A DNA stretch of 64,000 nucleotides. Origin: Candidatus Woesearchaeota archaeon. GTDB lineage: Archaea > Nanobdellota > Nanobdellia > SCGC-AAA011-G17 > GW2011-AR18. The translations under genes and the position numbers were made by a program. The stretch is from contig JAGVZG010000001.1 in the NCBI GenBank assembly GCA_018302765.1, positions 1 through 64,000 of the forward strand, given 5' to 3'. The notes beneath the pieces were generated by a model, which saw only the letters and a program-made list of their open reading frames with translations, had not been told where the DNA came from and made no database searches. Each line of letters opens with the position of its first letter. Positions within the stretch are counted from its first letter, which is position 1. Below, piece by piece: positions 1 through 64,000 of the stretch.

Positions 1-30
1 TACGTTGCATTTGTCAATGGAACAGGTTAA
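1..30 (+). CDS. 3' end of a CDS entering the window (YVAFVNGTG*)
   Basis: Frame 1 is open from base 1 to TAA at 28-30, followed by a T-rich tract. Too short to identify. Confidence 0.3.
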   Translation, partial: YVAFVNGTG

Positions 31-98
31 ATAAGTTTTATTTTTTATTTTTATATGACTAATTGAATTGAGGAATAGAAAGGGATGGAAGCTTACAA

Positions 99-908
99 AT
101 GAAATATAAAAGATTGGCATTAATATTTGTGATTTTTCTTTTATTTGTTTTGCCTGCGTATGCAGCTGTTATTGGAGCAGGCAAATTTGGAGAAGGTATA
201 TTTGGAGTAGGTCCTGCAGCAGCAGCTGCAGCAGCAGCAAGCAGTTCCAATGGCGGAGGCGGAGGAACTTCTTCTAATCCAGTAACTACATCAACTGTAA
301 CAACTGTTAGTGCTGGACAGGAAGTTAAGTTTAATTTTGATGGAGACAAGTCCTCAATAATAGATGTTGCTTTTACTGCTAGTACTGCATTGAATAAAAT
401 TAAAATGAGTGCAACAGATATGACAAAAGATCAAATTAAGTCAGCAGTTTCCCAATCATTAGAAGGAAATATTTACAAATATTATGAGATTAAGTCAGAG
501 AATTTTGATAATAGTGCTGTTAGTGGCGATGCTAAAATTACTTTTGATGTGGAAAATTCATGGTTTACTACAATTAATGTTAAGAAAGATAATGTAGTCA
601 TGTATAGGTTTGTTGATGGAAAATGGGAAAGTTTACCTACTCAGGTTTTAAGTGAGAATGATAAACACACTCGTTATTTAGCTTTATCACCTGGATTTAG
701 TTATTTTGCTGTTGGTGAAAAGCTTGCTCAGACAGTTCCTCCTGCAACAGGGGCAGCAACTACAGAAGTAGCACAACCAGAAAAGCCTAGTGCTCCAGAA
801 GTTGGCAAAGCTTTAAGTCCTTTAATGACTGCTGTTATAGTTGTAGTTGCAATTTTGCTTTTGGCAGCTGTAGTATACTTTGTATTCCTCAGAAAAAAAG
901 AAAAGTAA
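99..908 (+). CDS. Secreted, membrane-anchored PGF-pre-PGF domain surface protein
   Basis: Signal peptide, Ala/Gly/Ser/Thr linker, PGF-pre-PGF-like core ending LSPGFSYFAVG, C-terminal TM helix plus RKKEK. Confidence 0.8.
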   Translation: MKYKRLALIFVIFLLFVLPAYAAVIGAGKFGEGIFGVGPAAAAAAAASSSNGGGGGTSSNPVTTSTVTTVSAGQEVKFNFDGDKSSIIDVAFTASTALNKIKMSATDMTKDQIKSAVSQSLEGNIYKYYEIKSENFDNSAVSGDAKITFDVENSWFTTINVKKDNVVMYRFVDGKWESLPTQVLSENDKHTRYLALSPGFSYFAVGEKLAQTVPPATGAATTEVAQPEKPSAPEVGKALSPLMTAVIVVVAILLLAAVVYFVFLRKKEK

Positions 909-1026
909 ATTTTTGTTTTAATTCCGTAAAACCAAACAAATGGAGGATTAGCCTTCTTAAATTAATAGGGTTTCATCAGAACTAATTATGCGATAAATTT
1001 ATATATGTTAATCTCTTTTCTAATGT

Positions 1027-1317
1027 ATGACAAAGAGAATAGGCGGAGCTAGAAGAAAGACCAGACATAAACTGGCAAAAAATGTAAGGGATAAAGGGAA
1101 GATCAGTTTAACTAGATATTTTCAGGATTTTAAATCTGGTGACAAAGTTTGTTTGTCTGCTGAACCTAGTGTTCATGGTGGAATGTATTTTCCGAGATTT
1201 CATGGTAAGGTTGGCACTGTTGTTGGTAAGCAAGGCAAGTGTTATCAAGTTAAAATTAAGGACGTTCAAATGCTTAAAATTGTTTTAGCGCATCCAGTTC
1301 ATTTGAAGAAGGTTTGA
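1027..1317 (+). CDS. rpl21e: 50S ribosomal protein L21e
   Basis: FKSGDKV...PSVHGGMYFPRFHGKVGTVVGKQG...HPVHLK; canonical rpl21e-rpo4-DUF655 order. Confidence 0.97.
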   Translation: MTKRIGGARRKTRHKLAKNVRDKGKISLTRYFQDFKSGDKVCLSAEPSVHGGMYFPRFHGKVGTVVGKQGKCYQVKIKDVQMLKIVLAHPVHLKKV

Positions 1318-1658
1318 AGATGGTAGATATGACTGTTATTGAACAAAAGCCATTATTAATGGCAGACGTAAAAGAAAAATTGAGCAACATTAAAAAGGAA
1401 ACTAAAGAGCTTAATTTCAGAGCTGAGAGGGTTTATGTTTATTTGGATGAGTTTGCTAATGTAAAAAAGAAGGACGCTGATGCTTTATACAAAAAGCTTA
1501 GTGGACTTGGACTGCAAAGACTAAAAGATAAATATATTGTTAAGATTATAGACACTATGCCAGAAGATATAGAATTATTAAAGTCTTTGTTTGCAGGTGA
1601 GGCATTATCATTAAAACAAGATGAGATTAAGCAGGTATTAGACGCTTTACAAAGTTAA
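1314..1658 (+). CDS. rpo4: RNA polymerase subunit Rpo4 (RpoF)
   Basis: KIIDTMPED...L motif; position after rpl21e. Confidence 0.88.
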   Translation: MKMVDMTVIEQKPLLMADVKEKLSNIKKETKELNFRAERVYVYLDEFANVKKKDADALYKKLSGLGLQRLKDKYIVKIIDTMPEDIELLKSLFAGEALSLKQDEIKQVLDALQS

Positions 1659-1684
1659 AATGTTTTTAAGGGAAGGAAATAACA

Positions 1685-2233
1685 ATGAAAGAAGAGCACG
1701 CTGTAATATTAGATTTTCTACCGCATGGTTATCCTATGGACAGGAGACCTATGCATCTAAAGACAGCTATAGCTCAGGCTTTAGGTAAACAGACTCTTGT
1801 TTTGTTAGAATTAGTTCCTAAGAAAGATTGTTTTTTGCAACCTCATGAAGAAGTCTACATTGGAGAGGGCAAAAGAGACAAAATACACCATATAGTTGGG
1901 AAGATAACTCCAAGCAGACTTACTGAGACGGCTAAAAGTGAACTTAATTATATTATGGAAGAAATAGTTAAAAAAGATGAAGCCAGGTTTGTTGATTTTT
2001 TTAATAGGGCTGGACCTATTAATACAAGAATGCACCAACTTGAATTATTGCCTGGCATAGGAAAGAAACACATGCTTACTATTTTACAGGCAAGAGAAGA
2101 AAAGCCATTTGAAAATTTTGCTGATATAAAAAATAGGGTTAGTTTATTGCCTGATCCTGAAAAAGCTGTAATAAAGAGGATACTGCTTGAACTAGAAGGC
2201 GATGAAAAACATTATTTGTTTGTTAAAATGTGA
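1685..2233 (+). CDS. DUF655 family putative nucleotide-binding protein
   Basis: LDFLPHGYP, LLELVPK, RMHQLELLPGIGKK (HhH); conserved position after rpo4. Confidence 0.93.
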   Translation: MKEEHAVILDFLPHGYPMDRRPMHLKTAIAQALGKQTLVLLELVPKKDCFLQPHEEVYIGEGKRDKIHHIVGKITPSRLTETAKSELNYIMEEIVKKDEARFVDFFNRAGPINTRMHQLELLPGIGKKHMLTILQAREEKPFENFADIKNRVSLLPDPEKAVIKRILLELEGDEKHYLFVKM

Positions 2234-2436
2234 AAATTAAGTGAAGATAATAATATAGATTTGGGTAAAATATGTGTAGATCCTGACGGATATGCTGGAC
2301 CAGTACCAGGCGCGTGTGTAAAAGTAACACCTTAACTATTGAATATTTATTCTTAAATTAAAAGAAATCAAAATTTTTAAGATCTTCACAATCCTAAACG
2401 TATTTTTCGTTTGTTTATTGAGACGTCATAAAAAGC

Positions 2437-2444
2437 TTTATAAA
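2437..2444 (+). promoter_or_regulatory. TATA box (TTTATAAA) with upstream A-rich BRE for the rps13 operon
   Basis: AAAAGCTTTATAAA ends 22 nt before the rps13 ATG. Confidence 0.6.
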
Positions 2445-2466
2445 TTACTCTCTAATCTTTTTTTAA

Positions 2467-2955
2467 ATGGAAGAAGGAAAACAACAATTGAAGCCTTTTT
2501 TTAGAGTTATGAATACAGATTTGATAGGTGAGAAACCAATAGTTCAGGCATTGTTGAAGATTAAAGGCGTGGGTTTTAGTATGGCTAGCGCTATATGCAA
2601 CACTTTGAATATTCCTAAAAACAAGAAAGCAGGTTCATTAACTGACGTTGATGCAAAGAAAATTGAGAGCTTGATAAAAGAGGCTAAAGATCTTCCACAC
2701 TGGATGTTGAATAGAAGGTTTGATGAGGTTAGCGGAGAAACAAATCATTTAACGGGATCTGATTTAAATTTTGCTGTTGAGAATGATGTTAAGAGATTAA
2801 AGAAAGTTAAATCTTACAGAGGAATTAGGCATGCACAGGGACAGCCTTCAAGAGGCCAAAGAACAAGGAGTCATTTTAGGCATGGAAGGGCTGTTGGCGT
2901 TCAGAAAAGTAAGGTTGGAAAGTCTATTGCTCCAGCTAAGGAGACTAAAAAATGA
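2467..2955 (+). CDS. rps13: 30S ribosomal protein S13
   Basis: ALLKIKGVG, SYRGIRHAQGQPSRGQRTRS. Confidence 0.98.
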   Translation: MEEGKQQLKPFFRVMNTDLIGEKPIVQALLKIKGVGFSMASAICNTLNIPKNKKAGSLTDVDAKKIESLIKEAKDLPHWMLNRRFDEVSGETNHLTGSDLNFAVENDVKRLKKVKSYRGIRHAQGQPSRGQRTRSHFRHGRAVGVQKSKVGKSIAPAKETKK

Positions 2956-3002
2956 AATTTTTATTTGTAAATAAAATTGTAAACTTTGGAGGTTTTTTTT
3001 AG

Positions 3003-3668
3003 ATGGGAGATCCAAAAAAAACCAGAAGCAAGTACAAGGGTCCTAGTCATCCTTGGGAGTCTTGGAGGATTGAGGAAGAAAGAATTATAAAAAGAAATTA
3101 TGGTTTAAAGAATAAAAGTGAAATTTGGAAGGCTACTTCTGGACTAAGGAGATTAAATGCCCAAGCTAAGAAACTAATTAGAGAGAGAGGAAAGGGAAAT
3201 CTACAAGCTGAAAAAGAGCAAAAGCAGCTTTTGGAAAGATTGTTTAAATTAGGACTAGTTAATGACGGCGCTACGCTTGAAGATGTGCTTGCTTTAGAAT
3301 TAAAAAGTATTTTAGATAGAAGACTACAAGCAATAGTCTTTAAATCAGGCATGACTTTAACTTCTAAGCAAGCCAGGCAGTTTATTGTTCATGGTGGCAT
3401 ATGCGTAAATGGAAGAAAGATTACTGTTCCTTCTTATTTAGTTAGTAGAGAAGAACAATTTTTAATTAGTTTTAATCCAAATTCTAGTTTAGCTTCTGAG
3501 GGACATCCAGAAAGGGCTAAAAGGACGCAGATTAGGGAAGCTGCTGAAAAGAAGAGGGCTGCTGAAGAAGAGGCTGCTGCTGAAGAGACTAGGAAATTAG
3601 CTGGAGACCTCACAGAGGAAGAACTTAAGAAAATAGAAAAAGAAATAGGAGAGGTTGTTGCTAAATGA
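3003..3668 (+). CDS. rps4: 30S ribosomal protein S4 with an Ala/Glu-rich C-terminal extension
   Basis: MGDPKK...[19 protein letters not shown]. Confidence 0.98.
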
Positions 3669-4063
3669 ATGATCAGAAGTTGAGATGGGGAATAGCACAT
3701 ATTTATTCATCTTATAATAATACAATAATTCATATAACTGACCTGACTGGTTCGGAAACACTTGGAAGGGCTTCTGGTGGTATGGTTGTTAAAGCGCACA
3801 GAATGGAAGGCTCCCCTACTGCAGCTATGAATGCTGCTAAGATTGCTGCTGAGCAAGCTAGGGAAAAAGGAATAAATGCTTTGCATATTAAAGTTAGAGC
3901 TCCTGGTGGCCATAACGGACCTTCAAGCACTGGACCTGGTGCTAATGCTGCTGTAAGAGCTTTAAGCAGGGCTGGTTTTAGAATTGGAATTATAGAAGAT
4001 GTAACTACTTTCCCAACAGATACATGTAGGAGAAAATGGGGAAAGAGAGGAAGACGTGTATAA
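3665..4063 (+). CDS. rps11: 30S ribosomal protein S11
   Basis: [37 protein letters not shown]. Confidence 0.98.
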
Positions 4064-4071
4064 ATAAAATA

Positions 4072-4136
4072 GAGTCTGGGGTTATCCCCACAGCTTGCTG
4101 TGAAGTGAGCGTATTCGCGAACGATGGGATAGGCTC
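4072..4136. ncRNA. Candidate small structured RNA element (family unknown)
   Basis: 36 of 65 nt are G+C in AT-rich flanks. Stems GAGTCT/AGGCTC and TATCCC/GGGATA enclose hairpins CACAG-CTTG-CTGTG and GCG-TATT-CGC. Confidence 0.4.
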
Positions 4137-4349
4137 GGAATTAGTTTACTATATGAAATATTTTAGTTATTCCATTCTTCATCTTCAAATTCTTTTATAT
4201 CTACTTCTTTAGGATTTATTTTTAATCTTAGTAATTCTTTTTTGTATATTTATTATTGCTGTAAGTACTTTATTTTGCTTCTTAATGCCAAAAAAATATG
4301 ATTAAAATATCAAAGCAAGTTTTATAAACTATTTATTTATCTTTTCTTT

Positions 4350-4505
4350 ATGGCAGATCAAAAAATACAAATGCCTTCATCTGGTGGCGGATTAGTAAGA
4401 TATTTTGATGATATTAAAACTAAATTTGAGATTAAACCAATTTACGTTATTGCTTTAATTATTTTGGTTGTTATTGTAGAATTATATTTATATAAATTCT
4501 TATAA
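4350..4505 (+). CDS. secG: Preprotein translocase subunit Sec61beta (51 aa; missed by ORF track)
   Basis: Manual translation MADQKIQMPSSGGGLVRYFDDIKTKFEIKPIYVIALIILVVIVELYLYKFL; TATA at 4321-4328. Confidence 0.92.
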   Translation: MADQKIQMPSSGGGLVRYFDDIKTKFEIKPIYVIALIILVVIVELYLYKFL

Positions 4506-5127
4506 TTAGTAATACCACCTAGCTCTTCTATCTCTGCAATCAACGTGAGTAATAGTTGATCCTCTACCTATTCCTCCATTTGCGAAAACTCTTTCAAATC
4601 TTTTTCTAATTTTAGGTTTGTTTAAAACATATATCAAATCAACAGCGTCTCCACTCTGGTGTCTGCTTAATTTTTTACCACCTGATTTTTTGTTGTAAGT
4701 TGTAGGTCTGTAACCAGAAGCTATTTCTAATTCTCCTGTACTTGGTCTTACTTTTTCAAGGTACTTTACAAGATCTGGATCTAATACATCTAAAATAGTC
4801 TTCTTCACCTATTCTTTGTTTATATTTTTCTGGCACATCTTCTTGGTGGTGTATCAATGCAAACTCTCCAACATCAAAATGTGGAGAAACTTTTTTGTCT
4901 AAGTCACTAGGCCTTACTCTTACTAGTTTATTTCCTGAATTATTTGGATCTCTAAAATATTTTTGAGGACAATCTTTATCATTAGGATTCGTTACAACTT
5001 CAAGTTTTAAGCCACTTGGATAAGTAACGTATTTCTTTTTTGGAACTCTTGCTCTAGTTCCGGCTTCTGCATCTCCAATATATAGGGCATATCCTAGAAT
5101 TAAAGGAATTAAAGTTTTATTTGTCAT
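4506..5127 (-). pseudogene. Frameshifted secreted peptidase M15A (D-Ala-D-Ala metallopeptidase-like)
   Basis: ORF 4756-5127 has the signal anchor and VSPHFDVGEF. ORF 4506-4808 has SGYR..YN..GG..SRHQSGDAVD..GGIG..THVDCR..ARW. The frame change lies near 4791-4798. Confidence 0.78.
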
Positions 5128-5183
5128 GGAAAAACAAAAAAGTAATACTATTTAAAGTTTACTACTTGTTAGTGATATAGTAA

Positions 5184-5570
5184 TTATTTTTCATATATAA
5201 CGTCTTGGGCAGTACTAATTTGAGAAAATAGATTCATGTAGTCTTTATAATGTTTTGTTTGTTTTAGCGTATCTAATCTTCTGTCAAGCACGTACAGCCT
5301 TTTTGGAGCTTTTTCTTTTATATCGTCTTCATTTTTTATATTTACTATTGAAATATTTGGCAGGAAGTCATCATTGTCTTCATATGATTTTTTCATATTT
5401 TTTACTTGTTTTAATAATTTTTCAATTAATAAGTTAAAATTTTCTTCTAAAATCATTTCCATAGGTAAAGAGGAACCGTCTGAGAAATTTATATTTAGGC
5501 TTAATCTGTGTGTTTTATGGTCAACTTTATTTAGAACTATTGCTGTCACCTCTAAATTTTTTACTTGCAT
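5184..5570 (-). CDS. Hypothetical protein
   Basis: 128-aa ORF with plausible composition; no recognisable motif. Confidence 0.7.
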   Translation of the reverse strand: MQVKNLEVTAIVLNKVDHKTHRLSLNINFSDGSSLPMEMILEENFNLLIEKLLKQVKNMKKSYEDNDDFLPNISIVNIKNEDDIKEKAPKRLYVLDRRLDTLKQTKHYKDYMNLFSQISTAQDVIYEK

Positions 5571-5661
5571 AAGTTTTTTAGTTACAAACTTATTTAAATA
5601 TATTTTGAAATTTATTTATAATTGATTATATTTAATTAAACATAATTTTTAGTAATAGAAG

Positions 5662-5916
5662 TTATTGTTTTTTGACTTTCTTTACTTTTATTACGTCTGA
5701 TGGATCAGTTTCCCCTATAGAAAATAGATCTCCAAGGCGTGTGCTAATTGTATACGGTGCAAATTTACATACTGCTTCAAATGTTGGCGTTTCTCTAAGT
5801 TTTTCGTAAGCGCTTTTATGTGTGTCTCCATCTAATAACGTTTCTCCCCTTACTGCAATTTTATTGCCGTTAGGCGTACCTGCTAAAAAGTTCCATCTAA
5901 AGTTATACATTGGCAT
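5662..5916 (-). CDS. Hypothetical protein
   Basis: 84-aa ATG ORF with AT-rich promoter-like upstream region. Confidence 0.6.
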   Translation of the reverse strand: MPMYNFRWNFLAGTPNGNKIAVRGETLLDGDTHKSAYEKLRETPTFEAVCKFAPYTISTRLGDLFSIGETDPSDVIKVKKVKKQ

Positions 5917-5965
5917 AAATTTATTACTAATTGGTAGTATATAAATTTTTCTTTTTTAGGGATTT

Positions 5966-6335
5966 GTAGGTAAGAAATAAGCCGCCTTTTGTCAAAACCA
6001 AACAACAATCATAAAGATTGATGCGATGCTTTGCCTTAACATTCTACTAAGCGTCTTTTAGACTTGCACCGACCAGGTCCATCGTTTCATCGTTTCCTAT
6101 AAGGACGTCAGCAGGTTATCTAAGTCCTGTCGCCAGAACCCTCACTGTATCATTCCAATCTTATAGGCCGTGCCGTTTCTCTATGGTTTCCTTTCATTAC
6201 TGAAACTTTTTCAAGTAGCCCTCTTTCAGACTTGCCTTATTGGCAGTAGTGGGCGGACTTTCCTCACAATCCCTCAAAATTAGCTTTTTATAGCTTAAAC
6301 CTTGGCAGGATGCGTTGGTTAAGTTTCTTACCTAC
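5966..6335 (-). ncRNA. rnpB: RNase P RNA
   Basis: Minus strand has GAGGAAAGUCCG (CR-I) and ACAAAAGGCGGCUUA (CR-V). Perfect terminal helix GTAGGTAAGAAA/TTTCTTACCTAC. Confidence 0.95.
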
Positions 6336-6370
6336 TTGGATTAATAGCATTAGAAAGTTTATAAGTGTTT

Positions 6371-7672
6371 TTAATTTCCTTTGAATATTGCTACAGACAA
6401 TGGTATATTCTTAAAAATTTGTCTTGCAGCAAGCATAACATCTTCATGAGTTTGTTTTCTAAATATGTTTGTTATTCTATCATAATTATATTCTGTTCCG
6501 TAAAAAGCATTTTGGGATAAATCCATCGCGAGCCCTTCTGATTCAGGCCCATTATAATCTCTTGCTATACTTAATAGTAATGCTTTTTTGCATTTCTCAA
6601 ATTCATTTTCTGGTATTTCTGAATTTCTCAATCTGTCAATTTCTTTTAACATTATTTTTTTTACATCATCAATATTTTTTGTTAATATTCCTTCACAAGT
6701 TATAGTACCCATTCCTAAATTATCACTATATAATTCTAAATCTGTTTTTATATTGTAAATCATTCTTCTTTTATCTCTTAATTCCTTCCATAATCTGGAA
6801 CTTGTCTGGTATTCTTTAAACATGCCTGCAAGATAAAGAATTAGTAATTGGTTTGCATATAAATATTTATTTTTATAGCCTCCAATTTGGAATGCTATAG
6901 AAACTTTGTTGTCTGCATGCCTTCTTGTTGATATTTCTTTTTCTTGATATTTAGCATTACCAATGTCGAAATTTTCAGTTCTTCCACCAATATCTCTAGG
7001 CAGTTTTCCAAAAGTATCATTTAATTTATCTATTAGTCTTTGAGTATCTGTTCCTGCTATTCCAATACATACGCCCTTTCCACCAATATACTTTTCTTTT
7101 AATTCTTTTATTCTATCTGTTGTAAGTTTTAGAGTCCCTTGTCTTCTTTCTTTGCCTTGATTAAAATAAGTATGAGCTAATAGGTTCTTTCTATGTATTA
7201 ATTCTAATGTATATTCTGGATCCACTATTCTTTCTTGGAATTCTCCCAATATTACTGTTTTTTCTTCTTCAACTGTTTCATCGTCTATTTGAGGATTTAC
7301 TATGCTTTGATATAGAAGTTCTATAATTCTTGGAGTATTTGCTTCTACACCATTAACAATAAATTCCATTTGATCGTAGCCTGTGAATGCTTGATATCCA
7401 CCCCCTAGTACTTCAATTTCTCTTTCTATTGAATCAGTTTCTTTTAGTCCTTTTTTGGCTCTGACAATCAGGTGTTCTAGCAAGTGAGAACCATGTAGGT
7501 CGTCTTTAAATCCAAAAGGAAATAGTACTGAGGCTGCTGCATCAAAACTTCTTGTTTTTCCAACATTTACTACTATGCCATTATCTAGTTCTAAATACTC
7601 TGTCTGAGTAGGAGTTATTTTAATTCTTTTTGCTGGTAAAATTTTTTTTCTTGCTGAGCAATTGAATTTCAT
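6371..7672 (-). CDS. M16 (insulinase/pitrilysin) family zinc peptidase
   Basis: Inverted zinc motif HLLEH, AFTG, EEKTVILGE. Confidence 0.9.
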   Translation of the reverse strand: MKFNCSARKKILPAKRIKITPTQTEYLELDNGIVVNVGKTRSFDAAASVLFPFGFKDDLHGSHLLEHLIVRAKKGLKETDSIEREIEVLGGGYQAFTGYDQMEFIVNGVEANTPRIIELLYQSIVNPQIDDETVEEEKTVILGEFQERIVDPEYTLELIHRKNLLAHTYFNQGKERRQGTLKLTTDRIKELKEKYIGGKGVCIGIAGTDTQRLIDKLNDTFGKLPRDIGGRTENFDIGNAKYQEKEISTRRHADNKVSIAFQIGGYKNKYLYANQLLILYLAGMFKEYQTSSRLWKELRDKRRMIYNIKTDLELYSDNLGMGTITCEGILTKNIDDVKKIMLKEIDRLRNSEIPENEFEKCKKALLLSIARDYNGPESEGLAMDLSQNAFYGTEYNYDRITNIFRKQTHEDVMLAARQIFKNIPLSVAIFKGN

Positions 7673-7786
7673 ATTTTTATTCTTTTGAAAATATTTTTAA
7701 GGTTAACGTTTTATTTAACAATATTCTTTAAAATATATATTGGTTTTATAAAAACATTTATTAAGTCTATTTTTAACTTAGATTTC

Positions 7787-8278
7787 ATGATTGAAAGAAC
7801 TTTGATTTTGGTTAAGCCAGATGGGGTACAAAGGCATTTGGTTGGTGAGGTAATTTCTAGGTTTGAAAAAGCTGGTTTGAAGATTGTTGGTATGAAAATG
7901 GTGTGGTGCGACAAAGAACACGCTATGAAGCATTATACTGAAGATATAACTGTTAGAAGGGGAGAACATGTGAGAAATAAACTTTTAAGATTTTTAGTTA
8001 TGGGGCCTGTTGTTGCTTTATGCTTAGAAGGAATAGAGGCTGTAGATGTTGTAAGGAAAATTGTTGGAGATACGCAGCCTAAGACAGCTGCTCCTGGTAC
8101 AATAAGAGGAGACTATGCACATATTTCTTATGCTTATGCTGATGCCCATGATAAAGCAATACCTAACTTAATACATGCTTCTGGAAATAAGGATGAGGCA
8201 AAAGCTGAGATTGCTTTATGGTTTAAAGATTCTGAACTATATAATTATAAATTACCACATGAAGAACATATTTTATAA
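7787..8278 (+). CDS. ndk: Nucleoside diphosphate kinase (start trimmed to ATG 7787)
   Basis: ERTLILVKPDGVQR, PGTIRGDY, NLIHAS. Confidence 0.97.
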   Translation: MIERTLILVKPDGVQRHLVGEVISRFEKAGLKIVGMKMVWCDKEHAMKHYTEDITVRRGEHVRNKLLRFLVMGPVVALCLEGIEAVDVVRKIVGDTQPKTAAPGTIRGDYAHISYAYADAHDKAIPNLIHASGNKDEAKAEIALWFKDSELYNYKLPHEEHIL

Positions 8279-8362
8279 ATTTAGAAAATCATCTAAGAAT
8301 AAATCCAAATATTTCTAAGAAATAATTTTAGCAACTTTTCAAAATCTAAATTTATTTTATAA

Positions 8363-9049
8363 TTAAATTATAGCAACAACTACTGCTCCTAGAACTACAG
8401 ATGCAACTACATAAATATTGAATTTCTTGTGAGCTTCTGGAAGCAGATCACTTGCTCCTACGTATAGAAATGTTCCTGCTGCAAATGCCAGAATTATTGG
8501 AAGAGAAGACATTGGAAATAATGGTGCAAGCAAAACCCCTAAAGGAGTAAAAAATGCATCAACAGCCAATGCTGATACTGCTGCCTTGTTTGTCTTTTTA
8601 GCTGCTTTCATTATTATTGTTGTTGAAAAGCCCCTAGGTATTTCGTGCACTAAAACAGCTGCAGCTATAGTAATACCAAGTCCGGGATTTATTACATAAC
8701 CTGCTGCAATAATAAGGCCATCTGCCAGACTTTCTGTCGCTATTCCTATTAATGCAGGCCATCCTGTTGGATGTACTTCACATTCGTGTTCTCCGCATGC
8801 ATATATTAGAACTAGTTTTTCTATAAGATAAATTAGAAAAAAACCAGCAGCTATAGCTATTGGATATTTTATTCCTGCTTCTGGCAGCAAATCAAAAATT
8901 GCGATTGATATAATTGCTCCTGAAGAAAAACCCACTAGATATCTTATGTCTATCTTTTTGAATAATTTTGTTAATGGAAGTAAACCTCCTAGAAATGTTG
9001 CTATAGAAATAATTAGTGCAATAATAAATGCAATTATTATCGACTGCAT
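8363..9049 (-). CDS. ZIP family divalent metal transporter
   Basis: Multi-TM; FDLLPEA, VLVHEIPRG, YVGASDLLPEAH. Confidence 0.92.
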   Translation of the reverse strand: MQSIIIAFIIALIISIATFLGGLLPLTKLFKKIDIRYLVGFSSGAIISIAIFDLLPEAGIKYPIAIAAGFFLIYLIEKLVLIYACGEHECEVHPTGWPALIGIATESLADGLIIAAGYVINPGLGITIAAAVLVHEIPRGFSTTIIMKAAKKTNKAAVSALAVDAFFTPLGVLLAPLFPMSSLPIILAFAAGTFLYVGASDLLPEAHKKFNIYVVASVVLGAVVVAII

Positions 9050-9130
9050 ATTAAGTTAGAATTTGAATTCTTAATAAAATTATCTAATGCAATAAAAACC
9101 TTAATAAATTAAGTTTAAGTCATAATATCA

Positions 9131-11647
9131 ATGCTTACCGATAAAGAACAAAAAAAGGAATTTAAGAAAATAGCTAGTAAAAATCCTGAAAAGTATTATG
9201 CAGTTGAATATTTAAAAAAGGAGGGATTTTTGAGGAAGCAGTGTTCCAAATGCAGTAAATTTTTTTGGAGTGTAAACAATAATCAAGATGTTTGTGGTGA
9301 TTCTAGTTGTTCAGGTGGTTTTAGATTTATAGGTAACACTCCTGCAAAAAATAAATTGAGCTATATTGATGTTTGGAAGGAATTTTCTTCTATGTTTAAG
9401 AAACTAGGCTATGTACCTATTCACAGATATCCTGTTGTTGCAAGGTGGAATCCAACTACAGATTTTACTATTGCGAGCATATCTGCTTTTCAGCCATTTG
9501 TTGTTTCTGGTGAAGTAAAACCTCCAGCTAGTTCATTAGTTATTCCTCAATTTTGTTTAAGATTTGTAGATATAGATAATATTGGAATTACTGGGGCTCA
9601 TAATATTGGTTTTGTAATGATAGGACAGCATCAGTTTGTTACAAAAAAAGAATGGAATCAGAATAAAGTCTTTGGAGATATACATAATTGGTTGAAAAAA
9701 GGATTGGGCTTACCAGATGAAGAAATTACTTTTCATGAAGATGCATGGGCTGGTGGTGGAAACTTTGGACCTTGCATGGAATTTTTTTCCAGAGGTGTAG
9801 AAATAGGAAACCAAGTTTATATGATGTATGAACAAACTTCCAATGGCAATAAAGAGTTAGATATAAAAGTTTTAGATATGGGAATGGGACAAGAGAGATG
9901 TGCTTGGTTTTCTCAGGGGTGCGCTACAATTTATGACGCTACTTTCCCTAAAGTTATGAAGACTTTGTATAAAATAAGTGGCTTAGAAGTAGATGAAAAA
10001 TTAATGGCAAGGTTTATTCCTTATGCCAGTTATTTGAATGTAGATGAAGTTGAAGACCTAGAAAAAGCTTGGAAAGAAGTAGCTAAAAATGTAGGAATAG
10101 ATGCTGATGAACTAAAGAAAAGAATTTTACCTTTAAGTGCTTTGTATAGCATCGGAGAACATTCCAGAGCTTTATTATTTGCTTTAAATGATGGAGGATT
10201 GCCTAGTAATGTTGGTGGCGGTTATAATTTAAGGATATTAGCTAGGAGGTGCTTTGATTTTATTGAGAAATATGGTTGGAAGATTAATTTGTTTAGTATT
10301 TGTGAAGAGCATACCAAAGAATTAAAACAACAATATCCTGAGCTACTTGAAAATTTAGATGAAGTTAAGAAAATTTTAAACGTTGAAAAAATTAAATATG
10401 ATGCTAATAAGCAGAAAGCCAGAGTTATTGTTGATAAAATTGTTAAAGACAAAGAGAAGATTGATACTGAAAAGTTAATTGATCTTTATGATAGTAATGG
10501 GATTTCTCCTGATACAATAAAGAGTGAATTAGCTAAGGTTGGAGTAAATATTAAGATTCCTGATAATTTTTATTTACTTGTTACAACTAGACATGAACAT
10601 AAAGAACAAGAACACCAAACTAAGAAAGAAGAAGTTTTGAACTTAGATGGAATTTTAGAAACTAAAGCCTTGTATTTTGATAATTATAAATTAATTGAAT
10701 TTAAAGGAAAAGTTCTGAAAATTATTGGAAATAAAGTTATTTTAGATCAGACTATATTTTATCCTACTTCTGGTGGGCAGTTACATGATATTGGAAATGT
10801 AAACGGAATTAAAGTTGTAGACGTATTTAAACAAGGTAAAGTTATAATTCATGTTTTAGGAGATGCTTCAAAATTTAAAGTTGGTGAAACTGTTAGTGGT
10901 AAGATTAATTTTGTAAGGAGATTGCAATTAGCTCAACATCATACTTCTACACATATAGTAAATGCAGCTGCAAGAAAGGTTTTGGGAAAACATGTTAATC
11001 AAGCAGGAGCAAAAAAAACTGTTGAGAAAGCCCATATAGATATTACGCATTATCAGAGTTTAACAGAAGAAGAGCTGAAGAATATCGAGGATGAAGCAAA
11101 TAAAATTGTAAAACAGAGTGTTATTATTAAGAAAAGCTTTATGCCTAGGGAAGAGGCTGAAAAGAAATATGGATTTACTATTTACCAAGGTGGCGTTCCT
11201 ATAGGACATGACTTAAGAATAATTAATATAGTTGGAGTTGATGTTGAGGCTTGCGGCGGAACTCATTTAGATAATACAAAAGAAGCTGAGAAAATAAAGA
11301 TATTAAAGTCTACAAAAGTTTCAGATTCTATTGTTAGAATAGAATTTGTTGCTGGAAAAGCTGCTTTTGAAGAGGAAAATAAAGATCTTAGAATTTTAAA
11401 TGAATTAGCTGTTTTATTAAATTGTGAGAGGAAGCAGATTCCTGAAAGACTGCAAGAGTTATTCAACATTTGGAAAAATGTTGTTAAGAAAGGAAAAACA
11501 TTGAATAAATTTCAGTTAACAAGCACTGGTAAATATGAAGGGGACTTAATTGAGAAGTCTGTTGAAATCCTTAAGACACAGCCTGAGCATTTAGTAAATA
11601 CTGTTAAAAGATTTATTAAGGAAATAAATGAGAAAATAAATAGGTAA
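9131..11647 (+). CDS. alaS: Alanine--tRNA ligase (archaeal type)
   Basis: YPVVARW, FTIASISAFQP, editing-domain HTSTH and CGGTH. Confidence 0.97.
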   Translation: MLTDKEQKKEFKKIASKNPEKYYAVEYLKKEGFLRKQCSKCSKFFWSVNNNQDVCGDSSCSGGFRFIGNTPAKNKLSYIDVWKEFSSMFKKLGYVPIHRYPVVARWNPTTDFTIASISAFQPFVVSGEVKPPASSLVIPQFCLRFVDIDNIGITGAHNIGFVMIGQHQFVTKKEWNQNKVFGDIHNWLKKGLGLPDEEITFHEDAWAGGGNFGPCMEFFSRGVEIGNQVYMMYEQTSNGNKELDIKVLDMGMGQERCAWFSQGCATIYDATFPKVMKTLYKISGLEVDEKLMARFIPYASYLNVDEVEDLEKAWKEVAKNVGIDADELKKRILPLSALYSIGEHSRALLFALNDGGLPSNVGGGYNLRILARRCFDFIEKYGWKINLFSICEEHTKELKQQYPELLENLDEVKKILNVEKIKYDANKQKARVIVDKIVKDKEKIDTEKLIDLYDSNGISPDTIKSELAKVGVNIKIPDNFYLLVTTRHEHKEQEHQTKKEEVLNLDGILETKALYFDNYKLIEFKGKVLKIIGNKVILDQTIFYPTSGGQLHDIGNVNGIKVVDVFKQGKVIIHVLGDASKFKVGETVSGKINFVRRLQLAQHHTSTHIVNAAARKVLGKHVNQAGAKKTVEKAHIDITHYQSLTEEELKNIEDEANKIVKQSVIIKKSFMPREEAEKKYGFTIYQGGVPIGHDLRIINIVGVDVEACGGTHLDNTKEAEKIKILKSTKVSDSIVRIEFVAGKAAFEEENKDLRILNELAVLLNCERKQIPERLQELFNIWKNVVKKGKTLNKFQLTSTGKYEGDLIEKSVEILKTQPEHLVNTVKRFIKEINEKINR

Positions 11648-11650
11648 TTT

Positions 11651-12160
11651 TTACAATGAGCTAGCATCGACTACATCTTTGCAAGGTACTTCTTTTGGTA
11701 TATTATATTGTGTTGCTTTAGTGCATAAGTTAATTTTTCTGTCTCTAACTACGCACATAGAACTGTCTTTATTACTAGTTTCTCCGGGTTTTCTTAAGAC
11801 TTCTCTGTAAGGCACAGTTTCGCCTAATCCTATTCTAGTACTATTAAAATAATCGTTTTTTCCATCACCGTCTGTGTCACATGCTTTAAACACTTCTGTG
11901 TGGCCTGCTTTTGGGTTTTTTGGATCGTAAACCACTATAGGAGCAGATTCTTGGCATCTGCCAGCTTTTGCTGCTGCTTCTACGTTATAAACAAATCTTT
12001 GGTTTGTATAATTTAATCCATCAAGACTCATTTTCATTTCTAAAGTTGGATTTTTGTTAGAAGATGCAATTGGCGTTACAGGCATTGGGCATGTAGCGCT
12101 TATACAGCCGTAAAGCATACCTGTAAATAGAATTAATAGTGCACTATTTGGATTTTTCAT
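11651..12160 (-). CDS. Secreted Cys-rich hypothetical protein / putative lipoprotein
   Basis: Hydrophobic N-terminus ending LYGC, DTDGDGKND Ca-binding-like motif; GGTGA precedes ATG 12160. Confidence 0.7.
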   Translation of the reverse strand: MKNPNSALLILFTGMLYGCISATCPMPVTPIASSNKNPTLEMKMSLDGLNYTNQRFVYNVEAAAKAGRCQESAPIVVYDPKNPKAGHTEVFKACDTDGDGKNDYFNSTRIGLGETVPYREVLRKPGETSNKDSSMCVVRDRKINLCTKATQYNIPKEVPCKDVVDASSL

Positions 12161-12309
12161 TTTATCACCATTGTTAAGTGGATACAATATAAGAATGGTA
12201 ATTTATATAGTTTTCGGTCTTTATTTTTATATTGCTTGATTTTATTGACTAATTTATAGAAATACTTATAAATTTTTTACTAATGTTTGCAATGTACTTT
12301 GGAGGAAAA

Positions 12310-13944
12310 ATGACGCAACAACAACCAATTTTTATTTTAGCTGAAGGTTCTCAAAGAACTGTTGGAAAAGACGCACAAAGAAATAACATTATGGCTGCAA
12401 AACTTGTAGCAGAAACTGTAAGGACTACTTTAGGACCTAAGGGCATGGATAAAATGCTTGTTGATTCTTTAGGAGACATTATTGTTACTAATGATGGGGT
12501 TACAATACTGCAAGAGATGCAGATTGAGCATCCTGCTGCCAAGATGATTGTAGAAGTTGCAAAGACACAGGAAAATGAAGTTGGAGATGGAACTACTACT
12601 GCAGTTATTCTTGCAGGTGAATTATTAAAGAATGCTGAAAGATTACTGGAAAAAGAAATACATCCAACAGTTATTACAAAAGGCTATAGAATGGCTGCTG
12701 AAAAGGCCCAGGAAGTACTTCAAAATATTGCAGAGGATGTTTCTATTAAAGATTTAGGATTATTGAAGAATATAGCAATGACTGCCATGACAGGAAAAGG
12801 TGCAGAGGTTGCAAAAGAAAACTTGAGTGACTTGATTGTGAATGCAATTAAACATGTTTATGAGGAGAATGGAAATGAATTAATAATAAATGTTGACGAT
12901 ATAAAACTTGAGAAGAAAGTTGGGGCAGGCATTGAGGATTCTGAGTTAATAGATGGCATTGTTTTGGATAAAGAGAAATTACATCCGAATATGCCTAGAA
13001 CTGTTAAAGATGCTAAAATTTTATTGTTAGATTTAGCTTTGGAAGTTAAGAGCACTGAAGTAGATGCAAAGATACAAATTACAGATCCTTCGCAAATGCA
13101 GGCGTTTATCGATATGGAAGACAAAATGCTTAGAAACATGGTTGAGAAGGTTGTAAGATCTGGAGCTAATGTAGTTTTCTGCCAGAAGGGTGTTGATGAT
13201 TTAGTCCAGCATTACTTGGCTAAGAATGGAATATATGCTGCTAGGAGAATAAAGAAGAGTGACATGGAAAAATTATCAAGAGCAATAAATGGCAGTATTG
13301 TAAGTAATTTAGATGACTTAAACAGTAAGGATTTAGGCTATGCTGCTTTAGTTGAGGAAAAGAAGTTTGGAGACGAAGAGATGACTTATGTTACTGGCTG
13401 CAAGAAAGCTAAGTCAGTAACTTTATTGATAAGAGGTGGAACTTCGCATGTAGTTGATGAAGTTGAGAGAGCAATTAAAGACGCTATTGGTGATGTTTCT
13501 GCTTCACTGAAAATAAGTAAGGTTGTTGCTGGCGCTGGTGCTGCAGAGGTTGAGGTTGCAAGGGCGCTTAGGAAATTTGCAAATTCATTAAGTGGAAGAG
13601 AACAGCTTGCAGTTTTGGCTTTTGCTGATGCTTTAGAAGTTATTCCAATAACTTTGGCTGAGAACGCAGGCCTTGATCCTATAGATAGTTTGACTGAGTT
13701 AAAGGCCAGCCATGACAAAGGCCAGAAATGGGCTGGTTTAGACGTATTTAGTGGAAAGGTGGTTGATGCCTGGAAAAGAGGAGTTATAGAACCATTAAAG
13801 ATTAAGACTCAGGCTATAAAATCAGCTTCCGAAGTTGCAGAATTAATATTAAGGATAGATGACGTGTTGGCTGCTGGCTCAAAAGGCGGAAGCGGTCCTG
13901 CAATTCCTCCTGGAATGGGCCATGGTGACTTTGGCGGAGAATAA
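12310..13944 (+). CDS. ths: Thermosome (group II chaperonin) subunit
   Basis: [23 protein letters not shown]; GGAGG SD at 12301. Confidence 0.98.
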
Positions 13945-14206
13945 TTATAATAGTTTAAGTAGAAGAGAAGTTCCAGAACGCATTAGGAGTTCTTTAGACA
14001 GGCAATTAGAGGATTATTTGTTAGTTACTTTTACTTCTTTAGATTTTACTTTGTTATGCAAAGAGTATTATTTCAGAAGAGAAAATCATGAAGGAGAATT
14101 GTACAATTGTTATTATTTAGGTATTTCAGTAATTTCATGTGAAACTAAGGCTTTCGTTAATACTTCTGCTACTTTCTTTGATGGCTACAAAGTTGAATCT
14201 TCCTAA
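13922..14206 (+). CDS. Hypothetical protein (94 aa)
   Basis: ATG 13922 overlaps the thermosome end; open to TAA 14206. Confidence 0.45.
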   Translation: MVTLAENNYNSLSRREVPERIRSSLDRQLEDYLLVTFTSLDFTLLCKEYYFRRENHEGELYNCYYLGISVISCETKAFVNTSATFFDGYKVESS

Positions 14207-14269
14207 AATGTTGGATTATATTTTGCACCAGATAAAAAATTTATAAATAAATATATAAAATAAATTTTG

Positions 14270-14841
14270 ATGGAAAGTAATTTTTTGGGTAGAAAAGTTG
14301 ATTTTGATGTAGGTTCTGATCGCGTTGAGTTTGGCAATGAATTTTTACGTGCCTGGAGAGAAGAAGGCTTTGTAGCTGTGCGTAATTATAATTATGAATT
14401 GACAGGTCTTAGAAATAATGTTTATTCTTTATTTAGAGAATTTTGCAATCTTCCTCTGGACGTTAAGATGAAATATTACGATCCTAAAGTTGGAGGACAA
14501 AGAAGCTATATTCCTAATGATGTTGGTTCTTCTTCTGGCGGAAAGTATACTGATTGCAGAGAGCATTTGATGATTGGTCCTAGAATTCCAAATGGATGTC
14601 CATTAGCAAGATGCAGACCTTATTTTTACCTTCCCAATAAAAATATTGAAGAAGTTCCAGGTTTGGTAGAGTGCTCTGAAAATTTGTTAGAGTAAAGAGT
14701 TTTGTTCTTGATGAATTACCTCATGATGACGTTGTGGTTGGAGACATCTTGAGATGGGAAGAAAAAACTGGCAATTATAAACTAATTAATTATGTAAACT
14801 CTCCTGACGACTACAATAGAATATTACAACATGGTTATTAA
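14270..14841 (+). pseudogene. Degenerate 2OG-Fe(II) oxygenase (isopenicillin-N-synthase-like)
   Basis: N-terminal DIOX-like AWREEGFVAVRNY..FCNLPLDVKMKY..RSY. Stop at 14695, then a shifted frame reads VVVGDILRWEEKTGNYK. The catalytic HxD segment is absent. Confidence 0.6.
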
Positions 14842-14846
14842 TGCCA

Positions 14847-16235
14847 TTATAGTTTTTTAATTACCATTCCATCTTTTGTGTCATCAATGTAATATCCTAA
14901 GGATTTTATTTTTTCTCTTAATCCATCTGCCAGTTTAAAGTCTTTATTTTTTCTAGCTTGTTCTCTTTTTTCAGCTAATTCTTTAATCTCTTCTGGGACT
15001 TTTATTTCTTCATCTAATATTCCAAATACTTCATTTATTTTATTCATAAAATTTTTTATCTTTTTAGTGTCTTTTGTAGATATTTTCTTTTCTGCAATTA
15101 ATTTATTTATTTCTTTCATGAATTCAAATAAAACAGTAAGCGCTTTTGGAGTTTCAAAGTCTTCATCCATTGATTTTTCAAAGTCATTTTTTGTTTTTTC
15201 TATCATAGAATTTATTTTTTTATTGTTTGTAGATCTGCTTTTATAATTTTTTAGTTTTAAAATGAATTCATTTAATTTTTGCAGAGAATTTTTTGCTTGT
15301 TCTATTGCTTCTTCTGAAAAGTCTATTGGCTTTCTATAGTGTGTTTGCAAAAACAAGAATCTTAGTATATTTTTATTATATTTTTTTATTACATCTCTTA
15401 TTGTAAAAAAATTTCCCAATGATTTTGACATTTTTTCTTTTTTTATCTGTAAAAACCCAGTATGCAGCCAGTATTTTACTAATGGTTTTTTTCCTGATAT
15501 TGATTCCATTTGTACAATTTCAGCTTCATGGTGAGGAAATATTAAGTCTAGACCGCCACCATGAATATCATATTGTGGGCCAAATTCTTTTTCTGTTATT
15601 GCTGTGTCCTCAATATGCCAGCCTGGTCTGCCTTTTATTAATTCTTTAGACTGCCAGAATGGATCTCCAGGTTTAGAAAACTTCCATAGGCAGAAATCCC
15701 CTTTGTTTTTTTTCTCAGGGTTTTCATCTATTCTTGAAACAGAGTCTTCTGCTTCTTGTGATTTTCTTTTGGCAAGTTTTCCATATTCTTTGAATTTGCT
15801 TAAATCAAAGTAGTAACCATCTGATATTTTGTAAGCATAGCCTTTTTTTATTAATCTTTTAACTTGAGAAATTATCTGAGGTATATGATCTGTTGCTCTT
15901 GCATATTTATTTACTGAATTCACATCTAGATTTTTCATATCTTCTAAATAAGTTTGTTCATATCTTCTTGAAATTGTTTTCCAATCAGTATTTTCTTCAT
16001 TTGCTTTTTTTATTATTTTATCATCTATGTCTGTTATGTTTTGCAGGTAGAATGTTTTATATCCTTTATATCTTAAGTATTTTACAATTATGTCAAACTG
16101 TATGTATGTTTTTGCATGGCCTAAATGTGAAAAGTCATAGACTGTTGGACCACACACAAATAGATTTATTTTTTTATCGTTTATTGGTTTGAGATTTTCT
16201 AGTTTTCTAGTTAGAGTATTGTAAACTTTAAGCAT
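14847..16235 (-). CDS. cysS: Cysteine--tRNA ligase
   Basis: CGPTVYD, HLGHA (HIGH), GRPGWHIE, DLIFPHHE, KMSKS. Confidence 0.98.
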   Translation of the reverse strand: MLKVYNTLTRKLENLKPINDKKINLFVCGPTVYDFSHLGHAKTYIQFDIIVKYLRYKGYKTFYLQNITDIDDKIIKKANEENTDWKTISRRYEQTYLEDMKNLDVNSVNKYARATDHIPQIISQVKRLIKKGYAYKISDGYYFDLSKFKEYGKLAKRKSQEAEDSVSRIDENPEKKNKGDFCLWKFSKPGDPFWQSKELIKGRPGWHIEDTAITEKEFGPQYDIHGGGLDLIFPHHEAEIVQMESISGKKPLVKYWLHTGFLQIKKEKMSKSLGNFFTIRDVIKKYNKNILRFLFLQTHYRKPIDFSEEAIEQAKNSLQKLNEFILKLKNYKSRSTNNKKINSMIEKTKNDFEKSMDEDFETPKALTVLFEFMKEINKLIAEKKISTKDTKKIKNFMNKINEVFGILDEEIKVPEEIKELAEKREQARKNKDFKLADGLREKIKSLGYYIDDTKDGMVIKKL

Positions 16236-16323
16236 AAAATCTTTTATTTAAGTCTATTTTTATAGTTTTCTTTGAGAGTAAAGTTAATAAAGCTCTCATT
16301 TTTGTTCCTATCTGCTAGTAGGA

Positions 16324-17796
16324 ATGAAAACTTTATTATTTACAAAAGAGCTGGAAGATCTTAAAACTGAGGCATTAGTCGTTGGTTTTTACGAGAGCTT
16401 TGGGAATTCTGACATTGATAAATATGACGTTATTTCTGATGGCTTGGTGAATGAAGTAATTAAAAGCAAAGAGTTTACAGGTAAGTTTGGCAAGGTATTG
16501 ATGCTAAGGCTGAAGGGTAAATTAAAAAGATTAGTTTTAGTTGGTTTGGGCAAGAGGGAGGAATTTGGTCTTGATAAAGCTAGAGAGATTTCTGGAAAAG
16601 CAGCTGTTTATGTTAGAGACCAGGGGATAGGTGAATTTAGTATTGTTTTATTTGAAGACATTAATCCTTATGATGCAGCTTATTGCGTTGTAGAAGGAGT
16701 GAAGCTTTCATTGTATCAGTTTAATGATTTTAAGACCCAGGGCTTGGATGACATAAAAAAAGTTGATCAGTTTACTTTAGTTGCAAATGGAAATAATTTT
16801 GTTGAGATTGATAATGCAATAAGAAAGGCTTTAGTTATTACAGATGCTGTTTATTACGTAAGGGATTTGCAGAATAAACCTAGCAATGTTGTAACTCCAA
16901 GTTATTTAGCTGAGGAAGCAAAAAGAATTGCAGCTAGATTCAAATTTAAATGCACTGTTTTAGAGACGAAAGACATGAAGAAACTTGGAATGGGCGGAAT
17001 GCTGGCTGTTAGTAGGGGCAGTGATCATCTTCCTAAATTTATTATTTTTGAGTACAATGGTGGAAAAGAAACTTTTTGTTTTGTAGGTAAAGGAATAACT
17101 TTTGATTCTGGTGGTATATCATTAAAGCCTTCTCAAGATATGGATGATATGAAGTTTGACATGAGTGGCGGAGCTGTTATTTTTGGACTTATGATTGCTG
17201 TGAGTCAGCTTAAGCTGCCTTACAGGGTTGTAGGTTTGGTTCCTGCAACTGAAAATCTGCCAGGAGGAAATGCTTACAAGCCTGGAGATATAATAAAATT
17301 TCATAATGGAAAGACAGCTGAAATAATAAATACTGATGCTGAAGGCAGATTAGTATTGGGAGATGCTTTGGCTTATTCAAAGAGATTTAATCCTAATGCA
17401 GTTATAGATTTTGCTACATTAACTGGAGCTTGCGTTGTTTCTTTGGGAAATCTTTATGCCGGCTTATTTTCTAATAGCGATGAATTTTCTAGTAAGTTAG
17501 TTAAGGCTGGAGAAAATTCTGGCGAGCTCATCTGGAGAATGCCTTTGCATGATAAATACAAAGAACATGTAAAGAGCAATGTTGCTGATATAAAGAATTC
17601 TGGCTCTAGAGATGCTGGTGCTATAACTGCTGCAGTATTTTTAAAGGAGTTTGTTGAGTGCAAGAAGTGGGCACATATAGATATTGCAGGTACAGCTTAT
17701 ACTAAAAATAACAAAGACGTGCTAAGTCCTTATGGCGGTACTGGATTTGGTGTAAGATTAATTATGAAATTATTAGAAGACTGGAAAACTAAATAA
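16324..17796 (+). CDS. pepA: Leucyl aminopeptidase (M17)
   Basis: VGKGITFDSGG, MKFDMSG, NTDAEGRL. Confidence 0.97.
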   Translation: MKTLLFTKELEDLKTEALVVGFYESFGNSDIDKYDVISDGLVNEVIKSKEFTGKFGKVLMLRLKGKLKRLVLVGLGKREEFGLDKAREISGKAAVYVRDQGIGEFSIVLFEDINPYDAAYCVVEGVKLSLYQFNDFKTQGLDDIKKVDQFTLVANGNNFVEIDNAIRKALVITDAVYYVRDLQNKPSNVVTPSYLAEEAKRIAARFKFKCTVLETKDMKKLGMGGMLAVSRGSDHLPKFIIFEYNGGKETFCFVGKGITFDSGGISLKPSQDMDDMKFDMSGGAVIFGLMIAVSQLKLPYRVVGLVPATENLPGGNAYKPGDIIKFHNGKTAEIINTDAEGRLVLGDALAYSKRFNPNAVIDFATLTGACVVSLGNLYAGLFSNSDEFSSKLVKAGENSGELIWRMPLHDKYKEHVKSNVADIKNSGSRDAGAITAAVFLKEFVECKKWAHIDIAGTAYTKNNKDVLSPYGGTGFGVRLIMKLLEDWKTK

Positions 17797-17832
17797 GTTA
17801 TATTTAAGAGATTTTTCTATTTGTTATTTTTT

Positions 17833-18324
17833 ATGAGCAGAAAATTATTAGTAGATGTTGAAAATTTAGATGATTTAAAATTTCTTTATCTTGAATTAGT
17901 AGTTCGTCCTAAAGTTGGTGTTGGACCTTTAGCAATGCAATTAGCTGATGGTTTAAGAGATGTTTTTGAACTTTATGAGTTAAATAAAGATAATATCAGG
18001 GAATGCGCAAACTATGTTGATGGAGTTAGTACTGAAGATATTTATTTTTGGCCTTTAGTAAGACCTTTAGTTTATTATATAGGTGAACCATTCTCTAGGA
18101 GTGTTAGAGGGAGCTTAAATGCAGGCAATGGAAGAGTTTTGGTTCATTTGCTTAAAAATACAGATGTTTCTTTTTCAAGAGAGGATTTAGTAAAAATTTC
18201 TGGTTCTTGGAGCATTGGATCTGTTGTCAGCAGTATGGGAATATTAGCAAAACAAGTCAGACATTCTAGATATTATTCTATTGATAGAGTTGAAGGTAGT
18301 TACACAATGAAAATAATAAATTGA
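17833..18324 (+). CDS. Hypothetical protein, possible C-terminal winged helix
   Basis: Long ORF, first ATG 17833; C-terminal FSREDLVKI..GS..SS pattern. Confidence 0.6.
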   Translation: MSRKLLVDVENLDDLKFLYLELVVRPKVGVGPLAMQLADGLRDVFELYELNKDNIRECANYVDGVSTEDIYFWPLVRPLVYYIGEPFSRSVRGSLNAGNGRVLVHLLKNTDVSFSREDLVKISGSWSIGSVVSSMGILAKQVRHSRYYSIDRVEGSYTMKIIN

Positions 18325-18376
18325 ACTTTAAAGTTAAGTTTTTATATAAGCGAATTATTGAAAATATACTTTTAAA

Positions 18377-18703
18377 ATGATGCCAAACTTAAATCCAAAG
18401 CAGCTTGAGCAAGCTATGAAAAAGCTTGGAGTAAAACAAGAAAAAATTGATGCTTATGAAGTTGTTATTAAAACAAGAGAGAAAAACCTTGTTGTGAAAG
18501 ACCCTGAAGTTTTGAGAGTTAACATGATGGGACAGGAAAGTTTTCAAATTACTGGAAGCATTGAAGAGGAAATGAATATAACTGAGGATGATGTTAATAC
18601 TGTTGCTAGCCAAGCTGGAGTCAGCAAAGACAAAGCAAGGGAATCTTTGGAAAAGAACAAGGGAGATTTGGCTTCAGCAATAATGGAGTTAAAAAATAAT
18701 TGA
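18377..18703 (+). CDS. nac: Nascent polypeptide-associated complex protein
   Basis: MKKLGVKQEKI, SFQITG, UBA-like tail GDLASAIMEL. Confidence 0.95.
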   Translation: MMPNLNPKQLEQAMKKLGVKQEKIDAYEVVIKTREKNLVVKDPEVLRVNMMGQESFQITGSIEEEMNITEDDVNTVASQAGVSKDKARESLEKNKGDLASAIMELKNN

Positions 18704-18704
18704 A

Positions 18705-19178
18705 ATGGAAAAGATAAAAAGATTGTTGCAGGAAGCAAACCAAGATTTTAGGACAGCAGAACATTTAATGTATATTAATAACACAATGGCTAGCGATGGG
18801 AAATTATTAATTTATATTGCAAAAAAACTGCACTTAACAGTTTCAAATTGTTTAGATGCTCTTCTGAACTATGAGAAGCACAATAGAATGATCAGGATTT
18901 TGCCTTCAGATTTTGGGTCAAAGATTGATATTTTTGAAAATGAAGTACTGCCCAGAATGGCGATTGCTCCAGACGTTGTAGATATTATTAAGGAATTAAA
19001 TTCTATTGCAAATGAGCATGAAAATAGTCCAGTTGAGTTTTCAAGAGGAGACAAGTTTGTTATTTGCAGTGATGGATATCACACAATAAAGGCTTTGGAT
19101 GTTGAGATGTTGAAGCATTATATTGATGCAGTAAGAAACTTTTTGTATTTAGTTAATGGAGCAATTGGAAATGTATGA
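18705..19178 (+). CDS. Conserved hypothetical, HEPN-like helical protein
   Basis: DFRTAEHLMY helix; related to the next ORF. Confidence 0.7.
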   Translation: MEKIKRLLQEANQDFRTAEHLMYINNTMASDGKLLIYIAKKLHLTVSNCLDALLNYEKHNRMIRILPSDFGSKIDIFENEVLPRMAIAPDVVDIIKELNSIANEHENSPVEFSRGDKFVICSDGYHTIKALDVEMLKHYIDAVRNFLYLVNGAIGNV

Positions 19179-19620
19179 AGATAATGCTGAGACTCCTGAT
19201 GAGGAATTGAAGAGAGCAGATCACTTAGTTTATGTTTCTTTAAAATATACCAGAACTTGTGACATTATGAAAAATGCAATCAAAAGAATGATTGCAGCAT
19301 TTGAGTTATCTATGTCAGAATATTTAGAATATTTGAGAAAGGGTAAAGAATTAAGTCATGTTTCTGGTACTTCCAAAGAGAGATCAGTGCAAATTAAAAA
19401 TTTGTTAGGAAATCAATTTAAGAAGTATTTTATATTATATAATTTGCTTAAGAAAATAGACAAAGCAGATTATACTGCTACAGAAGAATTCAGGAAGAAT
19501 GTTACTTTAAAGACTAAAACCTCTAAAGTCATTGAAGTTAAAGTTGATAATCTGTATAACTATTTAGAACTAACAAAAGAATTTGTTTTATTTATGAAAA
19601 GTAAAATGAAGGCAAGGTAG
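19156..19620 (+). CDS. Conserved hypothetical, HEPN-like helical protein
   Basis: ELKRADHLVYVSLKYTRT; overlaps and resembles the previous ORF. Confidence 0.7.
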   Translation: MEQLEMYEDNAETPDEELKRADHLVYVSLKYTRTCDIMKNAIKRMIAAFELSMSEYLEYLRKGKELSHVSGTSKERSVQIKNLLGNQFKKYFILYNLLKKIDKADYTATEEFRKNVTLKTKTSKVIEVKVDNLYNYLELTKEFVLFMKSKMKAR

Positions 19621-19695
19621 ATTTCTGTATTTTTTAACTACTCTTAAGTAAGTAAATTAGTAATATTTATATACGCTAAGGTTTTATTTTTTTAG

Positions 19696-20589
19696 ATGAA
19701 AACAAAAGATGTTTTATTTTTTGATAAAGATCATACTTTAGGAGAATTTAGTAAAATTGACAAAGGTCTTTATCCAAGAGTTATAGATTTTCTTAATAAT
19801 CAATTTGAAAAAGGGATAGGCCTGTACATAGCTACAGATGCTGGCGAAGCTGGCAGAAAACATCTAGAAAAAATTGATTTTCTACTAGATGGTTATTTTG
19901 GCAGAGAGAAAATAGGAAGTGAACGTGGAACTCTTTATGTTTTACCAGATGGAAATATTAGAAGACTTTATGATGACTATTGCTCTAGATGTTCTTTATT
20001 ACCAGAAAAAAAGCAGAGCAGACTAAATGATTTACTTTATAAATTAGCAGATATGAAGGATGATTTTTCATTGTCAATAGATAAAAGAAAGGAGATAGAA
20101 CGGAGACTAGAAAAATTTTGGAAAAAATGGGGAAGGCTTGTTCATAGTGCTACAAAAGAGCCTTTTGATGATTCTACAATTTATGTAAATCCTAATGCCG
20201 AAGCATGTGGTTGTGCAGCATTTTCTAAAGATATTTATCTTGCAAAGAGATTAATAGATCCAGTGAATTATTCAGATTTAAGAAGTGTTATGGTTGGTGA
20301 CTTTGGAGATGAAGGTGTTTCTTTGTCAGATCCTGAAACTCCTTTGATTGTAATTTCTAATGGTGTAAGAAGTGGAGAATGGCATTATATTTCTTCTATG
20401 GTTGATCGGCTTTTTAGTAGCCAAGATGAAAAACCTTGGCAAGTTTATGACAGGATATTTGCAGGCTCTAGTATTGTTGGTAATAATGAAAGAAGTTGCT
20501 CTTTAGACGGGCTGAAATTTAGACTTAAAAATAGAATGGAAATTTTATCTGGAAGAGACAGTTTAGCAAGATTAGTTTATTGCGAATGA
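19696..20589 (+). CDS. Hypothetical protein with HAD-like N-terminal motif
   Basis: LFFDKDHTL (DxDxT) and late MVGD, split by a helical insert. Confidence 0.6.
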   Translation: MKTKDVLFFDKDHTLGEFSKIDKGLYPRVIDFLNNQFEKGIGLYIATDAGEAGRKHLEKIDFLLDGYFGREKIGSERGTLYVLPDGNIRRLYDDYCSRCSLLPEKKQSRLNDLLYKLADMKDDFSLSIDKRKEIERRLEKFWKKWGRLVHSATKEPFDDSTIYVNPNAEACGCAAFSKDIYLAKRLIDPVNYSDLRSVMVGDFGDEGVSLSDPETPLIVISNGVRSGEWHYISSMVDRLFSSQDEKPWQVYDRIFAGSSIVGNNERSCSLDGLKFRLKNRMEILSGRDSLARLVYCE

Positions 20590-20654
20590 ATTTTTATGAT
20601 TGGATTTTTTGGCAGAGAAAGATTTATTAATTCTTTTAGATAGGCAAAATAGAT

Positions 20655-21446
20655 ATGGCTATATCAAGAGTTATAGGTTGTATTTCTGCTAAAGGTGGCG
20701 TTGGTAAAACTACAAGTGCAATTAATTTAGCTGCAGCGTTGCATGTTTTTGGCAAAGACGTTATTCTTGTTGATGCGAATTTAACAACTCCAAATGTTGG
20801 GGTTTACTTAGGAGTACCAATTGCTCCTGTTACATTACATGATGTTTTGAGGGGCAAGAAAGACGCTCGTGATGCAGTTTTTCAGCATAGGCATGGTTTC
20901 AAGGTTTTGCCTGCAAGCATTTCTGTTAAGGACGCAAAAAAAGTAGATCCAAACAAGTTAGATTTTGTTTTGAAAGATATAGACGGCCATAGTGATTTTA
21001 TAATACTTGATGGTTCTCCTGGACTAACTAAAGAAGCACTTGCAGTAGTTAAAGCATCTAATGAAGTTATTATTGTTACTAATCCTGAGATGCCTGCAGT
21101 TACTGACGCTCTTAAAACTATTAAGATTTGCAGAGAGCTTAAGAAAGAAGTTTTGGGAGTTCTAGTAACTAAGACAAATGCAAAAAATGCTGATATGCCT
21201 TTGAAAGACATAGAAAATATATTAGACGTTCCTGTTATGGGTATAATACCTGAGGACAGAGCTGTTAAATTTGCTGTTGCAAACAAGGAACCTGTTGTTC
21301 ATAATTATCCTAAGAGCCCTGCTGCTGTTCAATACAAAAAGTTAGCTGCAGAATTATTAAATATAAAATACAGTGAAAGGATTGAACCTTTGAATACTGG
21401 TAGTTTCTTTGACAGTATATTAAAATGGCTTGGATTTAAAGATTAG
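20655..21446 (+). CDS. minD: MinD/ParA family ATPase
   Basis: KGGVGKTT, LVDANL, ILDGSPG, PAVTDALK. Confidence 0.93.
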   Translation: MAISRVIGCISAKGGVGKTTSAINLAAALHVFGKDVILVDANLTTPNVGVYLGVPIAPVTLHDVLRGKKDARDAVFQHRHGFKVLPASISVKDAKKVDPNKLDFVLKDIDGHSDFIILDGSPGLTKEALAVVKASNEVIIVTNPEMPAVTDALKTIKICRELKKEVLGVLVTKTNAKNADMPLKDIENILDVPVMGIIPEDRAVKFAVANKEPVVHNYPKSPAAVQYKKLAAELLNIKYSERIEPLNTGSFFDSILKWLGFKD

Positions 21447-21519
21447 GATTTAGATTTGTTTTTATCATTAAGTAGTAAAAATAGTAAGATTTAAATACTT
21501 TTTCTGTTAAATTATTAAT

Positions 21520-21873
21520 ATGGGTTACTACGAAGAAAATCAAGGTCTTTACGATATGTTTGTAACAGAATTAAATTTAACTATAATGAAATTTAATTTA
21601 GACAGTCCAATTAAAGACTCTTTAGTTTCTAAGCTTTTAGAAATTGACAAAGATGATTTAACTTACAAATTTTATAGACTAATTTATTCTGCCCCTGAAA
21701 GGGACTATTCATTTGAAGTTACTAATTTTATATTTGACATGGGACTTAATCCAGTTTTATTGGAACGTCATGTTCTTTTTCCACAAGGTTGTGACTTATG
21801 GCGAGATATTTATAAGGTACTGTGTGGACAAAAAGAAGTGAAATATAATACAAAACCTGATACGATTTCTTAA
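21520..21873 (+). CDS. Hypothetical protein
   Basis: 117-aa ATG ORF with TATA-like upstream sequence. Confidence 0.6.
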   Translation: MGYYEENQGLYDMFVTELNLTIMKFNLDSPIKDSLVSKLLEIDKDDLTYKFYRLIYSAPERDYSFEVTNFIFDMGLNPVLLERHVLFPQGCDLWRDIYKVLCGQKEVKYNTKPDTIS

Positions 21874-21931
21874 GAAATATTATTTAAAAAGAGATAATTA
21901 TGGATATATAAACTGTAATTAATATTAAAAT

Positions 21932-22234
21932 TTATGTATACTTAATTTTAATCTTATTATACAAAAATTTTGAAATCTTAAGTAGAAATGGAACAATAAT
22001 TAATAATATAATAATTATTTTGTTAAAATTCCTACTTAAGAAAGCAGATTTTTCTGTCAGAGTGCTTAGTAAAATAATGATAAAAACAATAGAGAATAGA
22101 ATTACATTAGCAATTATTATGATTATTAGTAGAGAATGGTCTTTCTTTTTTTGAATGTGTTTATTGTTTGTTAATTTTATCAGTTCTGTCTGCTTATTGA
22201 CAATTTCTTTTATTGCTTCTTTTATTTTAACCAT
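21932..22234 (-). CDS. Hypothetical two-TM membrane protein
   Basis: Two Ile/Leu-rich hydrophobic stretches. Confidence 0.55.
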   Translation of the reverse strand: MVKIKEAIKEIVNKQTELIKLTNNKHIQKKKDHSLLIIIIIANVILFSIVFIIILLSTLTEKSAFLSRNFNKIIIILLIIVPFLLKISKFLYNKIKIKYT

Positions 22235-22293
22235 TTCTGTTTTATGTTTTTTGTCAGTAAACTATATAAATTTTGTTTACCATATATATTGTT

Positions 22294-23115
22294 ATGAGAA
22301 GAAGACTTTTTTGTGCTGGATTAGCATTGCTGCTTTTTCCAGCTTGTGGAGGAAATTCTGACAATGATAGAGAGCGTCCTACTAGAGATATGAGGGTTGG
22401 TTATTCTGACGGTCGTGGAGATGATAGTAGTACTAATGGCGATGGCAGTAATGGAGTTGATGGCAATAATAATGGAAAAGATGGCTTTGCTGGAAATAAT
22501 CCTCCTGAGGTTTTCTTGCTTGACAGAGATGGCAACCCTACTGATATTTTTAGGGTGCGCGTTGGTATGAATACTGAATTTTCAGCTAAGGCAGATGATC
22601 CTGATGGCGATGAATTAAGTTGCAGGTTTGATATTAATTACAAAAATGGTGGAAATTTATTTACTAGAGACTGGAGCAGTTGTGATGGTTTTAATTATAA
22701 CATGACTTCTTTAGGTAGTTATGATGTTGTTGCTAGAGTTAAAGATTCTAGAGGAATGGAAGGTAGACCTTACAGTGCTTCTTTGGAAGCTATGGCTAAT
22801 GTTCCTCCTGTTGTTGATTTAGATAGTAGCAAGTGCCCAGAATCTTATATGGGTTCATGTCTTTTTCGACCTCAAATAAATAATACTATTTGTTGGGTTA
22901 TAGCTTTAGATAGGACTTATGATCTTGATGGCAGTATAAAAAAATTTAGAGTTTATCCTATGCTGAGAGAATTTCCCACTAATTATATAGAGAGTTCTGA
23001 TCCAGCAGATATGTGTGGGGTTTTTGTTACTAAAGGAATTTATCTTTCTAGGATAGAAGTTATAGATAATGAAAGTGCTGTTGGAAGTATAGATTTCTAT
23101 AACGAAACTATGTAA
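22294..23115 (+). CDS. Lipoprotein with PKD-like domains
   Basis: Lipobox-like LLLFPAC, D/G/N-rich linker, NNPPEV..ADDPDGD and NVPPVV..YDLDGSI repeats; TATA 23 nt upstream. Confidence 0.75.
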   Translation: MRRRLFCAGLALLLFPACGGNSDNDRERPTRDMRVGYSDGRGDDSSTNGDGSNGVDGNNNGKDGFAGNNPPEVFLLDRDGNPTDIFRVRVGMNTEFSAKADDPDGDELSCRFDINYKNGGNLFTRDWSSCDGFNYNMTSLGSYDVVARVKDSRGMEGRPYSASLEAMANVPPVVDLDSSKCPESYMGSCLFRPQINNTICWVIALDRTYDLDGSIKKFRVYPMLREFPTNYIESSDPADMCGVFVTKGIYLSRIEVIDNESAVGSIDFYNETM

Positions 23116-23127
23116 CTTTTTATTATA

Positions 23128-23775
23128 TTAATATTGTTTTATTGTTACAACAATATTTCCTGGACCTAAACCAGCAGTTACAGTCTTTTCAGATGTAAGA
23201 TAATTCATACTAGTAAAATCTTTTATTTGTATTGGTATTGGTGGGGCAGCACTTCCAACTTCTGATATTCTTAATTCTGTTGGTGACGTAACATTTGTCT
23301 TATAATAAGCAGAATCAAAATTACCTACAATTGTGTCTACAGTATTGCACCCTATTCCTTCTATACATAAGTCTCCTTTTGTTTGTGTACTCTGGCTCAT
23401 TAAGGCCAGGCTGACTTGTTCTCCTTTTACATTAGTAAATTCTAATTTTAAAACTTTATTATTCAAGGTATTTACAATATGTAAGTTTCCGGTGCTGTCT
23501 TTGTAAATATAAAAAACACCAAAGTTTGGATCTTTCTTTTTTGCTTCTTCAAGAAATGCAATTGTGAAATTATCTATTGCTTCTACAGGATTTGTTCCAT
23601 TGTATAGTGCAAAGTTAATTATCTTTGGATATTCTGTCTGGTAATTTTCACTTAGATCTTTGTAGTCTTCTGGAGTTGGATATGTTTTTATTGTATTATA
23701 TTCAATTGCTACTGAATAAATTGACATTACAAAGATTATTGCAGCTATAAGAAATATCTGACCTCTTTTATTCAT
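23128..23775 (-). CDS. Protein with class III (pilin/archaellin-like) signal peptide
   Basis: MNKRG|QIFLIAAIIFV cleavage motif. Confidence 0.7.
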   Translation of the reverse strand: MNKRGQIFLIAAIIFVMSIYSVAIEYNTIKTYPTPEDYKDLSENYQTEYPKIINFALYNGTNPVEAIDNFTIAFLEEAKKKDPNFGVFYIYKDSTGNLHIVNTLNNKVLKLEFTNVKGEQVSLALMSQSTQTKGDLCIEGIGCNTVDTIVGNFDSAYYKTNVTSPTELRISEVGSAAPPIPIQIKDFTSMNYLTSEKTVTAGLGPGNIVVTIKQY

Positions 23776-23866
23776 AAATATATTACTCTTATTATTGTTT
23801 ATAAGTTTTCTCTTTAATTTTTAATAAACCACTAGGTTTAAAAATTATTAAATGTTCTTTTTTATA

Positions 23867-24027
23867 CCCCGCGTAGCTCAACGGTGGAGCTTTCGGCTGT
23901 AGATCACGGTCTCTGTTAGATCTTACGCTTTATGCTAGAAATGAAAAACAGGTAGCTGAGCCCGAAGGGTTGCTGGAAGTTTACTCAATTTAAGGTAAAT
24001 TGGCAAATTCGAATCTGGCCGCGGGGA
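23867..24027 (+). tRNA. tRNA-Tyr(GUA) with two introns (approx. 23903-23960 at 37/38; 23977-24007 at 53/54)
   Basis: Acceptor CCCCGCG/CGCGGGG with C1:G72; anticodon stem TTCGG/CCGAA with CTGTAG; T arm GCTGG-TTCGAAT-CTGGC after intron removal. Confidence 0.88.
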
Positions 24028-24124
24028 CTTATTATATATTCTAAAAATATACCTTCTATTTGGTGCGTGGACGACATGACATTATCTATATGCGTTTAAT
24101 TTATAAATTTCTTTTACTAATTTT

Positions 24125-24319
24125 TTGTATGGGCTGAATCAAATTTCTCAAATGTTAATAGCTTTAGGAATAGTAAACAAAATTGTTAGTAGATATGATC
24201 AAAAAAGAAATGTTTATGCTGTTGTTATTGGAAAGAAGGAGTACTTAATTAAATTTAGCAATGTTGTTGGATTTAGATCTAAATTAAAAAGTTTTAAACT
24301 ATTGAGTTTAATATCTTGA
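24125..24319 (+). CDS. Small hypothetical protein
   Basis: 64-aa ORF with non-ATG start between two tRNAs. Confidence 0.35.
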   Translation: MYGLNQISQMLIALGIVNKIVSRYDQKRNVYAVVIGKKEYLIKFSNVVGFRSKLKSFKLLSLIS

Positions 24320-24379
24320 TTTATTATTAATATTGAATAAAAAAACTTATAAACAATCATATTGTCTTTTACCTAATAA

Positions 24380-24502
24380 GCCCTGGTAGTGTAGTGGTTA
24401 GCACAGAGCCCTGTCGATGTAAGCTTTTAGGAAAGGCTTGAAAAAACTTTGCTAAACAATAGATAGGCTCTAACTCGAGTTCAAATCTCGGCCAGGGCGC
24501 CA
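24380..24502 (+). tRNA. tRNA-Asp(GUC) with canonical 37/38 intron (24417-24464) and encoded CCA
   Basis: GCCCTGG/CCAGGGC acceptor, GAGCC/GGCTC stem, CTGTCG loop, BHB central helix CTGT/ATAG. Confidence 0.93.
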
Positions 24503-24684
24503 TATTTTTTTGCAATGATAAATAAAAAATCCAGAATTAATAAATAAGTTATGTAATGATATCCAATTATCCTAATTTATAATATTATTTGAAAAAGCCT
24601 TGTGAGAAGATTTATGTAAAAGATAATAAATAGAAAAGAAATAATTTTGACAAAATATTTAAATGAGAGACAACTTAAGAAATT

Positions 24685-25332
24685 ATGAAAAAAGAGGTTT
24701 TGTTTGTGTTATTTTTATTAAGTTTATTAGCGGTTTTTACTTCTTTCTCGATGAATTCTGTTTTGGCTATTGAAGGTAAGTGCGTAGGTGGTCCTGGACC
24801 ACAAGGAAATTTCTTAACAAGAGCGGAGGGTGGATGCTGTTTGAATGATGAGTGTTGTAATTATCCTGCAACACAAGCTTGGTGCAATAGAACTAAAAAA
24901 GATCTTGTGCCTTTTAAAGATATAGAAAGCTATGTAGAAAATGATGAAGACTTGTTTAAAGATAAAGGAAAGGTAATTGGTAAAACTGAAAGTTTAGAGG
25001 GTAAGGTTGAAGTTAAGCAAGAAGACGGAACATGGAAACAGCTTAAAGTAGGAGATGAAGTAAAATTCTTAGACCATATTAGGGTTGGAAAAATAGGTAA
25101 CGTTAAGATAAAGTTGATTGATGATACTTCATTCACAATCTCAGAAAATTCTTATTCAGTTATAGATGAATTTTTTTACGACCCAAATCAGTCTTTTTTA
25201 GAAAGAACTTATAAAAAATATTTCATAGGTACTTTTGAATGGATACATGAAAAATTAAATGAAATAAATAAAGAATTAAATAAACGGTTCCAGCAGAGAA
25301 ATGTTGAATCAGCAGCAGCTGTTCGCGGCTAA
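24685..25332 (+). CDS. Secreted FecR-domain protein with a Cys-rich N-terminus
   Basis: Signal peptide; GKVEV..W..LKVGD..DHIRVG..KIKLIDD..ISENS; ends AAAVRG. Confidence 0.75.
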   Translation: MKKEVLFVLFLLSLLAVFTSFSMNSVLAIEGKCVGGPGPQGNFLTRAEGGCCLNDECCNYPATQAWCNRTKKDLVPFKDIESYVENDEDLFKDKGKVIGKTESLEGKVEVKQEDGTWKQLKVGDEVKFLDHIRVGKIGNVKIKLIDDTSFTISENSYSVIDEFFYDPNQSFLERTYKKYFIGTFEWIHEKLNEINKELNKRFQQRNVESAAAVRG

Positions 25333-25643
25333 TAAAAATTATATTGTTAATTTTTAATTATTTAAAGAAACACACTACAAATATACTAAAATATATTCAG
25401 GTGCTCCAGAAATGAAAAAACTAGAAAATATTCTTACTTGCCATAAAAATCAACCATGATGAATTTAATTACTAATAAGGCTTTGGTGCATTCCTAATTC
25501 TTTATTTATTTTTGTGTGGAAAATGGTAAGTCTTAGATAAGCAAAGTTAACAAAAGATTATCTGAGAAAAGAGGGTTGCACCAGAGCTTCTAATAAAAAG
25601 TTTTATATATAAGTTATTATATAGTAGTTATAGGTACTATATA

Positions 25644-25871
25644 ATGGCAGAAGTTACAACAATACAATTGGATAAATCAATATTAGAGAATTTAAAAAAG
25701 TCTAAAGAATACCCAAGGCAAAGCTATAATGAATTAATAGTGCATATGCTAGAAATTTTTAAAAATATAAAATCTAAAAATCAATATGATGAATTTTTAC
25801 ATAAAATACAGCAACAGAAAATGAGAGAGCTTTGGGACAATGAGAAAGATGAGGTTTGGAATAATGTTTAA
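25644..25871 (+). CDS. Putative RHH-type antitoxin
   Basis: TTIQLDKS..L..K.YPRQSYNELI; overlaps the toxin start. Confidence 0.75.
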   Translation: MAEVTTIQLDKSILENLKKSKEYPRQSYNELIVHMLEIFKNIKSKNQYDEFLHKIQQQKMRELWDNEKDEVWNNV

Positions 25872-26178
25872 GTCAGGTGACTTAGTAATAGCAAGAGTTC
25901 AATATACAGATACTTATGAAGTAAAAACAAGGCCTGCTATAGTTTTGTTTGAGGAATATGACAATGTCGTTATTGCAGGAGTGACAAGCAATTTGAATAT
26001 GAAAGGAATACCTTTAACTAAAAAGGAAGGAGCAGTGGAAGATAGTATAATAAAATTAAATTATATATTTACAGTATCTAATGCTATGATATCAAAAAAA
26101 CTATTTCATTTGAGTTTAGAAAAGAAGAGATTAATTTATGAAGAGTTAAATAAAAAATTAGGTGGTTTGAAAAATTAA
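25864..26178 (+). CDS. PemK/MazF family toxin
   Basis: GDLVIARVQYTD..KTRPAIVL...AGVTSN. Confidence 0.88.
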   Translation: MFKSGDLVIARVQYTDTYEVKTRPAIVLFEEYDNVVIAGVTSNLNMKGIPLTKKEGAVEDSIIKLNYIFTVSNAMISKKLFHLSLEKKRLIYEELNKKLGGLKN

Positions 26179-26255
26179 TATAATATTTCTTGCTACTAAC
26201 TGGCAATCGCAATGAGCTTAAATAAAATTTAGTACATTTTTATTTAGAAATAATG

Positions 26256-26612
26256 TCAAACTTTTTCTTCTAGATTTCCTTTTGATTTTAATTTTCTTTC
26301 TTCAGTCCAGACTTGTTTTATTCTATCCTGAGAATATCCTAGCATTCTTGCTGCTCTGCTTAAATTTCCATCATACATATTGTAAGCCCTAATAATTGTT
26401 CTTCTTGTTATTTCATCTATAGGTCTTCCGTTAAATCTTTTTCCTCCTGGTTTATTTATTTTATAGATAGCTTTTACCCAGTAGTTTCTTATTGTTGAGA
26501 CGCTTACAAAAATATTATCTTCTGTTAATAATTCTCTTGCTTTTGTTATACTTCCTTCTGCTCTGCTATATATTTCTAGAACTCTTGTTTTTTCATAGTC
26601 TGAAATTGTCAC
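26256..26612 (-). CDS. Hypothetical tandem-HTH protein
   Basis: Two similar HTH units (GSITKARELL..SVSTIRNYW; GNLSRAARMLGYSQDRIKQVW). Confidence 0.65.
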   Translation of the reverse strand: MTISDYEKTRVLEIYSRAEGSITKARELLTEDNIFVSVSTIRNYWVKAIYKINKPGGKRFNGRPIDEITRRTIIRAYNMYDGNLSRAARMLGYSQDRIKQVWTEERKLKSKGNLEEKV

Positions 26613-26880
26613 TAATTTTATCTTTGTTTTAAATTATTAAGTCTTTTTGTAAGATAAAATATACTTTAATTACGTTGAATTAGAGAATAGAATTTTTTTG
26701 CAATATTATTTTTCTTTGTATTTTTAGAGTCATGAAAAATTTTATATACAAGTAAAAATCGCAACTTTTATATATAGGACAGGTTTGTCAGAAACATGAT
26801 GCTTTCTAAGACCCAGCCAGAAATATCTACATTGGCTTAAAAACGTCTTAGATAGTGGTATATTAACTAATAGAAAAAGA

Positions 26881-27051
26881 GGGCCGGTAGCTCAGCTTGG
26901 TAGAGCACCTGAAACAAGCTTTAATGAGAAGCTTGAACAAAAACGAAAGTTTGAATTGGTGAACCTTTTAAATCAGGCTGATGAAAGCAGGTGGTCGTGG
27001 GTTCAAAACAGATTAAGCTGGTGTTTATCTGTGTATTTCCCATCCGGCCCG
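26881..27051 (+). tRNA. tRNA-Lys(UUU) with three introns (26912-26963 at 30/31; 26971-26985 at 37/38; 27008-27037 at 59/60)
   Basis: GGGCCGG/CCGGCCC acceptor and canonical D arm. Splicing gives CCTGC-CTTTTAA-GCAGG and GTGGG-TTCAAAT-CCCAT. The first intron has a clean BHB (CACC/GGTG). Confidence 0.87.
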
Positions 27052-27093
27052 CATAGTCAAGATTTATCATAGAATTGAGGACATAAAGAAAAA

Positions 27094-27336
27094 ATGACAG
27101 AAGCAAGCCAAGAAATTAGACATTTTTTAGTTCCAGAACATATAAGGCTTACAGATGAGGAAAAAAAAGAAGTTCTTGAAAAATATAATATTTCTATTAA
27201 GCAATTGCCAATGATTAATATTAGTGATACTGCTTTAAAAAATATGAGCGTTAAAGTAAATGATTTAGTTATGATAAAAAGAAGCAGTCCAACTGCTAAG
27301 GAAACAAATTATTACAGGGTGGTTGTTGATGGTTAA
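27094..27336 (+). CDS. rpoH: RNA polymerase subunit Rpo5 (RpoH)
   Basis: HFLVPEH, QLPMI, RSSPTA..YYRVV. Confidence 0.96.
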   Translation: MTEASQEIRHFLVPEHIRLTDEEKKEVLEKYNISIKQLPMINISDTALKNMSVKVNDLVMIKRSSPTAKETNYYRVVVDG

Positions 27337-28819
27337 CGGTTATCAAACTTTAATGCAGGCTTACTTTAAGGATTATCCTTTTGTAGAGTCTAATATACAA
27401 AGCTTTAATGATTTTGTAGAGAAAAGTCTGCAATTATTAGTTGATGAAGTTGGAGATATAGTTCCTACAATTGTTCCTCAGGAAGTTGAAAGTTTTGTAA
27501 TCAAGCTTAAGAAAATCTGGATAGACAAGCCAAGCATTATAGAAGCAGATGGCAGCAAAAGGGATGTTTATCCCTGCGAAGCCAGATTAAGGGCTTTGAC
27601 TTATTCTTCTCCTATATACTTGGAAGTTAGCGCTTATATTGATGACGTGCAAAGAGAAAGTTTTGTTACTATGATAGGAAAGCTTCCAATTATGCTGAAG
27701 TCAAAGTATTGTCATTTGCATGGCTTAAAAAGAGAAGAGCTTATTTTTAGAGGAGAAGATCCGGATGAAGCAGGAGGCTATTTTATAATTAATGGAAATG
27801 AAAGAGTATTAATTACTGTAGAAGATCTAGCTTCTAATAAATTCTTTATAGAGAAGAAAGATATTGGGCCTAGTGAATATGTTGCCAAGGTTTTTTCTGA
27901 AATGGGAAGCTATAGAATACCTCATACAATAGAACAAATGAAAGATGGAATATTTTACTTGACATTTACAAGATTTAGGAGAGTACCTTTGGTTCCTGTA
28001 CTGAAAGCATTGGGCTTGATTAAAGATCAAGAAATAGTAAAGATGATATGCGGAGACAAAGCTTATGATTCTGTATTTATAAATTTATATGACGCTGCAG
28101 AGCTTAAGAGCGAAGGAGATGCATTAGAATATTTGGCTAAGAGAATTGGAGTTACTCAGCCTAGAGAAGTTAAATTAGAGAAAGGTGGTGAGCAGCTTGA
28201 TAAATATCTATTGCCGCATTTAGGAACTGATTCTAAGTACAGACTGAATAAAGCTTACAACTTGTGTAAAATGGTAAGGAGATTTTTACAAGTTAGCGAA
28301 GAAGGCTTGCCTTTGCCAGACAAAGATCATTATACAAATAAAAGATTAAAATTATCTGGAGATTTATTGGAAGATTTAATAAGAACAAATTTAAGAAGCT
28401 TAGTGCAGGACGTTCTTTATAATTTTCAAAGATTAGTCAAGAGAGGTAAATTCCAGAGCATTAAGATAATTATTAGAGATGAATTACTTAGTTCTAATAT
28501 TAAGAGCGCACTGGCAACTGGAGGCTGGACTGGAGGAAGAAAAGGTATTAGCCAGAATATGGACAGGACAAATCATCTAGCTACTTATTCTCATTTGCAG
28601 AGAGTTGTATCTTTGCTTACAAGCACACAAGAGAACTTTGAAGCCAGGGCTTTGCATCCAACTCATTTTGGAAGGCTATGTCCAATAGAAACTCCTGAAG
28701 GAACTTCAATTGGTTTGAGAAAGAACATGGCTTTATTATGTAATGTTTCAAGAGGAGATATTCAAGAGGATAAAGTGAAGAAAGCATTGGAAAATTTAGG
28801 GCTGAAGGTGATGGGTTAA
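27329..28819 (+). CDS. rpoB2: RNA polymerase subunit B'' (Rpo2N)
   Basis: SNIQSFNDF, EARLRALTYS, GYFIINGNERV, GRLCPIETPEG. Confidence 0.97.
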   Translation: MVNGYQTLMQAYFKDYPFVESNIQSFNDFVEKSLQLLVDEVGDIVPTIVPQEVESFVIKLKKIWIDKPSIIEADGSKRDVYPCEARLRALTYSSPIYLEVSAYIDDVQRESFVTMIGKLPIMLKSKYCHLHGLKREELIFRGEDPDEAGGYFIINGNERVLITVEDLASNKFFIEKKDIGPSEYVAKVFSEMGSYRIPHTIEQMKDGIFYLTFTRFRRVPLVPVLKALGLIKDQEIVKMICGDKAYDSVFINLYDAAELKSEGDALEYLAKRIGVTQPREVKLEKGGEQLDKYLLPHLGTDSKYRLNKAYNLCKMVRRFLQVSEEGLPLPDKDHYTNKRLKLSGDLLEDLIRTNLRSLVQDVLYNFQRLVKRGKFQSIKIIIRDELLSSNIKSALATGGWTGGRKGISQNMDRTNHLATYSHLQRVVSLLTSTQENFEARALHPTHFGRLCPIETPEGTSIGLRKNMALLCNVSRGDIQEDKVKKALENLGLKVMG

Positions 28820-28881
28820 ATGAAAGGATCTGAAACGACATTGGGAGGAGAGTTACCTGATTATAGGGGTAGGTCTTGAAA

Positions 28882-30684
28882 ATGGTAGATGTATTTATGA
28901 ATGAGAGATTTATTGGAACTGTAGAAAATGCAAAGGAATTTATTAAGCAGATAAGATCTGAGAGAAGAAAGGGAGTTTTGCCTTTAGAGTTGAATTTTTA
29001 TCATGATCAAGATTATGACGAAGTTTATTTAGATACGACAACTGGAAGAGCAAGAAGGCCATTGATAGTTGTTGAAAATGGAAAATCAAAATTAACTGAG
29101 AAGCATATTGAGGATGTGAAAAGTGGTGCAGTTACTTGGGATAAGCTTGTAAAAGAAGGAATTATAGAATACGTTGATGCTGCAGAGGAAGAAAATTGTT
29201 ACGTTGCCTTGAGTGAGGAAGACTTAACTAAAGAACATACGCATTTAGAGATTTCTCCTGTTGTAATCCTTGGTTTGTGTACTTCGTTGATTCCTTATTC
29301 TAATTTTGGCGGTAGTTCAAGATTAATAAGAGGAAGTAAGATTCAAAAGCAGGCATTAGGTTTGTATGCAAGCAATTTTTTATTAAGAATGGATACCGAT
29401 GTCAATGTTTTACATTATCCTCAGAAACCTATAACAAAAACATTTATGCATGACATTTGGGGGTGGGAGAAACATCCTTCTGGACAGAATATTGTTATTG
29501 CATTGATGAGTTTTGAGGGGTACAATATGGAAGACTCAATTATTATAAGCAAAGCTAGCGTTGACAGGGGATTTGCAAGGTCAACTTATTTTAAGCCTTT
29601 TTCTGCAGAAGAACTTAGATATCAAGGCGGATTAGTTGACGAGATTTGTATACCTGATAAGGAAGTTAAAGGATATAAGTCAGAAAAGGACTACAGGCTT
29701 TTGGAAGAAGATGGCATTGTGTTTACAGGAGCAAAAGTAAAAGATGAAGATGTTATAATTGGCAAAGTTAGTCCGCCAAGATTTTTAGGAGAATTTGAGG
29801 AATTTAATATTGCTACAAATGTTAAAAGAGAAAGTTCAGTTGCCCTGACACATGGAGAGAATGGCATAGTTGATATGACTTTGATTACTGAAAATGAGGA
29901 CGGAAACAGGTTAGTGCAGATGAGATTGAGGCAGCAGAGGATTCCTGAAGTTGGTGATAAGTTTGCGAGTAGACATGGACAGAAGGGAGTAATAAGTTAT
30001 CTTGTTCCTATTGAAGACATGCCTTTTACAGCAAGCGGAATAGTGCCTGATATTATATTTAGTCCTCATGGTATTCCATCAAGAATGACAGTTTCACATT
30101 TAATAGAAATAGTTGCAGGGAAAGTTGGTGCTTTATCAGGACAGTATATAGATGGAACTACTTTTAATGCAATGCCAGAAAAGGAATTAAGAAAAATGCT
30201 TAGAGAATTAGGATTTAGAGAGAGTGGCGTAGAAGCAATGTATAATGGCATTGATGGTAGAGAGTTTAAGGCCAGGATTTATGTTGGAAATATGTACTAC
30301 TTGAAGCTTAAGCACATGGTTGCGAATAAACTGCATGCAAGAGCAACCGGTAAAATACAATTGTTGACAAGACAGCCAATTGAGGGAAGGTCTCAAGGTG
30401 GTGGTTTGAGATTGGGAGAAATGGAAAAGGATTGCTTTGTTGCACATGGGGCTTCACTATTATTAAAAGAAAGATTTGATTCAGACAAGACTTTGGTTTT
30501 TGTCTGCGAAGAGTGTGGAATGCTTGGAGTTTATGATAGTTTCAAGAACAAGGAATATTGCACTAAGTGCGGAGCAAATGTTGGAGTAAGCGTTGTAGAA
30601 ATGAGTTATGCATTCAAACTGTTATTGGATGAGTTGAAATCACTTTGTGTTTATCCTAAATTGGTTTTAGGAAGGAAGTATTAA
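28882..30684 (+). CDS. rpoB1: RNA polymerase subunit B' (Rpo2C)
   Basis: GYNMEDS, GDKFASRHGQKG, GGLRLGEMEKD, C-terminal Zn ribbon. Confidence 0.98.
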   Translation: MVDVFMNERFIGTVENAKEFIKQIRSERRKGVLPLELNFYHDQDYDEVYLDTTTGRARRPLIVVENGKSKLTEKHIEDVKSGAVTWDKLVKEGIIEYVDAAEEENCYVALSEEDLTKEHTHLEISPVVILGLCTSLIPYSNFGGSSRLIRGSKIQKQALGLYASNFLLRMDTDVNVLHYPQKPITKTFMHDIWGWEKHPSGQNIVIALMSFEGYNMEDSIIISKASVDRGFARSTYFKPFSAEELRYQGGLVDEICIPDKEVKGYKSEKDYRLLEEDGIVFTGAKVKDEDVIIGKVSPPRFLGEFEEFNIATNVKRESSVALTHGENGIVDMTLITENEDGNRLVQMRLRQQRIPEVGDKFASRHGQKGVISYLVPIEDMPFTASGIVPDIIFSPHGIPSRMTVSHLIEIVAGKVGALSGQYIDGTTFNAMPEKELRKMLRELGFRESGVEAMYNGIDGREFKARIYVGNMYYLKLKHMVANKLHARATGKIQLLTRQPIEGRSQGGGLRLGEMEKDCFVAHGASLLLKERFDSDKTLVFVCEECGMLGVYDSFKNKEYCTKCGANVGVSVVEMSYAFKLLLDELKSLCVYPKLVLGRKY

Positions 30685-30685
30685 T

Positions 30686-31129
30686 ATGGATGAATATTCA
30701 TTAGAAAGAATGGATGGCGGAGGCAAATTGAGTTTACCTAACGGCGGATTTTATAACTTAAGAGTAGCAGAACATAATAGTTTTTTATTACTGCTAGACA
30801 TTTCTCATTATCAAGGATCTGTTTTTGGTTTGAATATTTACCCTCATCATGACGGTATTGTTTGTGGCACTAATAAACCAGATGGACTTGAAATTTGTGG
30901 ATCTTATTTAGTTAATAAAATCATTGTAGGAGCTGATAGATTGGGAGGTCTAGATAATGCAGAACTTGATAGATTTCATAGTTATATTATAAGAAAGAAT
31001 AGAGACATGTCTTTTGATTTAGGAAGATTAGTTGAACTAAGAGACACTGAGAAATGGTTAATGAGAAGAGACGACTTTCCAAGTTTTAAAACTTTTTTAA
31101 GCGGAGTTATTAGGAGGGCAAAGAGCTGA
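30686..31129 (+). CDS. Hypothetical protein inserted inside the RNA polymerase operon
   Basis: 147-aa ATG ORF with 1-nt gaps to rpoB' and rpoA'. Confidence 0.7.
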   Translation: MDEYSLERMDGGGKLSLPNGGFYNLRVAEHNSFLLLLDISHYQGSVFGLNIYPHHDGIVCGTNKPDGLEICGSYLVNKIIVGADRLGGLDNAELDRFHSYIIRKNRDMSFDLGRLVELRDTEKWLMRRDDFPSFKTFLSGVIRRAKS

Positions 31130-31130
31130 G

Positions 31131-33722
31131 ATGGTAGAGAACTATGTTTACAAGAAAGTAGATTCAGTAGTGTTTGGAATGATGAGTCCTGAGTTAGTCA
31201 AGAAGATGGCTTGTGCTAAAGTTGTAACTCCTGAACTTTATGATAAAGAAGGTTATCCTGTAGATGGTGGGCTTATGGATATTAGATTAGGAGTTATAGA
31301 TCCTGGTCTGAGATGCAAAACTTGTGGTGGAAATTTAAGAGACTGTATGGGTCATTTTGGGTATTTAGAATTAGCTAGGCCTATTATTCATTTAAAATAT
31401 GCTGATGTAATATTAAATTTTTTGAGGTGCAGTTGCAGAGAGTGCGGAAAATTACTTACAGATAAGAAGGTTAAAATTGCTGTTGAGGAAGATGAAGGAG
31501 CAGAGCATCATGCTGAGGAAGAGGCTGGCGAGGATGAAGTAAGCACAAAGAAACAAGTTAAGAGCATAACAAGCAGTTTAAGAAATGTAAAGAAATGTCC
31601 TCATTGCGGCGCAAAACAATTCCAAGTAAAACTTGAGAGACCTACTACGTTTTTAGAGGATGATAAAAGATTAAATCCAATTGATATAAGAACAAGACTA
31701 GAAAGAATAAGTGATTCTGATATTGCTTTTTTAGGATTAGATCCTTCTTTTGCAAGGCCTGAATGGATGGTTCTAATTATTTTGCCAGTGCCTCCAGTTA
31801 CTATAAGACCGAGCATTACTTTAGAGACAGGAGAAAGAAGTGAAGATGACTTAACTCATAAATTAGGTGATATAGTAAGAATTAATCAGAGATTATTTGA
31901 AAACATTAATGCTGGAGCGCCTGAAATAATTATTGAAGACCTTTGGGATCTTTTGCAGTATCATATTACAACTTATTTTGACAATGAAGTTAGCCAAGTT
32001 CCTCCTGCTAGGCATAGAAGCGGGCAGGCACTAAGAACTTTGACTGAGAGAATTAAAAGCAAAGAAGGAAGATTTAGGCACAACCTTGCTGGAAAAAGGG
32101 TTAACTATGCAGCTAGAACTGTTATTAGCCCTGATTCTAAAATGGAACTGAATGAAGTTGGAGTTCCTATAGAAGTTGCTATGGAATTAACAGTTCCTGA
32201 GAGAGTTGTAGAATGGAACTTAAAGAGACTAAAGAAGTTTGTTGAAAATGGCCCTAAGAAATATGTAGGAAGCAATTATGTTGTAAGACCTGATGGCAAG
32301 AAGAAAAAAATTACTGATGAAACACAAGAGCAATTATTAGAAGAGCTGCAGCCAGGCTATATTGTTGAGAGACATTTAATGGATGGCGATATTGTAATAT
32401 TTAATAGGCAACCTACACTGCACAGAATGAGTATTATGGCACACAGAGTTAGAGTTCTGCCTGGCAAGAGTTTTAGATTAAATCCAGCTATATGCAATCC
32501 GTACAATGCAGACTTTGATGGCGATGAGATGAACTTACACGTCCCACAGACTGAGGAAGCAAGAGCTGAAGCTGAAATTCTTATGGAAGTACAGACACAA
32601 ATTATAACACCAAAAAGCGGCTTGAATGTTATAGGATGCAGTGATGATGCTATTACAGGAAATTATTTGTTAACTAAAAACATTAAGATGAGTAAAGAAG
32701 ATGCAGTTCAGATGCTTCATAGTGTTGGCGTATTAAATATTGAAAGATTTGATAAATTTAAAAAAACAGTTGATGGCAAAGAAATATTTAGTGCCATACT
32801 TCCTGATGGTTTTGATTTCAGTGGATATTCTAAGTCTAAGGAACCTATTGTTATAAAAAATGGTTATTTAATAGAAGGAGTAATAGATAAATCAACTATA
32901 GGACAGGATAAAGGCGATTTAATAAGAGCGCTGTATGCAAAGTATGGATCTAGTGTTGGTTTAGATTTATTAGGAAAAATATTTAGATTAGGAATTGCTG
33001 TTTTGCTTAAACATGGTTTTACTACTTCTATAGCAGATACAGATCTGCCACAGGAAGTTTCTGATAAATGCAAGGAAACAATTTATAATTCGGAAAGAAG
33101 AGTAGCACAACTCATTGAGCAATATAGCAGCGGTGAATTAGAGGCTTTGCCTGGCCTGACATTAGAAGCTACTCTAGAAGCAAAAATTATGGAAGTTTTA
33201 AACAGATGCAGACAGCGTGTTGGTGAGATAATTGCTGAGAGTAATTTAGAAGAGAACTCTACATTGGTGATGGCTTTATCAGGGGCTAAAGGCAGCTACC
33301 TGAACTTATCTATGATTGCTGCTTGCGTGGGCCAGCAGGCTTTGAGAGGTAAGAGAATTGAACTTGGTTATAGGGGAAGAACTTTAAGTATATTTACAAA
33401 AGGAGAACTGAGTCCTAGAGCTAAGGGATTTATTAAGAGAGGATATAAAGAGGGGCTAACTCCTGAAGAGTATTTCATGCATGCAATGACTGGAAGAGAC
33501 AGCTTAATGGATACTGCTTTAAGAACACCAAAATCAGGTTATTTGTATAGAAGATTAGCAAGTGCTTTACAAGATATAAGAGTTGAGTATGATAATACTG
33601 TGAGAGATGCAAACCAGAATATTGTGCAGTTTATTTATGGAGAAGATGGCCTGGATGTTTCGAAGACAGAGGGTGGAAAAATAAATGTTGCTAGGATTAT
33701 TAGAGAGGTACTGGGAGAATAA
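31131..33722 (+). CDS. rpoA1: RNA polymerase subunit A' (Rpo1N)
   Basis: Catalytic YNADFDGDEMN, GHFG, LAGKRVNY. Confidence 0.99.
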   Translation: MVENYVYKKVDSVVFGMMSPELVKKMACAKVVTPELYDKEGYPVDGGLMDIRLGVIDPGLRCKTCGGNLRDCMGHFGYLELARPIIHLKYADVILNFLRCSCRECGKLLTDKKVKIAVEEDEGAEHHAEEEAGEDEVSTKKQVKSITSSLRNVKKCPHCGAKQFQVKLERPTTFLEDDKRLNPIDIRTRLERISDSDIAFLGLDPSFARPEWMVLIILPVPPVTIRPSITLETGERSEDDLTHKLGDIVRINQRLFENINAGAPEIIIEDLWDLLQYHITTYFDNEVSQVPPARHRSGQALRTLTERIKSKEGRFRHNLAGKRVNYAARTVISPDSKMELNEVGVPIEVAMELTVPERVVEWNLKRLKKFVENGPKKYVGSNYVVRPDGKKKKITDETQEQLLEELQPGYIVERHLMDGDIVIFNRQPTLHRMSIMAHRVRVLPGKSFRLNPAICNPYNADFDGDEMNLHVPQTEEARAEAEILMEVQTQIITPKSGLNVIGCSDDAITGNYLLTKNIKMSKEDAVQMLHSVGVLNIERFDKFKKTVDGKEIFSAILPDGFDFSGYSKSKEPIVIKNGYLIEGVIDKSTIGQDKGDLIRALYAKYGSSVGLDLLGKIFRLGIAVLLKHGFTTSIADTDLPQEVSDKCKETIYNSERRVAQLIEQYSSGELEALPGLTLEATLEAKIMEVLNRCRQRVGEIIAESNLEENSTLVMALSGAKGSYLNLSMIAACVGQQALRGKRIELGYRGRTLSIFTKGELSPRAKGFIKRGYKEGLTPEEYFMHAMTGRDSLMDTALRTPKSGYLYRRLASALQDIRVEYDNTVRDANQNIVQFIYGEDGLDVSKTEGGKINVARIIREVLGE

Positions 33723-33723
33723 A

Positions 33724-34839
33724 ATGTTACCGCAACACTTAATTGCTAAAGTTGAGGATTATTCAAAGAAGTATAAAATTAGTGATAAGGACCAGAAGGA
33801 GATTTTAAAGAGAGTTGAGGAAATTTATAACAAAGCTAAAATTTCTCCTGGTGAATCTATTGGAGTAATTACTGCTGAGAGTTTTGGTGAACCTAGTACC
33901 CAAATGACGTTGAATACATTTCACTTTGCAGGTGTGGCAGAGATGAACGTTACTGTTGGCCTGCCAAGACTGATAGAAATATTTGACGCAAGAAAGAGGC
34001 CAAGCACCCCAAGAATGGAAATTCCGATAAAATCTAAATATTCCAGGACTGTTGAAGCAGTAAGAGAAGTTGCTATGAAGATTAAGGAAACTAAATTGGG
34101 AGACATAGCACAGGAAATTTCTATTAATATAGCCAAAGCTACAATTGAAATTGTTTTAGATAAGAAGAAGATGAGGGATTTGGACATTAAACCAAAATTA
34201 GTTCTAGACAAAATAGCAGAGGGATTAAAGAGTGTTGATGTTAAGGATAATGATAGTTCTGTAATACTTAAATCTAAAGAAAAAGAAATATCTTTGTCTG
34301 AAGTTTATAAATTGAAAGAGAAAGCAAAGTCAATCCACATAAGAGGTTTACAGGGAGTTACTCATGTTTTACCTGTCAAGGGAGATGATGGTAATTATAT
34401 TATACATTGTGCTGGAAGCAATTTAAAAGACGCTTTGCTTTTAGAGGAAGCTGAAAAAGAGAGAATAATGACTAACGATATTTTTGAAATTTCTGATGTT
34501 TTAGGCGTAGAAGCTGCTAGAGCTGCCATAATCAATGAAGCTAATAAAGTTATAAAAGATCAAGGCATTGATATAGATATCAGGCACGTAATGTTTTTAG
34601 CTGATGTCATGACAAGAAGCGGTACTGTAAAGGGTGTAACTAGAACAGGAATTGTTGGAGAAAAAGAGAGCGTATTAGCTAGAGCTAGTTTTGAAACTCC
34701 AATTAAACATATAGTTAATGCTAGTTTAGTAGGCGAGAAAGATAATTTGAATAGTGTTGTTGAAAATGTTATAATAAATCAACCAGTTCCTCTTGGCACT
34801 GGATTGCCTGGCTTAATTGCCAAAATGAAGAAGGACTAA
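33724..34839 (+). CDS. rpoA2: RNA polymerase subunit A'' (Rpo1C)
   Basis: GEPSTQMTLNTFH, GLPRLIE, LARASFE. Confidence 0.98.
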   Translation: MLPQHLIAKVEDYSKKYKISDKDQKEILKRVEEIYNKAKISPGESIGVITAESFGEPSTQMTLNTFHFAGVAEMNVTVGLPRLIEIFDARKRPSTPRMEIPIKSKYSRTVEAVREVAMKIKETKLGDIAQEISINIAKATIEIVLDKKKMRDLDIKPKLVLDKIAEGLKSVDVKDNDSSVILKSKEKEISLSEVYKLKEKAKSIHIRGLQGVTHVLPVKGDDGNYIIHCAGSNLKDALLLEEAEKERIMTNDIFEISDVLGVEAARAAIINEANKVIKDQGIDIDIRHVMFLADVMTRSGTVKGVTRTGIVGEKESVLARASFETPIKHIVNASLVGEKDNLNSVVENVIINQPVPLGTGLPGLIAKMKKD

Positions 34840-34841
34840 AC

Positions 34842-35090
34842 ATGAAAGCTGATTTACTAGATGATCTGAAAAAGAAAAAACCATTTTTAGGACTGGATAT
34901 CGCGCTTAAGAAAATTAGAAATGGAAAGATAAGCAAGGCTTATGTTTCTTCTAATAGTGGCGCTAAGAATCAGCTAGTTAGGCTATGCAAAACAATAGGT
35001 GTTGAGGTTATTTTATTACAGGAATCTAGCAAAGATCTGGGAATTATTTGCAAAAAACCGTTTTCTGTTTCAGTAATAAGTTTTGAGTAA
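34842..35090 (+). CDS. rpl30e: 50S ribosomal protein L30e (L7Ae family)
   Basis: DLGIICKKPFSVSVI; position between rpoA'' and nusA. Confidence 0.88.
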   Translation: MKADLLDDLKKKKPFLGLDIALKKIRNGKISKAYVSSNSGAKNQLVRLCKTIGVEVILLQESSKDLGIICKKPFSVSVISFE

Positions 35091-35092
35091 AT

Positions 35093-35500
35093 ATGAAATT
35101 AACTTTAGATTCTATAAATAATATTAACTTATTTGAGAACTTAACTAGAGCTAAGGTTAAAGACTGTTTTCAGGAAGATGGCGTTCTTGTTTTTTTAGTT
35201 GAAGAGGGCAATGTTAAGAAAGCTTTAGGAAAAGACAGTTCAAATATTGATAGAATCAGCAAAATACTAAAAAAAGATATTAAAATTATTGCTTTTTCTA
35301 ATGATATTTGCAAATTTGTTAGTAATTTAATATATCCAAATAAGGCTGACGAGATAAAATTAGAAGGCAAAACTGTTTTTATAGTTGCCAGTGATGTTGG
35401 TGTCAAGGGAAGAATATTTGGCAGGTCAAGAGAAAATCTAAAGAGAATAAATTCCTTAGTTAGAAATTATTTCGACGTGGAAGAAGTTAAAGTTGTATAA
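35093..35500 (+). CDS. nusA: Archaeal NusA-like KH-domain transcription factor
   Basis: TRAKVKDC, two KH motifs (ALGKD, IFGRSRENL). Confidence 0.93.
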   Translation: MKLTLDSINNINLFENLTRAKVKDCFQEDGVLVFLVEEGNVKKALGKDSSNIDRISKILKKDIKIIAFSNDICKFVSNLIYPNKADEIKLEGKTVFIVASDVGVKGRIFGRSRENLKRINSLVRNYFDVEEVKVV

Positions 35501-35516
35501 TAAAAAGAAAAATAAT

Positions 35517-36167
35517 TTATATTTTTCTTAAACAGTATCTTGCATTTGCGCTTTTACAATTACCCATACTATTTACTTCTAAGTTTCCAATTTTTTTATT
35601 GCTTGTATTTCTTGGACTTAAGTAAAATGGTGCGTCAACGCCTATTATTTTTCCTGTATATTTTTCAGCTGTCATTAGTTGTGTTACTCTTGCCATGCTT
35701 AAGTACTCTCCAACGCCTAGACCCCAAACAGCAACTGTTCCTTCTTTTCCTATTTCATGAGCACTAATAATTAATATTTGATGTCCTTGTGCTGGATACA
35801 ATCCTATTGTACCTGGTTCAGCTTTAGCCACTGCTTCATCTTTTTTGCTGTAAGTTCTATAAGCGCCAGTTTCTGTAACTAATCCACTCCATGAGTTCAT
35901 TACATCATTTGCATATGATAAAGAACTTCCACAAAGTTCTTCTGCTACAGTTACTGGGTCTCTGGAAAAGAAATCTGGTGCATAGAGATGTGTTCTTCCT
36001 GCATTTACTAGTGCTTCTGGAAGTTGGCCTAATGTTTTCTCATCGCCTTCCCTCATATTTTTTAATAATCTTTCTAAATTGTTATCTAGTTCAATACCCA
36101 TTCCTAATAGTCTTCTTCTTGTTAAATTTGCAAATGCTTCTAATAATTGGTTTTTTCCCATTGCCAT
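35517..36167 (-). CDS. Divergent 3-methyladenine DNA glycosylase (AAG/MPG)-like protein
   Basis: PDFFSRDPVTVAEELCG...GLVTETGAY...PGTIGLY; the catalytic ETEAY motif reads ETGAY. Confidence 0.7.
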   Translation of the reverse strand: MAMGKNQLLEAFANLTRRRLLGMGIELDNNLERLLKNMREGDEKTLGQLPEALVNAGRTHLYAPDFFSRDPVTVAEELCGSSLSYANDVMNSWSGLVTETGAYRTYSKKDEAVAKAEPGTIGLYPAQGHQILIISAHEIGKEGTVAVWGLGVGEYLSMARVTQLMTAEKYTGKIIGVDAPFYLSPRNTSNKKIGNLEVNSMGNCKSANARYCLRKI

Positions 36168-36168
36168 T

Positions 36169-37263
36169 TTATTCTCCTTGCCTGATAATTGTTACAGGCA
36201 TTCTATGATTAATGTTGAAATCTTTGAACTTTCCCATAATCTCAAACTTTCTTCTTACCCTATTCAGAACCTCTTTTTCTTCGTCTGATGTTACTGCAAT
36301 GTTGTTGTCAATATCTCTTAAAACATCATCATGACTTACATCAGGTTTTCTATAAAGATTTAAATATCTTTCTGTTAATGTTTTTTCTATTCTTGCTTTT
36401 AATACATCTTTAATATTGAATGCTTGATAAGATAATATTTTTCTTTTTCTATTTGCAGCTACTGCACTCCAGTCTATACTTACGTTATTTCCATTTACTC
36501 TTACTCTTCTTGGCCCAGGTATGTAGACTTTGCTAGTGCGTTCTGGCTTTACTATAAATAAATTATTACCATTTGCATATTTTAGATACAGTGCTAATAA
36601 ATTCTCATCTGGTTCTGTTTCTTTATACGTTAATGCAGAACAGTGCAATAATTTTGCTCTTTCTGAAAGTTCTGAGTTTGCTATACTAAATATTCCATCT
36701 TCTAAGTCTTCTTCACCATATCTATATACCAATCTTGTTGTTAAATTTAGGTAAGTTCCTTGTGGTTTTGCTGTTGGTATGATTTTTTCCTTTGTTATGT
36801 CATATCTGAGTAAAAAATTAAATAAGTCTATTTTCTCATCTAACTTTCTTTTTTCTTTTAGCTCTGCATAAATTTCTAGCACTTCTTCGATTAATCTTTT
36901 GTCTGAGACAACAGCAACTGCATCTTCTATTTTTGAGTAACTTGCATTTTCTAATGCTTCTGTGTAAACTTTTTCAATTAAATCTCTGTTTGCCATCGAC
37001 AGCATTGAAAAGTGACCTACTGTTGACGTTGCTTTTGGAATGAGTGATTCTGGTTTTTTAGCTTCTTCTTTGCTTATTCTAAATGTTTCTGGAATAAATT
37101 CTCTATATGAATTTGCAACACTGTACTCTCCTAATTTATCACAGTTCCAGAAAAATGCGAACGACCATAAGTTATATGTTCTGTCATACTTAGCAGTACC
37201 ATAAGTTGCTAACATTATGTCAGCAAGTTCTGCAGCTTGTTGGTTGTATTTTTCTCTTTCCAT
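36169..37263 (-). CDS. Hypothetical protein (364 aa), member of the five-gene operon
   Basis: Long ORF with 1-nt spacing to both neighbours. Confidence 0.85.
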   Translation of the reverse strand: MEREKYNQQAAELADIMLATYGTAKYDRTYNLWSFAFFWNCDKLGEYSVANSYREFIPETFRISKEEAKKPESLIPKATSTVGHFSMLSMANRDLIEKVYTEALENASYSKIEDAVAVVSDKRLIEEVLEIYAELKEKRKLDEKIDLFNFLLRYDITKEKIIPTAKPQGTYLNLTTRLVYRYGEEDLEDGIFSIANSELSERAKLLHCSALTYKETEPDENLLALYLKYANGNNLFIVKPERTSKVYIPGPRRVRVNGNNVSIDWSAVAANRKRKILSYQAFNIKDVLKARIEKTLTERYLNLYRKPDVSHDDVLRDIDNNIAVTSDEEKEVLNRVRRKFEIMGKFKDFNINHRMPVTIIRQGE

Positions 37264-37264
37264 T

Positions 37265-40200
37265 TTATTCTTCTGCCAGTTTTCTTAGCACTGCTGCCAG
37301 TCTTGATAATTCCTCTTCTGGTGTTTCTCTTATTGTTTCTCCGAGTGCTAATATCTCTGGATGTATTGGTTCTCCTTGCGTTGGTTTTATTTTTGTAGGC
37401 TCTATATCTGTATCTATATTTAAGAATCCTGAACATTCATATCTTCTGAATTTTGCTTCTTTTTTTATTATTTCTGCTTCATTTTGGGTTCCATCTACTA
37501 TTTTGTATTCTTCTAACATTCTAAAGTAATGCCCTTCTTCATATCTTGACTTCTTGTCATCTATTTTTTTTGCTACAATTACATATGCTTCAAACCCATT
37601 TCTCTTTTCTTCGCCTGTATCTATGTCAATAGACTTCATTGATTTGTAAGTTCCAGTTAATTGCCTGTCTATTTCAAAGCCAATTTCAGTCATATCTTTA
37701 ATGAACTGTTCCCTGCAACTTATATCTATCTTTGATGTTGGTTCTATAATTAACATATAACTACCATTTTTCATTACTCTTTTATTTTCAGTGAAGTATT
37801 GTTTTCTTTCTTCTTCTGTTGCAAAATCCAAGGCCAAAGAACATACAATTAGATCCTTAGACTTTTCTTCCAAGCTTTCTGTTTTTTCATATTTCTTTTT
37901 CGGATCAAACACTTTGTTCTCTTGTGAATGAGGGACTAGATTTCTTAGGTCTGTGTAAGAACCCAAATAATATTTGTTTTCTTTATTTCCTTTTTCTTCA
38001 CATGCATCTATTCCATAATCTAATTGAAATCTATTTACATCTATGCATATAGTTTTTCTTTCTAAAATTCTTGATACTGTTGCTGGGCCAGAACCTTCAT
38101 CCAGTATGTCTTCAAGTTTTCTTCCTATTTTATTTTCTAGTCCTAGAATAATATCCCTTGCCAGTCTTGCACAATTGGATGAGAAACTGTATTCCCATGC
38201 GTAGTTATAATTTTTTGCTAGGAACATTGCATTGTCATGCGCACTCATTTCCTCTACAAATCTTTCTACACCTCTGCCCCTGAGATTATTAAACATTAAT
38301 GCAACTATGCTTCTTGAGTTTAAATTCAACAAACTACCAATTTCTGCTGATTTCTCTGGTTTTGTATCATCTATGAAAGCATTTATTTCCTCTGGTGTTG
38401 CATCTTCTCCCTTGAACACTAGGTTTATTAAATATGCCTTCCAGTCTCTGAATTTATACTTTGAATCTTCAAACGTGTTTACTGCTCTTGGTTGATGTAC
38501 TTCAACTTCATTATGTTTTCCAGATCTTACAATTCTGGCTAATAATTGTTCAAATCTTGCCGGTACTGTTGTAGCTTCATATTCTATTAGCATATCTGCT
38601 TCCTGAACATCTGCTCCTTCTCTTAGTGTTCCATAGCTTACTGATAATACTGTTTTTGCTGGGTTAGTTTGAAATTCTAATAAAGCTAGATCCCTTTGTG
38701 ATGGATCCCATATTTCATAGTTTCTAATTTCTAATCTTTGTCTTGCTGCGAGAGATAGATCAGATCTGAATTTTTGTCCTTCTTCATAAAGCCCTTCTGA
38801 TCTTAATGTTTCAATTTCTTCATTTTTTAATTGTATTTCTACTGGCTGTGCTGATACTGTCTGATCTATTCTTACACACCCATATTCAGCTAGTTTTTCC
38901 TCTAGAAAACTTGTCAGATTAGTTGAATATTCACATGCAACAATAACTTTTTTATTGTCTTTTTTTGCTTTTTTTATTATTTCTACTGTTGTTTGTAACT
39001 TGCTTGGAATGGTATTTTCTGCATATTCTCTTAATTTTGGATTTATTTCAAAGAATCTTTCTATTTTATTTTTTAATGAGTCTTGTCTTTCACTATCTGT
39101 AAAGTTATCAGGAAGCAGCTTTTTTGGATTTGTAAGTAGATAATTTAATAGTAAGTATCTCTCTCTACCTTCAAATAATGTTGAGTTTATTATTTCTATA
39201 TACAAGTCTGTTTCTTTTTCTGTTAATTCATAATTAACATTTATGAGAATTGGTTCTTTTACATCTGGATCTACATCTTTTAGTTCCCTGATTGGATTTG
39301 AATGTATGTCCAGTACTGCCCTTACTATTTTTGGATTGTCCCTAAATACTGCAGTGAAATCTTTAGGGTTATCTATAATACCCATTAGATAAAATTCATA
39401 GGCTATATTTGAAACATAGTTTCTAATTCCTGTTCCGCTTACCAATGTTCCCCATTTTGAATATCTGAATAATTCTCCAAGGGCTATTGCAGTTGCTGAA
39501 TCAGGATCTATTACATTGTGTATTTCATCATATATGACATAGTAAGGCTTACCATCTGCTCTGAATGCCTGCTGTCTTAACGCTGTTGCAATGCTTGCAG
39601 CTTCTGCATTTTTTTCTTCGATTACTATTCTTTTCAGCAAAGCATCTAGACTTCTTTCTTTTCTTGTATATTCTTTAAAATGATCTTCTATCATTGAATT
39701 TCTGAGAATTTCCAATGCCCTTTCTTTTGTGTAAACAGTTGTTAGAAGTTCTATGTATTTCTCTTCCATTTCTGCTGCAGTTTCTGGATCACTTATATCT
39801 ATGCCTGTTCTTCTATGGCTCAGTTCATAACCTAGCAACACAAGATCTACGTCTTCTCTTGCTGCTTTTTTTATAGAATATCTTCTATTTCTTCTTGTAA
39901 CTACACTGATATTTGGATCTTTTAATAACCTTTCTGCTTCTCTGATCCATGTTGGAATTATATACGTTGGACAGCATATCAATGTTTTAACTTTGCCATT
40001 TTCTCCAAGTTCTTTCATAAAAACTTCATTAATTATGGGTATTGCAGACAGAACCCCAATAGTTTTTCTTGTTCCTGGCTTGCTAAACTCAAATCTTTTT
40101 TTGCCTTCCATTCCAGATAATGCTATTTCTGTTGCTGCTAGTTGTTGTTCTGGAGATGGAATGTCTACAGTTGATGCATCAAAATAAGTATCTCTTCCTA

Positions 40201-40369
40201 AATTATTAAATATATTTTCTATCCCGCCAAATTCTTCTGCTTCTTGTATTATTTGTGATCCATATGGGAATTGTTCTAGAAAATGTTTGTTTGGAATGAA
40301 TCTTAATCTATTCAAAACTCTGCTTATTCCTTGCTCTAGTTCTATAAGTTTCTGAGGTTCTATTTGCAT
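37265..40369 (-). CDS. SNF2-like SF2 helicase/ATPase fused to a class I SAM-dependent methyltransferase
   Basis: Helicase motifs SKPGTRKT (I), LICCPTYIIPTW (Ia), DEIH (II), SGTGIRN (III), REGAD (V), QLLARIVRSG (VI); C-terminal ILDEGSGP and DLIVCSLALDF. Confidence 0.85.
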   Translation of the reverse strand: MQIEPQKLIELEQGISRVLNRLRFIPNKHFLEQFPYGSQIIQEAEEFGGIENIFNNLGRDTYFDASTVDIPSPEQQLAATEIALSGMEGKKRFEFSKPGTRKTIGVLSAIPIINEVFMKELGENGKVKTLICCPTYIIPTWIREAERLLKDPNISVVTRRNRRYSIKKAAREDVDLVLLGYELSHRRTGIDISDPETAAEMEEKYIELLTTVYTKERALEILRNSMIEDHFKEYTRKERSLDALLKRIVIEEKNAEAASIATALRQQAFRADGKPYYVIYDEIHNVIDPDSATAIALGELFRYSKWGTLVSGTGIRNYVSNIAYEFYLMGIIDNPKDFTAVFRDNPKIVRAVLDIHSNPIRELKDVDPDVKEPILINVNYELTEKETDLYIEIINSTLFEGRERYLLLNYLLTNPKKLLPDNFTDSERQDSLKNKIERFFEINPKLREYAENTIPSKLQTTVEIIKKAKKDNKKVIVACEYSTNLTSFLEEKLAEYGCVRIDQTVSAQPVEIQLKNEEIETLRSEGLYEEGQKFRSDLSLAARQRLEIRNYEIWDPSQRDLALLEFQTNPAKTVLSVSYGTLREGADVQEADMLIEYEATTVPARFEQLLARIVRSGKHNEVEVHQPRAVNTFEDSKYKFRDWKAYLINLVFKGEDATPEEINAFIDDTKPEKSAEIGSLLNLNSRSIVALMFNNLRGRGVERFVEEMSAHDNAMFLAKNYNYAWEYSFSSNCARLARDIILGLENKIGRKLEDILDEGSGPATVSRILERKTICIDVNRFQLDYGIDACEEKGNKENKYYLGSYTDLRNLVPHSQENKVFDPKKKYEKTESLEEKSKDLIVCSLALDFATEEERKQYFTENKRVMKNGSYMLIIEPTSKIDISCREQFIKDMTEIGFEIDRQLTGTYKSMKSIDIDTGEEKRNGFEAYVIVAKKIDDKKSRYEEGHYFRMLEEYKIVDGTQNEAEIIKKEAKFRRYECSGFLNIDTDIEPTKIKPTQGEPIHPEILALGETIRETPEEELSRLAAVLRKLAEE

Positions 40370-40374
40370 TTTTA

Positions 40375-42006
40375 TTATGTTGCATCTTTATTCTCACCAG
40401 TTCTTTTTTCTATTTCATCAACAAAGTACTGCCTGTTTATTCCAATGTATGATCTTAATAGTCTAACTAAATATGTACCACATTCAGTTAATGGTCTTTC
40501 TTCATATCTTATTGATGTAAATCTGCCTTTATCTTTATCTAGTAATGAATCATATAATGTTCTGCCAAAAGTACTGCATTCTCCTTGCGTGTTTAATTCA
40601 GTCTTTTTTTCATCAAATACGCCTTTCTCTAATTGTTTTACAAATGCTTTTTTGAGAAGCCTATCGTACAAGTCATATCTTTCTATTAAATTTCCTATGC
40701 CATCTGTGTATTCATTCATTGCACCTCCAATAGTTCTTGGTTCTGATCCTTTATCTGTTTCTTTTTCCATTACACCTTCCATCCATAATCCCGCAACCAA
40801 AAATCTGAAAAATATTTTATCATAAGAATGATCAGGATCTATAACTAATCTGCCAAGATCAGATACTGCTTCAAATATCTTATCTCTAGATGACCTTTCG
40901 TCTTCTGTTGTTCTTAACTTAGGCAAAATGTTCTTTTGTATATATTCATCATTTTTTATATAATCAGCAGCTTTCGCATAAGCAACCCATTTAGCTGTGC
41001 TTGAAATATATCTCTTAAAATCTTCCTTACTCATTTCTATTCCAGTTCTTTTTACTGAATATAGTACGTCCAATGCTAATTGCCTAAAACATATAACAAA
41101 GTGTTCTCCTTTATCATCCAATCTTTTGGATATTTTTTTATCAATGAATCTTTTATACAATGGAAGAACTGATTCTGATTTTTCACATAATTCTCTTAGT
41201 TTTTTCTTTTCGCGATCTTCTCTTATTATATATTCAAGCAGAACTTCTCCAGCTGTTTTCCTTATATCTTCCTTTTCTATTATTTCAGTTATAACTCTTT
41301 TAGTTTTACGGCTTATTTCTCCTCTGTGTTTTGCAACGTATGACGTTATTGATTCTACTTCTATTGTTAAACCTAAATTTGTTGCTGTTTCTAAAAATGC
41401 TGGGTCATTTATTATTTCTTCTAGGTCGTCTCTATTTGTGAATGTACGTGTTTTTTTAATTTTCTCAGGATTAGCTAAAGCAAAGAATGCCAGTGCGTCT
41501 GCATTTTCAATTAAGTAAGTATCTAGTGCTTGGTCTCTAACATATCCTGGTTTGTCTTTTGTTGGTTTAAAGGTTGGCTTTCCTTTTTTACCTGTCTTTT
41601 TCTTTTTAGCTGAGTCTATACGGTTTGATGTGTCAAGCATTGTTGAATAAGCTAATATGTCTGTAATTTCATCTAAACCTTGTTGCGGGTCTGATAGGTC
41701 TAAATTTCCATCTTGGCCTTTTGTGAGTATGACCTTTCCACCTTTCATAATTGTTACATAGTAAATATTACTTCCAGGTATTCTCATCATTACAATTTTG
41801 GTATCTGATCCTGAATTTCCAGTTGGTTCTTCTGAAGTTGTTGTTCTTGCAAGTGGATCTAATCTATGCAATAATTCTTCTAGTTCTCTTCTATCTTGTG
41901 GCCTTTTTGTATCTATATTACCATCTACTGCTAATCTAACTAATTCATGATAACTAAGTCTTTCCTGTCTTGCAAAATCTTTTAGTGTTATTTTACCGTC
42001 TGTCAT
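40375..42006 (-). CDS. Hypothetical protein with N-terminal HTH and a sigma-70 region-2-like segment
   Basis: ITLKDFARQERLSYHELVRLAVDG (excisionase-like HTH); EDFKRYISSTAKWVAYAKAADYIK. Confidence 0.7.
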   Translation of the reverse strand: MTDGKITLKDFARQERLSYHELVRLAVDGNIDTKRPQDRRELEELLHRLDPLARTTTSEEPTGNSGSDTKIVMMRIPGSNIYYVTIMKGGKVILTKGQDGNLDLSDPQQGLDEITDILAYSTMLDTSNRIDSAKKKKTGKKGKPTFKPTKDKPGYVRDQALDTYLIENADALAFFALANPEKIKKTRTFTNRDDLEEIINDPAFLETATNLGLTIEVESITSYVAKHRGEISRKTKRVITEIIEKEDIRKTAGEVLLEYIIREDREKKKLRELCEKSESVLPLYKRFIDKKISKRLDDKGEHFVICFRQLALDVLYSVKRTGIEMSKEDFKRYISSTAKWVAYAKAADYIKNDEYIQKNILPKLRTTEDERSSRDKIFEAVSDLGRLVIDPDHSYDKIFFRFLVAGLWMEGVMEKETDKGSEPRTIGGAMNEYTDGIGNLIERYDLYDRLLKKAFVKQLEKGVFDEKKTELNTQGECSTFGRTLYDSLLDKDKGRFTSIRYEERPLTECGTYLVRLLRSYIGINRQYFVDEIEKRTGENKDAT

Positions 42007-44711
42007 TGTGGTCTTAAATCTCCGAAATATTTTAATTCTATTTTTGCTCCAACTTTAGCTAGGTCAGACGATTCAAGTTTTTTCCTTGTTGTATCTATTA
42101 ATTTTGATAATCTCTCTGGTGTTGTTTGCCTATACACTAATTCTATATAATAACAATTACGTAATTCTCCTGTTTTTATTTCTGCATTTCTTCCCTTTAG
42201 TGTTGAGGCCAATGCTAGTGAAAAATCTAATGCTGCATTACTCCTGAAGTTTTGATTGTTTGTTGGTATTACAAATCTTAATCTATATCCATCTTTTTCT
42301 TGTACGTGATAAGAGAAACAGCCGAAAGTTGCATTTAATGGTATTCTTTTTCTAAATTCTGATGTTTCATCTAAAGCTTTGTTATGCATTATTTTTATAT
42401 TATCTATTTCATTTAATAATGCTTCTTCTTCTTCTTTTATTCTATAATGTTCTTTTTTTGCATCATTGTAATGTCTTATCAATTCTCTTGCTGCTCTTTC
42501 ATCTTCATTTAAAGATTCATCTTTTCTATGCTTAAATGTTCTCTCTGCTAGTGTAGCCATTTTATATGCAAGATTATGCTCTTCTGCATATCCAGTTTGG
42601 TCGAATTCAACATTATAATATTTCAATTTTTCAGATAATTCATCTATAGTCAATTCTCTATTTCTTAATTTTGGATCAATCTCTATTAATCTACTTCCTA
42701 ATTTTTCATATATTAGTTCTTTTAGATCTGTTTGTGCAATTACTAGATTTTCAGGTATTCCTTCTGGGAATAGTTTATTATATTCTTCAATTGCTGCATT
42801 TAGTTCTGGTGAATAGACTTTTCTAAATGCTTCAACTAAAATTTCTTCTGCTGTAAGATTTACAATTGAATTTTCTTTTACTAACATTTCTAATTCTGAC
42901 TTTTCTTTTTCTAATGCTGTTGCTATTTCTTTTAGTTCTTCAAGTCTAGCTTCTGTTTTTATAAGTTTTTGTTCTTCTACTTTAGCTGCTTCTCTTAGTT
43001 TTGCTTCAGCAGCACTTACTGTTTCTCTTCTTTTTTCTTCTATTGCTGCTAACAATCCTGATTTATAATTTGCTAAATCTTTATCATTATCTAATTTAGT
43101 TTCAAATGGTGATTTGTGGTTAACACTTATTGCAATTTCATGTAGAAGTGCTTCTATTGAAGTAGCGTATGTATTTGCATTTCTTGACTCTTTCTTTGCT
43201 TCAGTTATTCTTCTCTTATTTTCATCTAATGCTGCTAACAATCCTTGAGTGTATGTTGCAAGTTTTGTTTTACTTTTTGGCTCTATTTCAGTTTTGTATT
43301 CTACTGCTTCAGCTATATTTGCTAATAATACCAATACACTATCTATGTAAATGTTTGTTCTTTCTAATTCTTGTTTTTTCCCTTCAAGTTCTTCTTCTAT
43401 TCTTCTGAATCCTGCAACTTTATTTTTAGACTTTTCAAATTCTGTTGTTCCTTCAGCTCCGAATGTTTTTTCATACTCTTGTAATCTTCTTGTAAAGTCA
43501 CCTTTATCTTGTTCTTTTTTGCTATAAATTTCTTTATCATCTCTTACAAGTTCTAGGATATCTTTTAATGGAGTAATTTCAGCTTTTCTTTTTGGTAGAT
43601 TTGTTCTTATTGCATCTGCTATAAGATCTGCATCTAATGTTGTATTTTGTACCCTAAATCCTATAACTTTCTTTGTAAGTCCTTTTGGGTCATTATTTGC
43701 TGTTATTTTACCTAAATATACCATATTGTTATTTGGTTCTTTTTTATTAACAAGTTTTTTTAATTCTCTTTCTAATACACCAATATCGCTTGGTTTTTTT
43801 CTTTCTATTATGATATCATAGTGCTTATAACCATCTATTTTATTGTACGTTCTTGAACCACTTGCAACTTTTTTAGCTTTGTCTTTTGGTTCATTAGTTA
43901 CTTCTGTTTTTTTTATCTGTATTTTTTCCCCTTTTAATGCATCCAGAATTCTAATGCTATACCTTTCGAATTGTTCATCATTTAACATATCATTTTCAGT
44001 TGGTGTTGGTTCACCAAGATCTTCTGCGACAGCTGTTAATAGACCTTCTAAGTTTCCTCTATATTTTATTGATCTTTCTTTTTCTTCTATTATATTTCTT
44101 GTTAGTTCTTCTACTGCTATTTTTAATTTTTTTTCACCTTTTATTGTTCTTCTTTTTGGAAAATCATGGCCTACCGAAGTTGCAATTGTTTCTACAGAAT
44201 CATAAATTGCATCAATTATTTCATTTAATGAAGTTGTTGCGCTTCTACATCTTTCTCCTATATTTGTTTTTATTGCTATGCCAAGTTCTTCAGTATAGCC
44301 AATTAAACCAGGTCTTTTTTCTAATTCTTTTGGCGTTGGAGTTCTATAATCTACAATACGTGCAAGAGTCTTGAATCCTTCTGCAAGTGCATTTAGATCT
44401 ATATCTTTTGTTTCTTTAACTTCTGCTAATTCTGGCTTATCAACACACGTTATTGAAAATTCCCCAGTATCAAATCTTTTAGTTATTATTCTTCTTAGTG
44501 TGGCTTCATTTAAATCTCTACCTTCTATTTTTACACCAAATTTACGCTCTCTAGAATCTCTTAAATATTCTATATTAACTTTATCAATGTTTTTTCCAAA
44601 CGAACAATCTATTAAATTTTTTAGTATACCTGCTGTTCTTGAATTGCCGCTTGTAACTCTAATTTCATAAATTCTTGCAGTTCTATTTTCTTGATTAGAT
44701 GATGCTATCAT
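42003..44711 (-). CDS. Large coiled-coil protein with internal ~50-aa repeats
   Basis: 902 aa; heptad-rich segments and repeated LL..IA..V...LA.Y..GLLAA units; no Walker A. Confidence 0.85.
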   Translation of the reverse strand: MIASSNQENRTARIYEIRVTSGNSRTAGILKNLIDCSFGKNIDKVNIEYLRDSRERKFGVKIEGRDLNEATLRRIITKRFDTGEFSITCVDKPELAEVKETKDIDLNALAEGFKTLARIVDYRTPTPKELEKRPGLIGYTEELGIAIKTNIGERCRSATTSLNEIIDAIYDSVETIATSVGHDFPKRRTIKGEKKLKIAVEELTRNIIEEKERSIKYRGNLEGLLTAVAEDLGEPTPTENDMLNDEQFERYSIRILDALKGEKIQIKKTEVTNEPKDKAKKVASGSRTYNKIDGYKHYDIIIERKKPSDIGVLERELKKLVNKKEPNNNMVYLGKITANNDPKGLTKKVIGFRVQNTTLDADLIADAIRTNLPKRKAEITPLKDILELVRDDKEIYSKKEQDKGDFTRRLQEYEKTFGAEGTTEFEKSKNKVAGFRRIEEELEGKKQELERTNIYIDSVLVLLANIAEAVEYKTEIEPKSKTKLATYTQGLLAALDENKRRITEAKKESRNANTYATSIEALLHEIAISVNHKSPFETKLDNDKDLANYKSGLLAAIEEKRRETVSAAEAKLREAAKVEEQKLIKTEARLEELKEIATALEKEKSELEMLVKENSIVNLTAEEILVEAFRKVYSPELNAAIEEYNKLFPEGIPENLVIAQTDLKELIYEKLGSRLIEIDPKLRNRELTIDELSEKLKYYNVEFDQTGYAEEHNLAYKMATLAERTFKHRKDESLNEDERAARELIRHYNDAKKEHYRIKEEEEALLNEIDNIKIMHNKALDETSEFRKRIPLNATFGCFSYHVQEKDGYRLRFVIPTNNQNFRSNAALDFSLALASTLKGRNAEIKTGELRNCYYIELVYRQTTPERLSKLIDTTRKKLESSDLAKVGAKIELKYFGDLRPQ

Positions 44712-44761
44712 TTTATTTACTTTTTAGTGGTTAATATTCAGCTAATGCAGTAGAATTTAAC

Positions 44762-44775
44762 TTATAAAACTTTCC
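44762..44775 (-). promoter_or_regulatory. BRE/TATA-like promoter of the five-gene operon
   Basis: Minus strand GGAAAGTTTTATAA about 50 nt upstream of ATG 44711, matching the motif seen before other genes here. Confidence 0.5.
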
Positions 44776-44871
44776 ATCTGTTAGTAGTAACTTTTCTTTT
44801 TATTATTACTATTATTATAATTTAGAAAATACTTTGTTAAAGGCAGTTTTGTTTAGAAAGTTATATAAACA

Positions 44872-45360
44872 ATGGTCTTTAAGAAACGTTTAATGCAAAA
44901 AACAAGGTTTGCCAAAGCAACAATACAATATAACACTGCTCCAGTTTGGAAGAGGTTCTTGGCTTATTTACTAGATCTGATTTTGGTTAACTTAATAGTC
45001 AGCTTGCCTTTTAGAAATTATTTTAAGGATTTTAGCATTAGTAGTTTAGTATTAAAAAGTACAGATACTGGTTTATTTTTGGTCAGTATTTTTGTAACTG
45101 TAGCTTTGATTTTGTATTTTTCAATTTTGGAGCTTAAAACAGGACAGACTTTAGGCAAAATGATTTTTAGTATTCGTGCAGTTTCTTTGCTAGGAAAGAG
45201 TATGAATTTTTCTCAGGCATTTTTAAGAAATTTAACAAAGCCTTTTCCGATAGTTTTATTAGTTGATGTTGCATATATGTTTTTTAGGGGCGGAAATCAA
45301 AGGCTATTTGAAGTTTTTAGCAGAACTGCTGTAGTTGAAAAGGAGATGAAATTTAAATGA
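44872..45360 (+). CDS. RDD family membrane protein (true start probably ATG 44893)
   Basis: APVWKRFLAYLLD, GQTLGKM, QRLFE; a TATA at 44861-44868 fits a start at 44893. Confidence 0.9.
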   Translation: MVFKKRLMQKTRFAKATIQYNTAPVWKRFLAYLLDLILVNLIVSLPFRNYFKDFSISSLVLKSTDTGLFLVSIFVTVALILYFSILELKTGQTLGKMIFSIRAVSLLGKSMNFSQAFLRNLTKPFPIVLLVDVAYMFFRGGNQRLFEVFSRTAVVEKEMKFK

Positions 45361-46253
45361 ATAAGTGGCTATTTGCTTTTTTAGTTTTAGTTGCTTTATA
45401 TTTAGCTGGTAGTTTAATTTCTTTATTTTTATTTAGAAATGATGGTGTTGTTTTAGGAGATAAGATTGTTGTTGTTCCTTTGGATGGAGAGATAACTGTT
45501 TCTGGAAACCAGGATTTTTTTCAGGTTGGAGGAGTGTCTTCTACTGAACTAATTAAAACTATAAAAGAATTAGATGAAGATAGTTCTGTCAAGGGTGTGA
45601 TATTTGAGATTAATAGTCCTGGAGGCGGAGTTGTAGCTAGCCAGGAAATAGCAAGTGCAGTTAAAAGTATGAACAAAACTAAATATTCCGTTATAAGAGA
45701 ATTTGGAGCTTCTGGGGCTTACTGGATTGCAAGTGCTACAGACAAGATAATTGTTAGTCCTTTAAGCATAACAGGAAGCATTGGTGTTTACGGAAGCTAT
45801 CTGGAATTTAGTGAGTTGTTTGATAAATATGGAGTTGGTTATCAAAGACTAGTAAGCGGGAAATACAAAGATTTAGGAGTTCCTTATAGAAATTTAACTG
45901 ATGAGGAGAGAAAATTATTCCAAGGCAAGTTAGATATTATTCATGAATATTTTATAATGGACGTTGCTAAAAACAGGCATATGAATTTTGATAATGTTAA
46001 AGATGTAGCAACTGGAGAATTTTTCTTAGGAGTTGAAGCTAAAAAAATTGGCTTGGTTGATGAACTTGGAGACAAAGATACTGCTGTTGAACTTATGAAA
46101 AAACAGCTTAATTTGACAGATGTTGGCATTGTTGAAAGTAGAAAGAAAGTAACTTTGTTAGATAGATTTTTTGGAGATGTTGCATATCAATTAGGAAGGG
46201 GTTTTGGAAAGAGTATAGTTGAATTTAATACTAGGCTTAGAATCAATGCTTAA
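45357..46253 (+). CDS. sppA: Signal peptide peptidase SppA (S49)
   Basis: INSPGG, GASGAYWIA, TGSIGV, SGKYKD. Confidence 0.96.
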   Translation: MNKWLFAFLVLVALYLAGSLISLFLFRNDGVVLGDKIVVVPLDGEITVSGNQDFFQVGGVSSTELIKTIKELDEDSSVKGVIFEINSPGGGVVASQEIASAVKSMNKTKYSVIREFGASGAYWIASATDKIIVSPLSITGSIGVYGSYLEFSELFDKYGVGYQRLVSGKYKDLGVPYRNLTDEERKLFQGKLDIIHEYFIMDVAKNRHMNFDNVKDVATGEFFLGVEAKKIGLVDELGDKDTAVELMKKQLNLTDVGIVESRKKVTLLDRFFGDVAYQLGRGFGKSIVEFNTRLRINA

Positions 46254-46717
46254 ATTTTTAGTTCTCTTACTGCTATATTTATTAGATTATCTCTTGAGTT
46301 TTTTTCACTTAGCAGATAGTGGTTAGTCCCTGCTTTTAGATAGCTTTCTTTTTCATTTTCATAGTTGCTGGTAACTATAACAGGAGTTTTTTTATTTGCT
46401 GAATCTTCACCTCTTATTATCTCTATTAGCCTTAGTGATGATCTTATGTGATCTTCTGGCTTTGTTTTACCTTGTTTTTTTACCTTGCTAATTATTTTCA
46501 TTATTTTTTGGTCACTGCAGTTTTCTCCTAAGTTTGCGTAAGTATCAATTACTATTAAGTCTAAAACACTTTCTTCTACTTCTGTTATAGCGTTACATAT
46601 AGATAATATTGGCCTAACTCCAAAGTCTATTTCTCTTCTTGAGCCGTATAAATTCCTAGCAAAATCTCTTGCTGATAATGGATCTTTGTTTATCCAGGCA
46701 ATAACTTTATACGTCAT
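46250..46717 (-). CDS. Orphan CheY-like receiver-domain protein
   Basis: DLIVIDT, TPVIVTS, KAGTNHYL pattern. Confidence 0.65.
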   Translation of the reverse strand: MTYKVIAWINKDPLSARDFARNLYGSRREIDFGVRPILSICNAITEVEESVLDLIVIDTYANLGENCSDQKIMKIISKVKKQGKTKPEDHIRSSLRLIEIIRGEDSANKKTPVIVTSNYENEKESYLKAGTNHYLLSEKNSRDNLINIAVRELKI

Positions 46718-46809
46718 AAGATTTGTCTTGGAGAAAAACTTAAATTCGTTTTGATTACTGGTTTGTTTTTAAAGCAAAGCTTTAAATTGTTTCTTTGGTT
46801 TATTTATTT

Positions 46810-47075
46810 GCAGGCAGGCTGGAGAGCTCGTCCTACTCTGTAAGCACAAACGGACGTCATGGTGTAGCTGATGCTTGGTGGGCGGTGTTGCTATTGTGGT
46901 AGGTCTTAGTAACTACAATGATAATCTGTCTTGATTGGTTGAAGCAGTTATGAAATGTGTCAGGTCAGGAATGAAGCAGCACTAAATGATTGCTCCAATG
47001 CTTTCAGGGTAGCGGATTTGAGGAATGGCTAGGGTAAACCTAACATGATAGGAATATCAACCTCTGGGCGCCTGC
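46810..47075 (+). ncRNA. ffs: Signal recognition particle (7S) RNA
   Basis: Terminal GCAGGC/GCCTGC helix, Alu-domain UGUAA, helix-8 motif TCAGGTCAGGAATGAAGCAGC at 46960-46980. Confidence 0.92.
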
Positions 47076-47084
47076 GTTTTTACT

Positions 47085-47831
47085 ATGAAAGAAATTATTA
47101 AAAAAATAAAATCTAAAAAAACATTGGATAGATTAGATGATACATTTGTTGAAAGTTTTCTAAATATTTTTTTGAAGAAAAATTCAAAATTAAATAAAAA
47201 ATATTTAGATGGAGAATTAAAGAAAAAAGACATAAGGATTATAGTTAAGTCAGTCAGGAATAATTTGAACAGATTTTATGGACAGTTTTGGACTAGTGAC
47301 AAATTAAAATTGGAATCACATAGGTCTACTAAGGAAAGACTAGGAATCTATGATAAATTATATAGTTTTATTTTTTCTATTACTTGTAGGCCTAAAACAA
47401 TTCTGGACTTGGCTTGTGGTTTAAATCCATTGACTTACAAGAACATAGGCAATGATATTTATTTTATAGCTGTGGAACTTACAGAATATGACTGCGGTAA
47501 AATTAAAGAGTATTTTGAAAGGGAAAACATTAAAGGAGAGGTTATAAGAGCAGATCTTAGAACTTATAATACGTTCCCGAGTGCAGATCTGTGCTTTATG
47601 TTTAAAATTTTGGATAGCTTAGGAGGCAATAACAATTTAATTGCTGAGAACTTGATCAGAAGCGTAAAAGCAAAATATATTGTTGCTAGTTTTTCAACTA
47701 AAAATGTTAAAGGAAAAAAGATGAATTATCCCAAGAGAGGATGGTTTGAGATAATGCTTAGAAGGATAGGATATAGGTTTGTTAAGTTTGACACAAACAA
47801 TGAGGTCTTTTACATTATTAAAAAATTATAG
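47085..47831 (+). CDS. ArmA/RmtB/FmrO-family rRNA methyltransferase homolog
   Basis: HRSTKERL and ILDLACGLNPL family signatures. Confidence 0.85.
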   Translation: MKEIIKKIKSKKTLDRLDDTFVESFLNIFLKKNSKLNKKYLDGELKKKDIRIIVKSVRNNLNRFYGQFWTSDKLKLESHRSTKERLGIYDKLYSFIFSITCRPKTILDLACGLNPLTYKNIGNDIYFIAVELTEYDCGKIKEYFERENIKGEVIRADLRTYNTFPSADLCFMFKILDSLGGNNNLIAENLIRSVKAKYIVASFSTKNVKGKKMNYPKRGWFEIMLRRIGYRFVKFDTNNEVFYIIKKL

Positions 47832-48308
47832 TTATTTTGTGATGTTTCTTACGTCTATAATTTCTGTTGATATTTTACCTAAGTTTCTAACTATCAGATC
47901 ATACATTTTTTCTATTGTAATTTCCAGTATTACTTCTTTGAGAGGACCATTGCAGTAATCATTAAGATTTTCTATATCTTTTACTGGCTTATTTCTTAGT
48001 ATTTCAACAGGAATGGAGCATTTCATGCTTCTTCCGTTTAGTGCATCTCTCAAGTCTTTTGGCTGGTTATTTGATAGATTTAGAAGAGTAGCTTCTATTA
48101 TGCAGTTTTCTTTTTTCTTGCCAAGTATCTCATAGTTATATTTATTGTCATTACTAAATGTTACCACTTTCGCTATCGAGCATTTTGCTGCTGCCTTATT
48201 AAAGCATATATCATCAGAATTACAGTTTTTTGGTCTTGTGATTAATATTAATGAGGCTATAGCAACTATAACTATTAAAAGTGCCATCACCTTTTTTTTA
48301 CTTTTCAT
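47832..48308 (-). CDS. Hypothetical membrane-anchored Cys-containing protein
   Basis: N-terminal TM helix; CNSDDICF..AAKC pattern. Confidence 0.75.
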   Translation of the reverse strand: MKSKKKVMALLIVIVAIASLILITRPKNCNSDDICFNKAAAKCSIAKVVTFSNDNKYNYEILGKKKENCIIEATLLNLSNNQPKDLRDALNGRSMKCSIPVEILRNKPVKDIENLNDYCNGPLKEVILEITIEKMYDLIVRNLGKISTEIIDVRNITK

Positions 48309-48346
48309 TATACTTCTTTAAAAAATTTGAAACTTAAAAGCTTTTC

Positions 48347-49591
48347 TTAGAGATCTCTTTGCGTTAGTATTGTTACTTTTGTTTCATTTGGCCTTATTTT
48401 TGAGCTTGTAGCAACTACAAAATTTAAGTTATTTGCTTCTGCTGATTTTGCTATTTCTTTTGTTATGCTACCATCAAAAACTACTGCGAATGCATTTTTT
48501 ACATTTTTAAGCGTTGTCTCTAGTTCTGTTATAGGCACTTTTCCCAAGATATTATAGTCTTTGTCTAATACATATGCGCCTCTTGTTCCAACTAAGTCAT
48601 CCAGCATTTCCTTAAAGTTGTCCTTGCTTTTCTTTTCTACTGGCTGTTGCTGTTGTTGTGGTCTTGGTGGATATTGTTCTTTGTTTTCTCTTGCTTCTCT
48701 TATATTATTGTTTACTCTTCTGAAGTTTTCTGCTTGTATTTGTTGCGGTCTTTTTGCTCCGCTTATTTCAAACTTAAATTGTTCAGCTGCAATTCTGGCT
48801 CTTAAAGCTATATGCATTTCCTTTTTTGTCAGTTCTTCCACTTCTTTTCCTGGAGGAGCTTTTGTTATGTAATCTATTTCTGTAGATTCTAATAATTCTT
48901 TTAGTATTATGTCACCGCCTCTATCTCCATCTACAAATGCAGTAACTGTTTTTTGTCTGCACAGTTCTTTTATTGATTCAGGAATACTGGTTCCGTTTAT
49001 TGCAATTGTATTCTTAAAGCCGTTCTTTAATAAGTTAAGAACATCTGCACGTCCTTCTACAACTATTATTTCTTCTGATTCATCTATTGCAGGTCCTGCT
49101 GGAAGCCTTTCTCTTCCCCATTCAACAATCTCAAGCATTCTAACAGCTTGTGAAACTTCCTCAGTTATTTCCTGTGAATCTGGAAGAACGTTTTCCTGCA
49201 AATTCATTAAGAGTTCTTTAGCTCTGGCTATTACAAATTCCCTTTTTGAAACTCTTACATCTTCTATTTTTTCTACTTTTACTTTTGAGTTGCATGGGCC
49301 AATTCTTTCTATTGTTTCTAGTGCAGCAGCTATTATTGCTGTTTCAGCTTTGTCTAAGCTGCATGGAATAATTATCTGGCCTGAACTTTTTCCATTAATA
49401 GTGTCTAACTTTACTTCTATCCTGCCTACTTTTCCTGACCTTTGAAGTTCTCTAAGCTCTAGATCTTGGCCTAGGAATCCTTCTGTTTGTCCAAATATTG
49501 CGCCAATTACGTCTGGCCTATCAACTAAGCCTTCAATAGTTATGTCATTATATATAATATATTTTGTAGATACTGGGCTTACTTTTCCCAT
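48347..49591 (-). CDS. dnaG: DnaG-type primase (TOPRIM)
   Basis: DVIGAIFGQTEG, IVVEGRADV, FVDGDRGG; GGAGG SD. Confidence 0.97.
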   Translation of the reverse strand: MGKVSPVSTKYIIYNDITIEGLVDRPDVIGAIFGQTEGFLGQDLELRELQRSGKVGRIEVKLDTINGKSSGQIIIPCSLDKAETAIIAAALETIERIGPCNSKVKVEKIEDVRVSKREFVIARAKELLMNLQENVLPDSQEITEEVSQAVRMLEIVEWGRERLPAGPAIDESEEIIVVEGRADVLNLLKNGFKNTIAINGTSIPESIKELCRQKTVTAFVDGDRGGDIILKELLESTEIDYITKAPPGKEVEELTKKEMHIALRARIAAEQFKFEISGAKRPQQIQAENFRRVNNNIREARENKEQYPPRPQQQQQPVEKKSKDNFKEMLDDLVGTRGAYVLDKDYNILGKVPITELETTLKNVKNAFAVVFDGSITKEIAKSAEANNLNFVVATSSKIRPNETKVTILTQRDL

Positions 49592-49886
49592 TTTATTTTC
49601 CTCCGAAACTTAAATCTATAGAACAAAGTATTATTTTGTTGATGTATTTTTGTCTCTTTTTTGGTCTAAATTAAACAAACCACATGAATGATTATGAATT
49701 TTTTAATAGTCTACCTTTGTCCTATGATTATTAGTTATTATGAAGATTATTAGTTATTATGAATTTATGTTGCCTGACATTAACTCCCAAGCATCATTGC
49801 CTGATAGTTTTATCGTCGCTCACTTGAGCCTTTTCTCATGTCAGGCTATGATTATGAGAATGTTAAATTCTTTATATAATTTTTGG

Positions 49887-50288
49887 TTATTCTCTTGGGG
49901 TGTAAACGTCGTTAGAACTAGTGACTATTACAGGCCTGAAGCCTTTGTCTTCAAGTTCTTTTCTTCTTAATTCTTTTTCTATTGCTAATTTTTGTTCTGA
50001 AGATCTCACTAATTCTTCTAAGTATTCAATTCCTACACCTAATGGTTGTATTGCTATAATTGTATGCGTTTCAATTATTGCTGGTTTTTCATGCACTATA
50101 ACAAGTCTATCACCTAAAGCATTTCCGATATTTACTGCGTGAGGACACAGATGTGTTTTGTCATTGTCTGTATATACTAGTTTACCAACCATAGTTGTTG
50201 GTGGCAGAAAAACTCTTACATATTCATTTATTAACGAACTATAATCTTTATTATTAGCTTCTTTTCTTTCATCTAAAAATCCCACCAT
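49887..50288 (-). CDS. Hypothetical protein, possible Sm-like beta fold
   Basis: YVRVFL..MVGKLV pattern; otherwise unrecognised. Confidence 0.65.
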   Translation of the reverse strand: MVGFLDERKEANNKDYSSLINEYVRVFLPPTTMVGKLVYTDNDKTHLCPHAVNIGNALGDRLVIVHEKPAIIETHTIIAIQPLGVGIEYLEELVRSSEQKLAIEKELRRKELEDKGFRPVIVTSSNDVYTPRE

Positions 50289-50412
50289 AGAATATTATGA
50301 TTTATAAGACTATATTAATATTACCATTTATTAGTAGTTATATTTTTTGTTAGTAATTTGTGTAGTTTTGCCTACTAGAAAATTATTTAAATGAAGTACT
50401 TTTTCAGGTTTT

Positions 50413-50670
50413 ATGGAAGGAAAAATAGTTAGTTTTAGAAGAAGCATTAAAAGGCAGCAAAAATATCAGATGATTGTTAAAGTTAATGGTGTTGAAAATA
50501 AAGATAAAGCTATATCTTTATTAAATAAGAAAGTTACTTGGAAAAGCCCAGCTGGTAAAGAAATTCATGGTGTTGTGACAAATACGCATGGCAATTCTGG
50601 AGCTTTAAGAGTGCAGTTTGAGAAGGGACTGCCAGGACAGAGTGTTGGAAAAATTGTTAGTTTTTCTTAA
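50413..50670 (+). CDS. rpl35ae: 50S ribosomal protein L35Ae
   Basis: GVVTNTHGNSGALRVQFEKGLPGQ. Confidence 0.95.
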   Translation: MEGKIVSFRRSIKRQQKYQMIVKVNGVENKDKAISLLNKKVTWKSPAGKEIHGVVTNTHGNSGALRVQFEKGLPGQSVGKIVSFS

Positions 50671-50887
50671 AATATCTACCATACAATAGTAAGGTATTTA
50701 TTTTATTTGTTTCTAATTTTTCTTTAAAAGGCTGATTGAACTTGTGCTTGACTGCTGTTCTTTAATAGAGAGCAGATCGAGGTTCGGCTATAAAAAATTT
50801 TGAAGCTACTAAAGTTCATATTGTTGGCGAATGGGCCAGATAAATTTTTTAGTTAATTTTATAAACAATTTATAATTCACTAATTTT

Positions 50888-51412
50888 ATGGCAGGACTAA
50901 GAAAAGGTTGTTGTTATAGAAGATTAGAAAGACCTTATACTAGGAAGAGCAAGTATAAATCAAAGAGTTATATAAAAGCATTTCCTAATCATAAGATAAG
51001 TAGATTTGAAATGGGTGAGAGAAATAGGTCTTATGAGTACAAAGTAAAATTGGTTTCTAAAGGGACTTTACAAATAAGGCAGAATTCTATTGAGAGTGCC
51101 AGAATGATTGTTAATAGAGCATTGCAGGACAATTTAGGAACTAATTATTATCTTAAGATAAATGTTTATCCTCATCACGCTTTAAGAGAAAATAAGATGC
51201 TGGGTGGAGCTCATGCAGATAGGTTACAGACAGGCATGGCACATTCATTTGGTAAAGTTGTAAACACTGCAGCACAAATGAAGAAAGGTAAAGAACTTAT
51301 GACTGCTTGGGTATTTAGAAGTGGATTGGATCAAGCTAAACAAGCTTTGAAGTCTGCAGCTCCTAGACTGTCTGGACAGTTTGGAATAGAAATTGAGCCT
51401 GTTTCTGTTTAA
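50888..51412 (+). CDS. rpl10e: 50S ribosomal protein L10e (uL16)
   Basis: YPHHALRENKM..ADRLQTGMAHSFGK. Confidence 0.97.
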   Translation: MAGLRKGCCYRRLERPYTRKSKYKSKSYIKAFPNHKISRFEMGERNRSYEYKVKLVSKGTLQIRQNSIESARMIVNRALQDNLGTNYYLKINVYPHHALRENKMLGGAHADRLQTGMAHSFGKVVNTAAQMKKGKELMTAWVFRSGLDQAKQALKSAAPRLSGQFGIEIEPVSV

Positions 51413-51599
51413 TGTTTTTAAAAGAAATAGTTTTAGATTTGCAGAAAAAATATTCTGGTTATATTAAAAATCATGAAAGCATGTGGATAGTTAAATAAAA
51501 TAAAAGATATAATAACTTGGAAAACTCTGAAATTTTAACAAGCTTTATAAATAATAAATTTTATTAAAATCTTTTCACGTTTTTCCGGAGGTAGTAAAG

Positions 51600-52118
51600 A
51601 TGAATGAAAGAAGAATAATGTATATGACTTATAGTCTAGCTGAAAATTCTGAGCTAGAAGTAAAGGGCTTGCCTGACTCTTTTAGTTATGAGATTGATGA
51701 CTTTGTAGATCCTAGTGGTGCCATAGCAGGAGAGAAACTTTTGGACAGTGCTTTTGTTGGAGGCTCTGACAATGTTTTATATTATTTGGTAGTATTTGAC
51801 ATAAGGGGTTTTAATAAAGAAGAATATGCTTTAGAACATGGACAAAAATTGCTTGGTTATGTTTCCACTGCCAGAATCAACAGTCCGCATCTTCGGTCTT
51901 TTTATTGTGGCACTGGTATGCCTATTGTTGCTTTAGTTGCTGATAATTCATTGGCAATTAAACTTATGACTAATGAAAGATTTGAACATTTGAGGTTTGC
52001 TTTGGCCAGACAATCAGATGATAGAGTTGTTGTTGATTTAGAATCTGTTATTGATAGCTCAAGTTTATCTAGGCTTATTAGACAAAGCGCAGAAAGAACT
52101 CGTGAAAGAAGAGTTTAA
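51600..52118 (+). CDS. Hypothetical protein
   Basis: 172-aa ATG ORF with GGAGG upstream. Confidence 0.7.
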   Translation: MNERRIMYMTYSLAENSELEVKGLPDSFSYEIDDFVDPSGAIAGEKLLDSAFVGGSDNVLYYLVVFDIRGFNKEEYALEHGQKLLGYVSTARINSPHLRSFYCGTGMPIVALVADNSLAIKLMTNERFEHLRFALARQSDDRVVVDLESVIDSSSLSRLIRQSAERTRERRV

Positions 52119-52187
52119 TATTTATTTTTTATTTAATGAAAAGCTTTAATAATGAAATAATTCCTAGTTAATTTAGAGAGGGGGTTT

Positions 52188-54575
52188 ATGGTAAATTCGC
52201 CAGTTGTATGGTTTTCTGAAATTAGTGCTAGTGACAATGGCATTGTTGGCGGTAAAGGCGTTAATTTGGGAATAATGTATAACCTAAGACTTCCTGTTCC
52301 GTCAGGTTTTGTTGTTACAGCCCAGGCTTACAAATTCTTTCTAGATAAAACTGGAATTCAGCAGAGTATTCTTGATATCTTGAATAATTTAGACGTTGAA
52401 GACACAGAGAAACTGCAGAAAGCTTCTGACAGTATTCAGGAAATAATTTTAGACGCAGATATGCCTGATGTTATAAAGAAATCCGTAATAGAAGCTTATG
52501 ATGATATGAACGTTGATAGGGCTGTTACTAAAGCTATTGGTAAAGACGTACTTAATACTTTTATTAAAGCTGGAAGAGACCTTCCTTTTGTTGCTGTCAG
52601 AAGTTCTGCTACTGCAGAGGACCAGCCAGAGGCTAGCTTTGCAGGACAGCAAGCTACTTATTTGAATGTTAGAGGAAAAGATGAAGTTGTTTTGGCTGTG
52701 CAAAAATGCTGGGCTTCTTTGTTTACTGCAAGGGCAATTTATTACAGAACAAAAAATGGTTTTCCACATGATAAAGTTTTGATTGCAGTTGTTGTTCAGA
52801 AGATGGTTAATTCTGAAAAATCAGGAGTTATGTTTAGCGTGAATCCTGCGACAAATAATGAAACTGAAATAATGATTGAAGCAGCTTTTGGTTTAGGTGA
52901 AGTTGTTGTCGGGGGTGAAATAACTCCCGATACTTATATTGTAGATAAAAGTTCTTTGGTTATAAAATCTAAAAAAGTTACAAAGCAGGAATATGGCTTA
53001 TTTAGAGATATATATACTGGTAAAAACATTAAGAAATACCTTAGTGAAAAAGAAGGAAACATTCAAAAATTAACTGAGAGTGAGATCATAAAATTAGCAG
53101 AATATGGAAAGTCTTTGGAAGATCATTACAGAAAGCCAATGGATTCTGAATGGGCTGTTGAAAATGGAAAAATATTTTTGGTTCAAACTAGACCTGTTAC
53201 AACATTACTAAAGAAAAAGTCTGAAGCTCCTAGAATTGAGCATGACAACATGAGGGAAATTGTGAAAGGATTAGGCGCTAGTCCTGGCGTCGGCATCGGT
53301 AAAGTGAAAATAATTAAAGATGCTAGTGAACTGTCTAAAATTGAGAAAGGTGACGTTTTGGTTACGAGAATGACGTCACCTGATTATGTTGCTGCCATGA
53401 AAAAGGCAGTTGCAATAGTTACTGATGAAGGTGGAATTACTGCTCATGCTGCTATAGTAAGTCGTGAACTTCAAATTCCATGTATAGTGGGCACAGAGAA
53501 AATAACTCAATTAGTACATAATGGTGATATGATTACTGTTGATGGAACTAACGGTGTTGTTTATGAAGGAAGTGTTGCTCCAAGCATAACTTCAACTTCT
53601 GCAAACGAACAGAAAATTGTTAGTGAACAAAACAGCACTTTGGAAAGTACTGAGAGTTTAGTTACAGGAACTAAGGTTTTTATGAATTTAGGTGAGCCTG
53701 ATAAAATTGATGACTATAAAAACTTGCCTTTTGATGGAATAGGTTTAATGAGAATAGAATTTATAATTACAGACAAGATAGGAAAGCATCCATTGTACAT
53801 GATACAGAATGGGCAGCAGCAAGAATACATAGATAAACTTTCTGATGGCATTGCTAAGGTTGCCAGAGCAATTAGTCCTAAGCCTTTAATAGTTAGATTT
53901 TCTGATTTTAAAACCAATGAATATAAGAACTTAGTTGGTGGAGATAAGTTTGAATTTAGTGAAGACAATCCAATGTTAGGATTTAGAGGTTGTTCCAGAT
54001 ATTTAAGTGAGGACTTTAGAGAAGCTTTTAGATTGGAAGTTCTGGCTGTAAAAAAATTAAGAGAGCAGGGTTTAAAAAATGTTCATGTTATGCTTCCTTT
54101 TGTTAGGACTGTTGACGATGTTAGAAAGTGCTCTAAATTTTTAGAGAGTGAAGGCTTAGTTAATAATCATGAGTTTAGAATTTATATTATGGCTGAAGTG
54201 CCTTCAGTTGCTTTTGTACCAGAAGACTTTGCTGAACTGAATATTTATGGTGCGAGCATAGGAAGCAATGACTTAACTCAGATGACTTTGGGAGTTGACA
54301 GGGACAGTGCAAAGCTTGGAAGAATGGGATATTTTGATGAAAGAAATCCTGCAGTTTTGAAAGCCATGTCAAATATTATCCGTGGCTTCCGGAAGCACAA
54401 TAAAAAAGTAAGTATTTGTGGCCAGAGTGTTAGTGAATATGAGGAAATAGTTGAATTTTTAGTTAAAGAAGGAATAGATAGTGTTTCAGTTAATCCAGAT
54501 GTTGTTTTTAAAACCAGAAAATTAATTGCTTCTGTAGAAAGAAATATTTTACTTGGTAAAATAAGAAGATACTAG
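52188..54575 (+). CDS. ppsA: Phosphoenolpyruvate synthase
   Basis: AVRSSATAEDQPEASFAGQQ, GGITAHAAIVSRE, SIGSNDLTQ. Confidence 0.97.
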   Translation: MVNSPVVWFSEISASDNGIVGGKGVNLGIMYNLRLPVPSGFVVTAQAYKFFLDKTGIQQSILDILNNLDVEDTEKLQKASDSIQEIILDADMPDVIKKSVIEAYDDMNVDRAVTKAIGKDVLNTFIKAGRDLPFVAVRSSATAEDQPEASFAGQQATYLNVRGKDEVVLAVQKCWASLFTARAIYYRTKNGFPHDKVLIAVVVQKMVNSEKSGVMFSVNPATNNETEIMIEAAFGLGEVVVGGEITPDTYIVDKSSLVIKSKKVTKQEYGLFRDIYTGKNIKKYLSEKEGNIQKLTESEIIKLAEYGKSLEDHYRKPMDSEWAVENGKIFLVQTRPVTTLLKKKSEAPRIEHDNMREIVKGLGASPGVGIGKVKIIKDASELSKIEKGDVLVTRMTSPDYVAAMKKAVAIVTDEGGITAHAAIVSRELQIPCIVGTEKITQLVHNGDMITVDGTNGVVYEGSVAPSITSTSANEQKIVSEQNSTLESTESLVTGTKVFMNLGEPDKIDDYKNLPFDGIGLMRIEFIITDKIGKHPLYMIQNGQQQEYIDKLSDGIAKVARAISPKPLIVRFSDFKTNEYKNLVGGDKFEFSEDNPMLGFRGCSRYLSEDFREAFRLEVLAVKKLREQGLKNVHVMLPFVRTVDDVRKCSKFLESEGLVNNHEFRIYIMAEVPSVAFVPEDFAELNIYGASIGSNDLTQMTLGVDRDSAKLGRMGYFDERNPAVLKAMSNIIRGFRKHNKKVSICGQSVSEYEEIVEFLVKEGIDSVSVNPDVVFKTRKLIASVERNILLGKIRRY

Positions 54576-55387
54576 TGGCCTCTAGCGTCTCTTCTTATAG
54601 GTACTTTCTTGGGTTGATAATTGGGATTGTTTTTTGATATTCTGGGACTTCTGTTTCTTAGGACATCTTCTAGTTTTGTTCCTTGAGGCAATTTTCCTAT
54701 GTATGCATTTGCTTGCTCTGGCAAGCCCTTTCCCAAGTACGAATCTCTTCCAATTTCAAGTCCTCCATAAACATCAATTTTTTTCCCTTTTATTCCATCA
54801 CCTAGATCACTTGCTTCATACCAACCATTAAAATTTTTACAAAGATCTGTTTCGCATGGATTTCCTTTTTTATTTATAAATTCTATTCTTACTAAAGTTC
54901 CTTTTGGAATTAAATCTCTGTCTACCGCTATAGACCTTCCAGTTTTTACACAATTGCCGTCTGCTGTGTAGCCAAGAAGGCATCCTGGCTTTGGTTTTTT
55001 ACCTTTACTTTCTTCTTTTGTTGGTTTTACGCTAGCAGCTGTATACAGCAGACCATCTTTTCCAATACCAGAGCCTTCGCATCTTACTGCTTCATAAAAT
55101 CCTTTATTTTGTAATCTGCAAGCTTTTTTAGCATTTATTCTTTCACAAGTAGTTGACCATTTATCGTAATGTTTGCCGTTTGCTGTGTTGTAAGTTGTGA
55201 CTTTAAATCTGCCTAGAGACCATCCGCCTTCTTTTCTATTGTCTTCTTGAACTGCTTCTAACTCTGGAGCCAAGTAATTATACTGCGCTTGGTAATAAGC
55301 AGGCCTTAGCCATTCGTACCAAGCTACTGGAGCACTAATAGCAACAAGTCCAGCCAAACCTAATTTTAATTTTGTTTTAGTTTTCAT
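54572..55387 (-). CDS. Membrane-anchored 3D (3-Asp) domain protein, putative peptidoglycan-active enzyme
   Basis: FKVTTY, SIAVDRDLIPKGT, ASDLGDGIKGKKIDVY; N-terminal anchor. Confidence 0.85.
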   Translation of the reverse strand: MKTKTKLKLGLAGLVAISAPVAWYEWLRPAYYQAQYNYLAPELEAVQEDNRKEGGWSLGRFKVTTYNTANGKHYDKWSTTCERINAKKACRLQNKGFYEAVRCEGSGIGKDGLLYTAASVKPTKEESKGKKPKPGCLLGYTADGNCVKTGRSIAVDRDLIPKGTLVRIEFINKKGNPCETDLCKNFNGWYEASDLGDGIKGKKIDVYGGLEIGRDSYLGKGLPEQANAYIGKLPQGTKLEDVLRNRSPRISKNNPNYQPKKVPIRRDARGH

Positions 55388-55533
55388 TTTACAAAGAAGA
55401 GTTTTTACGTCACTCTTTTATTATTGTTGGGTTTAGCAGTATATAAAGCTTTTTATTGTTGCTACTTTATAGTTATAACAAATAGAAAGGTATATAAATA
55501 AGTCTTACTACTATTATTATTAGGAGTTTAAAA

Positions 55534-55659
55534 ATGAAATGTGAAATATGCAAATACAATTGGACGCCTAGGATTGTTAGTCCTAAGTCATGCCCTAGAT
55601 GCAAGAGAAGGTTTGATTATTTTAATATAAAGAATGTTGTAGGAGTACAAAATGGCTGA
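55534..55659 (+). CDS. Zinc-ribbon microprotein (41 aa; missed by ORF track)
   Basis: MKCEICKYNWTPRIVSPKSCPRCKRRFDY..; AGGAG SD and TATA upstream. Confidence 0.8.
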   Translation: MKCEICKYNWTPRIVSPKSCPRCKRRFDYFNIKNVVGVQNG

Positions 55660-56458
55660 AAAAAAGAAAGAATTCAAGCTAAGAAAAGATCTAGAACAAT
55701 TAGTTGGTTTGTCAAATCAAGCTAAAGGTTTGACAGAAAGGGCAAGAAAAGGAGTCAATATTGATTTAGTTGATGAAGCATTTGGCCTTTGTAGTGTTTT
55801 AAATGAGGGAGGAATTTCTAGTATTGATCCAGCAACACTTGGACCAATGTCCCAATATGATCTTATGAGAACAATTAGAGCTGGCTATGGACATGTACGT
55901 CAGAAGCTAGAGGAAAATATAGATGACGTTACTTATGCTAATGCGAGAAAGGCTTATTTGGGAAGGCTTGACCTTGAGGTGAAAGTGGGCTTTTATTTAG
56001 AAATGTTGAAGGATGGAGCAGTTCCAAATCCTCCTGACGGTAAGGCTTCTAAGGAAGTTAAAGGGACTTATGCAGCTTTAGTGCAAGCTAAGAAAGAATT
56101 AGAGTTGGCAGATAAGATTGAAAAAGCTGTAGAGAGTGGAGACTTATCAGCTGCTAGGCAAGAAGTTGTTAGATACTTAGATGCAGACACTATTGATTAT
56201 TTAGGTGTATTGGGAGGATACAGCGGCCCAGCTTTTACTGGCGCACAGAAAAATGTTTATACAGATATTGCAAATATAAGAAGGCAGAATGCTGCAAAAC
56301 TTGTATCTGATAAAAAACTAACTGGCTTGATTGACAAAGGAATTGAAAAATTGGGCAAAGCTAAAGCTCTTGTCGGCATGTACAATGCTTACCAAACACA
56401 GTTGCAGTATGACGCTATGAAAGAAAGAGCAAAAAAATCAGCTAAGAAAGCTGCTTAA
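55652..56458 (+). CDS. Hypothetical all-alpha protein
   Basis: 268-aa ORF with AGGAG SD, overlapping the zinc-ribbon gene. Confidence 0.8.
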   Translation: MAEKKKEFKLRKDLEQLVGLSNQAKGLTERARKGVNIDLVDEAFGLCSVLNEGGISSIDPATLGPMSQYDLMRTIRAGYGHVRQKLEENIDDVTYANARKAYLGRLDLEVKVGFYLEMLKDGAVPNPPDGKASKEVKGTYAALVQAKKELELADKIEKAVESGDLSAARQEVVRYLDADTIDYLGVLGGYSGPAFTGAQKNVYTDIANIRRQNAAKLVSDKKLTGLIDKGIEKLGKAKALVGMYNAYQTQLQYDAMKERAKKSAKKAA

Positions 56459-56479
56459 ATTTTTTATTTTGAGATTAAA

Positions 56480-56725
56480 ATGGCAAAACTAAATAAGGAA
56501 ATCTCTGATTTAGTTGTCAGAGCTTGGACAATGGCTGTGGCTACAGTTTTTACTTTAAGCACATGTTGGCCTATTGTTTCTTATGTAAAAAGTATTAGGC
56601 CTTTCTCTGATAGTTATGGATATGATAGAAATTTAGGCATTTGTGTTGGTTTTGAAGATAGTTGTAGCAGAAATCCTGTTTGTTTTTATAATCTAGAGTC
56701 AGAAAGTTTATACGTTAAAAATTAA
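56480..56725 (+). CDS. Small hypothetical membrane protein
   Basis: One hydrophobic helix and a Cys-containing tail. Confidence 0.55.
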   Translation: MAKLNKEISDLVVRAWTMAVATVFTLSTCWPIVSYVKSIRPFSDSYGYDRNLGICVGFEDSCSRNPVCFYNLESESLYVKN

Positions 56726-57568
56726 TTAAGTTTGTTTTACTTCGTATTTTATTATTTTCTGATTTTTTATTAATGCTCTTGATATTTTATTTAGCTCTAT
56801 AACAAAATCTTCTGATTTTTTTTGAAGATCCTCAATTTCAAATCCATTCATTCTGTTCACTTCACCGTGCAGTATTGCTTTTGCTTTTTTTCTTACTAGT
56901 TCATACCACTCTACAAATTTTTTGTCTAGAGTATCCTCTTTTACAAATGTTTCATTTAGCATTTCAGCTATATGTTCTGGAGATGGAGGAATAACATTTA
57001 TTGCCATTAATGCTGCGTGGCTTGCGTCTACCATTGCCCAGTAAAATCCTTCTATACTGTTTAATATGTTGGAGTTTGCTCTTATTAGGTGCTGTCCTGA
57101 TCTTTGCATTGTTGTAAATATTGCTTCTGGACTTGGTCTTATTTTTCCCTTAGCTAGCAAGACTTTTAGAGGATCAAAGAATCCACCCAAATCTATTAAA
57201 GGTTCACCATATCTTAATACATTAATTACCAATGGCTCGCCAGCTCTCACTTCTTCCCAAAATGCTGTTAGTGTCACTGTATTAATATGCAGTTCTTTTT
57301 TATAATTTTGCGCAGCCATGAGCTTAGCTAACTCTTCCCTATACCAAGCTATTAATTCGTCATCCCAGTTTACAGTGCAGTCATCAATAATTATTACTAA
57401 ATCAATATCGCTTTTTGACGTTGTTTTTTGTTTTATAGAAGAACCAAACATTGCTATTGCTTTTATTACATCTCTGAATTTTTGATAAGCTTTAGCTGCG
57501 AAATCTAATGCGATATCCCTGTCAGAATCTAAACTACTAACTTTTGTTTTTTTCACCTTCTTTTTCAT
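56726..57568 (-). CDS. Pol-beta superfamily nucleotidyltransferase fused to a HEPN-like helical domain
   Basis: FGS..SDIDLVIIIDD, then GKIRPSPEAI and a helical domain. Confidence 0.85.
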   Translation of the reverse strand: MKKKVKKTKVSSLDSDRDIALDFAAKAYQKFRDVIKAIAMFGSSIKQKTTSKSDIDLVIIIDDCTVNWDDELIAWYREELAKLMAAQNYKKELHINTVTLTAFWEEVRAGEPLVINVLRYGEPLIDLGGFFDPLKVLLAKGKIRPSPEAIFTTMQRSGQHLIRANSNILNSIEGFYWAMVDASHAALMAINVIPPSPEHIAEMLNETFVKEDTLDKKFVEWYELVRKKAKAILHGEVNRMNGFEIEDLQKKSEDFVIELNKISRALIKNQKIIKYEVKQT

Positions 57569-57618
57569 TAGTTATATTAATTATATTTCAATATTTATAT
57601 CTTTTGGTACTATATTGT

Positions 57619-58407
57619 TTATTTTGCTTTGTTTAGTAGTGCAGAAAATTCATCTAATTTTTCATCTAGAAATTCCAAGGCTTTTCCTAGAATTTCTTCA
57701 GGAGTTATTTTTCCCCAAGATTCTATTGTAAATATAAAATCTTTTTCACTTCCTTCAACTTTAATGCCTTCTTTTGGATCTACTGCGTCTACACATGCCA
57801 TGCATAAAGTGCATGCTTCTTGGTCTACAATAGTAAGCTGTTTTCCTTTAATTTCATATACGTTTACTGGACATGATTTTACAACTTCTTCAGGATTTTT
57901 TACTTTGTCAATATTTATTTTTGGATATCCTTTATAGTATACAAGACCTGGGTTGAATTTAGCATGTTCCTTACCAGTTCCTAATGTAGCAACAGCTTCG
58001 AATTCCAATTCCTGTCCTTTTAGCAATTTAACTATTGGCATTTTTGCATATACAGGTTTAATCTTCGGATCTTGGAATTTAAGATCTGAAGCATAAACTG
58101 TTAATGGCCCTTCTGCTTTTAGAGTTACAACAACTTGGCATTTTGTACATCCTGAACCCTTGCAGTTACATTTTTCTGGTAGATCATAAGAACTTAAATC
58201 AGTAAAAAGAGGCAACATACCTAATCTATGAGCAAGAATTTCATCAAATAGTGCTGAACTATTTTTTGTAATGGTAGCACGTCTTATAGCCATTGTTGGA
58301 ACTTCAGAAGTTATAACACGTCTAATAGCGTTAACAAAAGCAGGGTTTGAATCTTTCATTAGGAAAGTGGTTTTATTTCCTTCTCTCTTTAGCAGTTTTA
58401 TATCCAT
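57619..58407 (-). CDS. rpoD: RNA polymerase subunit Rpo3 (RpoD)
   Basis: NAIRRVI..EVPTMAI, DEILAHRLG, GKEHAKF, ferredoxin-like CTLCMAC. Confidence 0.97.
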   Translation of the reverse strand: MDIKLLKREGNKTTFLMKDSNPAFVNAIRRVITSEVPTMAIRRATITKNSSALFDEILAHRLGMLPLFTDLSSYDLPEKCNCKGSGCTKCQVVVTLKAEGPLTVYASDLKFQDPKIKPVYAKMPIVKLLKGQELEFEAVATLGTGKEHAKFNPGLVYYKGYPKINIDKVKNPEEVVKSCPVNVYEIKGKQLTIVDQEACTLCMACVDAVDPKEGIKVEGSEKDFIFTIESWGKITPEEILGKALEFLDEKLDEFSALLNKAK

Positions 58408-58523
58408 TTTGAATCAAAAATAGTATGGTTGGAAAATATAGGACATTTAAAAAGTTTTTTGTTTGATTTTTCTGATGAGTTCTTCGTCAAAATGTTTATA
58501 AATATCCATACGATTAGTTTTAT

Positions 58524-58844
58524 ATGGGACTTGTAAAAAGAGTTTTTGATGATGTTGATTTTGAACGTTTTTGTTTATTAGCAAGAAATTTACCACAAGC
58601 ATTTTATATTGTACCAGAATTGGATCCAAGTCGCCCCCCTATCAAGCCAAGTAATGTTTATGAGATAAGACGTGGCAAATCAGAGGCATATACTGCAAGG
58701 TTTCCTGAAAGACGAGCAGAGTCTTCATTTTCAGTTATGGAATACATTCCTTCTGAGAAGAAATTAGTAGTTGAGTTTGATAACGATAAACTCGATAAAG
58801 GTCCAGTTCAAAGTATACTTAAACCAATTAGTTTAAAATTATGA
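58524..58844 (+). CDS. Hypothetical protein
   Basis: 106-aa ATG ORF with TTTATAAA upstream. Confidence 0.6.
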   Translation: MGLVKRVFDDVDFERFCLLARNLPQAFYIVPELDPSRPPIKPSNVYEIRRGKSEAYTARFPERRAESSFSVMEYIPSEKKLVVEFDNDKLDKGPVQSILKPISLKL

Positions 58845-58971
58845 ATAAATATATTTAAATTTAATTTGGTGATTAGAATTCTGAAACTTTTTTTCTGTTA
58901 CTACCGGATGATTACTAATAAATGGAAAGGTTTATAAAGATTGAAAGTTTGTTTTTCTATAGATTTTGAAA

Positions 58972-60795
58972 ATGGAATACACTCAATACCAACCGCAGGA
59001 TTTTAAACTTCCTGAGTTGCCAAAAGAGGCTAAGGAAAAGCTTGAGGCTATGAAATCAAAGCTAGATAAGTTTTCTAAAGCAGTTACCAAGGAAAATAAA
59101 GATATAATGGGTATTGCTTTGTTGCCTCCTTCCAGAATAAGCCCTGAAGAGAAATTATCGAATGAAGAAGTTGAAAAGCTAAAAAAAAGAATTAATGTTT
59201 TGATTGTTATAGACGTTGAGACTAAGAAAGACTGGTCTGCAATAAGAGAAGGTATTATTTCTAGAGTTATTAAAAAGGCGAATGAAGTTGATGAGAATAT
59301 TTTTGTTACTGTAATGGATATTGCTGAAATAAGAGAAAACTGCTTTGATGCCAAGTATGAAATTTTAGAAATGATTGCAGCTGGAGCTGCTTTGTACGAC
59401 CCTAAAGATTTCTTGGGCGCACTTAAAATTTCTGAAGTTCATAAAAACATGACTCTAAAGAAATTTGACAAATATATTGTAAGCTATGTTGCTGTTGGTA
59501 GTTTGTTTAGAGGAGACGCCACTAGCAATGACATTGATGTTGCTGTTGTAATAGACGACACAGACGTTAAGAAGATGACTAGAATTGAGCTTAAGGATAG
59601 ATTAATGGCTATAATTAGAGGAATGGGCTATGATGCAAGCCAAATTACAGGTGTGAAAAAGGCATTTCATATTCAAACTTATATTTTAACTGATTTCTGG
59701 GATGCAATTAAGGATGCTAATCCTGTTATCTATACTTTTTTGAGAGATGGCGTTCCAATTTATGATAGAGGTGTGTTTATGCCTTGGAAATTACTGCTTA
59801 AGATGGGTAGAATTAGGCCAAGCCCAGAAGCAATTGATTTTCAAATGGACATGGGAGAAAAGTTGATTCAGAGAACTAAGGGAAAAATGATTGGGATTAT
59901 GGGTGATGATTTGTATTACGCAATACTAAATCCGGCTCAGGCAGCTTTAATGTTATATGGAATAGCTCCTCCTACTCCAAAAGAAACTATAGAACTAATG
60001 GAAGAGATTTTTGTAAAGAAAGAGAAATTGCTAGAGAAGAAATATGTTGATATTTTATCTAAGATAAGAAAGTATTACAAAGATATTGAGCATGGAAATA
60101 TTAAGGAAGTTAAAGGTAAAGATATTGATGAATTATTAACTGACGCTGAGGATTATATTAAGAGAATAAATAAATTATTTGAGCAGATACAAAGTAGAAG
60201 AGACAAGGAAAGTATTGATGAAATGTATAATAGCTGCATGAATGTTGTTGAGGATGCTTTGAAAGCAAATAATGTCAAGGTTGAGAAACAGTCTAATTTA
60301 GTTAGCTTGTTTAAGAGGCACTTAATTGATGAAAAGAAAATATTTTCAGAGCAATTTTTAGAAACTTTGAAGACAGTAATAGATACAAAGAACAGTGCTA
60401 AGAGCAAGAAGCTTTCTTGGCCTGAGTTGGAAAAAATTAGAAGGGAATCTAGAGGCTTTATTAGGGGCGTTGTTGAGTATGTGCAAAGGAAAAGAGGCTA
60501 TGAACTAGAGAGAGCTAAAATCAGATTTAAGTACGGAGACAAATTTGGAGAGGCTTTATTGTTAGATAAAGTTGCTTACATTGTCAATGATATTGATGCC
60601 CAAGATAAAGAGGTAAGCAGGGCAGTAATAAAAGATGATGGTGGTTTAGGGAGTTTAGAAAAAAGTAACTTAGAAGAACTTGAGAAGGAAATTATGAAAG
60701 TAAAAATACCTACTAAAGTTTTTATCAAAGAGAAAATATTTGAGAGCCTTAGAAACCTATTTGGAAAAGACATAGAAATACTTGTTAATTATTAA
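58972..60795 (+). CDS. Tandem nucleotidyltransferase-domain plus HEPN-like protein
   Basis: Degenerate first NTase, intact VGSLFRG..DIDVAVVIDD, then GRIRPSPEAI; paralog of 56726-57568. Confidence 0.85.
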   Translation: MEYTQYQPQDFKLPELPKEAKEKLEAMKSKLDKFSKAVTKENKDIMGIALLPPSRISPEEKLSNEEVEKLKKRINVLIVIDVETKKDWSAIREGIISRVIKKANEVDENIFVTVMDIAEIRENCFDAKYEILEMIAAGAALYDPKDFLGALKISEVHKNMTLKKFDKYIVSYVAVGSLFRGDATSNDIDVAVVIDDTDVKKMTRIELKDRLMAIIRGMGYDASQITGVKKAFHIQTYILTDFWDAIKDANPVIYTFLRDGVPIYDRGVFMPWKLLLKMGRIRPSPEAIDFQMDMGEKLIQRTKGKMIGIMGDDLYYAILNPAQAALMLYGIAPPTPKETIELMEEIFVKKEKLLEKKYVDILSKIRKYYKDIEHGNIKEVKGKDIDELLTDAEDYIKRINKLFEQIQSRRDKESIDEMYNSCMNVVEDALKANNVKVEKQSNLVSLFKRHLIDEKKIFSEQFLETLKTVIDTKNSAKSKKLSWPELEKIRRESRGFIRGVVEYVQRKRGYELERAKIRFKYGDKFGEALLLDKVAYIVNDIDAQDKEVSRAVIKDDGGLGSLEKSNLEELEKEIMKVKIPTKVFIKEKIFESLRNLFGKDIEILVNY

Positions 60796-60799
60796 TACA

Positions 60800-61179
60800 A
60801 TGAAAATTTATGAACCAACAATTGATATTTCTGATTTAAGACCGTCAGTTAAGTCTTGCGTAGATATATAACTTGTAAAGAAAGAGCACGATTAGATAGA
60901 CTGGTTTTTGTACCTAAGTTAAGAAGAAAAGATACTGAAAATTTCGGAATAAACCATGGTAGTCCCATGTTTACTATTAGGGGTTTTCAATGTAGTTCTG
61001 AAGTTTATGAAATAAATCTTGATGATAAGTTATTAATTCAACATCGAGGTGGTTCTTTACTTTATGATTGCGATAAAGTTCCTGCTAAATGTGTTTATAT
61101 ATTTGAAAGAACAATAAATGAAGTTGTTGAAGAATTTATTATGGCAGACTATAGAGTTATTAAGGACTGGGGCTTGTAG
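60800..61179 (+). pseudogene. Frameshifted hypothetical gene
   Basis: ATG 60800 gives MKIYEPTIDISDLRPSVKS; one added base at TCTTG (~60855) would join ORF 60856-61179. Confidence 0.4.
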
Positions 61180-61235
61180 TCTTATATTTAAGGGGGAATT
61201 TTTGGTTAGAACCAACACTTTCAGAGATATTAACT

Positions 61236-61502
61236 TTGAGAAAGTACATTGAAGAGAACTTATCGATGGCAGGCAAGCAGTTAGGATTTTCTTCAGCAAC
61301 AGTACATGAGCCTGTTGCAAGACTTTTTAATGATTATTATGGAATTGATTTTTATAGCTTGTATAAAAGAAGTGGGAAAAATGGAAGGCCTGTTGTTCAT
61401 TGCATTGGTGTACTTTTTTCAGGAGATGATTTTAGTATTGAATTTTCTGAAGAATTAAAATTATACCTTAAGAATATTCAAAGTGAATATCATTTTCCAT
61501 AG
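61236..61502 (+). CDS. Hypothetical protein (start uncertain; frame open from ~61164)
   Basis: Open frame without an ATG at its 5' end. Confidence 0.45.
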   Translation: MRKYIEENLSMAGKQLGFSSATVHEPVARLFNDYYGIDFYSLYKRSGKNGRPVVHCIGVLFSGDDFSIEFSEELKLYLKNIQSEYHFP

Positions 61503-62796
61503 ATCTTACAATTTTATTTTTAATTTCTTCTAATTTTTCATCTGTGTCAGCTTCAATAACTATTCTCAATACATTTTCTGTATTGCTTTTTCTTATATTC
61601 AGCCAATAATCTTTATGATATATTGAGGCGCCGTCTATTTTTAGAACTTTCTCTGCATCTTTAATGAATAATTCTGATATTTTTGACATTGCTTTATCTT
61701 TTTCTTTTACTTCTAAGTTTATTAATGTACTTGGGTATTTTTTTATTGATTCTATAATTTTTGATATTTTTTGCTTTTTTTTATTCATTAGTTCTATTAA
61801 TTTTATTGTAGCATATACACCAGAGTCCATGTAAAAATTATATTTAAAAAAATAATGGCCTGATCTTTCCACTCCAAAGACTGCGTTATTATTCCTCATT
61901 GTTCTGCCTACATAAGTGTGACCTACTTTGGAAATAATTGTTTTTACTTTTAGTTTACTTGCTGTTTCTATGAATGACCTGCTTATAGTTAGATCATGAA
62001 CAACTTTTGAACCTGATTTTACTGTATCTATTAAGATTAATGAGCCAACTATTGAAGAACGTATCGTGTTACTTTTTTCGTCTACGAAGCTAACCCTGTC
62101 TGCATCACCATCAAAAGCAACTCCAAGGTCTGCTTTTTGTTTCATAACTTCTTGTTTTAATCTTACTAAGTTTTCTTCTTTGGAAGAATCTGTTCCCCTA
62201 TTAGGAAATGTACCATCAATCTTGAAGAATAATGGTTTTACTTTTGCTACTTTTGAAATTATTTTTCCATCTATTGCACCCATCATGTTTCCTGCATCAA
62301 CCACAATCTTTAGTTTTGTATTTCTACTTTTTTTGAGAACGAATTTTGTGTAGTCATTTAGTATATGCTTTTTTATTATTTTTCCTTTTTTCGTTTGCTT
62401 GAAGTTATTTTTTTGAATTAATTTTTCTATTTTATTCAGGCCTGCTTCATACGATATAGGAATAGCCTTTTCTTTGCAGAATTTCAGACCATTGAATTCT
62501 TTTGGAAGGTGAGATGCAGTAATCATTATTCCTGAGTTATTTTTGTAGTATGCTATTCCAAAATAAAACATTGGAGTTGTGCATAGTCCAATATCAATTA
62601 CTGTTACACCTTGATCTATCAATCCTTTTATTACTGCTTTATGTAATACTGGTGAGCTCAATCTAGCATCTCTTCCTACAACAACTGTTTTTGATTTAAA
62701 TATGACTGCAAAAGATCTTGATATTTTGTATGCTATTTTTTCATTTAATTCTTCTGGAAACTTCCCTCTTATGTCATAGGCATGAAATATTGACAT
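61468..62796 (-). CDS. Phosphomannomutase/phosphoglucomutase
   Basis: FHAYDIRG, ITASHLP, FDGDADR, GVERSGH. Confidence 0.96.
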   Translation of the reverse strand: MSIFHAYDIRGKFPEELNEKIAYKISRSFAVIFKSKTVVVGRDARLSSPVLHKAVIKGLIDQGVTVIDIGLCTTPMFYFGIAYYKNNSGIMITASHLPKEFNGLKFCKEKAIPISYEAGLNKIEKLIQKNNFKQTKKGKIIKKHILNDYTKFVLKKSRNTKLKIVVDAGNMMGAIDGKIISKVAKVKPLFFKIDGTFPNRGTDSSKEENLVRLKQEVMKQKADLGVAFDGDADRVSFVDEKSNTIRSSIVGSLILIDTVKSGSKVVHDLTISRSFIETASKLKVKTIISKVGHTYVGRTMRNNNAVFGVERSGHYFFKYNFYMDSGVYATIKLIELMNKKKQKISKIIESIKKYPSTLINLEVKEKDKAMSKISELFIKDAEKVLKIDGASIYHKDYWLNIRKSNTENVLRIVIEADTDEKLEEIKNKIVRSMENDIHFEYS

Positions 62797-62799
62797 TTT

Positions 62800-63738
62800 T
62801 CAGTTTTCTCCACGATAGAATTTTGCTGCATTTTCAGGTGGCATAGGATTTATTATTGTTCCTGAGTATTCAAATCCAGCCCACGTTGTTAATCTTGGTA
62901 TAAATTCTATATGAAAATGCAAACCATCTTCTTTTATAGGACTATAGTGAATCATAAAATTGTATGGTGTGTTTAATTCTTTAAGTTTTATTAGAATTTG
63001 GTTCATAATTGATGACAGATCGTTTAATTCACATTCTTCCAATCTTGTTATATGCCTTTTTGAGAAAATCCAGATTTCAAATGGAAACCTTGATGCGTAA
63101 GGCGTAAACGCTATAAAATTTTTATTTTCATAGCATCTTCTGTATGAGTCTTTTTCTTTTTGTATGATAGTGCAATAAACGCAGTTTGAATGGTTTTTTG
63201 AATTTTTTACTTCGCTTTCTACTATATGCGGTATTTTGTTGTAGGCAATTATCTGCGAGTGGGAATGTAGGATTGATGTTCCTGCAGCTTCATCATGATT
63301 TTTGAATATTTGAACGTAATTTATTCCTGGAATTCTTGAAAGTTCTTCTATTCTTTTTATATAGACATTCAAAATGTTCTTTATATTTTCTGGATCCAAA
63401 TCCCATAGCTGTTTTTTATGATCTGCTGTTTCTACCACTATTTCATGTGAGCCATAAGCATCTGAAAATGTATAAAATTCATTATGTGTTTTTATTGTGT
63501 AATCTCCTTCTTGTTTTACTGCCGGATATTTGTTTTTTATAACTCTTATTTCCCATTTTCCTTTTTCTGGAAAGCGCATTATTTCTTCAGGAGTCAGGTT
63601 TTCATTTTCAGGGCAGAAATAACAAACGCCTTCTTTTTTCTTTACTTTTTCTTTTTTAAATTCATGCGGTCTTTTAGCTCTTTCTGATGCTATTATGACC
63701 CATCTGTCCAATATGTAGTCTTTTCTTAGCTCAGGCAT
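62800..63738 (-). CDS. galT: Galactose-1-phosphate uridylyltransferase (HIT family)
   Basis: MPELRKD..WVIIASERAKRP, CYFCPENE, HSHSQI. Confidence 0.93.
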   Translation of the reverse strand: MPELRKDYILDRWVIIASERAKRPHEFKKEKVKKKEGVCYFCPENENLTPEEIMRFPEKGKWEIRVIKNKYPAVKQEGDYTIKTHNEFYTFSDAYGSHEIVVETADHKKQLWDLDPENIKNILNVYIKRIEELSRIPGINYVQIFKNHDEAAGTSILHSHSQIIAYNKIPHIVESEVKNSKNHSNCVYCTIIQKEKDSYRRCYENKNFIAFTPYASRFPFEIWIFSKRHITRLEECELNDLSSIMNQILIKLKELNTPYNFMIHYSPIKEDGLHFHIEFIPRLTTWAGFEYSGTIINPMPPENAAKFYRGEN

Positions 63739-63747
63739 ATTACCTCT

Positions 63748-63999
63748 TTATTTTTTATCTTTAACTTTTTTATAACCTATCCATACCAATATTATAAGTT
63801 CTATCCCCAATATAACCGCTCTTAATGTCTTGCTTAAGTCACCAAACACCCTGAAAGTACCTTGTATTAATACAAGTATACCGCCAAACATAAAACCAGA
63901 GGCTATTGCATCAAGTATTTTAGGCAAGTATAATCCTGTTAGTATAGTTATTATGCCAATGATTGCTGAAATATAAAATATGTTCTTATTATATTTTGA
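63748..63999 (-). CDS. 3' part of a multi-TM membrane protein running off the window
   Basis: Manual translation ..IFYISAIIGIITILTG..GFMFGGILVLIQG..ILVWIGYKKVKDKK*. Confidence 0.8.
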   Translation of the reverse strand, partial: SKYNKNIFYISAIIGIITILTGLYLPKILDAIASGFMFGGILVLIQGTFRVFGDLSKTLRAVILGIELIILVWIGYKKVKDKK

Positions 64000-64000
64000 A

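What the first reader, a model, noticed from the sequence alone, without database searches (positions are those of the whole stretch)
35517..44711. Candidate novel five-gene system: coiled-coil repeat protein, HTH/sigma-like protein, SNF2-methyltransferase, unknown protein, degenerate AAG
Seen directly: five co-oriented genes over 9.2 kb with junctions of ATGA overlap, 5, 1 and 1 nt, one upstream BRE/TATA, and convergence on nusA where rps12-rps7 usually follow. There is no integrase, nuclease motif or R-M methyltransferase motif. The recognisable modules are nucleic-acid-related but altered (Walker A GTRKT, AAG without its catalytic Glu, sigma-r2-like helix bundle). I cannot match this combination to a named defence system (BREX, DISARM, Druantia, Wadjet) or repair pathway. 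Inference: a multi-subunit DNA-scanning or transcription-modulating machine, possibly for anti-viral defence or host manipulation.
Basis: partly seen in the sequence, partly recalled or inferred. Interest (0 to 1): 0.85.

Follow-up and report, generated by a model that had tools for sequence, protein, structure and literature searches.

The report
Conserved orphan SNF2-methyltransferase operon in DPANN
Five tightly packed genes of a tiny DPANN archaeon (a DNA-motor/methyltransferase fusion, a catalytically disabled relative of a DNA-repair glycosylase and three proteins of no known family) stay together in the same order wherever relatives occur, so they form a real, rare and undescribed nucleic-acid-handling module, most likely a defence-type system, whose function is still inferred.

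Summary
Five minus-strand genes (902, 543, 1034, 364 and 216 aa) lie at 35517-44711, with junctions of -4, 5, 1 and 1 nt.

Relatives keep the order g1-g2-g3-g4-g5 on every contig long enough to show it. That is about a dozen distinct loci in at least six different chromosomal settings, with g3 identity down to 28%.

The module is rare and patchy. The g2 family was found in 3 of 401 good genomes of the phylum, and g3 had 11 relatives among 5.8 billion proteins. No relative was found in phage, plasmid or viral-contig collections.

- **g3** is a true SNF2 ATPase with a conserved odd Walker A (GTRKT). It is fused to an Rrp8/Methyltransf_8-type SAM methyltransferase, not a DNA amino-methyltransferase.
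- **g5** is a real but divergent AAG/MPG homologue (hhalign 95.8%). Only 1 of 12 members keeps the catalytic Glu.
- **g2** folds confidently (pLDDT 84) and has no structural neighbour. The HTH/sigma reading is not supported.
- **g1** is hypervariable. **g4** is an orphan; in one variant it carries a NucS-type nuclease domain while the methyltransferase domain and g5 are missing.

No PADLOC system matches. My best reading is a new defence-type DNA-tracking module. The operon itself is near certain; the defence function is about 50% likely. This scan had flagged the same stretch before.

The parts
42003..44711 (-). g1, 902 aa. The N-terminal and middle part is hypervariable and rich in helices and repeats. 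The C-terminal ~320 aa (residues ~590-902) is conserved.
   Evidence: ORF. Alignment A4 shows that only the C-terminal third is conserved. Orthologues are 546-1086 aa long, with mean pairwise identity 19.5% against 38.5% for g3. Internal ~50-aa repeats score z = 12.9 (R4/R5) and 7.4 (R3/R5). There is no consistent Pfam, PADLOC or PHROG hit and no TM segment.
40375..42006 (-). g2, 543 aa, an orphan family with a confidently predicted, mostly helical fold that has no structural neighbour.
   Evidence: The family has 45 representatives among 1.84 billion proteins. AF2 with 32 sequences gives pLDDT 84.3 and pTM 0.83. Foldseek against PDB and BFVD finds nothing at E <= 1e-3. The best VIA match is Z 8.1 on an 80-residue helix bundle only. 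No consistent Pfam family appears among the 32 members.
37265..40369 (-). g3, 1034 aa, a fusion of an SNF2-family ATPase and a class I SAM methyltransferase.
   Evidence: Pfam finds SNF2-rel_dom, Helicase_C and Methyltransf_8 above their cut-offs. The family profile matches PDB ISW1 at 2e-17 and Sulfolobus Rad54-like 1z63 at 5e-17. It is conserved across 11 loci.
38390..40162 (-). SNF2 ATPase core of g3 (residues ~70-660). It carries a Q-motif (IPSxEQ), Walker A GTRKT, DEIHN (DExH), GTGIRN, and motif VI Q..AR..RSGK.
   Evidence: Alignment A8: K102, E282, H284, N285, T313, N317, Q608 and R612 are invariant. GTRK[TS] occurs in 10 of 11 members and GSGKT in L018.
37484..38308 (-). Methyltransferase domain of g3 (residues 688-962), Rrp8/Methyltransf_8-like. 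Motif I is ILDEGSGP. There is no (D/N/S)PP(Y/F/W) motif.
   Evidence: All 11 members hit PF05148, best E 2.3e-9. The best solved relative is 2zfu (deposited as 'Cerebral protein 1'), profile E 6e-5.
36169..37263 (-). g4, 364 aa, an orphan protein with a basic PGxRRVR segment. In one variant genome it is fused to a NucS-type nuclease domain.
   Evidence: Alignment A10. No Pfam, PDB-profile or Atlas relative was found. In G282 a 595-aa protein carries g4 at residues 268-584, and a fragment of its N-terminal part is on record with PF01939.
35517..36167 (-). g5, 216 aa. A helical N-terminal extension is followed by a divergent AAG/MPG-fold domain lacking the catalytic Glu (VTETGAY against IVETEAY).
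   Evidence: Pfam PF02245 scores 20.8 bits, below the 27-bit cut-off. Five of 10 members hit only that family. hhalign of the g5 profile against 19 canonical DPANN AAGs gives Prob 95.8%, E 6.7e-9 over 116 columns. The Glu is kept in 1 of 12 members.
44712..44871 (.). Divergent intergenic region with a TATA-like box (44762-44769) preceded by GGAAA, about 55 nt upstream of the g1 start.
   Evidence: Read from the sequence. Not tested statistically.
35497..35511 (.). Left arm of a perfect 15-nt inverted repeat (ATAATAAAAAGAAAA) that brackets the cassette. The right arm is at 44792-44806.
   Evidence: two exact copies in the window, 0.38 expected at <=1 mismatch. It is AT-rich, so its significance is uncertain.

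Best explanation
The five genes form one co-inherited operon that encodes a multi-protein, nucleic-acid (most likely DNA) tracking module of a previously undescribed composition. It is carried as a rare accessory element by DPANN (Nanoarchaeia/Pacearchaeota-type) archaea. Its most likely role is defence or genetic conflict.

Proposed working (inferred): the SNF2 motor of g3 moves the complex along duplex DNA. The fused Rrp8-like methyltransferase writes a non-canonical methyl mark, on a base position other than the exocyclic amino groups used by R-M enzymes. The AAG-fold protein g5 flips out and reads that alkylated purine, and in a minority of lineages may excise it. The hypervariable g1 provides target or partner specificity. 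g2 and g4 are structural adaptors.

Shown here: the genes are real, their order and co-inheritance are conserved, and the domain identities hold. Inferred: complex formation, DNA as the substrate, the write/read logic, and defence as the biological role.
For: Conserved order:
- The order g1-g2-g3-g4-g5 is kept in every locus long enough to show it: G002/L005, L007, L009/L010, L011 and the P0014 contig, L012-L014, L016-L018, L041/L042 and G325/L055.
- The flanks differ between loci: RNAP operon, glycolysis genes, ribosomal protein genes, thymidylate synthase, or an integrase with toxin-antitoxin genes.
- Identities of g2, g4 and g5 track that of g3 (r = 0.79-0.96), so the genes are inherited as a unit.

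Rarity and patchiness:
- g2 family in 3 of 401 high-quality genomes of the phylum.
- g3 in 2 of 24 other genomes of the family.
- 11 relatives of g3 among 5.8 billion proteins.

Domain identities:
- g3 is an SNF2 ATPase with conserved DExH and motif VI, fused to a Methyltransf_8-type methyltransferase.
- g5 is an AAG-fold homologue.

Features typical of defence systems:
- g1 is the fastest-evolving part, at 19.5% mean identity and 546-1086 aa.
- One variant (G282) has a NucS-type PD-(D/E)xK domain fused to g4, and there the methyltransferase domain and g5 are both missing.
- A tyrosine recombinase and toxin-antitoxin genes lie next to the cassette in L007.
- A 35-nt direct repeat (33 of 35 identical) brackets the cassette in G002.

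Precedent for glycosylase-based immunity assisted by a base-modifying enzyme: Brig1 (PMC11078745) and Brig3/BapA (bioRxiv 10.64898/2026.02.25.707755).
Against:
- Most loci sit among housekeeping genes, not in recognisable defence islands.
- GC content equals that of the surroundings.
- No nuclease is present in the standard cassette.
- The closest relatives of the methyltransferase act on rRNA, so the substrate could be RNA or protein.
- The Walker A glycine before the lysine is replaced (GTRKT), so ATPase activity is not assured.
- The nuclease-bearing variant is a single case, and its SNF2 motifs are all degenerate. It may be a decaying copy.
- g5 lacks the catalytic Glu in 11 of 12 members, so excision is unlikely in most.
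Confidence: 0.5

Rival explanations
1. A lineage-specific DNA-repair or transcription-coupled maintenance module. An SNF2 translocase of the CSB/Rad26/Mfd type, working with an AAG-like lesion sensor, recognises alkylated purines and clears stalled polymerases. On this view the methyltransferase domain is regulatory or acts on a protein partner.
For: The g3 profile also matches ERCC6/Rad26 (E about 1e-9). g5 is an AAG homologue. G000 has no canonical AAG, while 31 of 151 genomes of the phylum do. In the window and its closest relatives the cassette abuts the RNA polymerase/nusA operon.
Against: The catalytic Glu of AAG is lost in 11 of 12 members. The position next to the RNAP operon holds only within the genus and its near relatives; other lineages carry the cassette elsewhere. 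A prevalence below 1% and a hypervariable g1 are unusual for a repair pathway. A fused methyltransferase has no obvious role in repair.
Confidence: 0.2
2. Cargo of an integrated or degraded mobile genetic element, for example an anti-restriction, DNA-entry or partition module of a DPANN plasmid or virus, rather than a host immune system.
For: Distribution is patchy. A 35-nt direct repeat brackets the cassette in G002. A 15-nt perfect inverted repeat brackets it in the window. An integrase lies 1.1 kb downstream in L007. Large helicase-methyltransferase proteins are known from phages and plasmids (P1 DarB; from my own knowledge).
Against: No relative was found in IMG/VR viral contigs, phage records or plasmid records. 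No integrase, replication or capsid gene lies inside the cassette. Composition is the same as the host. Divergence of the cassette genes is similar to that of the flanking host genes within the genus: g3 61% against S49 65% and RDD 62%. That fits vertical descent there.
Confidence: 0.15
3. An RNA- or RNP-directed machine. The Rrp8-like domain methylates rRNA or tRNA (N1-adenine type), the SNF2-like ATPase remodels an RNP, and the other proteins are assembly factors.
For: The methyltransferase domain is closest to Methyltransf_8 and the solved chain 2zfu. Yeast Rrp8 makes m1A645 in 25S rRNA (PMC3553958). The neighbourhood in the window is rich in translation and transcription genes.
Against: SNF2-family ATPases are duplex-DNA translocases (established knowledge of the family). 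AAG-fold proteins and the NucS-type nuclease domain of the variant are DNA-directed. An rRNA modification system would not be expected in fewer than 1% of genomes.
Confidence: 0.1

Closest known systems
DISARM (DrmA/DrmB/DrmC with DrmD SNF2 helicase and DrmMI/MII methyltransferase)
   Same: A multi-gene module that combines an SNF2-family ATPase with a methyltransferase and needs no classical restriction endonuclease. There are weak PADLOC DrmD hits on the helicase motifs.
   Different: No DrmA, DrmB (DUF1998) or DrmC relatives. The methyltransferase is fused to the SNF2 protein. It is Rrp8/Methyltransf_8-like and has no DPPY-type motif. The four partner proteins are unrelated to DISARM parts.
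BREX / type I restriction-modification logic
   Same: A methyltransferase plus an ATP-driven component plus a variable subunit with long helical repeats. g1 resembles a specificity subunit only in being the variable part. As in BREX, no nuclease is needed.
   Different: No PglZ, BrxC, PglX, HsdM, HsdS or HsdR homology. No amino-methyltransferase motif IV.
Glycosylase-based antiviral defence (Brig1, PMC11078745; Brig3 with the base-modifying BapA, bioRxiv 10.64898/2026.02.25.707755; Dag1/2, bioRxiv 10.1101/2025.10.29.685425)
   Same: A base-flipping glycosylase-fold protein encoded with a base-modifying enzyme in one operon.
   Different: Those systems are one or two genes. The Dag1/2 preprint does not mention AAG, MPG, alkyladenine or methylpurine. 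Here the fold is AAG/MPG, the catalytic Glu is mostly lost, and the partner is a motor-fused methyltransferase within a five-gene set.
Alkyladenine (3-methyladenine) DNA glycosylase AAG/MPG, PF02245
   Same: Homologous core by profile-profile comparison, Prob 95.8%. The GxV/I-x-x-T-x-A-Y and PGT segments are kept. By my own alignment to human AAG from memory, the aromatic residues at the positions of Y127 and Y159 are kept too.
   Different: Below the Pfam cut-off, 20.8 against 27 bits. The general-base Glu (human E125; numbering from my own knowledge) is replaced by G/A/V/S in 11 of 12 members. There is a ~60-aa helical N-terminal extension. The protein is always encoded last in the cassette.
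Rrp8 / nucleomethylin (Methyltransf_8, PDB 2zfu)
   Same: The closest family for the methyltransferase domain. Motif I (DxGxG) and the post-I acidic residue are conserved.
   Different: Fused to an SNF2 ATPase. The match is weak, 27.8 bits against a 27-bit cut-off in the window protein. The substrate is unknown. Rrp8 is a eukaryotic rRNA m1A enzyme (PMC3553958).
SNF2-methyltransferase fusion next to a GHKL ATPase in a sister genus (G006, L006 8415-10988)
   Same: The same fusion type: SNF2 plus Methyltransf_25/11/8, 857 aa, 24% identity over 556 aligned residues to g3.
   Different: Its neighbours (an HTH_17 protein, a GHKL/HATPase_c_3 protein and four orphans) show no relation to g2, g4 or g5 by hhalign (g1 was not scored: that run timed out). 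It is a different gene set built around a similar core.

Membership tests
SNF2-family ATPase (g3, N-terminal two thirds) | SNF2-rel_dom and Helicase_C profile matches above the curated cut-offs. | tested here: met
   PF00176 scores 27.5 against 24.9 bits and PF00271 scores 31.7 against 23.5 bits. The family profile matches ISW1 at 2e-17 and 1z63 at 5e-17.
SNF2-family ATPase (g3, N-terminal two thirds) | Canonical helicase motifs: I (GxGKT), II (DExH), III, and VI (QxxxRxxRxGQ). | tested here: inconclusive
   DEIHN, GTGIRN and Q608..R612..R615-S-G-K are conserved. Motif I reads GTRKT, with Arg in place of the Gly before the Lys, in 10 of 11 members. ATPase activity was not tested.
Class I SAM methyltransferase, Methyltransf_8 (Rrp8-like) | Profile match above the cut-off, and SAM-binding motif I. 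| tested here: met
   PF05148 scores 27.8 against 27 bits in the window protein. All 11 orthologues hit it, best E 2.3e-9. ILDEGSGP is conserved (D757, G759, G761). The margin is narrow.
R-M type DNA amino-methyltransferase (N6A/N4C) | Motif IV (D/N/S)PP(Y/F/W), and an N6_Mtase or N6_N4_Mtase profile match. | tested here: not met
   The motif is absent from all five proteins. There is no such Pfam hit.
AAG/MPG DNA glycosylase (PF02245) | Profile match above the curated cut-off. | tested here: not met
   20.8 bits against a 27-bit cut-off. NCBIfam gives 16.6 against 211 bits.
AAG/MPG DNA glycosylase (PF02245) | Homologous fold or core. | tested here: met
   hhalign of the g5 family against 19 canonical AAGs gives Prob 95.8%, E 6.7e-9 over 116 columns. 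PF02245 is the only family hit, in 5 of 10 members. The AF2 model was too poor to confirm the fold by structure (pLDDT 53).
AAG/MPG DNA glycosylase (PF02245) | Catalytic general-base Glu in the IVETEAY motif. | tested here: not met
   The window protein reads VTETGAY. The Glu is kept only in L018 (IIETEAF), that is 1 of 12 members.
DISARM / BREX / Dpd / Zorya / Druantia (PADLOC-DB v2) | Presence of the signature proteins: DrmA/B, PglZ/BrxC, DpdA-C, ZorA/B, DruA-E. | tested here: not met
   PADLOC gives no hit for g1, g2, g4 or g5. g3 gets only sub-threshold helicase-motif hits to DpdE and DrmD, with E between 2e-5 and 1e-3.
   No Pfam Sigma70 or HTH hit at E <= 0.1 in any of 32 family members. 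No sigma factor appears among the 50 best VIA matches or the Foldseek hits. Residues 1-34 of the model have low confidence.
Integrative mobile element | An integrase or transposase inside the unit, and flanking repeats. | tested here: inconclusive
   No recombinase lies inside the cassette. A 15-nt inverted repeat flanks it in the window and a 35-nt direct repeat flanks it in G002. An integrase lies beside it only in L007.

The most novel reading that the evidence does not exclude
This is a new kind of immune or epigenetic system. A DNA translocase carries an Rrp8-type methyltransferase that places a Watson-Crick-face or otherwise non-canonical purine methyl mark on DNA. A catalytically silenced AAG-fold protein acts as the dedicated reader of that mark, and as an excising effector in lineages that keep the Glu. 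A hypervariable coiled-coil subunit sets specificity. Together the methyltransferase and the AAG-like protein would do the job that a nuclease does in the G282 variant.
Probability: 0.2. Interest if true: 0.85.

Novelty: new variant of a known kind. Interest (0 to 1): 0.62.

Why it matters
DPANN archaea are poor in CRISPR and restriction-modification systems (PMC12988326), and how they cope with viruses and foreign DNA is largely unknown. This cassette is a concrete, conserved and testable candidate.

It joins a chromatin-remodeller-type motor to an rRNA-type methyltransferase. It recruits an inactivated DNA-repair glycosylase fold. It also contains a confidently folded protein with no structural relatives.

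If the write-and-read idea holds, it would add a new chemistry to self/non-self marking and a new use for the AAG fold. If it proves to be a repair or chromatin module, it would be the first SNF2-based one described for these minimal archaea.

Tried and rejected
**Family and profile searches**
- Pfam, NCBIfam, PADLOC and PHROGs scans of all five proteins recognised only g3 and, weakly, g5.
- Profile searches of g5, g4 and g2 against PDB sequences found nothing.
- Per-member Pfam scans of the g4, g2 and g1 families gave no consistent family.

**Structure and Atlas**
- The ESM Atlas look-up for g4 gave only sub-0.85 leads and a poor stored model. For the g1 C-terminus it gave nothing.
- AF2 of g5 from a 5-sequence alignment was too poor to use (pLDDT 53).
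No interaction was tested.
- The g2 model had no match in Foldseek PDB or BFVD. VIA-wide gave only a generic four-helix-bundle match, Z 8.1 over 80 residues. Sigma-factor similarity was therefore not found, though it is not formally excluded.

**Collection scans**
- The search for related loci with the g2 alignments failed for lack of conserved stretches.
- With the g3 alignment it found 4 genome loci, no viral contigs and no metagenome loci. The scan is limited by its patterns.
- A word-based search with the g5 profile found only 4 proteins.
- tblastn of g2 and of the methyltransferase domain against phage and plasmid records found nothing.

**Ideas considered and dropped**
- The partners of the G006 SNF2-methyltransferase gene might be distant g2, g4 or g5. 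hhalign rejects this, with probabilities <= 1%.
- The 241-aa gene after g4 in G282 might be a swapped methyltransferase. It is an MnmC2-like tRNA enzyme (3vyw, 9e-30), so a housekeeping neighbour.
- Literature searches found no description of this gene set.


Full report
**Setting.** The window is contig C27 of a 1.02-Mb, 28-contig genome (G000, completeness 100). It belongs to a DPANN archaeon. Related contigs are titled Candidatus Nanoarchaeia and Pacearchaeota. Upstream of the finding lie split rpoB, rpoA', rpoA'' and a KH-domain nusA. Downstream lie an RDD-family gene, an S49 peptidase, SRP RNA and an FmrO-like methyltransferase. GC content across the cassette (0.29-0.33) does not differ from the rest of the window.

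**The observation.** Five minus-strand ORFs of 902, 543, 1034, 364 and 216 aa occupy 35517-44711. The junctions are a 4-nt overlap, then gaps of 5, 1 and 1 nt. A TATA-like box preceded by GGAAA lies about 55 nt upstream of g1. The last gene converges on nusA with 16 nt between the stop codons. In G010, a family member that lacks the cassette, rps12 follows nusA directly. In G000 rps12 sits on another contig. So the cassette does lie at a break of the usual nusA-rps12 linkage. None of the five proteins has a TM segment, a canonical P-loop, a (D/N/S)PP(Y/F/W) motif or a Cys-rich nuclease motif.

**Is it a unit?** Yes.
- A congeneric genome (G002) has all five genes in the same order and at the same place, with 44-61% identity in the best local matches.
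- Contigs encoding more distant g3 relatives (57, 55, 43 and 36% identity) carry the same neighbours, as do three further contigs.
- A profile of g2 searched against 1.84 billion representatives found 45 proteins. The four distant members whose contigs I fetched again sit directly upstream of a ~1000-aa g3 wherever the contig allows. g4- and g5-sized genes follow on the three contigs long enough to show them.
- HMMs built from my alignments recognise g2-g3-g4-g5 in that order in all 13 loci then held and in G325.
- The flanking genes differ between lineages: RNAP operon, L37ae and prefoldin, glycolysis genes, thymidylate synthase, superoxide dismutase, or an integrase with toxin-antitoxin genes.
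- Pairwise identities of g2, g4 and g5 track those of g3 (r = 0.79-0.96). The set is inherited as one block.

**How common is it?** Rare.
- g3 has 11 relatives among 5.8 billion proteins (the search scored only the 8000 best candidates).
- It was found in 2 of 24 other genomes of the same family.
- The g2 family was found in 3 of 401 high-quality genomes sampled across the phylum, and those belong to two different families.
- Four of about 185,000 species representatives were picked up by a pattern scan.
- Nothing was found in viral contigs, phage records or plasmid records.

**g3.**
- The N-terminal two thirds are a true SNF2 ATPase. Pfam hits are above the cut-offs. The family profile matches ISW1 at 2e-17 and the Sulfolobus Rad54-like enzyme 1z63 at 5e-17, and also matches INO80, SWR1, HELLS and ERCC6.
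- The Q-motif, DExH (DEIHN), GTGIRN and motif VI are conserved. Motif I reads GTRK[TS] in 10 of 11 aligned members, and GSGKT only in L018. A conserved deviation speaks for function, but ATPase activity is not assured.
- The C-terminal 275 aa are a class I SAM methyltransferase. All 11 orthologues hit Methyltransf_8, best E 2.3e-9.
- The closest solved chain is 2zfu, which by my own knowledge is the human RRP8/nucleomethylin domain. Yeast Rrp8 makes m1A645 in 25S rRNA (PMC3553958).
- This is therefore not an R-M-type amino-methyltransferase.

**g5.**
- The Pfam hit to Pur_DNA_glyco is below the cut-off (20.8 against 27 bits). It is nevertheless the only family hit, in 5 of 10 orthologues.
- A profile-profile comparison with 19 canonical AAGs taken from DPANN genomes gives Prob 95.8%, E 6.7e-9 over 116 columns.
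- The IVETEAY motif aligns with VTETGAY. The second Glu, the general base E125 of human AAG by my own knowledge, is G/A/V/S in 11 of 12 members and kept only in L018.
- The Tyr of the motif, and the aromatic residue after PGT, remain.
- G000 has no canonical AAG.
- My reading is a base-flipping binding module that has mostly lost catalysis.

**g2.** With a 32-sequence alignment AF2 gives pLDDT 84.3 and pTM 0.83. The model has a small beta domain, a Lys-rich linker, an alpha/beta domain and a large helical domain. Foldseek finds nothing in PDB or BFVD at E <= 1e-3. An exhaustive VIA search gives at best Z 8.1 over 80 residues of a four-helix bundle, which the tool's own calibration rates as common for helical models. 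None of the 32 members hits an HTH or sigma Pfam family.

**g1 and g4.**
- g1 varies from 546 to 1086 aa with 19.5% mean identity. Only its last ~320 residues are conserved. Two pairs of ~50-aa units are clearly repeated (z = 12.9 and 7.4).
- g4 has no detectable relatives outside the cassette.

**Informative variants.**
- In G282 the g3 gene is only 605 aa. It lacks the methyltransferase domain, and every ATPase motif is degenerate: PGSSSSP, NQAQA, QTHNYQ.
- The next protein in G282 (595 aa) carries g4 at residues 268-584. Upstream of that it has the sequence GRLDILATN..KKVMIELKY. A fragment of this protein is on record with PF01939, NucS. No g5 follows; the next gene is an MnmC2-like tRNA enzyme.
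- So in that one case the methyltransferase domain and the AAG-like protein are absent together where a PD-(D/E)xK nuclease is present. This is a single, possibly decaying, example. It still ties g4 to DNA cleavage, and it suggests that the methyltransferase and g5 work as a pair.
- L018 shows the opposite pattern: canonical GSGKT, DExH changed to GEGHN, a truncated g4, and a g5 that keeps the Glu.
- A sister genus (G006) has a shorter SNF2-methyltransferase fusion beside a GHKL ATPase and an HTH_17 protein. Its partners are unrelated to g2, g4 and g5.

**Signs of mobility.** A 35-nt direct repeat (33 of 35 identical) brackets the cassette in G002. A perfect 15-nt AT-rich inverted repeat brackets it in the window, with 0.38 expected. 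An integrase and toxin-antitoxin genes adjoin it in L007. Against recent transfer, composition equals the host, and within the genus the cassette genes have diverged about as much as the flanking genes.

**Interpretation.** The operon is real and co-inherited (near certainty). Its parts point to DNA: an SNF2 motor, an AAG fold, and a nuclease in one variant. Rarity, patchiness, a hypervariable subunit, effector swapping and occasional mobile-element neighbours are the usual marks of defence or conflict systems, and I rate that role at about one in two.

The specific mechanism is inference: a motor-borne Rrp8-type methyltransferase writes a non-canonical mark, and an AAG-fold protein reads or excises it. 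Glycosylase defence assisted by a base-modifying enzyme is a published precedent (PMC11078745; bioRxiv 10.64898/2026.02.25.707755).

The rivals are a repair or transcription-coupled module (0.2), cargo of a mobile element (0.15) and an RNA-directed machine (0.1).

**Comparison and novelty.** The cassette fails the membership tests for DISARM, BREX, Dpd, Zorya and type I R-M, and no paper found describes it. It shares only the general logic of helicase-plus-methyltransferase multi-gene systems. I therefore file it as a new variant of that broad kind, built largely from orphan parts. The stronger reading, a new mark-and-read chemistry, remains open at about 0.2.

**Limits.** No structure was obtained for g1, g4 or g5. 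The prevalence figures come from samples and from pattern- or word-limited searches. Residue numbers for human AAG, and the identity of 2zfu as RRP8, come from my own knowledge.

Noticed in passing
L056 (G282:C21) 3293-6975: A variant cassette. The 605-aa SNF2 gene has every ATPase motif degenerate and no methyltransferase domain. The next protein is a NucS-type (PF01939) PD-(D/E)xK domain fused to g4. No AAG-like gene follows.
   Followed up: partly
L005 (G002:C47) 1123-1157 and 10176-10210: A 35-nt direct repeat (33 of 35 identical) brackets the whole cassette in the congeneric genome. An extra 292-aa orphan ORF lies between nusA and g5 there.
   Followed up: partly
window 35497-35511 and 44792-44806: A perfect 15-nt inverted repeat, ATAATAAAAAGAAAA, sits just outside both ends of the cassette (0.38 matches expected at <=1 mismatch). 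It is AT-rich and may be a terminator or promoter element rather than an insertion scar.
   Followed up: partly
L006 (G006:C15) 6305-15218: A different minus-strand cluster in a sister genus: an HTH_17 protein, a 309-aa orphan, a GHKL (HATPase_c_3) ATPase, a 202-aa orphan, an 857-aa SNF2-methyltransferase fusion, and 288- and 405-aa orphans. It may be another uncharacterised system built on the same fusion.
   Followed up: partly
whole genome G000: No canonical AAG/MPG (PF02245) gene was found in G000, although 31 of 151 sampled genomes of the phylum have one above the cut-off. The only match in G000 is the degenerate g5.
   Followed up: partly
window 30686-31129: A 147-aa ORF lies between the rpoB C-terminal gene and rpoA', 1-2 nt from each.
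   Followed up: no
window 34842-35090: An 82-aa ORF between rpoA'' and nusA has no Pfam hit at E <= 0.001. It is conserved in L013 (66% identity). It occupies the position usually held by rpl30e in archaeal RNAP operons (from my own knowledge).
   Followed up: no
window 47085-47831: An FmrO-family (16S rRNA methyltransferase-like) gene (Pfam E 1.1e-16) lies directly after the SRP RNA gene (46807-47078).
   Followed up: no
window 24380-24499: Rfam finds a 120-nt tRNA match (49.7 bits) that ARAGORN misses. This fits the intron-split tRNA genes reported for this genome by an earlier follow-up.
   Followed up: no
L018 (GCA_013330875.1, DUHL01000224.1) 151-6389: The most divergent cassette. g3 has a canonical GSGKT Walker A, but DExH is changed to GEGHN and the motif I Asp of the methyltransferase is lost. 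g4 is cut to 262 aa. g5 keeps the AAG catalytic Glu (IIETEAF).
   Followed up: partly

What the first reader, a model, noticed from the sequence alone, without database searches (positions are those of the whole stretch)
37265..40369. SNF2-type helicase fused to a non-DNA-type SAM methyltransferase
The SF2 motifs are in order, but motif I is GTRKT instead of GxGKT and an ~80-aa helical insert precedes DEIH. The C-terminal ~300 aa carry the SAM-binding ILDEGSGP and DLIVCSLALDF, but no NPPY/DPPY or PC motif of DNA methyltransferases. This points to an RNA, protein or small-molecule substrate coupled to DNA translocation.
Basis: partly seen in the sequence, partly recalled or inferred. Interest (0 to 1): 0.7.

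Follow-up and report, generated by a model that had tools for sequence, protein, structure and literature searches.

The report
DNA motor fused to unusual methyltransferase
A tiny symbiotic (DPANN) archaeon encodes a DNA-tracking SNF2 motor fused to a methyltransferase of the rRNA/small-molecule type; it is the hub of a rare gene set, not found in the papers searched, that usually includes a look-alike of a DNA-repair glycosylase lacking its catalytic residue, so it probably marks DNA in an unfamiliar way.

Summary

The host is a ~1 Mb DPANN (Nanoarchaeota) archaeon. The gene is third in a tightly packed five-gene operon (35517-44711, minus strand). Four of the five genes recur together down to 26% identity.

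The SNF2-methyltransferase fusion itself is a large family not described in the papers I searched: 138 clusters at E<1e-30. It occurs in about 3.5% of good genomes of the phylum. In 11 of 15 independently found loci it lies beside a relative of alkyladenine DNA glycosylase (AAG) that usually lacks the catalytic Glu.

GxRKT plus the insert marks the ~1000-1080-aa subfamilies, including both five-gene clades.

My best reading (0.45) is a DNA-tracking methyltransferase that works with a base-flipping pseudo-glycosylase in an accessory DNA-marking or surveillance module. The substrate is unproven.

This scan has met the same family before on other DPANN and CPR DNA. No literature or PADLOC entry for it was found.

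The parts
37265..40369 (-). Gene C: 1034-aa SNF2 ATPase fused to a class I SAM methyltransferase (P0001), stop codon included
   Evidence: ORF list and translation. Pfam SNF2-rel_dom, Helicase_C and Methyltransf_8. 13 homologues of 32-100% identity.
40100..40369 (-). N-terminal helical region, residues 1-90, with the conserved IPSxEQ element
   Evidence: Helices 4-19, 35-47, 50-56 and 73-87 in the model. V68, I70, P71, S72 and Q75 are invariant. No family match.
39425..40096 (-). SNF2 ATPase lobe 1, residues 92-315: motif I GTRKT (99-103), Ia CPTYIIPTW, II DEIH (281-284), III GTG (312-314)
39545..39817 (-). Four-helix insert in lobe 1, residues 185-275, between motifs Ib and II
   Evidence: Secondary structure of the full-length model. 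The motif I-II spacing is 171-189 aa in GxRK[TS] relatives and about 95-115 aa in GxGK[TS] relatives.
38405..39424 (-). SNF2 helical protrusions and ATPase lobe 2, residues 316-655: motif V GTLREG, motif VI 608-617, and a lobe-2 insert around 502-560
   Evidence: Helicase_C 556-617. PDB profile hit to SsoRad54 1z63, E 1.4e-12. Foldseek top 50 are all SNF2 ATPases.
38126..38404 (-). Low-confidence linker (656-691) and helical cap of the methyltransferase (about 695-748), with conserved G700, N713, N722, W725, S728, S730, N732 and R735
   Evidence: pLDDT and helices. Invariant columns.
37562..38125 (-). Rossmann-fold SAM methyltransferase core, residues 749-936: motif I G761, motif II D777, post-beta4 DLIVCSLALDF, and family invariants R855, E861, R864, P877, G897, F898, G906
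37268..37561 (-). C-terminal tail, residues 937-1034: a disordered basic linker, a conserved strand (C979, F982, N984, T987; FxNxDT) that packs on the domain, and a terminal helical hairpin
35517..36167 (-). Gene E: 216-aa AAG/MPG-like protein with Gly at the catalytic Glu position; the family's recurrent partner
   Evidence: Pfam Pur_DNA_glyco (weak) and NCBIfam 3mg. Family profile against human AAG, E 1e-8. Motif comparison.
36169..37263 (-). Gene D: 364-aa protein of no known family, its start codon one base after the stop of gene C
   Evidence: Homologues directly downstream of the fusion gene in both five-gene clades and in L032, L038 and L043. No Pfam or PDB match.
40375..42006 (-). Gene B: 543-aa protein of no known family, directly upstream
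   Evidence: Homologous between the two five-gene clades by hhalign (97% probability, E 7e-11, 454 columns). No Pfam or PDB match.
42003..44711 (-). Gene A: 902-aa first gene of the operon, whose stop overlaps the start of gene B
   Evidence: Homologues only in the close clade. The same-position protein of the second clade is not detectably related.

Best explanation
Gene C encodes a duplex-DNA-tracking SNF2 motor fused to a catalytically competent SAM methyltransferase of the general class I type; its nearest solved structure is Rrp8/nucleomethylin. It is the enzymatic hub of an accessory module (B-C-D-E plus a variable first gene A) found patchily in DPANN archaea.

Proposed mechanism:
1. 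The motor loads on DNA and translocates along it.
2. The tethered methyltransferase methylates a base, most likely a purine. The AAG-like partner E helps to expose or recognise that base. E keeps the aromatic residue aligned with AAG Tyr127 but lacks the catalytic Glu, so it binds rather than cuts.
3. The result is a DNA mark used for self/non-self discrimination or DNA surveillance.

Shown here: the domain identities, the conservation of ATPase and SAM-binding residues, the gene linkage, and the patchy distribution. Inferred: that DNA is the substrate, that E acts as a reader or base presenter, and the biological role.
For: **SNF2 motor.** Pfam. PDB profile hit to SsoRad54, E 1.4e-12. The full-length model's 50 best Foldseek hits are all SNF2 ATPases, including CSB, ISWI and INO80. 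K102, T103, D281, E282, H284, Q608 and R612 are invariant.

**Partner tie.** An AAG-like gene lies within the locus in 11 of 15 loci that were found with the methyltransferase-domain profile alone and have at least 4 kb of flank on each side. It is directly adjacent in L026, L027, L028 and L041. The partner profile matches human AAG at E 1e-8, and the catalytic Glu125 column is mostly Gly or Ala. From established knowledge, AAG E125Q still binds flipped lesion DNA; that mutant was used for the 1EWN crystal structure.

**Module conservation.** C, D and E recur by sequence and B by profile comparison between clades of 26-28% identity.

**Accessory status.** Long-form family members occur in about 14 of 401 genomes of the phylum that are at least 90% complete. 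Full-length close relatives occur in 5 of 201 genomes of the order. Some loci have DNA-conflict neighbours: UvrD-PDDEXK and NYN (L026), NERD and PIN/MazE (L040), Hjc (L028).
Against: - The methyltransferase fold is of the rRNA/small-molecule type, and no member has a DNA-methyltransferase target-recognition motif.
- The P-loop Gly before Lys is replaced by Arg, so ATPase activity is not assured.
- Four of the 15 loci lack an AAG-like neighbour. Of five partner-less genomes searched whole, three (G149, G017, G380) have none detectable with this profile, so the partner is not obligatory.
- No PADLOC model matches any of the five genes beyond weak SNF2 hits, and the window has no island signature in base composition.
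- Several loci sit beside RNA polymerase genes, which would fit a transcription-linked role instead.
Confidence: 0.45

Rival explanations
1. A transcription-coupled factor. Like bacterial RapA or eukaryotic CSB, the SNF2 motor engages RNA polymerase on DNA, and the Rrp8-like domain methylates nascent RNA (for example N1 of adenine) or a polymerase or chromatin protein.
For: Family genes lie next to RNA polymerase genes in several unrelated subfamilies. Examples are the window and L024 (convergent with nusA), L027 (directly after rpoH-rpoB-rpoA-L30e-nusA on the same strand), L023 (directly before L30e-nusA), L041 (rpoN) and L003 (rpoP). CSB in Pol II complexes is the top Foldseek hit of the full-length model (E 2.2e-17). 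The nearest methyltransferase structure is an rRNA m1A enzyme.
Against: CSB leads ISWI and INO80 by a trivial margin. The adjacency was noticed after the fact in about 5 of 24 loci and was not tested against a proper null; small DPANN genomes are dense in information-processing genes. A transcription factor would not be expected in only about 3.5% of genomes. This reading does not explain the AAG-like partner.
Confidence: 0.15
2. The methyltransferase-fold domain does not transfer methyl groups to a macromolecule. It binds SAM (or SAH) as a sensor or structural module that gates the motor.
For: In two close relatives (P0011, P0012) motif I reads LSLASGP and has lost the Asp and the first Gly. 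The clade carries a 25-aa insert between motifs III and IV, so Pfam matches only the second half of the domain. No substrate-binding motif is recognisable.
Against: G761 and D777, which contact SAM in class I enzymes, and R855, E861, R864 and P877 are invariant across 13 members at 21-66% identity. All 13 match Methyltransf_11/25. This conservation is compatible with catalysis but does not prove it.
Confidence: 0.1
3. A counter-defence device of a mobile element, analogous to the DarB-type methylase-helicase dyad. It methylates the element's own DNA to escape host restriction.
For: SNF2-methyltransferase coupling is a recurrent theme in phages, plasmids and conjugative elements (PMC5512222). 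An ESM Atlas cluster of helicase plus Methyltransf_8 proteins is reported mainly from bacteria and Uroviricota (score 0.95; a lead only). BFVD holds a 992-aa DEXDc phage protein whose fold matches this methyltransferase domain (rank 5).
Against: The window locus lies between core genes (nusA and RDD/SppA). Its GC content matches its surroundings, and I saw no integrase, repeat or tRNA boundary. tblastn of three family members against 50,697 phage records matched the helicase part only, or nothing. Domain order and methyltransferase type differ from DarB.
Confidence: 0.08
4. A protein methyltransferase that remodels and marks archaeal chromatin proteins (Alba, histones) as it translocates.
Against: Those neighbours rank well below Rrp8. 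There is no link to chromatin-protein genes in any locus examined, and the AAG-like partner is left unexplained.
Confidence: 0.07

Closest known systems
Rrp8 / nucleomethylin (Pfam PF05148 Methyltransf_8; PDB 2zfu), the eukaryotic rRNA m1A methyltransferase
   Different: By sequence the domain is equally or more like the generic Methyltransf_11/25 families: 13 of 13 members match them, and the best PDB sequence hits are structural-genomics methyltransferases. Rrp8 is not fused to a motor and has no AAG-like partner. Its substrate is rRNA.
DarB-type 'DNA methylase-helicase dyad' of phage and plasmid polyvalent proteins (Iyer et al. 2017, PMC5512222)
   Same: One polypeptide joins a methyltransferase and an SWI2/SNF2-clade ATPase. 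The proposed logic is the same: the motor translocates on duplex DNA and delivers the methylase.
   Different: There the methyltransferase is an N6-adenine DNA methylase placed N-terminal to the helicase and preceded by LPD36. Here the order is reversed, the methyltransferase has no (D/N)PP(Y/F) motif, and the gene is chromosomal in an archaeon.
DISARM class 1 (DrmD SNF2 helicase with DrmMI methyltransferase, DrmA, DrmB, DrmC)
   Same: It is a multi-gene accessory system combining an SNF2 ATPase with a methyltransferase. There is a weak PADLOC hit to DrmD: 15.4 bits, E 9.6e-4.
   Different: No DrmA, DrmB, DrmC or DrmMI/MII match was found among the five genes. Here the methyltransferase is fused and is not a DNA type, and the partners B and D match no known family while E is AAG-like.
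DNMT5 (fungal and algal SNF2-fused cytosine-5 maintenance methyltransferase)
   Same: An SNF2 ATPase and a methyltransferase are joined in one chain. This precedent is from my own knowledge and an earlier scan note, not from a tool result.
   Different: DNMT5 carries a C5 DNA methyltransferase domain. The PC and ENV motifs and the DNA_methylase Pfam family are absent here.
Sulfolobus solfataricus Rad54-like SWI2/SNF2 ATPase core (PDB 1z63)
   Same: It is the best sequence-profile match of the motor among solved structures (E 1.4e-12). It is an archaeal duplex-DNA translocase.
   Different: It has a canonical P-loop, no lobe-1 four-helix insert and no methyltransferase.

Membership tests
SNF2 (SWI2/SNF2) ATPases | SF2 motifs I, Ia, II, III, V and VI in order | tested here: met
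   Residues 99-103, about 133-141, 281-284, 312-314, about 580-587 and 608-617.
SNF2 (SWI2/SNF2) ATPases | Match to SNF2-rel_dom above Pfam's gathering score, and an SNF2-type fold with helical protrusions | tested here: met
   27.5 bits against a cut-off of 24.9. SsoRad54 at E 1.4e-12. All 50 best Foldseek hits are SNF2 ATPases.
SNF2 (SWI2/SNF2) ATPases | Canonical P-loop GxGK[TS] | tested here: not met
   It reads GTRKT. R101 is invariant in 12 homologues. GxRK[TS] occurs in 25 of 116 family representatives.
SNF2 (SWI2/SNF2) ATPases | DNA-stimulated ATPase and translocation on duplex DNA | not testable with these tools
   This needs a biochemical assay.
Class I SAM methyltransferases (Methyltransf_11/25 group) | Rossmann fold with a glycine-rich motif I and an acidic motif II residue | tested here: met
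   G761 and D777 are invariant. PF08241 and PF13649 match in 13 of 13 members. Fold hits.
Rrp8/nucleomethylin (PF05148) | Match above the gathering score over most of the model | tested here: inconclusive
   27.8 bits against 27 for the whole protein, but covering only model positions 118-183 of 219. The domain alone scores 26.3 bits.
Rrp8/nucleomethylin (PF05148) | Closest structure | tested here: met
Rrp8/nucleomethylin (PF05148) | N1-adenine methylation of large-subunit rRNA | not testable with these tools
   This needs a biochemical assay.
Amino (N6A/N4C) DNA methyltransferases of R-M, BREX, DISARM and DarB | Motif IV (D/N/S)PP(Y/F/W/H) | tested here: not met
   Absent from P0001 and from 11 other family members.
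Amino (N6A/N4C) DNA methyltransferases of R-M, BREX, DISARM and DarB | Match to N6_Mtase, N6_N4_Mtase or MethyltransfD12, or to PADLOC methyltransferase models | tested here: not met
   None at E <= 0.01.
C5 DNA methyltransferases (DNMT5-like fusions) | PC and ENV catalytic motifs; DNA_methylase Pfam family | tested here: not met
   Motifs absent; no Pfam hit.
DISARM | DrmA, DrmB and DrmC (or DrmE) encoded with DrmD and a Drm methyltransferase | tested here: not met
   PADLOC scan of all five operon proteins gave only weak DpdE, DrmD and PDC-M02B hits, all on the SNF2 part of gene C.
DarB-type methylase-helicase dyad | LPD36, then adenine methyltransferase, then SNF2-clade helicase, in that order (PMC5512222) | tested here: not met
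   Here the helicase comes first and the methyltransferase last, and it is not an adenine DNA methyltransferase.
AAG/MPG alkylpurine DNA glycosylases (partner gene E) | Sequence homology to the AAG fold | tested here: met
   Family profile against human AAG (1bnk, 1f4r), E 1e-8.
AAG/MPG alkylpurine DNA glycosylases (partner gene E) | Catalytic Glu (human E125) and intercalating Tyr (Y162) | tested here: not met
   The window protein reads ETGAY, with Gly at the Glu position, and has Gln at the Tyr162 position by my hand alignment of the motif. Most partners have Gly or Ala at the Glu position. L017 and L037 keep the Glu.

The most novel reading that the evidence does not exclude
The module deliberately writes a methylpurine of the kind normally treated as damage (such as m1A, m3A or m7G) into duplex DNA. 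It uses a motor-borne Rrp8-like methyltransferase, and a catalytically dead AAG homologue reads or shields that mark. This would be a previously unknown class of DNA mark and reader, used by ultra-small archaea for self/non-self discrimination.
Probability: 0.12. Interest if true: 0.85.

Novelty: new variant of a known kind. Interest (0 to 1): 0.6.

Why it matters
Motor-methyltransferase fusions are known for classical DNA methylases (DarB-type dyads, DNMT5, and type I/III R-M logic). This family swaps in a methyltransferase of the rRNA/small-molecule type and pairs it with a pseudo-glycosylase of the alkylpurine-repair fold.

If the target is DNA, the family would show a route to DNA base methylation that needs no classical DNA-methyltransferase domain, with a repair-enzyme fold recruited as reader or base presenter. 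It would also add a candidate DNA-marking or defence system to DPANN archaea.

The family is large (138 clusters at E<1e-30, 50% identity) and I found no description of it. The proteins are soluble-looking and could be expressed in a model host, so the question can be tested directly.

Tried and rejected
- **tblastn against 50,697 phage records:** P0001 gave nothing, and P0109 and P0095 matched only in the helicase part. The Atlas lead of a bacterial and phage helicase plus Methyltransf_8 cluster could not be tied to this family by sequence.
- **Atlas search with the methyltransferase part alone:** only generic class I methyltransferases.
- **PADLOC on all five genes:** only weak SNF2-type hits.
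- **Partners B and D:** Pfam, NCBIfam and PDB profile searches found nothing.
- **Gene A:** profile comparison between the two five-gene clades showed no relationship.
- **Module as a clean insertion:** I tried to show this by synteny in the family. rpoA'' and the SppA gene are far apart or on different contigs in relatives, so the test is uninformative.
- **Promoter and terminator scan:** at background level, and not designed for archaea.
- **Literature searches:** five, none finding a description.
- **Model coordinates:** not available to scripts, so pocket geometry and electrostatics were not examined.
- **Rejected reading:** a housekeeping role, because of the 3.5% prevalence.
- **Rejected reading:** 'write then excise' by partner E, because most partners lack the catalytic Glu.
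Full report
**1. The object.** Window 37265-40369 on the minus strand is one uninterrupted ORF of 1034 aa (P0001). The host is an archaeon. Directly beside it on the plus strand lie split rpoB''/rpoB', rpoA'/rpoA'', a small ORF in the L30e position and a NusA-like KH protein. The assembly is 1.02 Mb in 28 contigs, 100% complete by markers. Named homologues come from Nanoarchaeia, Nanoarchaeota and Woesearchaeota. It is therefore a DPANN genome.

**2. Checking the observation.**
- GTRKT, residues 99-103
- DEIH, 281-284
- GTG, 312-314
- motif VI, 608-617
- ILDEGSGP, 755-762
- D777
- DLIVCSLALDF, 839-849

No (D/N/S)PP(Y/F/W/H), PC or ENV motif occurs in the protein, and no (D/N/S)PP(Y/F/W/H) in 11 other family members. 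Pfam finds SNF2-rel_dom, Helicase_C and, just above its cut-off, Methyltransf_8.

The ATPase residues K102, T103, D281, E282, H284, Q608 and R612, and the unusual R101, are invariant in 12 homologues of 32-72% identity.

A full-length AlphaFold model (pLDDT 75) puts four helices between residues 195 and 267, confirming the insert before motif II. Its 50 best Foldseek matches are all SNF2 ATPases such as CSB, ISWI and INO80. The best sequence-profile match among solved structures is the Sulfolobus Rad54-like core (E 1.4e-12).

**3. The methyltransferase domain.** I modelled residues 640-1034 with a 21-sequence alignment (pLDDT 83).
- Foldseek returns only class I methyltransferases acting on small molecules or rRNA.
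- By sequence the domain is as close to Methyltransf_11/25 (13 of 13 members) as to Methyltransf_8 (8 of 13).

I therefore call it a class I methyltransferase whose nearest solved structure is Rrp8, not a proven Rrp8 family member.

Across 13 members down to 21% identity, the SAM-contacting G761 and D777 are invariant. So are R855, E861, R864, P877, G897, F898 and G906. This argues for a working enzyme. A conserved C-terminal strand (C979, F982, FxNxDT) follows a disordered basic linker.

**4. The operon.** Gene C is third of five tightly packed minus-strand genes:
- A, 42003-44711, 902 aa
- B, 40375-42006, 543 aa
- C, 37265-40369, 1034 aa
- D, 36169-37263, 364 aa
- E, 35517-36167, 216 aa

The same five-gene order recurs with different flanking genes in relatives of 40-61% identity (L002, L003, L024). 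It recurs again in a second clade at 26-28% identity (L016-L018, L025).

D and E are recognisably homologous between the two clades. B is homologous by profile comparison (97% probability, E 7e-11). A is not. B and D match no known family or solved structure.

**5. The wider family.** A profile of the methyltransferase domain alone, run against 1.84 billion cluster representatives, finds 138 clusters at E<1e-30 and 785 at E<1e-10. In nearly all of the listed 150, the domain sits at the C-terminus of 770-1650-aa proteins. All seven long ones I scanned carry SNF2-rel_dom, and five of them also a Methyltransf_11-type family. The fusion is therefore a large family, and I found no paper that describes it.

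Within the family, GxRK[TS] and the long motif I-II spacing (171-189 aa) mostly go together. They mark two groups of about 1000-1080-aa proteins that include both five-gene clades. Nearly all other members have GxGK[TS] and a spacing of about 95-115 aa.

**6. The partner.** The E protein family matches human alkyladenine DNA glycosylase (profile E 1e-8).

Of 15 loci that were found through the methyltransferase profile alone and have at least 4 kb of flank on each side, 11 carry an AAG-like gene.
- With the partner: L026-L031, L037, L039, L040, L041, L043.
- Without it: L033, L034, L038, L042.

Counting all GTDB-sample loci from both genome searches, the partner lies beside the fusion gene in 10 of 15 genera with adequate flanks. 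I searched five partner-less genomes whole. Two have an AAG-like gene elsewhere, and three (G149, G017, G380) have none detectable with this profile. The tie is strong but not obligatory.

Most partners have Gly or Ala at the catalytic Glu125 position. The aromatic residue aligned with AAG Tyr127 is kept. By my hand alignment of the PGT motif, the window protein has Gln at the intercalating Tyr162 position. Two loci keep the Glu (L017, L037). In L018 and L025 a fully canonical AAG gene lies convergent to the module.

**7. Distribution.** With P0001 as query, 5 of 201 genomes of the order hold a full-length relative, and a further handful hold 780-870-aa forms. With the domain profile, about 14 of 401 genomes of the phylum that are at least 90% complete hold a long-form member; the other matches are stand-alone 200-270-aa methyltransferases.

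Two genomes in that sample (G401, G494) are flagged unpublished. They contribute only to the denominator and to the stand-alone hits, and no claim here rests on them.

The module is therefore accessory. In this window it has the same base composition as its surroundings, and I saw no mobile-element boundary.

**8. Interpretation.**

Firm results:
- an SNF2 motor with an odd but conserved P-loop;
- a conserved SAM-binding class I methyltransferase that is not a DNA type;
- a conserved B-C-D-E gene set;
- a frequent pseudo-AAG partner;
- patchy occurrence.

Inferred:
- the motor tracks DNA, as SNF2 enzymes do;
- the methyltransferase acts on a DNA base, because the most constant partner belongs to a fold that recognises flipped purines in duplex DNA;
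- the partner binds rather than cuts, because a Glu125 mutant of AAG still binds lesion DNA;
- the role is DNA marking or surveillance, because of the accessory distribution and the occasional conflict-type neighbours.

I give this reading 0.45.

The main rival (0.15) is a transcription-linked role. It is suggested by repeated adjacency to RNA polymerase genes in unrelated subfamilies. That pattern was seen after the fact and was not tested against a null.

Other rivals are a SAM-sensing non-catalytic domain, a mobile-element anti-restriction device, and a chromatin-protein methyltransferase.

**9. Known systems.** Membership was tested and not met for amino and C5 DNA methyltransferases, DISARM, and the DarB-type dyad. 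Five literature searches found no description.

This scan has reported the same family before on other DPANN and CPR DNA. I had already reached the Rrp8 and AAG conclusions before reading those notes.

One of those notes records that the bold 'damage-type mark' reading was later judged unsound, partly on a weak partner tie. My own count of the tie is 11 of 15. I nevertheless keep that bold reading only as the long shot (0.12).

**10. Verdict.** The protein is a new variant of the motor-methyltransferase theme, with unknown substrate and a testable mechanism. Interest: 0.6.

Noticed in passing
window 35093-35500 (nusA) next to 35517-36167; L027:9442-13951; L023:3779-7391; L041:1952-8638; L003:4606-8064: SNF2-methyltransferase modules of unrelated subfamilies lie within one to three genes of RNA polymerase genes (nusA/L30e/rpoA, rpoN, rpoP) in about 5 of 24 loci examined. 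This may mean a functional link or a favoured insertion site. No statistical null was run.
   Followed up: partly
L018:14559-15122 (-) and L025:2829-3410 (-): A fully canonical AAG gene (IVETEAY and VYVYLIYG motifs intact) lies convergent to, and directly after, the degenerate AAG-like gene of the module in the second five-gene clade. This suggests the partner arose by duplication of the repair gene.
   Followed up: partly
window 30686-31129 (+): A 147-aa ORF with no Pfam match is wedged between rpoB' and rpoA', starting 2 nt after one and ending 2 nt before the other. L027 has no such ORF between the same two genes.
   Followed up: no
relatives G156:C48 about 8587-11157, and G177, G533, G062, G119: In several genomes of the same family, rpoA'' matches in two pieces (residues 1-95 and 60-383) inside one open frame of about 850 aa. 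This looks like an intein-sized insertion. The window's own rpoA'' (33685-34839) lacks it.
   Followed up: no
window 47085-47831 (+): An FmrO-family (16S rRNA m7G1405 methyltransferase-like) gene, Pfam E 1.1e-16, sits in an archaeal core-gene neighbourhood.
   Followed up: no
window 1-64000: ARAGORN finds no tRNA gene in the whole 64 kb. An earlier follow-up of this scan reports three intron-split tRNA genes at 23866-27051 that standard finders miss.
   Followed up: no
L043:2377-12316: One relative (P0024) carries a rearranged version of the module. Its B-like and AAG-like genes and a 1003-aa gene lie on the opposite strand, divergent from the fusion gene and its D-like neighbour.
   Followed up: partly
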